From assembly GCA_964016885.1 (NCBI GenBank), contig OZ024742.1, positions 283,650,001-283,714,000 of the forward strand: 64,000 bases of DNA, in the 5' to 3' direction. A program made the position numbers and the translations under genes. Positions 1-64,000 of this stretch are shown in pieces (within the stretch, counting starts at the first letter, position 1; the number at the start of each line of letters is the position of its first letter). The notes under the pieces are model-generated. The model worked only from the letters and a program-made list of their open reading frames with translations. It had not been told where the DNA came from and searched no databases. The stretch comes from Eledone cirrhosa (taxonomy: Eukaryota).

Positions 1-2289
1 GGTTTTCGGAACATAAAAATATGAAGGCCGTTTTTTAAAAGGTATAATTTTTTTAAAAAAAGTTAGAGAAGAATTTGAAAAATAATCCAGTGCCGAATTA
101 TAAACTTAATCCCATGTATTAAATTGGTATTTTCATAATGATTTAGAAAATTATTCACTTTATAATATTCACAATAGTTTTAACTAGATAACCAACAGAC
201 ACACATTATAACAAAACTAAAAGTTCTGCAACCAGCTAATAGATATTTTGAAGTGAAGGAGACCATATTAATCAAGATTTGGTCTGGATAATTTATTCCA
301 TTGTTTAAACTATTTGTAGGTTTACAATAATTTATTCCAAGTTGCAACTATGCACTGACCTGTGTTTACATCTGTCATTTTATCAAAGCAATTCTTATTT
401 TCGTTATTTTGTGATGCTACACATATTTAACAAGGAATCGCTTCTATAATAATATAATTCTTTTATTTGTTTCACACAAACTACATATTTCTAATCTTTC
501 AGTGGTCAGATGCGAAAGTAAGGCTTTGGTTATCTGTATATTTAGATTTATCACTTAGTTAGTTCTCTACTATCAGTAATGTCAAAAATTTTCCCAATGT
601 CTTTTGTTTGACAATGTCCTCACATTTCTACATCTATCACATCTAACTACACCAAATGCTGAAGAAAGATATTAGAAAAACAGTAAGTTGTACAAATATA
701 TCTCTATTACGACCTAACTTTGGTTGATTGCATTGACGTACAATGAGAAAACTTTATATTAGTCTACAAATCTATAAAATAGCTTGTGTTGTTATTTTGG
801 GGATTCACTAATGACATTTTCAAACAAATACTTCTAAAGACATAAATCGGTGGACGCTAATATAGTTTCGTTTTTCGCGTGTCACCTAACGATTTCGCTT
901 TTTACATTTGTTTCTGTTTCTTGTCTAACTACACTAGTTACACATAAAATATAACATTTCTTTTAAAAAAAAAACATTTATGACTCAGTCAATGTAGAAA
1001 GGTCAATACCCATAACCTTTTCCAGGACCTCCTGGAATGATTGCAGGAAATTATTCCCTCATCGGAGACTCTCCTAATGCTTCCATCTGAGGGTCAGGTG
1101 ACGTAAAAGTGCATGGCCTAGTGGTTAGGTTTTGGACTTACGATCATATGGTTGTGAGTTCGATTTCTTGACCGAGCGACGCGTTGTACCCTTGAGTAAG
1201 ACGCTTCATTTCATGTTGCTCCAGTTCATTCAAATGTGGGGTGGGGAATGAGTACCACCAGCAGCAGCTGGGAGTCAACCCTTTCAATGGACTGGTGTTT
1301 GGTCGAGTGGGATAGGGTGAGGTGAGCTTATCGTGACATGATTGGGGCCCCTATCATTAAAACACCCGATAAATTTCTTATCTGATGCAGCCTCAGAGGA
1401 GGTCAGTTAAACGTATATATATATAAGCAGCTACAAAAAAAAAAAAAAAGGAAGATGGTTGTGTGATGTCACTCCACCAAATAGGTCACCACTCAAGAAC
1501 AGGAACAGCCCTTCTGTCGGTCATCCAGTGCTTTGGCAACATTAAGCTATGGTAACAAACACTTGACCAAAGTACCACGCAATGGGAACAAATTCAATTC
1601 CACATAGTTGCGAAATGAATTTCTTAATCATGCAACCATTGACGGATATCAAAGGATAAAAATCAACCCCACCTCACCATCCCTTTCTCGAAACATATCC
1701 TGAGCAGTATTAACCCATGACCGAGCCACTAGATTTTCAGGTTTTTCGGGCGCACACTGACACTTAAATATTTTGCTCCACTACAACTCCCAAACATTGA
1801 TCAGCTAGTCCTTGCGTGACCCTACTCTGCTCTCCAGGTTTCATCCTAGTCAGTCTTATAATTAATATGGGTATGTTTAAATTAATTATCGAAAGTAAAT
1901 ATAAATTATTTTCCTAAAAAGTACCTGCTTTTTTGTTGTAAATCTTTACTTTTTAAATTTTTTAAATTTGTGAATTTCTTTTTGATACTGTCCTGCTGTT
2001 CTCTCACAACCTACTGCTTGCAGTCAATTGCCACCCACCAATAAATTAGCTCAATGAAGCAGTTGGCTATGAGTCCCAGAAGAAAAAAATGAATCTTGCC
2101 CAAGGCCCCAATAAAACTTGGTTGTTTCATTAAATTGCATTATATTGCCAGCTTTTTCCTTTCACTTTAATTCAGTTTTTAAAGTAAAACATACCCCAAA
2201 TTAGGAAAACAATTTTTACAAAATATATTTCTATGAGGAAACAAGATGACTCTGTCAATGTTGGTACAGTATAAGTGCTTTGTTCTGTA

Positions 2290-2945
2290 TTATACGGATT
2301 TTCAAAATAAGCCGCTCTCCAGCTATCTATTTAAGGCTGTACATGGCTATGGTGCGGCCACACTTAGAATTTGCATCACCAGTCTGGAACCCCTATCTTG
2401 CTCAGAACATTGACCGCCTGGAAACTGTTCAGAGACGTGCAACCAAGCGAATACCCTCCATCGGGCATCTATCATACTCTGAGCGCCTTGCTTCCCTGGG
2501 CATGGATACATTGAAGCTCCGACGCCTGGCAACTGACTTGGTAAACATCCACAAAATTGTTAACCATCTTGCTAACAACAACCCTGAGTACCTTTTTGAT
2601 TTCCATGTGTCTAACACACGTGGGCATGCCCACAAAGTCAGAAAACAGCACAGTTCCCATGACTTTCGGAAACATTTTTTCACGCTCAGAGTTGCTGAAG
2701 CATGGAACAAACTACCTGCATCGGTTGTTAGCTGTCGAGACACTGCATCCTTTAAGGCCTCCATGCTTCCCTAGATCTGCCAACACTACACCTAATGTTC
2801 CCCCTCCATACACATACACACATGTATACCATGACTCATACACTATTCACTTCCCTGACATTTGTGTATTATTCTATGTACTATACATACACCTTTGACG
2901 AGTTGCACCTGAGCACTTTACACAATAATTTCATTATTATTATTA
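2290..2945 (+). mobile_element. CR1-clade LINE 3' fragment (post-RT C-terminal region, 3'UTR and (ATT)n tail)
   Basis: ORF 2280-2774 carries VRPHLEFASPVWNP...LETVQRRATK...TRGH..K...RKHFFTLRV..AWNKLP, typical of CR1 ORF2 C-termini; ends in tttcattattattatt. Confidence 0.85.
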
Positions 2946-3149
2946 AGCACCTTTCTTCATAACTAATTTTTTGGTAGGGGGAGGAGGATTTCTTTGGATT
3001 TCTGTTTAACCCTTTAGCATTTACATTACTCTATATTTACTATCATATTCTTGTAGTCAAGGCTTTATCACACATAATTATCTCTCATAATATCGAATCT
3101 ATGAGATTTTGATATTATTTATTTTGATAACAATACCTTAACATCACTA

Positions 3150-3790
3150 TGAGTGGCCAGTTAAGGCCGATTTGAACTCAGCATAAAGGTCCGTAACTAA
3201 ATGCTGCAAAGCATGTTGCCCGATGCCGTAATGATTCTGCTAATCTACTACCATCACTATAATAATAATAATAATTGTTTCTACTTTAGGCACAAGGCCA
3301 GCAATTTTGGGGGAGAGGAAAGTCAATTAAATCGACCCCAGTGCATTACTGGTGCTAAATTTGATCGACTTTGTAAGGATGAAAGGCAAAGCTAACCTCG
3401 ACAGGATTTGAACTCAGAATATAAAGGGCTGTAACTAAATGCCTCAAAGCATGTTGTCTGACGCTCTACTAATACTGCCAATCCACTGCCCTCTATAATA
3501 ATTGTTTCTACTTTAGGCACAAGGCCAACAGATTGAAGGGGAGGGGAAAGTCGATTAAATCAGCCCCAGTGAATTTGGTGCTTTATTTTATCGACCCTGT
3601 AAGGATGAAAGGCAAGGCTATATATAATAATAATAATAATTGTTTCTACTTGAGGCACAAGGCCAGCAATTTTTGTGGGAGGGGAAAGTCGATTAAATCG
3701 ACCCCAGTCAATTACTGGTGCTTTATTTTCTCAACCCTGTAAGGATGGAAGGCATAGTTAACCTTGGCAGTATTTGAACTCAGACCATAA
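3150..3790 (-). mobile_element. Three tandem copies of a tRNA-derived SINE (family B)
   Basis: Repeated blocks ttgtttctactttaggcacaaggccagc...aaggatgaaaggcaa...gatttgaactcagaa, each preceded by (aat)n; same family as 19060-20400. Confidence 0.7.
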
Positions 3791-4145
3791 AGGCGCAGTT
3801 AAAGATGATGGTGAAAGAACTGAAAGCCAAGGGTTAGTGAGTGGGGATGCAAGCAATAGGACAAAATGAAGATGCTTGTCATGGTGCCTGCAAGGCTAAT
3901 GCCTATTTTAGCAGGGAGCATGGCCTTAAAATGCTTGTTATTGTTGTCTCAAATATCTTATAATACTGTTTTATAATTTCAGGGAATTTTACACCAAAGA
4001 TATGTAAAGAAATTAAAGAGGAATATGAAAGTCTAAAGAATGGCATTATCATGAAGATATGTGACTTTAATTTCTATAACCTTGAAGTAATTTATGAAAT
4101 CATAAAGAAAAGATTTACATTTATATTTAATGAACAACAGACAAC

Positions 4146-6368
4146 ATGGCAGAGATTTTATGTAAGAGTCAGATTCATGATGAAATAACATCTGATAATA
4201 CAGGCTTATCTCATGAGACAAAATCTGATAACACAGGTTTATCTCATGAAACAAAATCTGATAATACAGGCTTATCTCATGAAACAAAATCTGATAATAC
4301 AGGTTTATCTCATGAGACAAAATCTGATAATACAAGCTTATCTCATGAGACAAAATCTGATGATACAGGTTTATCTCATGAGAAAAAATCTGATAAAGAT
4401 TTATCTCTGGAGACACGGTTAGATATAAGAAAGAAATTCTACACGTGTGACATATGTCTACTAATATTCTCTGATATTGGAAGTCTGACCAATCACAAAT
4501 ATATCCACTCAGATAAAAAACCATACCTATGTAATGTTTGTGGTAAATCGTTCTCTGAGAGTTCAAAGCTAAATCGACATAAATGTACACACACAGGTGG
4601 GAAACCATACCACTGTGATATCTGTGGTAAAAGATTTTCACAGAAAACTAATTTAACACGTCACAAACATGTACACACAGAAGAAAAACCATGCCAGTGT
4701 GATGTCTGTGGTAAAACTTTTACAACAGTCGGAAATTTAACATCTCATAGATGTATTAATTCAGAGGAGAAATCCCATGAATGTGATATTTGTGGTAAGA
4801 CATTTTCCAAAAGTAAAATATTAACTATCCATAAACGTATTCACATGGATGAGAAACCATTCCACTGTGATGTATGTGGTAAAACATTCTCTCAAAGTGG
4901 ATATTTAACTTATCATAAACTTATTCACACAGGAGAGAAACCATACCGCTGTGATATCTGTAATAAAACATTTTCTCGGAATGATTATTTGAAACGTCAT
5001 GTACGTGTTCATACTGGGGAAAAGCCATACGAATGTGACATCTGTGGTAAAACATTCTCTGGAAGTGGAAATTTAACTTGTCATAAACGTATCCATACAG
5101 GCAGTAAACCATATCACTGTGATATTTGTGATAAATCATTTTCAACAACTGGAAGTTTAACTTCTCATAAACGCGTTCATTCAGGTGAGAAACCATACCA
5201 GTGTGATATCTGTTATAAGGCATTCTCTCAAAATGGACAGTTAACTAATCACCGGACTGTTCACACAGGTGAGAAACCATACCACTGTGATGTCTGTGGT
5301 AAAAGATTTTCTATAAGTGGAGATCTAACTCGCCATAAACGTATCCACACTGGTGATAAGCCTTATCAGTGTGATATCTGTCGTAAAAGGTTCTCTGGAA
5401 TTGAAAATTTAACTACTCATAAACGTATTCACATAGGTAAGAAACTGCACCAGTGTGATATTTGTAGTAAAATATTTGCTCGGAGGAGATATTTAGTTAT
5501 TCACAAGCGTATTCATACAGGTGAGAAACCATACCACTGTGCTCTCTGCGGTAAGACATTCTCCCGAAAGGAGTATTTAACATTTCACAAATGTATTCAC
5601 ACAGGGGAAAAATCATATCAATTTGATATCTATGGTGAGACATTCACAAAAAATTCTGAGTTAAATTATCACAAACATGTTACCACAGGGGAGAAATCAT
5701 ACCAGTGTAATATTTGTGGTAAAGCATTCACACATAATTTAGTGTTAACTATTCATAAACGTACTCACACTGGTGAGAAACCATACCAATGTGATATATG
5801 TGGTAAAACATTCGCGATAAGTGGAAATTTATCTTCTCATAAACATAGCCATCTGGATAAGAAACCTTATCAATGTGATGTTTGTCGTAAAACATTTTCT
5901 GAAAGTGGTGACTTAACTAATCATCAAAGTGTTCACACAGGTGAGAAACCATACCACTGTGATGTTTGTGGTGAAACATTCTCTCAAAGGGGTGATTTAA
6001 ATTTACATAAACATATTCACACTGGTGAAAAACCTTACAATTGTGATACCTCTGATAAAGACATTGCTGTAACTGAACATTTTTTAACTGCTGAGAAACA
6101 TATTTATACAGGTGAACAACTACATCAATGTAATACCTGCGGTAAAGTATTTGCACAAAAGAGAAATTTAATTAGGCACAAACACATTCACACAGGTGGT
6201 AAACTGTACCAGTGTGATACATGTGGTAAGAAATTCTCCCGAAATGAGTATTTAACACTTCACAAACGGATTCACACAGGAGAAAAACCATATCAATGTG
6301 AGATCTGTGGTAAAGCATTCTCGGTAAAGAATAGTTTAACCTGTCATAAACGAGTCCACATGGTATAG
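4146..6368 (+). CDS. Multi-C2H2 zinc-finger protein (740 aa; 23 finger units, about 20 canonical), single coding exon
   Basis: Tandem CxxC-x12-HxxxH with TGEKPY linkers. Units 4, 15 and 20 are degenerate. An upstream acceptor (tttcag|g at 3982/3983) suggests non-coding upstream exon(s). No KRAB/ZAD/BTB domain is recognisable. Confidence 0.95.
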   Translation: MAEILCKSQIHDEITSDNTGLSHETKSDNTGLSHETKSDNTGLSHETKSDNTGLSHETKSDNTSLSHETKSDDTGLSHEKKSDKDLSLETRLDIRKKFYTCDICLLIFSDIGSLTNHKYIHSDKKPYLCNVCGKSFSESSKLNRHKCTHTGGKPYHCDICGKRFSQKTNLTRHKHVHTEEKPCQCDVCGKTFTTVGNLTSHRCINSEEKSHECDICGKTFSKSKILTIHKRIHMDEKPFHCDVCGKTFSQSGYLTYHKLIHTGEKPYRCDICNKTFSRNDYLKRHVRVHTGEKPYECDICGKTFSGSGNLTCHKRIHTGSKPYHCDICDKSFSTTGSLTSHKRVHSGEKPYQCDICYKAFSQNGQLTNHRTVHTGEKPYHCDVCGKRFSISGDLTRHKRIHTGDKPYQCDICRKRFSGIENLTTHKRIHIGKKLHQCDICSKIFARRRYLVIHKRIHTGEKPYHCALCGKTFSRKEYLTFHKCIHTGEKSYQFDIYGETFTKNSELNYHKHVTTGEKSYQCNICGKAFTHNLVLTIHKRTHTGEKPYQCDICGKTFAISGNLSSHKHSHLDKKPYQCDVCRKTFSESGDLTNHQSVHTGEKPYHCDVCGETFSQRGDLNLHKHIHTGEKPYNCDTSDKDIAVTEHFLTAEKHIYTGEQLHQCNTCGKVFAQKRNLIRHKHIHTGGKLYQCDTCGKKFSRNEYLTLHKRIHTGEKPYQCEICGKAFSVKNSLTCHKRVHMV
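4191..4418 (+). repeat. Coding 33-bp minisatellite (11-aa SDNTGLSHETK x6 plus 1 degenerate unit)
   Basis: Repeats of tctgataatacagg(c/t)ttatctcatga(g/a)acaaaa, in frame at the ZNF N-terminus. Confidence 0.95.
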
Positions 6369-9274
6369 AAACCAAAGAGTGCAGGCCTGGCCATGTGGTT
6401 AAGAAGTTCACTTTACAATCATGATTCTGAGTTAGATTCCACTGCTTGGCACATTGGTCAGATGTCTTCTGCCATAGCCTTAAACTGACCTTGTCTGATG
6501 AGTGAAACAGTGCAGAGGACTTGGATAGACCATACGTGGTGTTGGAGGGGGGGTGCACTTAGTTCAAAGCTCAGTTCAGCACCACTACCCCACCAGTCGG
6601 TGAATTATTAGAGTCGTTTGAACATAGAGTAAAATACCTTGTGGTATTTGTTCCAGTTCTCTGCACTCTGAGTTCAAAACCTGCTGAGGTCAACTTTGCC
6701 TATCATCCTTTTGGGGGTTGCTAAATAAAGTACCAATCTTAAAGGGTGGATTGGCTGTGTTAGACGATCAGATGGGATGCTTTGCTGTACCTGTTCTGAC
6801 TCTACTTTCTAAAATCAAATCCTACTGCCTATCACTGGAAAAATGTGACATCATAGAACATTAAAATACCCCTAAAAACCTATGAGATATAATCTCATAG
6901 TCTGCCGACTAAACTTAGACATGTGTGAGCAATAATAACAACCTGAACCTTGGTAAAATTGAAATGAAAGTTACAGCTCACACCTATGCAGGTTTAGCAG
7001 GTCTCCTGCAAGGTTGTATCTCATAGGAGGTTTCTAGGGTGTCTTAGTGACAGGGGCCCTAGTCTGATCATGCAAAGCAATATGAAATAAAGCATCTTGC
7101 TTAAAAACACAATGCACTGCCTGTTCCAGAAATCAAAACCTTATGATCGTGAGTCCAAAGCCATAACCACCAAGTCACACAGCTTCACATGGTAAAATTA
7201 TTTTAGAGAAATTTACATTCTTCCAGTAGTTTAAAGTCTTCCATCTTAAAATAACAAACGTTGGCAGCTTTTACATTAACTTTGTTCAGAGCCCTCCATA
7301 GCATTGTGTTTTAAAACTAAAATTGTATGTGTCACTATAACTATTAATGTGGTCAAATTTTATTGTAAATTATAAAATTTGATATTAATTCTAATTGTCC
7401 TGTACCACATGAAATTATATTAGCAAGACATTCTTGAAAAGTACAAAACAACACTATGACTGCATCATATTAAAAATTAAAGTCTTTACTATAATACTAT
7501 AATTTTTCACAATCTGTTCTCTAGCAAAAAATACTATAAACATTTGAATTAAGAAACCTGTTTTTAGATATTTTCTGCTAAATCATTACAGGATGTTAAG
7601 AGTTAAAACTTGATATAAATGTTTTGTAAATATATGGTTGTTAGGCAGTTCATCTGAAATACAGAACTAGAAGAAAAAAGAACCATTTCATCAGATTACA
7701 TCTACAATAATAAATATTTGAATTTTTGAAAATGGTATTTTGATGTAAGAGTTGTCCTTCTAAATCTTGTCTCTCGTAAAATATTGTCTTTAAAAATATA
7801 AAATGCCAAAGAAACTATAATGTAAAGTATCGAGAATAAATAAAATGTTTGAAATTTTTTTGAAAATACAATGTATATATCAATGTTTGCTTTATTTTGT
7901 AAAAAGAAAAAATGATTTGCATTTGTTATTTAAATTTTGACTTCATAAAAATGTAGATAACTACAAGATTTTCAGGAGTTTTATAAATCTCTGAATGAAA
8001 CAGTATTTATGCTCAAATCATTCCTAGATAGAATTTCACATGGAATACATTATCTCTTGTTAAATTAAAAATAGATATATTGAATATAAGACATGTAATT
8101 AATAAAGTTGTTAGAGCGTCATATAGAATATTTTGCAATGTTTGTTCTGACTCACTACACACCGAGTTCAAATACTGCCAAAGCTCACTTTGCCATTCAT
8201 CTTTTTGAGATTAATAAAGATCCAACTGATTGCAGCCTTCTCTCCTTCTTGCTGTCTCAAGTGTGGAATAGTTGAGGTGGGTGTCTGTATCTACAGAGGC
8301 CCCTAAAAACCCTTTCATACTACCAAATCATCCTCAAGTGTGAGTGACAGCCTTAGTTTTTTTCTATTAAATAATATGGGACTTCTTTTGAGTTGAGTAC
8401 TGTTTTAACACTTTCATTATCATATTTCTAATGAAAGACTGCCTATGATTTTCAAATAATTTTGAATATAAGAATTTGGAGGGATTTAGTAATATAACTA
8501 ACTTTCTTATTAAGTTGGTGTTTGGAATGTAACTTAAAGGTTCTTACATTAAATTATATATTTAAATTTTAACATGAACACTTTAAAATAACTGACTTTA
8601 TATCATAAAACCAGGGGCAGTTTGGTATCATAAGAATTAGATAGTGTTACATATTTCTCTGGGATGGCCTATTTAGATAAGGATGTGAAGATAAAAAGAT
8701 ATAATATAATGAACAGTCTAGTATTTCTGTTGCAAGCTTCAGACTGATTCTGAAGATAGAGCAGAGTCTTAGCTAGACATTTATTATCATCATCAACATC
8801 ATACATTAACATCTGCTTTCCCTGCTAAGCAGGGTTGGTAACAGGGAAAGCAAATGTTAATGTAGGGGCTTGCATTTCGCTTACTTATGTTCGCACACTC
8901 TACCAAGTGCTCAAACAGGCTGGAGACATATGTTCCCATGCTCTTCCAAGTACATTTTATTATAGCACTAGTGAGGTTGTCATATGTTTGACACAGCTAA
9001 AGAGTTGTATCACCAATCACTTTACAAATGGATGATCTAATTAATTGGTAGGTTTACCAACATTGGGTAATGCAATTAATTACTATTGAAAGCAGGCAAA
9101 GCTACAGATCCACCAATAACAGTCACTGGAAAGCTGAAATCATTAGATTGTGTGTGTACAGGTCTAATTTAGTTAATCAGTAAGTAAAGGAAGATGATGA
9201 ATAGAAAAGGGCTGAGAATAGAACCCAATTGAATGCCCATCCATATATAACATTATTGTTTATACACTATAAAG

Positions 9275-9460
9275 GGCAACTTGAGAGATTTCAAACTTCT
9301 GTATTGTCATTGTGGTCTTCTGCATGACAAGACAAATCATTGCAAGACAGCTGAAAGAACATAGCTGGCTGCACATATACCATCTTTTGGAAGATAAAAC
9401 TATCTGATGAATAACACATATGGAGTAGGCTTTGTAATTGACAATGCTCTGGTTGACAAG
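9275..9460 (+). mobile_element. Degraded RTE-type AP-endonuclease fragment
   Basis: Broken frame resembling LERF...TYTIFWK...YGVGFVI.N.LV.KL of RTE endonuclease domains. Confidence 0.4.
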
Positions 9461-9969
9461 CTAGTTTTCAGTTTTCATTTCAAATTATTATGTTGTTGAA
9501 AACTGGCACCACACTTTGACTTTCATGTATAGAAGCTTCATTATTGTGAAAAATGGTTATGAGCAGCTATTAGGACTAGCATTAGGAGGTTTGTGGCCCA
9601 ATTATGTATTACATATATATTGCAACATCTTGTGTGTACTTGATGAGGCAAGCATAGATTACTGTAGCCCCCTTTAGCATTAGCCCCAGCTTCCAGTGGG
9701 CTTAAATTTGACACTTCACAGAACTTCAAATTTTTCCAAATCAAATACTTGGGGGAGATCAAAGAAAACCATATATAAAGGTTTGTGCTGCTCATGGCAT
9801 TTCTCATGAAGCTGGTGTGCACAGAAGATCATATCAATAGTTTCTCTTGAACATCAAAAGCCACATTGAGATTCAGGTAGATGAGTCTGATTGTTGGCTG
9901 AGTCACTTGAGACATATTGTCTCTTTTAAGAGACAAATTTGCAGTCGGATAGAATACTTTGCATTGTTC

Positions 9970-10135
9970 AAATTCTAATGAGGCTAACTAGATTGTCCAG
10001 AGTTGATGGGAATGGACCAGATGGTCTTACCCTTTATCCCTGGATAAGAGATAGGTGTTTCATTTGGGACACCACAGTCAGTTATTCTTTTGCATTTTAC
10101 CACATTCTGGATGCTGCTGTAAATAGAGAGCGAAG
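9970..10135 (+). mobile_element. CRE-like non-LTR retrotransposon fragment (restriction-like endonuclease region)
   Basis: LSRVDGNGPDGLTLYPW..DRCFIWDTTV matches the RPDG.T..PW..G....WD motif; related copy at 42695-43125. Confidence 0.7.
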
Positions 10136-10360
10136 TGTTGCCATTAATGGCAGTAGTGCAACCAACGAAAAACAAAGTCAGGCCAGTGCTGGACTTTCGT
10201 AAATGGAATGAACACGTGTCATGTCACACAGGCAGAGAGGTCATAGATGTCTGCAAGGGAAACCTTGTGAGAGTGGAGAGAAATGACGAGGGCCTCCCTG
10301 ATTGTCGGCTTAAAGTTGGCATATCTGCAGCTACACATAGCTGAGAAACTGTGAAAGTAT
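10135..10360 (+). mobile_element. Gypsy-like LTR retrotransposon RT fragment (frameshifted)
   Basis: PLMAVVQPTKNKVRPVLDFRKWNEHV, then a shifted LKLAYLQL-like segment; resembles LTR-RT motifs R..LDFR.LN and DL..AY.Q. Confidence 0.55.
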
Positions 10361-10569
10361 CAGCTGAACATCTGGTGAACATGTGCACAGGGAGATTCAG
10401 TCCAGACATGTGTGAAGATGCAAAGGTAGGTCCCTTCACTTCCTACTGCAGTTTTGAATTAATATTTTCTTTTGTTTTAATTCTATATTTTTAGGTGAAA
10501 TATTTAAGTGATTAAGTATTGTTTATATTATTTGTGTGTATATTTTCATTCTGTAAGAATTAATTCCCA

Positions 10570-10870
10570 ACAGTCAGTGGCTCTTTGGCTCTCTTACTCA
10601 TTATGGACGCCGTGGTAAATGTGAGCCTCAATGCATCCGTTGCCGAACGGAATAAAAACCGAAAAATACGGGGAACTACCAAACAATTATTTTTTCCAGC
10701 CTGTGGTGTTCGAGACGTTTAGTGGGTTGGGCCGCTGACAGCGAAGTTCTTGTCATCGTTGGCGGCTCGCCTTACTGAGGTGTTAGGTGATGCCCGTGAA
10801 GGTGCCTGGCTGTTTCGGTGCCCTAGCCTCGCCATTACCTGTGGTAATGCTGCAGGCTTGCCTAAAAAAT
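10570..10870 (+). mobile_element. CRE-like non-LTR retrotransposon C-terminal fragment
   Basis: Frameshifted KYGELPNNYFFQPVVFETF.GLGP.TAKFLSSLAARL.EV.GDAREGAWLF...SLAI..GNAA. Confidence 0.7.
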
Positions 10871-11374
10871 TTCCGTTGACTCTTGTGATGTACGGCCGAT
10901 TGTCGCACTTGGTGGTGAATTGATGGTCGTTTTTGGTTTTGCCACCCACCTCCTTTTTCTTTCTCGCGCTCTGGTTATATATTTTGGTGCGTTATGTTTG
11001 TGAGATTCCTAGCAATAGTTAATTGTATTTAATACAATTTGTTTATGTTTTCTTGCTGAAAGAATTGTGATCAATTTGTAATGTTATTTATACAACTGTG
11101 AATAAAATTTCTTTATTGTAATAAAAAAAATCAGTAAGTTCACAACGGTTCATAAATTGTATTAAATGCTATTGAATTTACTTCAAAAGCTAAAATAAAT
11201 TAAATATAATAGAACTAACTAACTTTACTGTTATTATTTTTTTTTTCGAGCTGGTGGTATCTCTGGGTAATCTGCCCCACCCACTCCCTTCTCGTTCATA
11301 ATTCAACAAGGTTTTTTCAGTTTTTTGTTAACATTTTATAGACCATGTGGTTGTGTTCGTTGTAAATATACACA

Positions 11375-11433
11375 ACAGCGACGTCATTAATGTGTAAACG
11401 TCATCAAATAATGCATAAAACGCAAAAACAAAC
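11375..11433 (+). promoter_or_regulatory. Putative THOC1 proximal promoter / 5'UTR with two ACGTCA (ATF/CREB-like half) sites
   Basis: gacgtca at about 11380 and aacgtca at about 11397, locally CpG-richer, just upstream of the ATG; the TSS cannot be determined. Confidence 0.3.
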
Positions 11434-11484
11434 ATGTCGTCTTCCATGGAGTTTGACTTCAGGATAGCTCGGAATGACTTCGGG
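11434..11484 (+). CDS. THOC1: THOC1 coding exon 1 ([17 protein letters not shown])
   Basis: aacATG start, donor GGG|gtatgt, phase 0 fits exon 2. Confidence 0.75.
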
Positions 11485-12128
11485 GTATGTTATTTTGTGA
11501 ACGTTTCCATGTAAAAATTCCTGCAGGAAATATCGTTCTCATTTTTAATTTAACGTGTATTGCATTCTTTACAGTGATGAATTTGTGGCCTTCATTCGTT
11601 TATTGTTAATATTGAAACCACCATCATTCAAAACTTCTTTGATGCCGGTTATCCTATTGGGACCAGTGTCAGTTCATAAACAAATAGACGCCTGTAATTT
11701 CTTTCGTTTAGTAACTCAACTATCCCGAAAGTATCACCGATGATCCTTCGTTTTAGGTAGAAGCAATGTAAACACCAACTCCGACATTTTCCTGACCGAA
11801 ATTGCGCATTTCATTTTAAACCTTTTTTTTTTTTTTTTTTTTTTTACTAATGAGTCAAATTGATCCATCGTGCAGAAGTAATTTGTACACTATTGATTTG
11901 TATATGTGAATTACGAATGTTATATTTATAAAAAAGAAGGAAATGTTACGACATGCATGACGGAAAGGAAATATCAGAACATGCATGAATACCAAATCTC
12001 TTTTCCACGTATTTGCACGATAAGTTTGACGTTTTACTACAATGAAATATATAGGTAAATTTAAATTTACCAATATATATATATATATAAGAGAGTGAAA
12101 AAAACTAATTAACGTTTTTAGAGTCACG

Positions 12129-12195
<67 letters not shown>

Positions 12196-12239
12196 CGTGA
12201 CTCTAAAAACGTTAATTGGTTTTTTTTTCCCTCTCTTTG

Positions 12240-12304
<65 letters not shown>

Positions 12305-15300
12305 AACAAATAAGACCCCGACGGCTGAGCTCAAGCCGTTTCGACGGCTAATTCAGAATTAGCCGTCGAAACGGCTTGAGCTCAGCCGTCGGGGTCTTAT
12401 TTGTTCCTATTACCCACTCTACTACCTTAAGTATTGAGTACTTTGGTGCGTTATGGTCCACCTGGTTCCTTACCACATTTCCTTCGTTATATATATGTAT
12501 ATATAATTGTTTCTACTTTTAGCACAAGGCCAGCAATTACCTCAGTGCATTACTGGTACTTTATTTTATCGAACCCGTAAAATTAGTAGGAACGAGGTGT
12601 CAAAATATGTTTATTCACGTGTGACGCGCGTTTCGCGATCGATCAGCTCAAGGCATAATCACTATCAATCGTCCCCGACTCTGAAATCAATAGTTCATCA
12701 GACTTGTGGTTTCCTGAAATTTAAGAAAACATCGAGTGCTCAAACTGGTGAACCAATAGTAACGTAAAATTACACACCAATAAACTATATATATATATAT
12801 ATGTGTGTGTCTGATGGTAGCTAAGATGCTTCCATAGGCGGTATGCCGGTTGAGCACTCAATGCTCTTACAGAGCAGAGTATGATATAATATAAAACGAA
12901 AAATCAGTGATGCATCTGAACTCAATTTATTGTGTGTTACAATTGTTTCGCTGGCGGACAGCACGAGACACGGTCATTGTGTGGATCTGTCTGATTCTGG
13001 ACCCACAGGTTCGACAGACACGTCTAATGATTTCGGAGCAAATTCTTTCACACATACACACACAATCACATAGATAACGACAGTCGTACGCACAGACTCC
13101 AACTATACACACACATTTAAGGGGAACATATAAACCTATAAACATACGCATACACAGATGCATGCCTATATACATCAACACACACACAGGTGCACACACA
13201 TGCATACGCTTATATGTACCCATATACTCAAACGCGTACAGACATATACATAGACGCCCCCTTTTCTTTTTCCCCCATGCACACACACACACACATACCC
13301 ACACGTATCCATATATACAGGCACAGATACACACTTGCTCGCAAACACACGTATATATATATATATATATATACACACACAAACAAGCCCTTTCCCTACA
13401 GTGGGTGCTTGTACACACACACACACTGGCTCATATACACTCTTACAAATATGCGCATATTCACGTACACGCCCATGCACGCATAAAAAGATATATATAT
13501 ATGTATACACACACAAATAGGATATACATGTGTGTATATCCTATTTGTGTATATATATATATGTATCTTTATGCGTGCGTGGGTGTGTATGTGAATATGC
13601 GCATATTTGTAAGAGTGTATATGAGCCAGTGGGTGTGTGTACAAGCACCCACTGTAGGGAAAGGGCTTGTTTGTGTGTATATGTGTGTTTGCGAGTGAGT
13701 GTGTATCTGTGCATGTATATATGGATACGTGTGTGGGTGTGCATGGGGGAAAAAGAAAGGGGTGTGTCTATGTATATGTCTGTACGCGTTTGTGTGTACG
13801 GGTATATATACGCATATGCATGTGTGTGTGTTGATGTATATAGGCATGTATCTGTGTATGCGTATGTTTATAGGTTTATATGTTCCCCTTAAATGTGTGT
13901 GTATAGTGGGAGTCTATGCGTACGACTGTCGTTATCTATGTGATTGTGTGTGTGTGAGTGCGCGCATGTGTGGGTGCGCGCGTGGACGTTTGAACTACCA
14001 AACCCAGCAGTAATTCATTGAAGTGTGGCAGACACGGGACAGCTGATGGTCAGCCGAATAATACCTGTTGGTTAGAATTATGACGGCGTAGACAACCAGT
14101 GGCCAATAACAGGACGCGCGAAGAGGATGAAGTTTTTGACGGTAATACCCCAGTGAAAGAATTTGCTCCGAAATCATTAGACGTGTCCGTCGAACCTGCG
14201 GGTCCAGAATCAGACAGATCCACACAATGATCGTGTCTCGAGCTGTCCGCCAGCGAAACAATTGTAGCACAATAAATTGAGTTCAGATGCATCACTGATT
14301 TTTAGTTTTATATATATATATTTTATATTATATATTTGCATTCATACACAGAACAAAATTGCTTAAATAGGAAGGTTCTACGGGCGAGGAATATAAGGTC
14401 ATATTCCATGTCGCTGATGTATACAAAAGAACAAGCAAATTATAAAGCGTTATTAAGAAGAGTCCTAGAAATAGAGGGATAAAAATTTATATCAAACTGT
14501 GAATTTGGTTCTGTTCTTAAAGGGGGTTTCTGTGAACAAGGATATAACATGTATTATTCGACAGCGAGAGATTGGTATTTTTAATAATACAGGTGTTGAT
14601 GATAATATATTTCAGCTCACTTCCCGATTGAGCACTTCTTCACCCACTTATTCCTGAGAGGATCATGGGGGTAGAGTCCTGAAACACTCCTTCCAGCGGG
14701 TCCTGTCAGAAGCAACCGTCATGTATATATAGAGTAGTTGTTGAGGATTGGAGCAACAATGGTCTTATTTATGTGTATATATGTATATATATATATATAA
14801 ACGGAAAAAATGAAACGAAATTTCATTTCCCACTCTTAGTACGGCTGTTACTTAAATATAAGTATGTACACGTACATACATATATGTATACAGACGTACA
14901 GTAGTATGTATATATATATACATACATGCACACATATATATATGTACGTATGGATTCACCGAACATTTATTATAATGCTTGGTGTGTTTGTAAACAAACA
15001 TCCCGTATTAAGCCGTAGTGTCTAGCAACCATCGTTGCTCGTCTGTATACATATATGTATGTACGTGCATACTTATATATTTATATATATATATATATAT
15101 ACACTAAGATATACTATTGTAGTTTTCTGATTTTTAAACTGAATTGAATGTGAGGGTACATTGCTTAGAGGGTTTGTTTATCAGACTGGTTGCTTTATTG
15201 TCTTTAAGCAAGGCACTTCATTTCCCATTGCTCTAGTTCATTCAACTGATAATGAGTACTAGCAGTAGCTTCAAGGGAGAATCTTGTATTTCCAGTTGTT

Positions 15301-18300
15301 TAACAACCATGAAACCAGCATAAGCTCCAGATTTTATCCAACTCATGCAGGCATGGAAAAACTGATATAAAACAATAACTCTAAATACAACTCTCTAAAT
15401 TTAATTGAATAAGAAAATGAATTTAAGTCACTAGTTATATTATTTTCTTTATGTATCTAATTTTTTGCATAGTTTTTTTTTCCGCTGAATGCCAAATGTT
15501 TTTTTACCACAAGGATTAAGTACATTTTATCATACCCCTGCACGAAAGAGGTCTGCATTATAACTAGAGATGCATAATTTTTTCATTCTAAACCGATTTC
15601 CTGTGCTGTAACTGGCTTGCTGAATCCTTGCGACTTCTGTTTGTTCCTTCCATTTATTTTTTAATTATTTTAAGTAAATAAAAAGTGTTGGCACATGACC
15701 TAGAATTATCTAGGGCATTGGGCTCACAATTGCAATGTTATAGAGTTGAATCCCAGGACTAGGCAGCACGTATTCTTGAGTAAAACATTTCATTGCACAT
15801 TGCTCCAGTCTACTCAGCTGTAAATGAGTATCAACAGCAGCTGGGGATTAAACCTGCAATGGACTGGCAGTTCCTCAACACTAATGAAACCTGGATAAGC
15901 TTAATTTTTTTTTAGTTAGATAGAAAAGCTATTACAAAAGAACATTCCATCTCATTCTCTCTGTTCTGTTAATCCCCAAACTTATGATGAATATTTGATA
16001 TATTACAGCAAGTCTTACAAGATCTCCTCTCCAGGAATGTGCTCAATCAATGTATACCACATATCCAAAGCTACCATGGCAAGTAAGTATTTCCTATCAA
16101 CAAACATACTATTGTCAACAATGCCTGCAGAACATGTAGTTGCTATTATATAACAGATATATGAATGGCAATACTATAGTTACCACAGCACCTATATTAC
16201 ACGTAGTAGTTATTGTGTAACATAGTGTTTCATTGTAAAATAATCACTCCAGATATTTTATTTACGTAGAATTTGAAGTTTTTGAAAATCAGCAAAATAT
16301 AAGCTGATTTTCCCCCCATTTTACCATCAATTTTTTTTTCTTTTGGTCACATATTTCTCTGCTTATATTCGAGTATATACGGTAATTTACGTGGTTAAAG
16401 GTAATTATCATTTCTTTTCAATTTACAGGGAAATACATATTTGGCATGTTTATATATTATATATTTATATTATATTAAATATATATATCATCATTCATCA
16501 TCATCATTTCCGTTTAACAGCAATTTTCCCACGCTTGCATGAGTTAGACGGGTTGTCCATGCCGGGATCTTTGGCGTTACGCAGTAATACAGAAGACACG
16601 CCTTTCCATGCGCACAGACTCAAACATACACCTCCTAACCACTGTACACACACACACCCATACCTGCCCACACCACCCTTACAAAACATATCCAGCCCAC
16701 ACTGTAAAGTGGTCGTGTAGGAGTCACGGCAAAAAGCACCCACCACACACTGAATGTAGTTGGTGTCTGGAAGGGCATCTAGCCATAGAAACCTAACCAG
16801 AAACAATCCTGTATGAGTAAGACACAATCACTTGACCCAACTAACCTCAAATGGGACGACCCGTCTAACCCATGCTAGCATGGAAAATGGACATTAAACG
16901 ATGATGATGATTTTATATATCTATATATATATATAAAACAGAGGATATCTGTCTGTCTCTATGTAAATCCCTAAAACTCGAGAAGTACCCGACCGATTTT
17001 TTTTCAAACTTTACACATGCGTTACTTATATTTCTTGAAGTGCAATGGGCTAAAAAGAATTTAACTTTTTCTGCCCTCGGGCCCACATTAGGCGAAAATC
17101 CACATTTTTTAGGCTTTTTTGAGGCGTAACTTAAAGATAATCCAGCCAATTTCCTTGAAATGTGCAGCACACATTAGTTAGTCACCTCGCATTACTGTGG
17201 ACAAAAAAAAAATTTCTGATTCCATTAACGGTTTCTAGGAAATTTACGAATTAGTATTGGGCATTACATGCCATTTTCATTTTCAATATAAACACTACTT
17301 AAACATCGTAAGTAGCGTATAATATTTCGTTAAAAATTTGGTTTATTTAATAGAGGACACATTTACTTACTTTTAAGCAGGAATATTTTTAGGGGATTGA
17401 GGAAATGAGGAGGACCTTAAAATTTTTGTTAGCACGCTTCATGCTTTCATCATGCACAAATGCGGGCCCTGTGTACATTGCCGTGTTATTGACACCGTAA
17501 AACTCACGTCTGTGTTACTGCTACTAAGACCCCTTTTGTTGCACCTACACCGCAGTATGAACGTCCTGCGCAAGTACACTGAACAGCGGTTATACCCATT
17601 CCGCGGTGACCCTTTTTGTTGTACCTTTGTTGCTGTGTAAACACAGTGCAACCAGTGCCGCCCAACATTTGTACTAATTGTACTATGACCCCCTTCTGCT
17701 ACAGCTGCATTGCCACGCTGATTTCTTCATCTCAATATCCCTACTTAAACGTACATCCCTACTTGGTTTTCACACAATTGACTACGTCGCTCCTCAATTA
17801 CCTGAGAATAAGGGAATTCAAAAAGTACACAGCTACATTCCTCAATCTTTGCATATCTGTGTTGCTATTTCACGTTTCCTACCCCGTGCAATGCTGGATC
17901 CTGCTGCTAGTATCATCATCATCATTTTACGTCCGCTTTTCCCTGCTTGCAAGGGTGGGACGGGATATATATATATAACTTTCTCATATATTTCAACTGC
18001 TTAACGCACAAATTAATTTATATATATACACACACCGTCTAACCCATGCTAGCCTGGAAAATGGACGTTAAACGAAGATGATCATGACACACATGCTTAG
18101 ATACATTGTAAGTGAGAGGTACTGCCCTCCTGACTCTTATGAGAGGTCAGTAGCATTAATTAATTACTGACTGACAATCCATCCAACCCATGCTAGTATA
18201 TCTTTTTGGGTCTGTAAAGAGGTTGATGTTAGGAAGTGCACTCCACTGTAGAAATCATGCCCAAAATGGAACATATGAGGAAAACATGATCTCCCTGACT

Positions 18301-21300
18301 TGCCTAATCTTGGGCCATGACACATCATCTAATGCTAGTATGGAAAATAGATGTAAAACAGTGAATATGATATACACATTTTCTGATGAAAGGACTCAAT
18401 ACTAGTAGTAGCTTCACAGTCAACACCTTGTATGCACCAATAGGCAAATATGCATATCTTTTATATTAAAATGCTGATAATAGATTATGTGTGGTCTAAA
18501 TTGTTGGTCACACTATGGGAATAAGATAATGATAGCAATAGTGGTAGCAGAAGCTGCAACAAATGCCAATTTCTTTATTTTTTAATTTCACATTTTTATG
18601 GAAAGGAGATGATAAAAGTGTGTGAGAGAGAGATAACTCTAAAAGACAAATTACTTTTTAAAACTTTTGTCATACTGTAAATATAAGCTGTGTGGTGTGA
18701 GGGAGAAAGATGGTGGTGTTGAAACCTACGTTGTATGGAAAATATTATCATCAAATTATAAATGAGTAAAATATTCCATTTTGGGAGTTTTAGTCATTTG
18801 TTAATATATTATTTATGCATATATGTAAATAAAACACTTAAAATGCCATATTGATCTTTAATACTTGGTGGTTGTTTCTAAATAAACCATGGAATTTCCA
18901 CAGGCTCAGTTAGTACGATATTTCCAAAATTTTTGTTATTTTCAGTGACAGCGAAAAGAAGCTGGCTTTGGACCAAGCGTTGCGTGATATTGTTCGTATT
19001 GTTATAGTAAGTCTGCTCTGTTTTCAGATTTTATTACTATTGTTATTGGTAACTAAGTCAAGTGGCAAAATCATTAGAGCATTGGGCAGAATATTTTTCA
19101 GCCTTTTATGCTCTGAGTTCAAACCTTGATTTTACATTCTTCTAGGGTCAATAAAATAAAATATCAATCAAGTACCATGGTTGACATAATGACTGCCCTT
19201 TCCTCAAAATCACTGGCCATGTGCTTTAAATTCATCATCATCATCACATTGATGTAACCAGTTATTGGTGTGCCACTCTAGATACTTTTGTAGTACTCCA
19301 TTACTGCTGGTCTTTATTCTTCATCATGCATAGTAGGGTCTCTGTGTTGTTACCAGTCCAACCTTTGATATTGTTGAATCAATATTTTCTTGTCCTGCCT
19401 CTCTTTCTCCCTTCCTTGACTGTGCCCTAAAGGATGATTTTAGACAAGAAGTTGTGTTTAACTTAGAATCCATTATTATTATTGGTGATATCCTTATTTT
19501 GTCGGACAAAATACCTAGTTGTATATGTTCTAGGTCTTTACATTCAAATCCCACTGATGTCAACTTTGCCTTTCATTCTTTTAGACTCAATAAAATAATG
19601 TACAAATCAAGTACTGGGGTTGATATATTTGACTGACACATCCCAGACAATTTTTTAATTTGTACCTGTGTTAGAAATGGTATTAATTATTATTTGGTAG
19701 TGTCAGTAGAGGATCAAACAGAATGCTTTGAGGTATTTAGTTACAACTTTCTATGTTCTGAGTTCAAATACCGCTAGGCTCAACTTTGCCTTTCATCCTT
19801 CTGGGGTCAATAAAATAAAGTACCAATTAAGTACTAGGGTTGATATAATTGATGTTTCCTTTTCCCCAAATTGCTGGCCTTGTGCCAATCCTAGAAAGAA
19901 TGGCAGAATTGATAAAGCTTTGTGTCTTGCACAAAATGCTTTGTGATATTTTGATACATCCCTTTAACAGCACTTTACTTTCTGTGTTCAAATCTCACTG
20001 AGGTCAACTTGCTTTTCATCTTTCTAAAATAAAGCACCAGCCAAGAACTGGGGTCAACATAACCCCCCCCCCCCCCCCCCCAAAAAAAAATTGCTTGCCT
20101 TGTGTCTAAATTAGAAGCCATTATTATAATCTCTAAGAGTGGTGGATTATCAGAATTGTTAATGCTTTGTAGTATTTAGTTACAACCCATTATGTTCTAA
20201 GTTCAAATCCAGCTGTGATCAACTTTGCCTTTCATCCTTCAAGGTTGGGGAAAATAAAGTACTAGTTAAGTACTGGGGTTAATATAACTGACTTTCCTCT
20301 TTTCTCTCAAATTGCTGGCCTTGTGCCAATGTTAGAAAGAATTATAATAATCTCTGAGGGCAGTGAATTGGCAGAATCGTTGAAGTAGCTGACTAAATGT
20401 ATGTGTGTATTCTTCATGTGTGTGCGTGTCTGATATGTTTTTTCTTTCTGGTGTGTTTTAGACTGAAGAGATGGGCTGCTCTGTATACAGAGAGGTGATC
20501 ACTACAGCTATTGAAGCTGCTAATCAAGGTAAGACTTGCTTTCTTTACTTAACTCTGCAGATACAATTAAAGGGTTAAAATCAGAGGTACTTCTCCAGTT
20601 ACTTGGAACCACTTTGGTTTTTTTCCCACTGTTGTCTCCTTTTACAAGGTGAACCAGGTGCATTTTATCATGGCACCAGCACTACCACATTTCAGTGTGT
20701 ACTGATTGTATTTATTATGATGATTATGCCGTTCTTATTGTCCTTGTAGATGTGTGTTCAGCTTCCACACCATTTGTACTTCTATCTGATGTCTTCGACA
20801 TGATCACACTGGAACAGTGTGAGGATATCTTCAATTTGGTTGAAGAAAAGGTCAGCACCTGGAAGTCTGTAAGTACCACTTGAAAAAAACACTACATTTT
20901 ATTTAGGTTGTAGAATTGTTGATGTGTGTGGAGTGTTGTGGGAGCGTATGGAAGTTGTGGATGTGTTGAGTGTTGTGGAATGTGGAGTATTTGGGACCAA
21001 TGAAGCTATTGATGTAGCAGGTGTTAGTGCATGTGTTCCTTATGCTTGTCTGGACTAAGAGGGAGAGATGGTAATTTAAGATATTATTGAAGTAATGTTC
21101 TAGGGCAGAGGTTCTCAAACTTTTTGTGTCCCCCAATTCACAGCCACGCAATATCCTCAGTGTCCCCACCCCTATTTCCAGAGAGACCTGCCTACATGCA
21201 AATTGTAAATAATATATCTATATATATAAAACTGTGGTTGTCTGTCTGTCTATCGATTTTTGGCACACATCTCCTCTTAGAATCTCTGACGGAATTGCAC

Positions 21301-24300
21301 CGAAATTGCTATACTTGTACATTGAGCCCTAGCGAAGACATCGGAAAAAAAATATTTCAAATTGACCCACCCTATGTGACGAAATCGAATATAATGTATC
21401 GATTTTTGAGCGTAAGTTATCAGTTATTTCCCTTTGTTCTGTTTACATTGAGCGTCTTACGTAAAAAATTACGCTGGCTTTCTCAGCGTTTAAAATGACA
21501 TTAACACAATACACGAACAGTTGTCGAGCCAGCAAAATATTGACCTGCAAATTTCATCAGTTCGAACACTAAGCTTCCATTTTGCTTCATTTCCATTTAA
21601 AAGCATTTTAAAACAATATTTTTACTTGAAAACAAGTCTATTTAAAGACTACGTAAAACAAGCAAATATTTCAGGCGTGCAGACAGACAGTCGTGCAGAG
21701 AGGTGATATAGGCGTGCAGACAGACATAACTGATAATTTGGTTACGCTAATGTTTTTCTCTGCGTTGCAGTGTTTACATTTTCGATCTTTGTTAATAAAT
21801 AACCAGTGCAGTTTTTATCCCCAGCATCCTCTTTTGTTATAACATTCGGGTTATCATTATGTTTTCTTAACTTCATAAGGCATATTGTTGGTTGAGGGAA
21901 TATTAATCAAAAACACCACATGCAAGTCTGCACAGTAGACATTACAGTTTTTAAGCCAAAAAAGAAACTTAACATTGTAACTTTAACACACTACTGAGCG
22001 ACCCCGAGCAACGCCGGGCTTTACTGCTAGTAATAAATAAAATTGATAATTTATATATAATAAATAATATAATATATACTATGCATAGATAAATATATAT
22101 TTTTTATTTTGCTATATTAATATATAATATGAATCATTTGATATTTGATATATATCATCTCATTTTATGTCATCTTCTTTGTATTTAAATTAACACCTTC
22201 CTACATCATTTTATGTAAGAACTTTTCTATCAGTTATATCCTAAACACCAGTTTAATAGTGAAAATGTAGGTTATTTTATTAAATTCTTCCAAATTCTTA
22301 ATTATTGTCAAAATTATTGCAAACGGACAGGCAGTATTATTTCATTGGAAATCAACATTATCATCGTTTTACATTCATTTTTCCATGTTTGCATGGAAAT
22401 TAGCCTTTTTGTTACCATGTATTTAATGACAGACACTGTCTATAATTTATGAATAATTTGAAAATAATAAAACATTTGGAGGAATTTATTAATATAATCA
22501 ACTTTCTCGTTAGTTAGTAGGTATTTGGAACAGAACTTAAAGGTTCTTACATAAAATTATGAGGGAAGGTTTTTAGATAAATGTAAATACTTTAAAATAA
22601 ACAACTTAGTATCATAAAACGAGAGACAGTTTCATGCTTTATAAGGATAATTACATCTTAAAGAAGATGCCTCACATTCATTCACCTTCAGTGATTATAG
22701 CTTTGGCCAAGAAGCATTGATGACATCAGATGGTGTCTAACGTTTATTGGCTGTTTTGACAGTTTTTATTTCAACTCGCCTTTTCTCTATCTCTCTTTTA
22801 ATTACTTTGATAGGAGACTTTTTATGATGCTGGTAAGAACTATCTGCTGAGAATGTGTAATGGTAAGTAAATCCTCATTTAAATCAAACACAGTTATCCC
22901 TAGTTTCATTTTTATCTTCAGTGGGAGTGCTACTTCATTAACTTACTTGATCCTAAACTACTTTTTCAGACTTCTCCAAGGGTCTACTGACCACAACTGA
23001 AAACTGCTGGCATTGAAGATCTGTTATTAGCTTGAGAGATATTTTTATATTTGTTCTACATGATGTTTTATCGTCATGTGATGTAACCTCATTGTATTTA
23101 TTTATATATTTCAATTTCAGATTTGCTGAGAAGACTTTCCAAATCTCAGAACACTGTATTCTGTGGCCGGATACAATTGTTCTTGTCTCGGTTGTTTCCA
23201 CTCTCTGAGAAATCAGGTAAATCAATCAGATAATTCTTTGATGTTCTTTTTTATTGTTTATTCTGGGAAATATGATACTCTTCAGGGCTTCTGGGATAGG
23301 CGGTAAGAAGGTATTCTTAAACCGGTGACACAGTCCAAATGCTTGCAATAAAATGGACTTCACTTAGGTGTTAAGTATTGGTGTCAAACTAAGCATATAT
23401 ATATGTCATTCCTTTCTGTATGTCATTTCTGTCAATGTCATTTTTGTATATACGAAGGTTGGCTGAAAAGTTCATAGTCTAACCAAGATACTCTCATGGA
23501 ATGACCATGTGAGGTTTACTTTTCAACATAGTCCCTGGAAAGTTATAATGCAGTTATTAATAAGAAGAGTTGAAATCAATGTGTGCAAGATTTCACAACT
23601 CTAGCTTAATTTCTTCATAGTTAGCCTACAAACCTTTCATCTGACCTTCGTATGTTATTCTTGTCATTGAACTTTGAAATTTATTGTCATTAAACTTTAT
23701 TACAGCTTTGAACTTAATGAGTCAGTTTAATTTGGAGAACATCACTGTTTACAACAACAATCCAGAGGAGTCCCGACTAAAAGTAAGATTACATGTAACA
23801 TTGACCCACTCTTCAATCACACAATTACATCAGCCTTAATTCCTTTTAAAGCACATCATGTCAATCAAAGGTGGCAAATTGACAGTCATTAGAGCATCAG
23901 ATTAATCACCATAGTTGATTTGGTTCTCTACATGCTGAGTTCAAATCTCACTAAGGTCAACTTTGCCTTTCATCTGTTCAGGGATGATTAGTAAAGTCCT
24001 AGTTCAGAACAGGAAATTGGTGGCAATGTTAGGGTCAGAGGTAATGCATTGTGATATCTGTTCTGGCTCTTGCTTTCTGAATTCAAATCCAACTTCCTGT
24101 CATAAAAAAAAATATGGTAACATAAAAGGAATGGAGCTCCTTTCATTAAAACATGCAAGAAATCTTGTATGAGATGCAACGAAGATGTGCATGTAAGGGA
24201 GGGACATGGGTTGGGCAAGGAAGGTAAATTGGAAAAGTAAGAGAGGAGGATGAGGAGAAGTGTGTGAGTGGGGAGGGAACTTAGAAAGTGAGGCAGAGAT

Positions 24301-27300
24301 TAAGTCGGGAAAATCAGGAGTAATAGTGGCAGGAAGGAACCTAAATGCTGTTAAACTTTTCTGCTTATTTGGGACTGAGGTGGGAAAGGTAGGTCGGGAG
24401 GGAGGAATCTAGAGCATATTGGCAGGCAGGAACCAACCTCTTTATACTTGTTTCATCCCGTTTGCATGGGAAGGCAAGTTTTTTTAGTATGGCGTGTCAC
24501 CAGGCAACTTGATCCGTGGTCATCTCCTTTGTGAGGTTCAGTTGCATGAGATTGGTCTTCACCACATCATCCCACGTTTTTCATAGATCTTCCCCTTCCA
24601 TAGATTCCATCAATTTTAAGTACTCTGCATTTCTTTATGTACTTGTCATCCTCCATATGTCTTCTCTCTTACATACTGCATCCCATCCCTCTTGTGCCCA
24701 GTTTTTCTCTCAGTTCATTAACCCTTTAGCATTTAAACTGGCTGTATCTGGCCAGAATTCTCTCACCTCTTTCTCTTCAAATCGGCTCTAACTGGTTGCT
24801 CATACTTATGTAAGGAATTCTTCTCAAAATAAATAATATCAAAATCTCATAGATTCGATATTATGTAAGATACTTATGTGAAACAAAGTGTTTACCATGA
24901 AAATACACTAGTATATATAGAGTAATGTAAATGTTAAAGGGTTCATGCTTCATCGTTCATGTATACTACTATTACACATCCATTATAGCATGCACACCTT
25001 TCTTTCCAATCCTTAATATCTACCACACACAAAGCCCAAGTCTCGTAGGAGCCAGAACAGATATCACAATGCATTACCTCTGACCCTAACATAAATATCA
25101 CACAATCTACCTTTTAATGTTTTATATTTATATCTCTTTATTCTAGAATGATGTGAATGAGGATGCAATGGAATTAGACGGAGAAATGGAAAAAAACAAC
25201 AGGTAAAACTATTACAACTGTCTGTGTAGTATATGGTATCTATCTGTGTGTGTATGTAAATATGTATCAATCTGTGTGTGTTTGTGTATCTATCTCTATA
25301 TATGTGTATTTATCTGTGACTATGTGTATCTAAATATGTGTGTATGTGTATATATGTGTGTGGTAAGCCAGTCTCTCTTCTCTCTCTCTTTTTTATCAGA
25401 CACAATTTTCCTATCACCACATTATCTAATGTATCCTTTCCTATTTAAAAACAAAGTAAGACATAAAAATTTGGTTGTACTCATATCAGGCTGGTCAGTC
25501 AAATTGACTCCACTACTTTGACTGGTGCTATATTTTACTGATCCCAGTGGGATAAAAAACAAGTTAACCTCTGTGGGATTTCAACTCAGAATGTAAAGAC
25601 CTTGAATAAATATACAAGGCATTTTATCCAACTCTCTAATGAGCAATCCGGATAATAATAGCCTTTTCCTCTCTTTCAACACACCCTTTTAACCCTCACG
25701 TTTGAAACCTAACCCTAGTTCTATGATACAAAGCCGTTCATTTTAAAGTGTTTATATTCATCTAAAAACCTTCCCATCATAATTTTATGAAAGAATCTTT
25801 GTTACAAACACCAGCTCAATAATGTTAAATTACTAAAGCCCTTCAAATTCTTGATTATTTTCAAAATTATTTGAAAAATCATTGGGAGTGTCTATCATTA
25901 GAAATATGGTAACAAATGGGTAAAAAAAAGTATGTTTAATTGTATATTTCATTAGTTATGTGTCTACAGGCAGTCAGTTGACACAGTTGCTAAGGCTTTG
26001 GATAAAATGCAAAGCTATAGTTGTTGAAGTTCTCTGAGTTCAAATCTCACTGAGGCCCACTTTCTTTTTCATCTTTTTGGGGTTGCTAAAGAAATTACTA
26101 GCCCAGTTATAGAGCTGCCCACTCTCTATTTTTAGCTGTCATTTCATGGATGAGAGGGTCTCTGTCTGTTTGTGATTACATGGGCATTTCAGCTGGATGA
26201 AGGGTGGGAGAATCCAGAGGGTTTCTATATCTGTTCATGACTGAATAGGCACTTAAACCCTGAGTGAAAAGTTGATACACATTACCAAGTCATTCTTAAT
26301 TGCAAATGATGGCTATAATTTAGTTTTACTTTGTGTGTATATACTGTATTTCATGGCATACACAACCTCTTTTTTCCCCCTGGGACTTATAATGCAAAGT
26401 TGAAGTATCTGGTAGGTTAATGTATTTTTTTTTCTTAATATTCTCTGTTGAAATGAGGAGGGGTTTTATATGTCTAAGCATTGTATATGCCATCAAATAC
26501 AGTATGTATGTTCTGTGGCCTCTTTTCTTTCTCATAGCAGTGTACTTCAATTTACACCATAAGCTTTTGTGTATGTAGTTAGTATGTATGTTGTTGCAGT
26601 GTATCTACTGACTTCAATCTATACTACCTATACTGAATATAGTTAGTGTGTATGTTGTAATTGAGGCCGCCTTCCTGTTTTTTGTAGCAGCGTACCTATT
26701 GACTTCAATCTCTACCGCAAGTTTTGGTCTTTGCAAGATTTTTTTCGGAAACCTCTTCTTTGTTATGAGAAAGCAGCATGGTTGAGCTTTACAGCAGTAA
26801 GTATTTATTTTATTTTATGGTTACATCTGCAATATTTGTAATTCTAAGTGTGGGCATTTTGTAATTCAAAGTGAAGATTTGCCAATTCAAAATGAGATTA
26901 AAGATTTCAAAATAAGACACGATAACTTTTACACAAAAAGATTTGACTGGGATGTTTTGAAAGACAATCGGAGAGCATAAATTAACATCGTAGCATCATT
27001 TGTATTGTCAACAATGTCAACTTACCAAGTTAATTATAAGTTTTTATCACCCCAGTAATTAGGTAAAAACCTCAAAATGTGGCTGCAATATTGTATTATC
27101 AAACCAGAGGCAGTTTCAGGTGGTTTGGTATTAAAAATGTTAATCCAATGCTCTAACGACTCTGCCAATTAGCTGTTGATGGTTAAACAGAAATGAAGCA
27201 CACTTCTGAAGCACACAACTCTGCCTGCATCTATGTCTGTGTTTATTAATAAAATATGATTCATTCCTGTTCAATCATTAACTGTGAATACACTGTATAT

Positions 27301-29115
27301 ATTGTTTGTTCTCCTAATAGAATGCCAATGAAGTACTCTCAGCATTTTCTAGCTACAAGCTGGATGATATGAAATCTCCACGCAAGAAACTTAACCGCTC
27401 ATATCTTAAGGAAACCCAGACATATTTTGCCAAATACTTAACCAGTGAAAAGGTAAGATGATTTCTTACTTAGACCCACAATGCACACATACATATGTAT
27501 CACCATCATCATCATCATCATCATCTTATGTTTCTTTTCTATGCTAGCATGAGCTGGTGAGGTTCTACAAAATTTTGCTACTTTTCTCATCTGTAAATTG
27601 AATTTTTTATTACTTTTGACCATTTTCAATATTATAAAATGTCAAGTATTTCTAAAAATGCTCACTCTGGCCAACAAAAACATGTTTTGCACTATTTAGA
27701 ACACTTAATTTTGAAATTTTCTTATTGGTGGAAAATGGCATTTTCCCTCAATCTAGTCTTTGTAATACTGGACATACTGTTACCCAAGATTAAAAAAAAA
27801 CATTATCTCAAAACAGGTGTTCAGGTAGAGAGAATACCTTGGTATCTGGCAGCGGCATCATTAGGGATGGATGTACATATTGGTTTTTACCTGACTCTCG
27901 TTTCTGGCTCTGGAACATTTTTCAGCCTTATCCTAGAAACTGCTTCTGCTGGCAGGCTAAACTTAGTGTGACTGGATGCTTGGAGTTAGATAGACACCAC
28001 CAAACATTTTTAAGGCCCACTGAAATTCTGTGATGGATACAGAGTCAGTGTGGAAACTTGATTGATTGATTTTGGTCAATTTTCAGGCAGATTATAAAAT
28101 GCAATATTTTTGCAATGATTTAACAGAAAATATTTTAAAACAGGTTTGTTAATTCAAATATTTATAGTATCTTTACTAGTTTGACAGATCTTTGTTAAAA
28201 TTTTCATTATTGGATTAGAAACTTTTAATTTTTAATATGATGCAGTCATAGTGCTGTTTTATACTTATCAATAATGTTTTGATAATGAAGTTTCATGTGG
28301 TACAAGACATTAAGAGTCAATGCTCACTTTCACCCAATAAAACATGCTGATAAAAATTATTAATCTATTCAACCCATACCAGATGTATTGTGTGTGTGTG
28401 AGGATATGACCAAAATAAGCATATATCTTTCCTTCATATTGCAGTTACTTGACCTCCAACTATCAGACAGTAATTTCCGGAGATATGTACTGGCACAGTT
28501 CCTGATCCTTATCCAATACCTCAATGCTCCTGTCAAGTTTAAAAAGTAAGTCAGTTGCTGAAACAGCACAGAGAGAGATAGACTTATCCATTTAACATTT
28601 ACATTACTCTATATATACTATTGTATTTTCACAGGAAACACTTTATTTCACATAATTATCTCACATAATATCGAATCTATGAGATTTTGATATTATTTAT
28701 TTTGAGAACTTAAATACAAGCAGCCACTTATGGCTGGTTTGAACAGAAAGAGGTGAGAGAATTCTATCAGGATACGGCACTGTATATATGTATATATACA
28801 GTGAAGGCGCATGGCTTAGTGGTTAGAGCATTGGGCTTGCAATCGAAAGGTTGTGAGTTCAATTCTCGGACCGGGTGATGTGTTTTTTCCTTGAGCAAGA
28901 CACTTTATTTCACATTGCTCCAGTTTTCTCAGCTGTAGAAATGAGATGATAGGACTGGGGTCCCTATCATTCGACTGCAAAGTGGTCGTGGAGGTGCCAC
29001 GGTAAAAAAGCACCCAGCCCACACTGTAAAGTGGACGTGTAGGCGCCACAACAGGACAACCCGTCTAATCCATGCTAGCGTGGAAGAAAGGATGTAAAAC
29101 GGTCATGATGATATG

Positions 29116-29146
<31 letters not shown>

Positions 29147-32100
29147 ATATATGTATATATATATATCATCATCATTTCATTTTACGTCCGCTTTTCCCTG
29201 CTTGCAAGGGTGGGACGGGAACTGATTCTGACTTGATTTCTACAGCTGGATGCCCTTCCTCACACCAGCCTCATTTACTGCGAGTGCTGGGTGCTTTTTT
29301 TCTGTGGCACCTACACGGCCACTTTACATTGGAATGATAGGGACCCCAGTCCCTATCATCTCATTTCTACAGCTGAGTGAATTGGAGCAATGTGAAATAA
29401 AGTGTCTTGCTCAAGGAAACAACACATCACCCGGTCTGAGAATTGAACTCACAACCTTTCGATTGCAAGGCCAATGCTCTAACCACTAAGCCATATGTAT
29501 ATATATTATATATGTATATTATATATATGTATATTATATATATGTATATTATATATGTATATATATGTATATATATATATTATATATATATATATATATA
29601 AAACAAAGGAATTGTGGTAAGGAACCAGTTGGACCATAACGCACCAGATTACTCAATACTTAGGGTAGTAGAGTGGGAAATAGGAAAAAGTATGACCCCG
29701 ACGGCAGAGGTCAAGCCGTTTCGACGGCTATTTCTGTCCAGAAATAGCTGTCGAAATGGCTTGAGCTCTGCCGTCGGGGTCATACTTTTTCCTATATATA
29801 TATATATACTAGCAGAAGTACCCGGCGTTGCCCGGGTGTAAGTCGACCTTTGGTCTGTTAGAATGTGTGAAAGTTACTTCCCGCGCATCACAGGTTCAAA
29901 ACTTCGAACTTCAATAGAAAAAAATAGGTTAGTAGACACAGGTGTGTAATTTATTAATTGTAGTTACACAGTGTATCGTTGAAATTGTTCTCTGCACGAC
30001 TGACGGAAGTCAAAATCCCTTGATATTGAATGTTCAGTTAATTTAAAGCAGGGTGAAAATGTCGATTACTTTCAGGGTTTTTTTTTTTTACAATTTTTGC
30101 GCTCACATGTGCAGAAGAAGAATTAAAAGGGCCTTTATCTTAACCGCGGCATAATGGCGAGTCTTTTGTGAGTTTTCAAGAATATAGGACGTTCCTGTAA
30201 AAAGTTTTCCCATGTGTAACTTTGCCTTGTTTTTTTGCGCAAAGTCGAGCCCCGCTTCAGTTTTATTGATTTTTTACATCAATGCGTGATCGCTGAAGTA
30301 GATTTGAGTAGCTAAAAACCTGTCCCGGTAAATTTGCTATAGGTGAAAAAAAGTTGATCAAAATTGTATCTAGGGTCATTGCCCTTTGCCACAGCCTCAA
30401 GCCTCGTCTGACGGGATGTTGGTGATTCCTCCGTCAGCGCTTGTTGGCGACGAAGGCGAACATCAGCAAGCCTTGTCGTACGTGATGTTGGTGACTCAAC
30501 CAGCCGGGAAAGACGTCTATCAGCGAGTCGAGATTCGCGCTCAGCAGGTGTTTCCTAGAGAAAATTAATTAATTCTACTGGTTAGCTAAGCCAATGGCAG
30601 TGTCAATAGTAAATGAGAAAAGTCTAACATGAACAAAAGGGAATCAAGGTAAGACAATAAATTTAATATAACTACGATTAGAATGTTGTAGTTGCTTAAA
30701 AGTGGTGACAGTTAGGATAAACGCAGTACTTGCTAACATTAAGGGAGAATATTGCATAAAGGATTAATCAATTGTGAATGAACTCATACCTGAGAACGCC
30801 TAATTCGTTGTCTCAAAGCAATAGCTGTACCTTTTTTGGAGGTAAGTCTTGAACGTTTCCGTGTGGGCATAACGACGTGTAACGAAGCTGTTAGGTTAGA
30901 GAGAGGTGATTAAATACAGAGAGAGATGACACCAGATTCGTTAGCATGGTTACTGGTGAATGGGAAGGTTTGGAAATATGATTACAATAACTTACCGAAT
31001 TTTCCCGTCTATAAATTGTACTTAAAATAATTAAATTTAATCAAAAAACAGCTCTGCGCTTTATACTCCGGTGAGCCTTATGTATAAATAATAAAATGGT
31101 AATCAATCACGGCTCTAACAGAAGTAATAGATCTAGACTAAAAGTAAAGAAGATAGCATTTTCTGGTTGGCCTTACACGCCGTTGCGCGGACCTGATTTT
31201 AAATGATACGCCTTATATCCTGGTGAGCCTTATAGAGCGGAAAATATCTATTGGAAAAGAATACGAATTCATGACCAAGGTGTGACAAAATAGGCGTCTA
31301 TACAGCGCCTGAAACAAACTTGTCCAAAACCCTAGGATTTTTCTCGTTAAGTATCCACCCAAAAGGAACCGTTTTTTAGTTACAAAAAATAACCAAAGTG
31401 TATAGTAGCTATATTTCTGACATATCATGCCAAAAAGAACAATATATTCAAAAAATGTTCTAAAGTACATTCAATCTCTCTTTTTGACCGATATCTTAAT
31501 AAGCAAGTTATCGATTTTTTATTGGCTGTCAGTGTCTATCTGCATGCAGGTGTGCACGTGTGCGCAATTAATTGCAAATACGCTCATAACATTTAGTCGT
31601 AAGCAGAACAAAAAATGCCATTAGAGGTGGGCTAATAATGAAGACACAAACCCTGGTGAACTTGCGTTTAAACACCCGAAAAGTTACTCACTTCCTGTGC
31701 AAAAGACTGTATTATAAATTAAGTAATTTTTTAGAATCTTTTTAAAAAGGGAAAACATTGGTACAACGTAAATTTTTTTACTTGTATTGTATGTGTACAA
31801 CACAACTTGGTCAACGTATTATTTAGTAATTTTTTTTTCAAAAAGCATGATTATTTAAGACTGTTTGAAAATTTACTCACAGCTTTTAGGTTCACAAAAG
31901 ACACCATTAAATTTGGTTCCCTTTTCAGATAGGGATAATACTGTATTTCCACTTGAATAAGGTGGAATATGAAAAGATAAACTCTTTAATGGTCGGTCGT
32001 TTACTGAGACAGCTGGGAAGACATGCAGCTGGCCGTCCAATCAATAACGCACGTCCTTATATGGGCATATGAAATTTATTTTTATTGCGCCAGATGTAAA

Positions 32101-32320
32101 CTAAGAGTTCTTGTGTTCAAATTCACATAAAATTTCATTGGAATCGAAAAACATTCTGTTATAGGGCCCGATTATCGATTTTTCGAAAATTTCAAGTAGC
32201 CTATTCCACTCTACGCGTTGAGTTTTATATATATGTGAGGTTTCATGAAAATTTCACTAAACAATGTCCATCTTCCCTTTATATATATAGATTATACGTA
32301 TATATATATATATATTATAC

Positions 32321-32352
<32 letters not shown>

Positions 32353-32575
32353 TATACATATATATATTATACGTATATATATATATTATACGTATATATA
32401 TATATATATTATACATATATATATATATGTATATATATATATATTATACGTATATATATATATTATACGTATATATATATTATACGTATATATATATATA
32501 TATTATACGTATATATATATATATATTATACGTATATATATATATATATATATTATACGTATATATATATATATA

Positions 32576-32615
<40 letters not shown>

Positions 32616-35600
32616 CGTATATATATATATATATATTATATGTATATATATATATATATATATTATATGTATATATATTCATTTCATTCATTCATTCATT
32701 TCATTTTACGTCCGCTTTTCCCTGCTTGCAAGGGTGGGACAGGAACTGATTCTGGCTTGATTTCTACAGCTGGATGCCCTTCCTAACACCAACCTCATTT
32801 ACAGTGAGTGATGGGGGCTTTTTTGCCGTGGCACCTCCACGACCACTTTGCAGTGGAATGATACAGACCCCAGTCCCTATCATCTCATTTCTACAGCTGT
32901 ATATATATTATATATAGACAATATGCCCCCACACCCCCCACCGCAAGGTGGTCGTGGAGGTGCCACGGCAAAAAAGCACCCAGCCCACACTGTAAAGTGG
33001 ACGTGTAGGCGCCACGAAAAAGCACCCAGCACTCACTGTAAATGAGGTTGGTGTTAGGAAGGGCATCCAGCTGTAGAAATCAAGCCAAATCAGTTCCTGT
33101 ATAAGCAAGGCATGGTCAGCCGACCAGACACTGCCCACAACAGGACAACCCGTCTAACCCATGCTAGCGTGGAAGAACGGACGTAAAACGGTGATGATGA
33201 TGATGATGATGATTATATATATATATTATATGTATATATATTACTAGCATTAAAGCCCGGCGTTGCTCGGGGTCATTAAGTTACCAAAGTTAGGTTGCAC
33301 CACCCATTTTATGGCATCACTTTTTTGTCTGCCAGGCACTGGGTGAATGAATTGCAGACCTGGAAGCAGGAGCTGCGCCAGCAGTGACAATTGTAGTTTC
33401 ACCTATGGATATTATCTCTGTGCAAAAAAAGTGTTGAAATTTATTGTTTCACAGTACTTGCTCAACACGCGCGTAGACGATGCCAGCCGAACAACAGAGC
33501 TGCGATGGAGTTGTTCTGCATGGTTGTCTGTGTGTTTTCTAAATTTAAGACAGTAGGGAGGGTTGTGATATGAGGGAGAGTTAGCTGTTGTTTCTAGCAG
33601 GTTTAGTGATCTCATGGAGGATATGTGTTTTCTAAATTTAAGACAGTAGGGAGTGGTGTGATATGGGGGAGAGTTAGCTGCTGTTTCTAGCAGGTTTAGT
33701 GACCTCATAGAAGATATGTTTTCTAAATTTAAGACAGTAGGGAGGGGTGTGGTATGGGGGAGAGTTAGCTGCTGTTTCTAGCAGATTTAGTAACTTCATA
33801 GAGGATATGTGTTTTCTAAATTTAAGACAGTAGGGAGTGGTGTGATATGGGGGAGAGTTAGCTGCTGTTTCTAGCAGGTTTAGTGACCTCATAGAGGATA
33901 TTATTGTTTATCATTATCTATAAAAGGCAGATTGTTGTTGTTGTTGAAGTGAGTGTGTGTTTGTATGCGTTTGGAAAAGAGGTTTTAAAAAAGATTTATC
34001 GCTTGTTGTTGAATAAATGTATCTGTTGCTTTTGAATAATTGTCGTTTCGTATGAAATGTAATAATTGTTTCTACTTTTTTGGCACAAGGCCAGCAATTA
34101 CCCAGTACATTACTGGTTCTTTATGTAATAATAAACGTTCTCTATCTCTCTCCCTCTCACCTCTCTCTCTCTTCGGCAATCACGCACGTTGTCAGATGAT
34201 ATGAGAGAGTAAAACGGACAGTATCACCATCAAGCTTGGAAAGAGAAAGTAGCAGAAAGTATGAAGTTGTATAGATTTTGAATGGTAGTGGAAAGAGTTT
34301 AGCAGTTTAAATGACAGAGGAAAATCGTAAAATATTGAGTTTTATCTATTTTTTGCGTAATTGTGGGTGAAATTGAAAAAATTAGATGTGCCAAGACGCA
34401 ATCGATGCTATGTCGAATACTGAATTGTAAATTTCAATTGAAGAAATTCTATATCGTAAATTTCTATAAGAAAGGAGCATGACCACACACTGAGCTTTAT
34501 AGATTATGATATATATATATATATATTATATGTATATATATTATATATATATATATATATTATATATATATATATATTATATGTATATATATTATATATA
34601 TATTATATGTATATATATTATATATATATATATATTATATATATATATATATTATATGTATATATATTCATCATCATCATCATCAGGTTTAGCGTCCGTG
34701 TTCCACGCTTGCATGGGTTTGGACGGGGGTTTTCTCCACTTGAGGCAAGAGTGGTTGTCTTGCTCGCATAGGACTGTCTGGCGGGTTTTCTACAGTTGGA
34801 TGCCCTTCCTAACACCAACCACATTTACAGTGTGGGGCTGGGAGGTTTTTACCGTGTTGCCTACACGGCCACATTACAGCGTGGACTGTCTGGCGGGTTT
34901 TCTACAGCTGGATGCCCTTCCTAACATCAACCACATTTACAGTGTGGGGCTGGGAGGTTTTTACCGTGTTGCCTACACGGCCACATTTACAGCGTGGACT
35001 GTGTGTTTTTTGTCGTGACACCTACACGATCTCATTTGTTTCGGCCTGGATGTTGTGGGACCAACATAACTTTACATTGAAAGGGGCGGTGTGGGTGGGG
35101 TGGAGATGGTGGGACGGGGGTGTGTTTTGATAGAGATGCCTACTGACTGTAGTAGGTTTTTACTTTGTATTTAGGTAAGGCGGGTCTTCTCTATTACTGA
35201 GTACCGCCAAAGGTCTCGGTCCAGTGACATTGTCTTGGAGAGGTGTAAGCGTGTGAGGTCGGAATTTATCAGCTCGTCCCATGTTTTTCTGGGTCTGCCT
35301 ACTCCGTGGCTACCGTCTATCTTTATTGCCCTGCACTTTGTTATACAGCTGTCGTCTTTCATGCGCATCACGTGACCGTACCAACGTAGCCTTCTCTCGA
35401 GTAAACAACATCTGATCCCTCTTATTTCTAATTTTTTCCTTAGTTCGTTTATGCTTTGCCGTTCACGTATATTACTATTGCACATCCAGCGGAGCATGCA
35501 AGCTTCGTTCCTCTCTAGTCTGCGTATATCCTCTGCACACAATGCCCAGGTCTCACTGCCATGCAGCATTGCTGTTCGTATGCAGGCATCGTATAACCTG

Positions 35601-37018
35601 CCTTTCATTTTTAGGGAGAGCCCTCTAGCGGCTAATAGTGGTATAAGCTCTCTGAACTTTTTCCATCCAGTTCTGACTCTAGCTACTGTACTTTCAGAGC
35701 ACCCTCCCCCACTGCTGATTTTGTCACCCAGATAACGGAAGCTGTCCACTATTTCTATAGAACCCTCTGCGCAGTTGAAGGAGCTAGTATTTTGTGGGCA
35801 CTTGCTGCTACTTATTGCACCAGAGCACCGGCCACATGTAAAATCTATGTTCTTAGTTAGCTTACCTGTGATCCCACTACATCTTTTATGCACCCATACT
35901 TTGCATTTGGGACATAAAATGGAGTTTCTACCTACGCCTTTCCTGCACACTGAGCATGGCCATTTCCCAGATGGGACCGCCGCCTTATTTTCTTTCCTAC
36001 AAACTAGAACTTTAGTCTTAGCCAGGTTAATTTTAAGGCCTTTTGATTCTAGGCCGTGCTTCCATGTTTGGAATTTCTTCTCTAGTTCGGTCATTGATTC
36101 AGCTATGAGCGTTAGATCATCTGCGTATAGGAGTTCCCATGAGCAGCCGGTCTTGAACTCCTCTGTTATAGCCTGAAGGGCAATAATAAATAGTAGGGGG
36201 CTAAGAACAGAGCCCTGATGGACACCAACTTTTACGCTAAACTCTTCACTATATTCGTTGTTAATTCTAACCTTACTGACTGTTTCTTTATACATGGCTT
36301 GTATAGCTCTCACAAGCCATTCGTCAACACCTAGTTTTCTAAGAGCCCACCAGATAATGGAATGGGGGACTCTGTCGAAGGCTTTCTCCAAGTCGACGAA
36401 AGCTAAGTATAGGGGTTTACTTTTAGCTAGGTACTTCTCCTGTAGTTGTCGTACAATGAAAAGAGCGTCTGTGGTACTTTTGCCTGACACAAACCCGAAC
36501 TGCATTTCATCTAGATCAATTCTCTCTCTGATTAGTTGCGCTATTACTTTTTCCGTGACCTTCATGACCTGGTCGATTAATTTAATGCCTCTATAGTTAC
36601 TCCTATCTAGGGCATCTCCTTTTCCCTTATAGCAGTTAACGATGATGCTGCTACGCCATTCCTTCGGAACAACCCCATTCTGTACGACTTGGTTAACTAT
36701 CCGGGTGACCATGGTGTGTCCCACCGAACCAGATGCCTTCAGCATCTCAGCAACTATTTCCGAAGGCCCAGCCGCCTTACCCGTCTTCATATCTTTGATT
36801 GCCTTACTTATTATACTACCTTCAACTAACACTGCTGCTCCCTCTATTGGATCGATCTGGGGGAGACTGTCTTTCTCCCATTTGTTCTCCTCATTTAGAA
36901 GCCTTTCGTAGTGACACTTCCAAGCTACCTTCTTATCAGCGTCGGTGATGGCAAGTATGCCATCATCGTTAAGCACACAGTTCTCCCCGACAATATCACG
37001 GTTTTCCTTGACACATAT

Positions 37019-37050
<32 letters not shown>

Positions 37051-37448
37051 ATATATATATTATATATATTATATGTATATATATTATATATATATATATA
37101 TATTATATCATTTCATTTTTCATTTCATTTTACGTCCACTTTTCCCTGCTTGCAAGGGTGGGACTGGAACTGATTCTGGCTTGATTTCTACAGCTGGATG
37201 CCCTTCCTAACACCAACCTCATTTACAGTGAGTGCTGGGTGCGTTTTTGCTGTGGCACCTACACGTCCACTTTACAGTGGAATGATATGGACCCCAGTCC
37301 CTATCATCTCATTTCTACAGCTGAGTAAACTGGAGCAATGTGAAATAAAGTGTCTTGCTCAAGGAAACAACACATCACCCGGTCTGAGAATTGAACTCAC
37401 AACCTTTCGATTGCAAGGCCAATGCTCTAACCACTGAGCCATGTGCCT

Positions 37449-37499
<51 letters not shown>

Positions 37500-38995
37500 C
37501 ATCATCATCATCATCATCAGGTTTAGCGTCCGTGTTCCACACTTGCATGGGTTTGGACGGGGGTTTTCCCACTTGAGGCAAGAGTGGTTGTCTTGCTCGC
37601 ATAGGACTGTCTGGCGGGTTTTCTACAGTTGGATGCCCTTCCTAACACCAACCACATTTACAGTGTGGGGCTGGGAGGTTTTTACCGTGTTGCCTACACG
37701 GCCACATTACAGCGTGGACTGTCTGGCGGATTTTCTACAGCTGGATGCCCTTCCTAACACCAACCACATTTACAGTGTGGGGCTGGGAGGTTTTTACCGT
37801 GTTGCCTACACGGCCACATTTACAGCGTGGACTGTGTGTTTTTTGTCGTGACACCTACACGATCTCATTTGTTTCGGCCTGGATGTTGTGGGACCAACAT
37901 AACTTTACATTGAAAGGGGCGGTGTGGGTGGGGTGGAGGTGGTGGGACGGGGGTGTGTTTTGATAGAGGTGCCTACTGACTGTAGTAGGTTTTTACTTTG
38001 TATTTAGGTAAGGCGGGTCTTCTCTATTACTGAGTACCGCCAAAGGTCTCGGTCCAGTGACATTGTCTTGGAGAGGTGTAAGCGTGTGAGGTCGGAATTT
38101 ATCAGCTCGTCCCATGTTTTTCTGGGTCTGCCTACTCCGTGGCTACCGTCTATCTTTATTGCCCTGCACTTTGTTATACAGCTGTCGTCTTTCATGCGCA
38201 TCACGTGACCGTACCAACGTAGCCTTCTCTCGAGTAAACAACATCTGATCCCTCTTATTTCTAATTTTTTCCTTAGTTCGTTTATGCTTTGCCGTTCACG
38301 TATATTACTATTGCACATCCAGCGGAGCATGCAAGCTTCGTTCCTCTCTAGTCTGCGTATATCCTCTGCACACAATGCCCAGGTCTCACTGCCATGCAGC
38401 ATTGCTGTTCGTATGCAGGCATCGTATAACCTGCCTTTCATTTTTCGGGAGAACCCTCTAGCGGCTAATAGTGGTATAAGCTCTCTGAACTTTTTCCATC
38501 CAGTTCTGACTCTAGCTACTGTACTTTCAGAGCACCCTCCCCCACTGCTGATTTTGTCACCCAGATAACGGAAGCTGTCCACTATTTCTATAGAACCCTC
38601 TGCGCAGTTGAAGGAGCTAGTATTTTGTGGGCACTTGCTGCTACTTATTGCACCAGAGCACCGGCCACATGTAAAATCTATGTTCTTAGTTAGCTTACCT
38701 GTGATCCCACTACATCTTTTATGCACCCATACTTTGCATTTGGGACATAAAATGGAGTTTCTACCTACGCCTTTCCTACACACTGAGCATGGCTTTCCCC
38801 GATGGTACCGCCGCCTTATATACATATATATATATATATACACACATATATATATATATATATGAGGTTGGTGTTAGGAAGGGCATCCAGCTGTAGAAAT
38901 CAAGCCAGAATCAGTTCCCGTCCCACCCTTGCAAGCAGGGAAATAGCGGACGTAAATGAAATGATGATGATTATATGTATATATATGTATGTATG

Positions 38996-39080
<85 letters not shown>

Positions 39081-42000
39081 CGCGCGGTTAATCCACTGGG
39101 AGTGAAGGACCCCTAGCCTTTGTCAGGGCATTCTTCTAGGAGAAGGCAACTCAGGAAACTGGGATAACTCCGATATAAAACCTGCGGCTCAGTAGTTACC
39201 GATGATGTTGATCCTTTCGTCTTTTCGAGTTATAGCTAGTGTCGCTCAGAGAGTGGGATTGGCTAAGTGCACTTTAAACAATATCTGCATGCACAGGCAT
39301 TGCACGATAGAATTAATTAATAATTATTAATAATGGTATATCGTGCAATGGGCATACTCGTTAACGAGAGGGCAGCCATCATATATATATATATATATTG
39401 GAAGAGAGAGAGACAGTGGAAGAGAGCAGAGACAAACACAGATACAGTGTCACACTGTCCGAACCTGAAGATTATGTTGAGTGTACATGTGTCCGTGGAA
39501 TATTCAGCCATCTACTGTATAAGTTGGTAGTTCTGTTGATTGACCAATTGGATCCTTTATTCATCAAAACCAGCATGAGATCTATGATGATGATCATCAT
39601 CCTTTTTACATCTGTTTTTCCATGCTTGCGTGGGTTGGATGAGTCTTTCCCAGCATAACCACTCTCCACTCATTGTGTTCTTTCATCATCTCCTCTATGT
39701 GGTTCAGTATTTTGAGATTATAATTTCTGCCCAAGTTTGCCTTGATCTCCCTTTATCATTGAAACAGTTCGTTTAAAAACTCTTATTAATGAGGGTTTAG
39801 AAATAAGATGTTTTAATTGTTAAAGGTGACTTGAGTTACAATGATGACTTTAGTTGTAAAGGTAACTCAGTTGTAAAGATGACTTTAATTCTATATTTTT
39901 TCCCCCCTTTGGTTCTGCAGTGCCAATTGTGTCCTCACTGAAGAACAAAATGCTTGGGTTAAATCAACAGAAGAATTGGTTTACCAACTACTTAAAGAAA
40001 CACCGCCTGATGGAGACACTTTTGCAAAATCTATACAGGTAAGCACATCATTTGTGTATCATCATCATCATTTTACATTGTCTTTCTATGCTGCTTGGAT
40101 TAAACTGGTTGTCATGGTCCATGACCTGTCGGATCAGAGCGACTTCATCTTGCTCATACATTCCATATTTGGCTTGGTTTCTACAGTTGGATGCTCTTAA
40201 CACCAACCACTTTGAATGTACTGGGTGTGTTTTATCATGGCACCAACACTAACACTTTACAAGGTATCCTGAGTTGCATTTTATTGCTTGTCTGGACTGA
40301 ATAGTTCTCACAAACCCTAATGTTGCCTTCAGTTTCTTGCCACACTTACTTTTAGTGTCACTTGTACTGCCAGGTGGGTCTTTTGTATTATGGCATATCA
40401 CTTGTCAACTTGGTCTTGTGTCATCTCCTTTGTGTATATAAGTTTGGGAATTTGTGAAAGAGAGGAAAAGAACCATTTCTGAAAGTCAACTAAATATCTT
40501 AAAAGCCTAATTGGAAATCAATTACCTCATATATTATATCTAATTACCAGCATATATTACGACGTGAAGAGAACTGGAATTCCTGGAAGAATGAAGGTTG
40601 TCCGTTGTTTGAGCGTCACAGCAGCACTGGTGATATGAGGTCTAAAACTAAGTAAGTTGAGTTTTTTACTTGGTTGAATTGTTAATGTTGTAACTGCCGT
40701 TATTGTTGTTGTTGTAATGTTGTAACATGTTGTTTCAGTGTTGTGGTAGTATTGTTGTAACTCTGTTGTTAAGGCAGAGTTATTAGAATGTCAGATTAAT
40801 TGACAGAGTTGTTAGAACGTCAGATTAAATATATCTCAGGTTGCACTCCAAGGTCAAATTCTTCCATGGTTCACTTTACCCTTTCATTCTTTCACAATCA
40901 ATCAATAAAGTACCAGTACTGGAGTTGATTCTTCTTCTCTTTCTCTGGAAGAAATTGGCTATGTTCCAAACTGAATAAAGATGGGCTCCAACAAGTTTAC
41001 AAATACCCAAGATATGCTGAGTGTCAGGATGGCACCTCTATGGAGGAGTGAAGGACTCTTTAACTTTTACTGGGCAGTGGACTGACAGTCATTAGAACGT
41101 CAGACAAATGCTTTATAGTATTTGTTCCCGTTCTTTACATTCTGAGGTCAACTTTGTCTATCATCCTTCCAGGGTTGATAAAATAAAGTACCAGTCAAGA
41201 ACTGAATCGATTTAATTGACTTTCCCCTCCCCCAAAGTTGCTGGCCCTGTCCTAAATTAGAAAGCATAATATTGTAACTGTTGTTTTTGTTATTAGTAGA
41301 CCTTGCAGTATTTTCAGTTGTTACCTATGACTTTCATAACTTCTGAGCTTCAATAAAATAAATACCAGTGATGTACCTGATTTAATCTGGTTGCTTATAC
41401 CTTAAAAAAATGTGACCTTGTGCTAATGTAAAAAATAAAACTTGATAAATATACACTAGGTGATGGAGTACCAGTTACAGACTAGGTGCAATCTTTTTGA
41501 TTATTTCTTCTCCCGATGCTTCTGGTTGTTCCCTCTTCTTAAAAAATTGTGTGTGTGTGTGTGTGTGTGTCCAAAAAAACAATTCCTTTTACCTATACAA
41601 GATGTTGCAGTACCAACCTCTTACTGGTGTAGATTTTATTGGCTATTCTCCATCCTTTTTAGTTGTTGTCATGTGTTGATACAAAAACAATAATTATAAA
41701 CAAACTTATGATTTACAGAGTTCTGGGAGAATTTGAAATTTGAAGATATGAGTGTCCTAAATTCAAAAAATTACTGTAACTTGCAGAAAAACTGCCCTTC
41801 GGGCAGTTTTCTGCTTGCATGTGTGTTCTGCGTATTGGTTTTATGCACAAATATATATGCTTATAGATATGATATGTAAATTGAAAAGTAAATTGACAAT
41901 ATCTTCTTCTTCACCCACTTATTTCTGAGAAGGTTGTGGGGGCAAAGTCCTCCTCAAACACTCTTTCCAATTAGTCTGTCTGAAGCAAACATCTTTAACT

Positions 42001-45000
42001 GATCCAGCTGGATCCCAAAGCGTGACCAGCCAAGCTCATGGTTGTTATCCAACTATCTTGCTCAGGGTCTACCTCTGGGTCTCTTGCTGGTTGGTTTTGC
42101 TGGTAAAATCTGTCCAGCGATTCTTTCCTGAGACATTCTAACCACATGCCCATAGTATCGGAGCTGTGATATCTCAATCCGGAGAAGTAGCGGCTCAACC
42201 AGGAGTGACTCTCTGATCTCCGAGCTATGCCCTTTATCGAGTAACGTTACCCCAAAGACCCTTCTGAGGAACCCCATTTCTGCCGTTTGTATTTGCAATT
42301 GTATTCTTTCGGTCATTACCCAATATTCATGACCCTCAGTAAGGGTTGGCAGAAATACCAGGAAGACAGCGAGTTTGGCTTTTACACCTACCTCCCTTCT
42401 TCTGATTACTAAATGCTGAAGCTGGCGCATTACTGCATCAGCTGTTGCAATTCTTGCACTTAATTCAGCCTCCTGCCTTCCATCACTCATGATAATTAAA
42501 CTTCTCCAGCTGCTTCAGTGGAACTCCATTCACATGTTTGTAAATTTGAGCGACTTCTGTCCATCTGTCTGACACAAAATGTGATACACAAGCAGCTAGG
42601 ACCACATACAAAAAAGGCAGGCGAAAGGGGTGGACAAACGAGCTACTACCAGAGCAAAAGATAACAATATCGCGAGGAGCACTGGGAAACCTCTCTAATA
42701 ATTTTTGAAACAAGCCAGTACACTTGCAGCGTTACCTCGGGTGAAGGCGAGGCTGAGATACTGGAACAACCAAGCACCTTCACAAACTTCATCAATTACC
42801 TCTGGTAGGTGAGTCGCCAGTGAAGATAAGATCTTGCAGTCAGTAGCCCGACTCTCCCAAACATCTCGAACGCTGGAAAATGTAGTTAACCAACAGAACA
42901 CGGTATTTTAGGATTTTGTTCTGTTCAGCTGCGGATGCTGTGGCTCTCGCCCTTACTGCTGCATCCAGGATGTGGGAAGAAGCAAAAGAGTGACTAACAG
43001 TGATGTCCCAGACAAAACATCTGCCTCTTGACCAGGAGCACAGGGTAAGACCGTCAGGTCTTTTCCCATCAATTCTGGACAACCCAAACGGTTTCAAAAT
43101 TGAGGGGATGTTTGCCTGGGCCAAAGCTCTTCTCTGGTAATAGGACAGTGTGTGTATGTGCGCGCGCGTGAGTTTGTTGGCATTCTTGAATTAAAGACGT
43201 GTCTGTGTTATATATATGTGTGTGTGTGTCATATATATGTGTGTGTGTATGTGTCACCGTTTTTAAGTTAGACATGTGTGTATCCCCTTCCTTCCTTTTA
43301 CACACACATACATTCACACAAACACACACACACATTGTGGGATGGACAAGAGTCGCTCAAATTTACAAACATGTGAATGGAGTTCCACTGAAGCAGCTGG
43401 AGAAGTTTAAGTATCATGAGTGATGGAAGGCAGGAGGCTGAATTAAGCGCAAGAATTGCAACAGCTGATGCAGTAATGCGCCAGCTTCAGCATTCAGTAA
43501 TCAGAAGAAGGGAGGTAGGTGTAAAAGCCAAACTCTGCCAACCCTTACTGAGGGTCATGAATATTGGGTAATGACCGAAAGAATACAATTGCAAATACAA
43601 ACGGCAGAAATGGGGTTCCTCAGAAGGGTCTTTGGGGTAACGTTACTCGATAAAGGGCATAGCTCGGAGATCAGAGAGTTACTCCTGGTTGAGCCGCTAC
43701 TTCTCCGAATTGAGAGATCACAGCTCTGATACTATGGGCTGTGGTTAGAATGTCTCAGGAAAGAATCGCTGGACAGATTTTACAGGCAAAACCAACCAGC
43801 AAGAGACCAAGAGGTAGACCCTGAGCAAGATAGTTGGATATTTACTTTACAATTTACATATCATATCTATAAGCATATATATATTTGCATATAAAACCAA
43901 TACGCAGAATACACATGCAAGCAGAAAACCGCCCGAAGGGTGGTTTTGCTGCTAGTATATATAAAGATACAGAGCTTAGCGTTGTTTTGAAAATTAGCTT
44001 TGTTTACAAACAGCGGAAGTTCTATTTCACTATCTCGTTTATTTAGTAGATAAATTATGTAATATTCATTCATTATCTATTCAAAGTAATCCAACTTATT
44101 TTACTAATGAGATTAAAAAATATATTCTGGATGCTGTCCCGCACTCCTTTTATTATAGTTAAGATAAGTCTATCACTATAAATAATTGTGAAAATTGGTT
44201 TAAATGTCCTTAGAGATTGAAAAAAGTGGACTGAAGTGCCTGTGAGGAAACGAACCCTGTATCTCCCAAATACTGTGCGAGCACATTAACCACACAGCTT
44301 GGCACTTCTGTCCACTTTTTTCTATCTCTATGAGTATTTTACACAATTTTCTCAACTATTATTTATAGTGATAGACTGTTATTGCATTCATTTTCTGCAT
44401 TTGGGACGCTCACATTTTCAAATTTCAAAATAATTATGTTTATTATCTGTATTATTAATCCACAGGCTGAAGAGGAAGAGTATTGGGAGTGACTTAATTG
44501 CAAGTGGAGGGAAGTTGATCAAAATGGGAAGTCCTGAGTTGACCCGATTATGGAATCTATGTCCAGATAACACAGAAGCCTGCAAATCAGAGAAAAGGTA
44601 AGTCGTGTTTTATTATGAAGACGCTATAGTGAAATATTACTTACTTGCTTTACCTCATATGTGAAGAAGCTACAGTGAAGTATCACTTACTTGCTTTACC
44701 TTATATGTGAGGTATGTGGTTTGGCCATTAGGGTGTTGGACTCATAATCATAAGGTCATGGGTTAAATTTTCGAACTAGGCAGTGTGTTGTGTCCTTGAT
44801 TGAGCAAGCCACTTCATTTCACATTGCTTCACTCCGCTCAGTTGGGAAAAAATATTAGTACCAGCCGTATCAACAGGTTGATGGGATGGGATGGGGTGGT
44901 GGGTGAGTTCAGTTAACCCTCTGTAAGAGACTGAAGTCCAATCAAAGGGGAGAAGTTTTTTCATGATAGGACTAGGACTCCTTTAATTTAATGTTTTTGT

Positions 45001-48000
45001 AAATTATAAACAATTCGAAGGGATTTAGTAAAATAACTAGCCATATTATTAAGCTGATATACATAGCTTGACAAAAATATTTTTCCATAACATTTTTTTA
45101 ATTCAAATATGAATAGTTTAAAATGAAAGAATTTTCATCGAACAGTTGGTGTGGTTTTAAGTGGGTTTGTATCAAATTTCTTATAGGAGGCCAGTTAAAA
45201 CCCACATAGGTGTGAGCTGTGACAACAACATACTTTTGACATCCACAACAGTCAAGCTACAAGGAAATATTAATTGCTTGTTTTGGCTTAGCTTCATAAC
45301 CTACATTATGAGAGCACCAATGACTGTAACCTGTAGAACATATATTTTTTACACTAGCAACTTTGCTGAATCATTAGATTAGTGCTGGTGTCATGGTAAA
45401 ATGCACCTAATACACTCTGTAAAGTGGTAGTGGTAGTGCCATGACAAAATGTACCCAATGTATTCTGTTAGATGGTTCACATAAGAGATAACATCAAGCT
45501 GTAGGAACTATGTCAAAAAGATAATGTATGTGCAAGATATGCACTTGTTTTTAACTTTTACACTACCATACTTCTAATGAAAGATATTGCCTGTAATTTT
45601 CAAATCATTTTGAAAATAATAAAGAAATTTAGAGTGATTTAAGCAATATAACTTGTTTAATTATTAAACTAGTAAAATGTAGTTTGTTTGAAGCATTGTA
45701 TGTAATATATAACATGGAAACAGATAGAAGGCTAAACAATGCAAAATGGACTGTAAGTTACCTGGTAATCTTTGTTTTGTTTTTTGTTGTTAGTTTTGGG
45801 ACCTAACTTATCAATGGTTTTTACATAAAATTATGGTGGAAGGTTTTTAGAGAAATATAACAGTTTTGTATCATAGAACCAGGTGTGGTTTGGTATTAGA
45901 AGTGTTAATAGCAACTGCTGTAGATTCTATCTTACATCTAGGCTACCCACCTACAATTGCGGTTGTATTTGTGTTGGCCTCAGTTACCTTTTACTCTCTT
46001 TACAGAGTGTTCTTACCAACATTGGAAGATTTCTTTGTCGATGCCATTGAACAGTCTGACCCTGAAGCCATGGTTGAAGATCAATACAAGTAAGGGTAGT
46101 TTTTGTTTCTGTATATGAGTGTTTGTAAGTGAATCCATGTATGTGTGTCAGTTTGTTTTATACAAATACAAGTGAAGGTAGTTGTTTTTTTGTTTCTATC
46201 TATGTTTTTATATATTTACTTGTATGAATGTGTGTGTGAGTAAGTGATGCAAGTATGTGTATTCTGTGGATCCAATTTAAAATAGGTACACTGTATCCTT
46301 GTGTGTTGTAAAAGGTGACTAAAGGTTTGACACCTGGAAGGGCACCCAGCTGTAAAACATTACCCCAACAAATAACCACTAATGTCTATGAAACCCATCA
46401 AGGGGCCCTCAAGGTCAACGCCTGCTTTGGAAGGGAAAATGGTTTTAAAATGCTTGTGTGTGTGTAAGTGTATGTGTTTGTAAGTAAATGCATATTTTTG
46501 TGTTGGTCTATTTCCAGTGGACTGGAACAACATAAAATAAAATATTTTGCTCAAGGTCACACAATATGCCTGCCACTAGATCCAGGAATCAAACACATGA
46601 TCTTACAATCTTGAGCCCAACACTAACCATTAGGCCATGTGCCTTCACTATATCACATATATTTGCATAATGATCTACTTGTGTAGAGAATGGTCTGGAA
46701 ATATTGCTGAGCGAGAGGAAGACAAATTGGGAATAGAACCATTGATGAATGTTGTGAAGAGAAATTGAATGAGATGGTTCGATCATGTGTCGAGCAAGGA
46801 TGGAAGTGACTGGGTTGGAAGAGTAATGGAAATGAATGTTGCAGAAAGTAGAGGAAAAGGAAGACCAAAAAAAAAACATCTCTGGGGATGCTGGAAGAGG
46901 AAGTGAAAGCCTGGAGTAGGTGGGGTACAGACAATAAGGCAAAGTAGAGAAGCTTGTGATGGGAATCTGCTAGGCTAGTCCTTGCTTTAGTAAGGAAACT
47001 GATCTTAAACTACTTGTTGTATAATCTATTTGTGTTGCAGATTGGTTAAAGATCAAGTGTTTCAGTGGAAAGCTCTCCGGTTACTAGCTCGTCGCAGTCC
47101 TCATTTCTTCACTCATGCTCCCCAACCAGCTGTTGAGTTACCTGTTTACCTAGAAAGCATGGTCACCAGACTAGCCAAAGAAATGCCGGTAAGCATTGAA
47201 GAGATGTCTTCCAAAACTTTAATGGGGTTGTAACCCTTTAGCATTTAAACTGGCCGTATCCGGCCAGAATTCTCTCACCTCTTTCTGTTCAAATCGGCTG
47301 TAACCGCCCACTCATACTGATGTTAAGATATTGTTCTCAAAGTAAATAATATCAAAATCTCCTATATTCGATATTATGTGATACAATTGTGTCAGGTAAA
47401 ACCTTTACCGTGAAAATATAATAGTATATATAGAGTAATGTAAATGCTAAAGGGTTAAAGATGTTTAGATGGATGAAATTTTTGTTGTATCCAGCGCTTT
47501 TGATTTTCAACTTACAGAACTTAAACATCAGTTAACAGAAGTTTAAAGGGACAGAAACAGTCCATTATATTAACCTCATCCCCACCTAGAAATTGATTGG
47601 TGTTTTATTTTATTGATTATAGAAAGATGAAAGGCAAAATTGACCTTGGAATGATTTAAACTCAGAATGTAAAGAGCTGCAAATAATACAGCAATACTTT
47701 AATAATCCTGCCAATCTAGCACTCTATAAATTTAGTTTACTGTAAATTTTCACAATGATCTGTACACTATAAAAATACTATAAACATTTGAATTAACAAG
47801 CCCATTTTTAGATATTTTCTGTTAAATTATTTCAGGATTTTAGGAGTTGATTCATAGAGCTTAGTTTTCATTCTACAGTTAATTATAACTATGCACCACA
47901 ATAAAATACTCCCAGTACACTCTGTAAAGGGGTTAGTGTTAGAAATGTTTTCAAGCTATAAAAACTATGCCAAAAAAGTTTAAAAGACCTTTCTGTTATG

Positions 48001-49437
48001 ACATGACAACTTCTCTAGCGCTGGTGCCATGCAAAATGCGCCCTGTACACCATGTAAATTGGTTGGTGATAGGAAGAGCATCCAACTGTAGAAACCATTT
48101 CAAAAAAGGCTTTCAACAGACTCACAAGTTGTATCAAGGGTACATCAACCTCTCTAGTGTTGTTGCCATGATAAAACATATTCAGTACACTCTGTAAAGT
48201 GGTTGGTGATAGGAAAGATATCCAGGCATAGAAAACTTGCCAAACATAGGATCAAGAGGGACACGGTGCTGAAAAAGACCCATCCATCCTATGCAAGCAT
48301 AGAAAAGTAGAAGTAAAATGATGATGAGGATTATGGTGTGGCTTAGCTGTTTAAACACGAGAAACAAATTCAATGCATGGATAGAGTGATGTGTAGTTTG
48401 AAAAGTGCAGTGAAGCATGAAACTCTTGGCTCTTTAATCATTGGTATAGCTTTGCAGTTATAATAAATTATATTGTTACTGTCATCATCAATGTTTTCTA
48501 TGCTGGCATTGGCTGGATTGATATATATGTAAAAGATAAACAGAAATAACAACACAATCGATACAGTATATGGAAGGGATATATTAAATTAATGCTTGAT
48601 ATAGCAGGAAGATGGTCTTAACGTTTCGGACGCGAGTCCTTCATCAGAAGAAAGAATGAGAAATAAGATAGATTGAGGTGATGGGCGGGTTGGAATTGGA
48701 AAAAATGTCTTTAGATAAAAATAACAGATCCATTCATGTTGACATCTCTTGCAAAACTGTTGATGCTGGCGTTTTGTGTATGATTTATTTTTTAGAAAAG
48801 TGGATGGTCATGCTGCCAATAAAACAACATGCCCCTGTTGGTTTTCACTTCAATTTATTATAAATTTCTGGTTGGTTAGTTCAATAACTAGATGGTGGTT
48901 TATATATTGTCAAAGCTCTTTTGTCACTCATTCTGTGACTGATATTTTATTTTGTGTCTCTCCTGAGGAGGTCACAGAATCTGTGATGTAAGAGCTTTGA
49001 CAATATATAAACAACCATCCAGTTATTGAACCAACCAACTAGAAATTTATAATAAATTGAAGTGAAAACCAACAGGCATGTGTGTTTTCTTGGCAGCATG
49101 ACCCTCCCAAAGTATAACAATATCTATTTCAGCACACATTTTCAGATAAGAAATCTTATAAAACAAATTCAAAAACGAAGTATATATCTATATATACTCT
49201 TTTACTCTTTTACCTGTTCCAGCCATCCGGCTGAGGCCATGCTGGGGCACCGCCCTATATATAAGAATATGTGTTTAAAGTACCATAGTAATTGAAACAT
49301 TCAAAGATTGAGCACTGGTGGGTAGTGTAAATTTATTCTTTAAATAGAAAAGTGGCAGTGGCTTTCTAATTTCCATTTGGTCACTTCATCAAACCTCAAA
49401 CTTTGAAGTCTCACCCACTTTGCTCTGTGTGTGTAAT

Positions 49438-49504
<67 letters not shown>

Positions 49505-52500
49505 GTGGTAACACAACAGTTAGTTCACCATACCGAGAACAATTGTTTCACGTTAGCGGATCTACAGCTCAGAGCTGTAGATCCGCTAAGATGAAACAAT
49601 TGTTCTCGCTATGGTGAACTAACTGTTGTGTTACCACTTCTACCTAACTCGTCCCATGGACTGAGTGCTCTACCACTACAGATATTACCTTCCAGTGTTC
49701 TACCTCTATATATATAACCCATGCTAGCATGGAAGATGGACGTTAAACAAAGATGATGATGATATATATATAAATTAGTATATAGGGAGGTATGTGTTTA
49801 ATTATAGAGGATAGAAAACCACCAGAGTAAAGAACATAAACACATACCTTTATATGTACTTCTCTATACATACTAATTTATAAAGAGCCTGGAATCTATT
49901 CCTTGAACTCATTAAATTATAGGGGATTAACATGAATATTTAACTCGTTTTTTTTTATTTTATATATATATATATATTATATTATATATATACATACAGT
50001 CTGTTCGCTTTGTACGTGAACTTGAAATACGTGAATTCTCTTCAATGCATCTTGAAAAAGTATTATTAAATATTCACTTTACATGAATAACACGTGTGGT
50101 TTTTAATTTTTTTTTATTTATCAGAAATATTAGACTTGAATTACGCGAATTTGCTTTACGCACCACGTTCATGAACACATATTCGCATAAAAAGTGAACA
50201 CAATTTATATATAATCATTTTGTTCCAAACAGCCACCACATGAAGAAATGAAGACTGAGATTGGAGAAGAGGAAGACATAAAGGCTCCCTCTCCTGATGA
50301 TGGGGAAGAAATTAAGAACGATGGCGGTAAGTGTATGACTTCTACTGATGCCTCTTATTTACATAGTGGAAGAGATTGTAAGGTAACAGAGTGAGGGAGT
50401 ACATGACAGAGAGTGATTAAGTGGAAGCAATAAATAGAGATGTAGAGGGAGTGTTGACAGTCTGCTGGTTTGCTAGAGGAAAAGAATTAATAATTTTTAA
50501 CATTGGCTCAAGGCCAGGTATTTTGAAAAGATATTGTCAATTGTGTTGAAACTTCAATACTTGACAATTATTTATTTTATCAAACCAAGAAGGATAAAAT
50601 GTAAACTGAACAAACAGGGTTTGAACTCAGAACATAAAGGGATGTATCTCTCTAAGTAGTACACAATATTTTGTCCATCGCTCTACTGATTCTGCCAAAT
50701 GGCTTCCTTGAAATAAATCAACCATAATAATATGCCATATCCGAGAAGTGGAAGGGATAGGAGGTATGCCATGAGTAAGGGGAAATGAATGGGAGTGATG
50801 ACAAATATGTTACGCATGTATGGCAGGAGTGGTTGGGGAAGGGGTGAGAATGTATGTCACGTGTGTATGATAGGTATGGTGGTTACTGAAAATGGGATGA
50901 GATGGAGGGAGGTATGGTCTCAAAACAAGGAAACAATGAGAGAGAAGAGGCGATTTCAAATAGACTGGTGTAGGGATACCTATACATACATATACATATA
51001 TAAATATACATGTGCACATGGCTTAGTGGTTAGAGCATTGGCCTTGCAATCGAAAGGTTGTGAGTTCAATTCTCAGACCGGGTGATGTGTTGTTTCCTTG
51101 AGCAAGATACTTTATTTCACATTGCTCCAGTTTACTCAGCTGTAGAAATGAGATGATAGGGACTGGGGTCCATATCATTCCACTGCAAAGTGGTCGTGGA
51201 GGTGCCACGGCAAAAAAGCACCCAGCACTCACTGTAAATGAGGTTGGTGTTAGGAAGGGCATCCAGCTGTAGAAATCAAGCCAGAATCAGTTCCCGTCCC
51301 ACCCTTGCAAGCAGGGAAAAGTGGACGTAAAATGAAATGATGATGAATGATGATGTGCATGTGAACAAAATGATCCACTTTCCCTCAGCCTAATTGGTTA
51401 ATGTTTTCAAGAATTCCTAATATTCTTATATAATCTTGTGAACTAATAGTTAAGGTATTGGATGCATGCTCATAAGGTTGTGGGTTTGATTCTAGGACCA
51501 GGTGTATTGTATTCTTGAGCAAGCTGCTCCATTTCACATTACTTTTCATGATAGCTATGGGGCTCCTATCATTAAAACACCCAAGAAACCTTGTAAGAGA
51601 TGTTACCTCATATGAGGCCAGCTAAACCTGCATAGTTGCTAGCTGAACTAGCTGAATTCCTTCAACTAAAATGATTTCTCCCTATTAAAGTAATGCAACT
51701 TTCACAAATATTATTTATCCTTTTCCATTGGCTTAAGTGGCTAACGTTTTCAAGAATTCCTTGTTTTTATGTGATTTTTGTTTCCAAGCTGAACTCTTTC
51801 AATTGAAATTGTTTTTCTTTACTCATGAAAACAGAAATATGACTTTATTAATGGGCATGTTTTTATCACAATAAGGCACATGTCTTGATGGTTAGGGTGT
51901 TTGACTCACAATCATAAGGTCATGGGTTTGATTCATGAAACTGGTGGCCCCTATCATTAAAATACCCAAGAAACCTTATGGGAGATGCAACTTCATAGGA
52001 GGCAAGCTAAACCTACATAGATGTGAATTGTATATTTCATATTTTTATCTTCCTAAGATGCTAATATTTTCAGGAATTCTTTGTTTTTATATCATCTTTG
52101 GTTTCTAGTCATATTCTTTTATCTGAAATGATTTCTGCATGTATTTTTCAGCTGATATGCCTTCTTCCAGTTGGAAATTCAACAATGACTTTTTGCAAGG
52201 TTTGTATCTGATGTTATCTGAAAAAAACCCTATTTATTGAGCAACCTCCATGCTGTTTCCACTTGGCTTATGCATTTTAGACTCTGCTGCTTTTTCACCT
52301 GTTTTTCCCTATCTCCACATATCTCTCACCTTTGTTTGTAGCGAATAAATTACCACTCTTCTATTTCTTTGTTTCTTTCCTACCTTGCTTACTAGTCCTA
52401 AAAACTCTGCTGGGTATTTATCTAAATACCTTCTATCATAATTTGATGTAAGAATCTTTCTTAAATTACCATATTTCTAAGGACAGACACTGTCTATGAT

Positions 52501-55500
52501 TTTCAAATAATTTTGACAATAATAAAGAATTTGGAGGGATTTACTAACATAGCTAACTTTCTCATAATTAAGCTGGCAATTGGATCATAACTTAACAAAG
52601 AGTCTTACATCAAATTATGAGGTTTTTATAGTAATATAAACACTTTAAAACTAACAGTTTATATCATAGAAACCACTATTTTGTGTTGAAAGTGTTAATA
52701 ATGAGAAGATTAATTATATTACTAAATCTCTCCAAACTCTTCATTATTTTCAAAGTGATTTGAAAATTATAGATAGTGTTTTTCATTAGAAATATAGTAA
52801 CAAAAGGGTTAACAATAGTTCCTAAAATGTTGGGAGACTCTGATGATTAAAAAGAAGGAATCATCCAGCTTTCTACTGACTATGCTCTAAGTATTATCCA
52901 CTCTTGCTTTTCAAAATTAATTGAAAATTAATTGAAAATATTCAATTGAAAATTAATTGAAAATATGGTAACAAAAGGGTTAAACTCAATAGATTTTTAC
53001 AAACTCAAACTACTGTTGTAGCTACATCACTGGGTTGTGCGAGTGTTTTGGGGAGCTAAAGGTGTCACCAATTGCTCCATCTCTCTTAATAGTTAATTGC
53101 TATTGGTCCGAGGTTGCTTATTCATCTGCCAGATGCCCACTTACATCGCTAACAGCGATCATATCTAGTAGAAATGTATCATTATTTTAATGTGTACTCT
53201 TCCATATTGACATGGGCTATATGGGACATTTTAAAGCAGTGTTTTATAGTTGAATGCCTTTCCTGATGCCGCTTTTAGTCAGTTCTTACAATATACAGGG
53301 TTACAATGTACATATTTTATTCTGTTGCAAGTATTTGGGTTAGGTCTCTTGTTTGAAGATACCTTCATCATGCCGTACCTACTTCCTAATAATCCCAGAA
53401 GCCTTGAAAAGAGTGATGAGCATTGCCCTTCTTCTGTGACTAAACAGCAATCAATAAATAAATAAAAGAAGAAAACAAGAATCATGTAATCCTGTATGTA
53501 TACAAAAAGGTGGGATGGTCACAGCTGGAATGTTTTTGATCTTATGGGACTGATTTAGGACTAAAATAACACCTCCAATAAACACATTAAGAAATTTATC
53601 TCAAATGTTGACCTTAGATTGTTTGATGTTTAGTTTTCTTCCTGACATTGCTTTTGCTATCTTTCCTTTTCTTAACAAATTCATGACCATTAGGTGGCAG
53701 CACTGATGATCTCCCTATCAACAAGCACCAGATCCTTGAAGTTGCTGAAGGTTTGGGCCCGGACTGGAAAAAATTGGCTGTAGAGCTGAATTTCTCTGAT
53801 GATGTGATTGCAGAGTTTGATGCTGAAAACCAAGATGTTACTCAGAAAGCATTGAAAATGTTGACAATGTGGTTTGTAAGTATTGCATAAATGTTGGCCA
53901 TCGTTATTTTTCTATTTTGTCTTTTTGTCATCTTGTAAAAAAATTTGTAAAGCAGCTCATTCAAAATGTAATTAATTCATGTGATTATTTATTTTAGATA
54001 TTAATAAATACAGGCAAGGTTGGATAAAGCTGTCAAAGACATGACCTGACAACCTCCTTAGTGTTGGTGATCTACACAATAAAAGCACCCAGTACACACT
54101 GTAGAGTGGTTGGTGATAAGAAGAGCATCCAGCCATAGGAAGCTTGCCAAACAAACGGTTGGAGGACCTTTCAGTTGAGTCAAGGACATTACAACCTACC
54201 TAGTACTGGTGTTCTACACAGTAAAAGCACCCAATGCACATGGTAAAGGGATCGGTGTTGGGTAGAGCATTCGGCCATAGAAAGCTTGCCAAACAAAAGG
54301 ATGGGAAGACCCTCCATTTATGTCAAAGACATAACAACCATTCTAGTGATAGTACCACAATAAAATAGACTTGGTAGAATGCAAAACCGTATGTGAGATG
54401 TGAACTCCCTACCTGTCTGGGAAGTCTCTGAAAACCTATCCAACCTCAGCTAACAGGGGAAGTGGATGTTAAATGATGATGATTATATACACACACATAC
54501 ACATATATCAAATTTAAAAAATTGAGTTAAAAACTCTTGTTAATCCCCTATATGAGCTCAAGGAATAGAATCCGGGTTCTTTATTAGACAGTATATAGAG
54601 AAAAAAACACAAAGAGGTATGTGTTGAATTATAGGAGATAGAATACCACCATAGTGGTGTGAATGGACTGAAAGACCGCTAGAAGTAGCAGCTCAGTTGA
54701 ATGGTTCTGGGCTGCTATTTCTAGCGGTCTTTCAGCCCATTCACACCACTATGGACTGAGTAGCACGCATTTTTTCTTATCTTTACGCCATATGCGTTAT
54801 TTCAGTTATCTGAAATAATTTTAGAAGTGAGGACTGTGCTGTTATACACCTGTTGATAAGCCCTTAGCGGTATGGTATCTACACTTTTTATGGCGAAACA
54901 TTCTCCTATTAGAATGTGTCCAGGTGTTATAAAAGGTTGGTTTGTGCATTTTAATTTATTCTTTTAATTGATATGTATTTTCCATTCCTTTTGTAGACTT
55001 TATATTTTTCACTCTGGTGGTATCCTATCTCCTATAATTCAACACATACCTCTTAGTGTTTTTTTCTATATATACTGTCTTATTTTTTTTTTTTTTTTCA
55101 TTTTACGTCTGCTTTTCCCTGCTTGCAAAGGTGGGACAGGAACTGATTCTGGCTTGATTTCTACAGCTGGATGCCCTTCCTAACACCAACCTCATTTACA
55201 GTGAGTGCTGGGTGCTTTTTTTCTACAACTGAGTAAACTGGAGCAATGTGAAATAAAGTGTCTTGCTCAAGGAAACAACACATCACCCGGTCTGAGAATT
55301 GAACTCACAACCTTTCGATGCAAGCCCAATGCTCTAACCACTAAGCCATGTGCCTCCATATATACATATATCATCATCACCGTTTTACGTCCGTTCTTCC
55401 ACGCTAGCATGGGTTAGACGGGTTGTCCTGTTGTGTGCAGTGTCTGGTCGGCTGACCATGCCTTGCTCATACAGGAACTGATCTGGCTTGATTTCTACAG

Positions 55501-57300
55501 CTGGATGCCCTTCCTAACACCAACCTCATTTACAGTGAGTGCTGGGTGCTTTTTCGTGGCGCCTACACGTCCACTTTACAGTGTGGGCTGGGTGCTTTTT
55601 TGCCGTGGTGGCACCTCCACGACCACCTTGCGGTGGGGGGTGTGAGGGGCATATTGTTTATATGCTTCAGCATGTACCCATGGGAGGTCGGGTACTCTGT
55701 ATTACTGCGTGACGCCAGAAGTCACGGTCGTGTGTCATTGTCTTTGAGAGGTGTAATTGGGTAAGGTCGGCTTTTATCACCTCATCCTAGGTCATCTCCG
55801 CGGTTTCCATCAATTTCTAGTGCTCTGCACCTTTTTATGCAGCTGTCATCCTTCATACGCATCACATGTCCATACCAGCGCAACCGCCTCTCCTGCACAC
55901 AGCATTTGATTCCTCTTATGCTCAGTCTCTCTCTCAATTCATTTATGCTTTGTCGTTCACGTATATTACTGTTACACATCCATCGGAGCATGCAGGCTTT
56001 CTCTCTAATCTACGTAAGTCTTCCACCTTCAGCGCCCAGGTCTCACTACCATGCAACATCGCTGTTCGGATACACGCATCATACAGTCTGCCTTTCATTC
56101 TGAGGGAGAAGCCTTTTGCAGCTAGCAGTGGTAGTAGTTCCCTAAACTTCTTCCATCCCGTTCTTACCCTAGTTATTGTACTTTCTGAACACCCACCTCC
56201 GTTGCTAATTCGGTCACCTAGGTAGCAGAAGCTGTCTACTGTTTCTTCAGGGCCCTCCCAGAGATTGGTGGTACTTGTTTCCTGTGGCTGTTTGCTGCTT
56301 GCTGTTTCAGCACAGCTGCTGCATGTGAATCCTACATTCTTAATTAAGCTTCCTGAGATCCCGCTACATCTCTTGTGTACCCATTGTTTGCATTTGGGGC
56401 AGAGAATGGAGTTCCTACCTACACCTTTCCTACATACTGAGCAAGGCCATTTCCCTGAGGGGATCTGGGTTCTGTTTTCTCGTCTACTTACAAGGACCTT
56501 AGTCTTTGTCATGTTGACTTTGAGACCCTTTCTCTCTAGTCCCTGCTTCCAGGTTTGGAATTTATTCTCTAGTTCTACCATAGATTCAGCTATGAGTGCG
56601 AGGTCATCAGCATACAGGAGTTCCCATGGGCACCCGGTCTTAAACTCCTCCGTTATTGCCTGCAGGACTATGATGAACAGGAGAGGGCTAAGAACAGAGC
56701 CCTGGTGGACCCCAACCTGTACGCTAAATTCCTCGCTATACTCATTGCTAATCCTAACTTTGCTGACTGCTCCCCTATACATGGCTTGTACCGCTTTCAC
56801 AAGCCATTCATCTACTCCTAGTTTTCTAAGAGCCCACCAGATTACAGCACGTGGAACTCTGTCAAAGGCTTTCTCGAGGTCGACAAATGCCAAGTAGAGT
56901 GGCTTACTTTTAGCTAGGTACTTTTCCTGTAATTGCCTCACAAGGAAGAGGGCATCAGTGGTGCCTCTTCCTGGTACAAACCCAAATTGCATCTCGTCTA
57001 TATTCACCCGGTCCCTAATCAGCTGTGCTATAACTCTTTCTGTTACTTTCATGACCTGGTCCATATATAAACAATATATATATATATAGTACATCACAAC
57101 ACTGTTATCAAATATTTTTTGATTTTTTTTTTTTTCTTACTGTTAATTTTTTAATTTCTGTCCATCTTTTTTCTTTGTCTTTAATGGAGGAAAACGAGGC
57201 TGAACATGCCACGCCAGGGACCCTCCGTACAGCTTTGAATGAAATTGGGTTGCTTGAATTGGCTGACCAGGTGTTTCCGGATATTGAAGCAAGCAATTGA
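11434..57300 (+). CDS. THOC1: THO complex subunit 1 (THOC1/HPR1/p84N5), 20 coding exons, 653 aa, C-terminal death domain
   Basis: Hand-joined GT-AG exons keep frame (1962 nt) and give [121 protein letters not shown]; all recognised from metazoan THOC1. Confidence 0.95.
12089..12237. repeat. Inverted repeat (about 45-bp arms) with a (TA)n centre
   Basis: aattaacgtttttagagtcacgctt-(TA)n-aagcgtgactctaaaaacgttaatt. Confidence 0.9.
12300..12490 (+). mobile_element. Fold-back micro-element E1 (55-bp perfect arms) with hammerhead 3' half and tail, in (TA)n; Penelope-like derivative
   Basis: Arms 12300-12354 and 12356-12410; GAA-ACGGCT-tgagctc-AGCCGT-C-GGGGTC at 12368-12396; second copy at 29601-29795. 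Confidence 0.75.
12616..12708 (-). ncRNA. Degenerate minimal hammerhead ribozyme with long helix II
   Basis: Minus strand: cacaagt-CTGATGA-(60 nt)-GAAACGCGCGTC-acacgtg-AATAAA; helices I and II imperfect. Confidence 0.5.
12803..14320. repeat. 1.5-kb fold-back element E5 (nested inverted repeats, CA/TG-rich core, Penelope-like 3' end)
   Basis: 13050-13530 mirrors 13530-13960; 12888-13051 mirrors 14153-14315; GAAACAATTGTA...AATAAA at 14255-14276. Confidence 0.85.
16009..16082 (+). CDS. THOC1: THOC1 exon 2 ([24 protein letters not shown])
   Basis: ttacag| ... AA|gtaagt, 74 nt, phases 0 and 2. Confidence 0.8.
16920..17910 (+). mobile_element. Non-autonomous Helitron
   Basis: A|TCTATATATAT...gtctgtc 5' end; 3' end cccgtgcaatgctgg...CTAG|T; no TSD. 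Confidence 0.75.
18946..19006 (+). CDS. THOC1: THOC1 exon 3 ([20 protein letters not shown])
   Basis: tttcag| ... |gtaagt, 61 nt; EKK..LDQA.R motif. Confidence 0.9.
19060..20400 (+). mobile_element. Cluster of about 5-6 family-B SINE copies, mostly head-to-tail
   Basis: Repeated ggcagaat.gtt...ttctgagttcaaat...caactttgcctttcatcctt...aaaataaagtac...gctggccttgtgcc...tagaaa units. Confidence 0.75.
20462..20528 (+). CDS. THOC1: THOC1 exon 4 ([22 protein letters not shown])
   Basis: ttttag| ... G|gtaaga, 67 nt. Confidence 0.85.
20750..20868 (+). CDS. THOC1: THOC1 exon 5 ([16 protein letters not shown]...VSTWKS)
   Basis: ttgtag| ... |gtaagt, 119 nt. Confidence 0.95.
21217..22030 (+). mobile_element. 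Non-autonomous Helitron
   Basis: A|TCTATATATATAAA...; 3' hairpin cccgagcaacgccggg followed by CTAG|T. Confidence 0.85.
22814..22862 (+). CDS. THOC1: THOC1 exon 6 ([16 protein letters not shown])
   Basis: gatag| ... G|gtaagt, 49 nt. Confidence 0.95.
23121..23216 (+). CDS. THOC1: THOC1 exon 7 ([31 protein letters not shown])
   Basis: tttcag| ... G|gtaaat, 96 nt. Confidence 0.95.
23453..23650. mobile_element. Tc1/mariner-type MITE
   Basis: TA|CGAAGGTTGGCTGAAAAGTT... and ...AACCTTTCATCTGACCTTCG|TA imperfect TIRs with TA TSD. Confidence 0.75.
23706..23782 (+). CDS. THOC1: THOC1 exon 8 ([25 protein letters not shown])
   Basis: ttacag| ... |gtaaga, 77 nt. Confidence 0.95.
24722..24941. mobile_element. 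piggyBac-like (TTAA) MITE
   Basis: ttaa|ccctttagcattta ... taaatgttaaaggg|ttca; same family at 47234-47454, partial at about 3010-3140 and 28590-28780. Confidence 0.7.
25147..25202 (+). CDS. THOC1: THOC1 exon 9 ([18 protein letters not shown])
   Basis: ttctag| ... AG|gtaaaa, 56 nt; acidic linker, phases fit. Confidence 0.85.
26688..26796 (+). CDS. THOC1: THOC1 exon 10 ([22 protein letters not shown]...)
   Basis: NAGNAG acceptor tag|cag, donor |gtaagt, 109 nt. Confidence 0.95.
27321..27452 (+). CDS. THOC1: THOC1 exon 11 ([16 protein letters not shown]...[10 protein letters not shown])
   Basis: taatag| ... |gtaaga, 132 nt. Confidence 0.95.
28445..28545 (+). CDS. THOC1: THOC1 exon 12 ([26 protein letters not shown]...VKFK)
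   Basis: ttgcag| ... AA|gtaagt, 101 nt. Confidence 0.95.
28803..29112 (+). mobile_element. tRNA-head / CORE-like SINE with RTE-derived 3' tail (family A)
   Basis: A box tggcttagtgg, B box gagttcaattc, ccttgagcaagacacttt core, tail shared with RTE 3'UTRs. Confidence 0.8.
29167..29494 (-). mobile_element. Family A SINE, inverted relative to 28803-29112
   Basis: Reverse complement of the same head and core; (TGA)n tail. Confidence 0.8.
29601..29795 (-). mobile_element. Fold-back micro-element E2 (second copy of the E1 family)
   Basis: Arms 29680-29736 and 29739-29795; tail 29601-29679 is the reverse complement of the E1 tail; flanked by (TA)n. Confidence 0.75.
29809..32291 (-). mobile_element. 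Internally deleted Helitron retaining RepHel N-terminal exons
   Basis: Minus strand 5' TCTATATATATAAAG, 3' cccgggcaacgccgggtacttctgCTAG|T; contains MPTRKRSRL...RRSQ | [10 protein letters not shown]...[10 protein letters not shown] (STPR-like repeats). Confidence 0.8.
32292..32680. repeat. Compound (TA)n-derived minisatellite (tattatacgtatatata units)
   Basis: Directly visible low-complexity repeat. Confidence 0.9.
33244..34503 (-). mobile_element. Non-autonomous Helitron with internal tandem repeat
   Basis: Minus 3' end gaccccgagcaacgccgggctttaatgCTAG|T (near-identical to 22000-22030); 5' TCTATAAAG at 34503. Confidence 0.7.
33531..33900. repeat. Tandem repeat, 4 units of about 92 bp
   Basis: tgtgttttctaaatttaagacagtagggag...gagttagctgctgtttctagcaggtttagtgacctcatagaggata x4. 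Confidence 0.9.
34668..37014 (-). mobile_element. Young 5'-truncated RTE-clade LINE with uninterrupted 601-aa RT ORF (35171-36976)
   Basis: [45 protein letters not shown]; Cys/His-rich PHD-like insert; RLRWYGHV.R...GRPRKTW C-terminus; (TGA)n tail; 3'UTR with two 112-bp repeats. Confidence 0.92.
37110..37451 (-). mobile_element. Family A SINE
   Basis: Near-identical to the reverse complement of 51012-51354. Confidence 0.8.
37498..38792 (-). mobile_element. Second, shorter copy of the same RTE LINE
   Basis: Nearly identical to 34668-35960 (offset 2833 bp); truncated at KxPCSVC. Confidence 0.92.
39079..39380 (+). mobile_element. Unclassified repeat between (TA)n tracts, RTE 5'UTR-like
   Basis: tctaggagaaggcaactc motif resembles RTE 5'UTRs; internal hairpin cattgcacgata/tatcgtgcaatg. 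Confidence 0.35.
39921..40038 (+). CDS. THOC1: THOC1 exon 13 (ANCVLTEEQ...[20 protein letters not shown])
   Basis: ctgcag| ... |gtaagc, 118 nt. Confidence 0.95.
40551..40651 (+). CDS. THOC1: THOC1 exon 14 ([22 protein letters not shown]...)
   Basis: taccag| ... AA|gtaagt, 101 nt. Confidence 0.95.
41786..43955. repeat. Large inverted duplication (about 600-bp arms of Rex3/Expander-like RTE plus Helitron 3' end) around a CRE fragment
   Basis: 42046-42567 mirrors 43341-43840; 41786-41893 mirrors 43841-43950; right end is hairpin + CTAG|T. Confidence 0.9.
42695..43125 (-). mobile_element. CRE-like non-LTR retrotransposon C-terminal fragment
   Basis: [32 protein letters not shown]...AEQNKILKY...[23 protein letters not shown]. 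Confidence 0.8.
44167..44377 (-). mobile_element. Inverted-repeat element with a tRNA-like (Pol III promoter) loop
   Basis: Arms 44167-44240 and 44301-44377; minus-strand spacer gctgtgtggttaa...ggttcgtttcc. Confidence 0.6.
44466..44597 (+). CDS. THOC1: THOC1 exon 15 (LKRKSIG...[24 protein letters not shown])
   Basis: ccacag| ... AG|gtaagt, 132 nt. Confidence 0.95.
46006..46089 (+). CDS. THOC1: THOC1 exon 16 ([27 protein letters not shown])
   Basis: ttacag| ... AA|gtaagg, 84 nt. Confidence 0.95.
46700..46960 (+). mobile_element. Degraded RTE 3' fragment
   Basis: [31 protein letters not shown]. Confidence 0.6.
47041..47188 (+). CDS. THOC1: THOC1 exon 17 ([15 protein letters not shown]...LAKEMP)
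   Basis: ttgcag| ... |gtaagc, 148 nt. Confidence 0.95.
47234..47454. mobile_element. piggyBac-like MITE
   Basis: 14-bp TIR CCCTTTAGCATTTA / TAAATGCTAAAGGG with gtaa/ttaa flanks. Confidence 0.75.
48616..48651 (-). ncRNA. Minimal type I hammerhead ribozyme (Penelope-like-element type)
   Basis: Minus strand: TCTT-CTGATGA-A-GGAC-tcgc-GTCC-GAAACGTT-AAGA; helices I and II perfect, palindromic ACGT in place of helix III. Confidence 0.75.
48806..49103. repeat. Inverted repeat E7 (about 135-bp arms, 31-bp spacer) with degenerate hammerhead-like core
   Basis: 48806-48939 mirrors 48971-49103; CTGAGGA-g-GTCACAG-aat-CTGTGAT at the junction. Confidence 0.8.
49500..49712 (+). mobile_element. Fold-back micro-element E3 (71-bp arms) with hammerhead 3' half, in (TA)n
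   Basis: Arms 49500-49570 and 49572-49642 (3 mismatches); GAAACAATTGTT at 49593-49604; tail with ggactgagtgc. Confidence 0.75.
49769..49960 (+). mobile_element. Fold-back micro-element E6, same family as 54510-55080
   Basis: taaattagta.tag/cta.tactaattta and aggtatgtgttta/taaacacatacct arms; tail is the reverse complement of 54515-54585. Confidence 0.6.
50233..50326 (+). CDS. THOC1: THOC1 exon 18 ([15 protein letters not shown]...NDG)
   Basis: aaacag| ... G|gtaagt, 94 nt. Confidence 0.9.
51012..51354 (+). mobile_element. Family A SINE, full length
   Basis: tRNA head, core, RTE-type tail ending aaatgatgatg. Confidence 0.85.
53694..53875 (+). CDS. THOC1: THOC1 exon 19, death domain ([15 protein letters not shown]...ALKMLTMWF)
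   Basis: cattag| ... |gtaagt, 182 nt; death-domain LG.DWK.LA..L pattern. Confidence 0.92.
54510..55080. mobile_element. Penelope-like inverted-terminal remnant E4 containing a hammerhead and a nested hairpin
   Basis: 54586-54651 mirrors 55015-55080; inner hairpin 54649-54754; hammerhead at 54842-54932. Confidence 0.65.
54842..54932 (+). ncRNA. Type I hammerhead ribozyme with U3-A8 core variant
   Basis: ttataCACCTG-TTGATAA-GCC..(29 nt)..GGC-GAA-ACATTCT-cctatt-AGAAT[GT]GT-C-CAGGTGttataa. Confidence 0.6.
55097..55357 (-). mobile_element. Family A SINE (internally deleted)
   Basis: Same head, core and tail as 37110-37451. Confidence 0.8.
55372..57063 (-). mobile_element. 5'-truncated RTE LINE, related subfamily, frameshifted
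   Basis: ORFs 55943-57097 and 55782-55991 give the RT (YADD) and the PHD-like insert, similar to 35171-36976 but diverged; 3'UTR matches 32920-33212. Confidence 0.9.
57190..57300 (+). CDS. THOC1: THOC1 terminal exon, copy 1 ([36 protein letters not shown])
   Basis: Long polypyrimidine tract then atggag|GAA; HATP..L..AL...GL..LA end of the death domain; TGA at 57298-57300. Confidence 0.88.
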   Translation, partial: ENEAEHATPGTLRTALNEIGLLELADQVFPDIEASN

Positions 57301-57408
57301 TGATACAACACACATCAATGTCCTCTATGTTGAAGTCACGATTTTTTTTTTTTTCTTACTGTTAATTTTTTAATTTCTGTCCATCTTTTTTCTTTGTCTT
57401 TAATGGAG

Positions 57409-57519
57409 GAAAACGAGGCTGAACATGCCACGCCAGGGACCCTCCGTACAGCTTTGAATGAAATTGGGTTGCTTGAATTGGCTGACCAGGTGTTTCCGGA
57501 TATTGAAGCAAGCAATTGA
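57409..57519 (+). CDS. THOC1: THOC1 terminal exon, identical tandem copy 2
   Basis: 57121-57339 is repeated exactly at 57340-57558; AATAAA at 57573. Confidence 0.7.
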   Translation, partial: ENEAEHATPGTLRTALNEIGLLELADQVFPDIEASN

Positions 57520-57624
57520 TGATACAACACACATCAATGTCCTCTATGTTGAAGTCACTCTGGCAAGGATACAATAAAAATTTACTTTCATGAGACAAAG
57601 GGACATCACTATCGTGTTTCACAC

Positions 57625-57975
57625 TGTCCCACTTTATTCAACACTGGGATGAAATAGGACACCACAACTGTGTTTTCATATGGTGGAATGGTACTGTACT
57701 GCTATAATCTATATTGTCCCATTTTATCCAACATTGGGATGAAATAGGACACCACGATTGTGTTTTCATATTGTCCCACTACATTCAACACTATTGTGGA
57801 AAGGCACAGTGCTGTTATAATTTATATTATCCCATTTTATCCAATACTGGGAGAAAATGGGACACTACTACTGTTTATTATTGTCCCACTTTTTTCAACA
57901 CTGGGTAAAGTGAGACACCACCACCAACACTACTACTACTACTATGTGAAAAGTGTGTCCTATTTCATACAACAA
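57625..57975 (+). repeat. About 55-bp degenerate minisatellite of hairpin units downstream of the THOC1 stop
   Basis: About 6 units tgtccc-a(c/t)ttt-atyca-acac-tggga-(g/a)aa(a/g)t-rggaca. Confidence 0.7.
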
Positions 57976-59769
57976 TGTTTCAATCCACTGAGAAGATTGT
58001 ACCTATTTGCTGTGTTGACCATATGTCTAGTGGTATTCCATTTGATACAGCTTCATTCATACTATTCAACTCAGCCTGTTCACACCTCTGAATGATCATG
58101 CTCTTTATGACCCTATTAAAAAGTCAGCAATATGGAAGGGAGATTTTTAGCTTCTTAACCCTTTTGATATCAGCCTGCCTGAGGCTACCTCTGGTTCTAC
58201 AATACAAAATTCCATTTTAGAATATTTTATTTAAATTTTCTCTTACTCTCAAAATTTTATTAAACCTTCTGTTGTGTTTCAAACAACAGCTCCATAGTGG
58301 AGAAATTAGTTATTTTTCTAAATCCTCCTACATTCTCAAATATTAAAAAAGTTAATTGAAACATATAGACAATGTATTTTGTTAGAAATATGGTCATAAC
58401 AGGGTTAATAGATCTGGTGTAACATATCCTGAAAAGAAAAACAACAACAAAACAAACCATTAGACTTTTATACATTTTCCAAGCTACCATATCTCTTTTC
58501 AGTTCCATCAAATGAAAAAAATAAAGATGAATAAATAAAAAAAATACGTTCCCCTGTCAAATATCTTGTCATTATTGATGTTATTGTTGTTCTTTTTTTA
58601 TCTATTGGAAAACAATGCAATTCCTGTTTTGGTTCAATTGTACCAAGCTTGGATAGCTGTAGTTTATTTAAGGTCAACACCAGTGTTCATCATCATTACT
58701 CTATCCAGGGACACCCTGCCCCTAAAACTATAACTATTTGGTGATAGCAAGGGCATCCAGCCATAGGAAACCTACCAAACAAAGAGTCTGGAAGATTCTT
58801 CAGCTGTGTCAAAGACATGGCAGTCTCCATAGTGCTGATGAGTTACATAATAAACACACCCAGTACACTCTGTAAAGTGGTTGATGATAGGAAAGGCATC
58901 CAGCTGTTGAAAACTTAACTAAAAAAGGGTTGGGAGGGCTTGTTAACCTCCCCAATGCTGATGTTATTATAAAATACACTTGATAGTGTAAGCAAGTTGT
59001 GGGCTGCTGGCCCATCTGAGTACTCAGCAGAGTGCAGGAACATGTAAGCAAGATGGAGCTGGTTCCCATCCCATCTAGGGCATCAGTACCTGGTCTGTTG
59101 ATAACCCATCCAACTCTTGCTAGCAGGGAAAGTGAACATTAAACGATGATGATTATCGTTGTTTGTTTGGATTCCTGGCAGAAAATAGGCTCTCCACACC
59201 TGTCATTCAACACATCCTGTCCTGTATTTTTCTTTTCCTTTGTTACTGTATCACCCCTGTCATCTTAATTTTTTCATATGCTGGTCTCTGCCAGGTGTTC
59301 CTGGTGTTTTACCTTCCTTTACCTCTGAGTTTCAATCCAAGGTTTGATTAACATATGGCCCCATTTATGTCTGGCTTATTCTGTTAGTTGATGAGTCCCT
59401 AAAGATCTTGTTTACAGTTTTTGGATATCTAATGTTTAGGAGTGAAGGCACATGGCTTAGTGCTTAGGATTGTTCAACTCATGATCTTACAGTTATGAGT
59501 TTGATTTTCAGCTGTGCATTGTGTCCTTGAGCAAAGCACTTTACTTCATGTTGCTCCAGCTGGTAAAAATGTGTTGTACCTGTAATTCAAAGAGTCAACC
59601 TTGTTACACTGTCTCATGCCAAAATCTCCATGATTACCTTTTTTGTTACAAGTCTGTCTACAATAACATTATACCTCTTGTGGACTCCTGTTTAACATTG
59701 TGTACATCATATAGAGTTCCTATCTACTCCTTTTCTACATATCAAGCATTGCCACATCCCTATGATCAG

Positions 59770-61190
59770 AGTTCTGCCCTCTTTGCTAGGTTTACCCTGA
59801 TCCCTTTTGATTTTGAGTTCTGTTTCCACTGTAGGAATTTCTTCTCTAGCTCTTACAGAGTTTTAGCTATAAGAACCTGGTCGTTAGCATACAGAGGTTC
59901 CCATGGAGAGCCAGTTTTAAACTCCTCCATTAAGGCTCGGAGGAGTATAATAAACAAAAGCAGGCTGAGGAGTGAGCCCTACTGCACACTGAATTCCTCT
60001 CTAAACTCATTACCTACTCTCATGGTACTGACAGCTCCTCTGTACATGGCTTGCACTGCTCTCACAAGCCACTCATCTACACCAAGTTTCCTTAAGAACC
60101 ACCAGATACAGATCATGGTACTGTATTAAAGGCTTTTCCCAGGTCAACAAAAGCTAGATAAAGCAGCTTACACATGGCTAGGAAGTACTTTTGTAATTAG
60201 TTGTCTCACTAAGAAGGCATCTGTAGTGCTCCTTCCTGGCACAAAACCAAACTGTATCTCATCTAATTTGCCTCTTTCCCTAATTAATTGTGCTAAAACT
60301 GTCACATTAGTTTTATGCTTCTGTAGTTGCTCCTTTTCCCTTGTAACAATGGTTATTCTGTCCCACCAGTCTTTGGGTACAACACCATCATGTATTACCT
60401 GATTGACTATGCAGATCACTAGTTTGACTCTAACTTCACAAATAATTCGAGCATCTCTGCGACTATCATTAACAGTTTAGCAACTTTACCAATTTTCATT
60501 TTCATCTTTACTTCTTCAGCCTTGTAACTGTCAACTTCAATAGCTGGTCTCTCTGTTGAGTTTACTAGTGTTAGTCTCTCTTCCTTCCATTCATTCTCCA
60601 CATTCATCAACCTATCATAATAATGTTTCCAAGCTTCTTTCTTCTGAGCATCAGTGAGACTAAGTGCACCAGTGCCATTTCAAACCCATTTTTTCCTAAC
60701 AACATCCTGATTTCCACTGACACTACTTTGACATGCAGAACACCCTCCATCTCCGATCCTCATGTTGCAGATCGATGGCAAACCTCCCGCTTTCAGTTTC
60801 GTTATGTGTTATGTAAATCTGTCCTGTAGCTTTTCTTTTACCTATTTGATATTGTTTTTCCCTATTTTTTCAGACTTTAGCTTTAATGACTCTGTCTACA
60901 GTGCCTTTGCTTCAGTGGTCTGCAATAGGTTGTCCCATGGGAACTTACAAGTGTTTTCTATGTCTCCTGCTCCCTCTTGTCATATGCATCCTGTAGAGCT
61001 TTTCTGAATCTATATTTAACAGTGAGATCTTTTAGCTTCCATACCTTCCTCCTATGTATTTTCCTGCATTTCTGATTTGGTCTAGTTTTTATTCTGGTGT
61101 CACTGGTGGCGTGCACATTCTTCTCCAGGAAGTAATTTAGCATTCATAACCATCTGTCTATCCAATCTTCTAATGAACAAAAAATCAATA
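59770..61190 (-). mobile_element. Old degraded RTE LINE fragment
   Basis: [38 protein letters not shown] fragments with many breaks. Confidence 0.85.
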
Positions 61191-61859
61191 TTTGTGTTTA
61201 TTCTTCATGACGTGGCACTATGTAGCAACATGGATTTGATGTTGCTATTGAAAATTTTCAGTTTAATATGTAATAGTCAAGCACTTTAGACAGAGACTTT
61301 GCCTTAAAACCCTATCTGGAAAAAAAAGGCTCTGTCCATTGTGTTGGACTGATACTTTTTTTATCTATCCCAGAAGGAGGAAATACAACGTTAACCATTT
61401 TGGGATTTGAATTCAGAATATAAAGTTATGTAAATAAATACCATAAAACATTTACTCTCTCTTTACAAATTCTGTCATTCCTTGGAAAGAAATTAATGAA
61501 GTATAACACAAAACCTTGAATTTTGGAGATGGGTACAATCATCCTAATTTATATTTTAAATACCTCTATTTTCTACTGTAGTAGTAATGTTTCCTATTAG
61601 TTCTTGAATATTATTTGTGATATCTATATATTGAATTCAAGTTTGTGGCCTGCTCTGGGGTTGCATAGGTGTTTTAATGATAGGATCCTGTGATGTGCTG
61701 AATTCAAAATATTTTCTGGACACATATTTTGCTCAGAATTGAACATGTAATCCTCCTTATTCTATTGTCATATTTACCACATACCCACATAAGTGCCCTC
61801 CCCCTCCCATCCATTCTCACTATATAATGGATTGCATGATGCAGTAAAAAGATGTCGAC

Positions 61860-62380
61860 ACCTGACTCTCTTCAACCAGTCAGTAACACACGAAGCAGCA
61901 AAATTAGTTCCATTGTCAGTAACCAAAGCAAGTGGTACTCCCTCCTAACTGAATGTCTTCCACAGCAAAAGCATCATGAATTTGGTGTTTTTGTGAGATA
62001 GATTTCTGGCCATTGGTAATAGGCGTCAATCATCACAATCACATAGTTTTGTTGGAGAAAAGAACTCTGAAGTCTTAGTTTTATTGCTTTGGCATGTTTT
62101 GAATTGTTAATATATGTGAATTGATCTCTGGCCACCATACTGTCTGACAGAAAAACAATTTCATCTTCTCAATACCAAGATGGCAGGAATGAAGATCTTC
62201 AAGTACCAGTTTACACTGTGTAGGCGAAACAATAATGTGGTCATTTGGGTAAAGGATACCATCGGGTATTTCTGAAATCTCTTCCCTTCTTCCGTAAAAG
62301 TCTGGAATTTCTTCTTCAATTGGAAGTTCCAACCCACTTTCAAAGCTTCCATAATGCTACTCTAGTATTTTCAGGTTTCA
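61860..62380 (-). mobile_element. Gypsy-type LTR retrotransposon integrase remnant
   Basis: VLEDLHSCHLGIEKMK....VWWPEINSHI (Zn-binding H2C2 region) and EGVPLALVTDNGTNF (core). Confidence 0.8.
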
Positions 62381-63014
62381 CGACAAAGATCAACATGCTA
62401 AACTGGAAGTGGCCATATTTATATGCTTAAATTACTTCAATTTAATTTAATTCATTCTAGATTATGACAATGTTTTATTATAAGGTGAGATATTGTTATA
62501 TATTCTATGTAGCATTATAATGTACATTTAAACATTTTATCTTTAATGTTTCACCTGGTGAAACTTGAACTGTTAAGGTCTCATTCCTGGATATGTCAAT
62601 ATTTATAAAACAAACTTTGTATTTTATCTGATGAGCACGTACCAAAGTTTTGGTATCTTTGAAATATATATAATAGAATAAATATGGTTTTATAAATATA
62701 GTTTCCATTTATTAATATCATTGATATTATACTCCAGAAAATTGTCGAGTGCTTCGAATCTGTTATAAATATATATATTTGTTGAATTACCAACAAATTA
62801 AATATCCCTTTCCCTATATATATATAGTTATGTAATAAACAACATAAGGCAATTATTCCATTTACCAGTGGTTTCTTAAAAGCAAAAGATTTTGCTTTCA
62901 ATCCTCAGAATGAAAAAATCCTGGACTGTTTATTGAATTTGGATTTTAAAAAACAAAAATGCAATCTATATGAAAGTGAGGCTGGAGAAAGAAGAAGGAA
63001 AGGAAAAATAAAAT

Positions 63015-63208
63015 AACACCACATGCAAACACACACACAAACACGCACACACACACACACATAAAAGCATACATACACACACATATGTGTATATAAATAC
63101 ACACATACATACATATACACATATATACATACGCACATAAATATCAACACATACATATATATACAACCACACACACATATACACACATACATACATATAG
63201 AAACATAA

Positions 63209-63247
<39 letters not shown>

Positions 63248-63629
63248 CAAGCATACACATACACAAACATAGCCATACACACATACATATACATACATAC
63301 ATACATACATGCACACAATCATACATATATACACACGTACATACATACACATACATAAATGCACTCTACATATTCACACACGCAAATAAATATAAGAAAA
63401 AATATATATAAAAAAATAAAAATTATTATAGAGTTGACAGCGATACAAACGGCGGGTAGATGAACAGACACGCGTGGTAAGTAATACACACAAATGCACG
63501 TATACATACGTACGAAATAGTGAATACATACACACACTCTCACACATAAATATACATAAACACATACATACACATACACAAATACATGCACAAACACGCA
63601 CACACACACGTATACAATTATACACACAT

Positions 63630-63672
<43 letters not shown>

Positions 63673-63815
63673 AGTATACACACACACATATACATACATA
63701 GCTATACAATTATACACATACAAATACGTACATATAAACACGCACAACCAAATACAAACACACACACATACATATATATATACATACATACACACATACA
63801 TGTGTGTGTGTGTAA
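63015..63815. repeat. CA/TA-rich compound microsatellite
   Basis: Directly visible low-complexity tract. Confidence 0.9.
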
Positions 63816-64000
63816 AACTCAGTCTTAGATAATTCAAATGAACCTTACATATACATATATATAGTAGTAAAGTAATAAAGTAATAAGCAACATAAGGCAA
63901 TTATTCCATTCACCACACCAATGGTTTCTTAAAAGCAAAAAAAATAAATTTTGCCTTCAATCTTCAGAATGAAAAAAACCTGGTCTATCTACATATACAT

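Follow-up and report, generated by a model that had tools for sequence, protein, structure and literature searches.

Miniature inverted insertions of a Penelope-like element in Eledone cirrhosa, with arms ending near a predicted RNA start inside a hammerhead loop

A perfect palindrome at positions 12300-12410 of the 64,000-nucleotide stretch of Eledone cirrhosa DNA analyzed here (hereafter the window), with arms of 55 bp and a loop of 1 nt, can be assigned, from its sequence, to a Penelope-like element (PLE) bearing Hydra-clade motifs, of which it is a miniature inverted insertion. This palindrome, hereafter E1, is followed by an 80-bp tail and has (TA)n on either side, and all of these features, reported in a preliminary description of the window, are visible in the sequence. 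We favor, at somewhat better than even confidence, a reading in which two target-primed cDNAs with starts at +61 and +141 ran off the RNA 5' end at +1 and were joined head to head in (TA)n (+1 denotes the predicted RNA start, set at L031:4951). Underlying this reading are the parentage of E1, fixed outer ends on both sides, a sharply bounded inner stop zone, varied junctions, and jumps at +1 and at the cut site. The object is of a known kind, a PLE inverted pseudo-LTR plus tail: such insertions of EN+ PLEs have already been published (PMC8557442; PMC3846280; PMC2377424).

The features of E1 and of the other fold-backs in the window are collected in Table 1. The E1 junction sits 5-7 nt downstream of the predicted RNA start, and the outer end of its short arm would mark the first reverse-transcription start site. 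The direct arm of E1 is identical to the parent element at 136 of 137 positions, and in parents the 80-bp tail sequence continues into the 5' UTR and ORF.

Table 1. Features of E1, other fold-backs of the window and related multimers (window positions unless a locus is named).
Feature	Position	Strand	Basis
Left (TA)n target run	12242..12301	none	Sequence
E1 short inverted arm, element +61 back to +7	12300..12354	-	55/55 identical to parent
E1 head-to-head junction, 1-nt overlap, axis 12355	12354..12355	none	Palindrome and junction reading
E1 direct arm, element +5..+61, carrying hammerhead 3' half	12354..12410	+	Parent fold
Helix II 3' strand in E1	12360-12365	+	Parent fold
GAAA in E1	12368-12371	+	Parent fold
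Helix III in E1	12371-12389	+	Parent fold
Predicted ribozyme cut in E1	after 12390	+	Parent fold
Helix I 3' strand in E1	12391-12395	+	Parent fold
E1 80-bp PLE "tail", +62..+141	12411..12490	+	Between two inferred reverse-transcription starts
Right (TA)n target run	12491..12505	none	Sequence
E2, older-subfamily copy of family 1, tail on left, axis 29737	29600..29795	-	Sequence comparison
E3, PLE family 2 fold-back; complete minimal hammerhead from 49575, axis 49571	49500..49712	+	
E4, family 3 fold-back; complete minimal core from 48963, axis ~48955	48802..49125	+	
E5, decayed family 5 fold-back	49765..49960	+	Hammerhead of relatives read by eye
E6, long inverted pair of family 4, tail on left, axis ~13505-13530	12803..14320	-	
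Multimers with jumps from +1..+5	L159, L161, L156/157, L155		

No evidence emerged for the location in host introns suggested by the preliminary description; the sole recognized host-type ORF of at least 150 aa in the window is a zinc-finger ORF that ends 6 kb upstream, occupying 4134-6368 (+) and encoding 744 aa, among them an N-terminal repeat of 11 aa and a long C2H2 array. LINE-type reverse transcriptase frames lie at 35171-37102 (-), 38004-38873 (-) and 55943-57136 (-), one of them locally duplicated at a spacing of 2,833 bp, and a repeated element that begins with a tRNA-like head and is probably a SINE shows such heads at 28812, 29436, 37384 and 51019. An inverted repeat centered on a long (TA)n run (12076-12240) is immediately left of E1, and a further long inverted pair, its center rich in microsatellite, spans 42046-43840. 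An Rfam search of the window reported no hammerhead, and its miRNA matches were all far under their gathering scores.

The layout of E1 was said to recur at 29601-29795, and this site indeed holds a second copy of the same family (family 1). Genome-wide, a 23-mer from the family-1 tail gave 24,010 exact matches in the species' own 3.0-Gb genome (reversed control, 0), and the fold-back junction pattern, with at most 24 bases between arms, was found at 10,639 sites (control, 0), so that the hairpin is not a product of chance. A 19-mer taken from 50-68 bases upstream of the arms matched 3,621 times and the tail-to-ORF junction 349 times, and young copies are 99% identical to each other. Thirty loci picked by the likeness of their right arm to E1 comprised 26 fold-backs, three long copies and one lone arm. 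A position-ordered sample was drawn from the first 90 of 100 listed tail-match places, all on contig C1, and yielded 92 tail-anchored arms, or 91 once one duplicate orientation was dropped. An inverted partner was present for 65 of these 91 arms, and the outer end of the short arm lay at +61..+63 next to (TA)n in 58 of the 65 fold-backs. Junction bases were read from 90 junctions and 40 lone arms at 139 loci, some of them picked by junction pattern or E1 likeness.

The Penelope-like origin proposed in the preliminary description was substantiated by parents with a pseudo-LTR (pLTR), an RT-endonuclease ORF and the tail, found elsewhere in the genome. One locus (L031) preserves a whole insertion, running from (TA)n through an inverted arm, a direct pLTR, a broken RT-endonuclease ORF, a 3' UTR and a second pLTR end to (TA)n; its pLTRs are in partial tandem, and parent arrays are spaced 3,528-3,547 bp. 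Tandem arrays of the parent hold intact ORFs of 717-719 aa with YRDD and a C-terminal VIY..YIG motif. The parent thus has the single ORF with RT and C-terminal GIY-YIG endonuclease by which EN+ PLEs are recognized, and family 1 has the adjacent inverted 5'-truncated copy and the tail at one end that characterize PLEs. A direct Pfam scan of the parent ORF returned 0 families and a PDB sequence search found nothing. Among 8,000 candidates scored, 2,049 relatives of the ORF were identified, many with PF26215 and the best with PF01541; the relatives carry PF01541, PF00078 and PF26215 (GIY-YIG, RVT_1 and HTH_animal), and Atlas neighbors of the ORF bear GIY-YIG and RVT_1.

The parent ORF also displays marks of the Hydra clade, namely DKT, the CxCX5C linker, and CxxC and CxH in the endonuclease, and family-1 insertions sit in (TA)n, confirming the target site put forward earlier. 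The Hydra clade as published (PMC8557442) shares all of these together with an RW-basic motif, but the parent reads RWR for RWK, its unit is ~3.5 kb against "generally <3 kb", and its hammerhead has a U3-A8 core with a long loop II. Arrays in which four full 3.5-kb units follow one another head to tail, their intact ORFs nearly identical, were observed (L314, L315; G000:C1:91476610-91487256 and 437200354-437210966), as expected from rolling copying of circular or multimeric RNA.

The right arm of E1 had been described as the 3' half of a type I hammerhead, and this identification stands because longer parents supply the missing 5' half upstream of the arm and the two halves together take a type I hammerhead fold, with a three-way junction in both the minimum-energy and the consensus fold. 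The fold z-score was -1.8, and the consensus fold, from 25 of 47 long copies, contained a double change in 1 of 20 pairs, so that covariation is weak. A parental 5' half with the sequence CTGANGA had been anticipated; the half is present, but its core is usually U3..A8 and not CUGANGA. Read by eye, U3..A8 was found in 34 of the 47 long copies, and imperfect core pairings were C3 with A8 in nine and U3 with G8 in two. The parent pLTR would thus carry a complete predicted type I hammerhead with a U3-A8 core, a known natural variant of PLE hammerheads (PMC4209133; PMC3088659). Helix II pairs -33..-28 with +11..+16, enclosing a loop II of about -27..+10 with its midpoint near -9. A family-1 relative at L061:1717-1842 (-), 69% identical, keeps the helix pairing and the initiator-like motif, the remainder of its loop II having diverged. 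Family-1 micro-copies, as reported at the outset, lack the 5' catalytic half, and they are most likely dead on arrival, being without the upstream promoter half and the ORF-side sequence.

The parent sequence contains a TATA-like TATTTAAA at -29 and TCAGT/TTAGT with its A at +1, which, by comparison with consensus sequences, we take to be a likely TATA box and initiator. By eye, the initiator-like motif is present in 44 of 47 long copies, including the 69%-identical one, and the TATA-like motif is gone in older family-1 subfamilies. We infer from these motifs a putative Pol II start at +1, inside hammerhead loop II. The Penelope pLTR contains a start site (PMC8557442) and its promoter is TATA-less (PMC2377424); a TATA plus initiator-like pair has been noted in a rotifer pLTR (PMC3846280). 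A sigma-70 promoter scan was set aside, as the element is animal.

The inner ends of the arms fall sharply around this position. Among 156 arms, 108 get as far as +8, and 97 of these stop in -5..+8; eight of the 11 arms that pass this zone extend beyond -110. The stop rate per nt is 0.6% over +50..+9, 12.4% over +8..-5 and 0.4% over -6..-99. Many arms match to -2..-5, partly via a near-palindrome centered at +2..+5, which could itself favor joining there. The 90 junctions have 60 distinct cores, with microhomology or filler, and in 31 of the 90 the core is 8 nt long, fitting microhomology at the near-palindrome. In four public runs, read-contig depth goes up ~8-fold at +1 and drops ~16-fold past +141; these runs are contigs of unrecorded kind, possibly from the assembly's own sample and hence not independent, and therefore cannot show RNA starts.

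Extra bases at the arm ends were also recorded. L1 and template-switch chemistry lead one to expect an extra G where a cap is copied. Where an arm ended exactly at +1 and the next base was untemplated, that base was G in 12 cases and A in 1 (p=0.002 vs 50:50), and the G excess relative to filler found at other positions (10 G : 1 A vs 16 G : 10 A) was not significant (p=0.08), so that an untemplated G as a copy of the cap is only suggestive. L123 and L156 have T-runs on the 5' side of +1 that are consistent with A-tailing at run-off. In L018, L057, L082, L083, L096 and L100 the arm stops at +2 and the next cDNA base is G where T is expected, a recurring junction class that possibly represents a misread modified first nucleotide.

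Multimers occur among the 30 tail-to-ORF-junction loci: ahead of a unit ending at +1..+5 stands another that begins at +203, +232, +254 (twice) or +970, as if the enzyme had jumped after running off the RNA. Some copies make a comparable jump from the cut site (+42) to element sequence further downstream. Among the 37 arms of these loci, four insertions have between them five unit ends at +41/+42, the predicted ribozyme cut (rough Poisson p ~0.001); such ends are rare in the position-ordered sample (three by eye). Automated calls of ends at +41..+43 include substitution artefacts, so only eye-checked ends were kept and L178 was dropped.

In the mechanism that we propose, the endonuclease would nick both strands of the (TA)n target, two target-primed cDNAs would begin at the internal sites +61 and +141 and run off the element RNA at its 5' end, likely capped, at +1, and the run-off cDNAs, resembling retroviral strong-stop DNA, would be joined to each other inside the (TA)n site. 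A Pol II start inside loop II would leave only the ribozyme 3' half at the mRNA 5' end, and self-cleavage would therefore not occur there. Long and tandem copies would arise from minority events, either jumps or the use of read-through, ribozyme-cut or circular RNA. The cutting of both strands of AT-rich DNA and the start at two internal RNA sites bounding the tail have a precedent in an anole PLE in vitro (PMC11167929).

The principal alternative is that a single cDNA begun at +141 turns back on the near-palindrome +1..+10, extends along its own sequence to +61 and joins the other target end. We regard it as unlikely overall, although such self-priming, placed at the RNA start as distinct from helix II, may make a share of the symmetric copies. 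Self-priming as such had been proposed for PLE inverted junctions in rotifers in 2013 (PMC3846280). The 8-nt cores speak for the single-cDNA route, as do a few symmetric junctions at internal palindromes (L039, L052, L087) and the agreement of the two arms at subfamily-diagnostic sites: discordance between arms of one insertion at such sites was 0/38, 0/50 and 1/55, and the arms differed by 3.1%, against 10.5% for random pairing. This concordance fits snap-back equally, and twin priming then needs one and the same RNA or donor to be copied twice. Self-priming cannot, however, yield short arms with bases that the tail arm lacks, and in 15 of the 65 fold-backs the short arm exceeds the tail arm in 5' extent by 15 nt or more, the reverse being seen in about 2-3, an imbalance that is not significant after unequal opportunity is allowed for (p=0.27). 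Nor does it explain the ORF-side jumps in L161, L172 and L183, whose +61 arm includes ORF-side sequence that is missing in the tail arm and was therefore templated by RNA and is no copy of the other arm, or the untemplated filler on both arms of L255 and L069. Arm discordance as proof of two RNAs was dropped: although 9 of 26 E1-like fold-backs differed at +51, these were selected for likeness to E1, the site was discordant in only 5 of 55 in the ordered sample, its T allele is rare and the diagnostic sites are concordant.

If cDNA synthesis was instead primed twice but halted by the sequence or structure of the template, whether at helix II entry or by a bound protein, the stop zone would be a built-in block; its width of 13 nt rather than a single base and the broad stops of family 2 along the helix I 5' strand agree with this, but the untemplated G and A-tails at +1, the jumps that begin there, the tandem full-length arrays that traverse the same sequence repeatedly, and an initiator-like motif kept while other loop II sequence diverges make it quite improbable in our view. 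The preliminary description had placed the fold-back axis at the apex of helix II and had the nascent cDNA snap back on that helix in many families. The family-1 axis does lie inside loop II, but ~12 nt 3' of its midpoint; axes cluster at +1..+6 with only 1 of 65 within -16..-6, arms seldom extend as far as the 5' strand of helix II (-28..-33), the four other families have their folds at other positions, and the longer short arms and the three with ORF-side sequence add to the discrepancy, so that both the axis rule and the snap-back on helix II were abandoned, the latter as very improbable. Amplification of a whole, self-propagating palindromic unit, whether MITE or SINE-like, would suit the high copy number, the 99% identity of young copies and the TA target; the variety of junctions (60 cores among 90) excludes a single such unit, the ends are asymmetric and the sequence is continuous with the PLE ORF, leaving this idea scarcely credible. 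Among the sampled junctions no subfamily was found in which one rare junction is shared across unrelated loci, beyond cores defined by microhomology. A MITE, the contrary case raised in the preliminary description, was checked and rejected on outer ends that differ by the 80-bp tail, junctions that vary and a partner that is an RT-EN ORF.

The preliminary description had extended the layout to other sites in the window; fold-backs do exist there, but they belong to four other families with axes elsewhere, and a helix II axis is therefore not a general rule. Family 2 (49500-49712; 3,163 tail matches, joined to a PLE ORF) shares the two outer ends with family 1 but has a complete minimal hammerhead, its axis lying 4 nt upstream of the complete core. 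In 70 tail arms and 38 partners of this family, 60 of 108 ends are upstream of the core, which is kept whole, and 41 of those 60 lie within a broad zone 1-25 bases before it. The axis of family 3 (48806-49103) is ~8 nt upstream of a complete core, and this hammerhead-bearing family is likely a PLE, as is family 4 (12803-14320), with an axis ~600-700 bp upstream of a hammerhead-like 3' half. Family 5 (49769-49960) has its axis more than 100 nt downstream of the ribozyme of its relatives; the window copy E5 is without a hammerhead, and relatives, read by eye, have one more than 100 nt upstream. For families 3-5 the ORF links are less firm and were in part established by eye. Yet another repeat family contributes a complete minimal hammerhead core, its helix II short, at ~48610-48650 (-).

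The published inverted-pLTR insertions share with family 1 an inverted 5'-truncated copy head to head with a direct copy, a tail at one end, hammerhead and promoter motifs in the pLTR and a microsatellite target. They differ in that the main product here is ~190 bp without the ORF, the tail measures 80 bp against 30-40 bp, and the junction keeps to a fixed place close to a predicted start inside the ribozyme, a tie between junction and start that the available text of the published accounts does not make. PAc, a Poseidon element of the green anole, shares two internal RT starts bounding the tail, an AT-rich two-strand cut and a predicted dimer (PMC11167929). That work, the one in vitro study of a PLE, found ribozyme cleavage dispensable, saw no RNA-seq reads that end at the ribozyme cut and leaves cDNA stop sites aside, whereas the insertions described here preserve stops at +1 and, in rare cases, at the cut site. 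Non-LTR retrozymes (bioRxiv 10.64898/2026.07.22.740005) are likewise short non-coding PLE derivatives with type I hammerhead sequence, but they consist of direct tandem units that each hold a complete ribozyme; family-1 hairpins, inverted and with half a ribozyme, were not assigned to that class.

Among non-PLE systems, family-1 arms differ from L1 inversions in usually covering the same +1..+61 stretch. In L1 twin priming two primers give inverted and direct segments that are joined by microhomology and cover different parts of one RNA, and full-length 5' ends bear an extra G. Within the open literature searched, the sharp stop at a predicted start inside the ribozyme loop appears to be new, as do the records of jumps and cut-site ends and the evidence that both arms were RNA-templated.

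The formation of tandem and inverted PLE structures has been stated to be unresolved (PMC8557442), and the present data favor arms that were both templated by RNA over self-priming as published. This young family, whose junctions formed independently and number in the thousands, makes base-level predictions of an RNA start at +1 and RT starts at +61/+141, and further predictions of a minor template end at +42 and of jumps onto downstream RNA. If transcribed, more than 10,000 near-perfect hairpins on a 110-bp scale would be a large potential source of dsRNA. We tentatively suggest, at somewhat less than an even chance, that by starting in its own hammerhead loop the element disarms its mRNA, that read-through RNA is cut at +42, and that the reverse transcriptase, starting twice close to the RNA 5' end and making strong-stop-like cDNAs, must jump or use cut or circular RNA, the hairpins being failed jumps. 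If this is true, the genome records template ends and jumps as an in vivo map of the PLE replication cycle, and these hairpin scars would show how a poorly understood class of elements copies itself.
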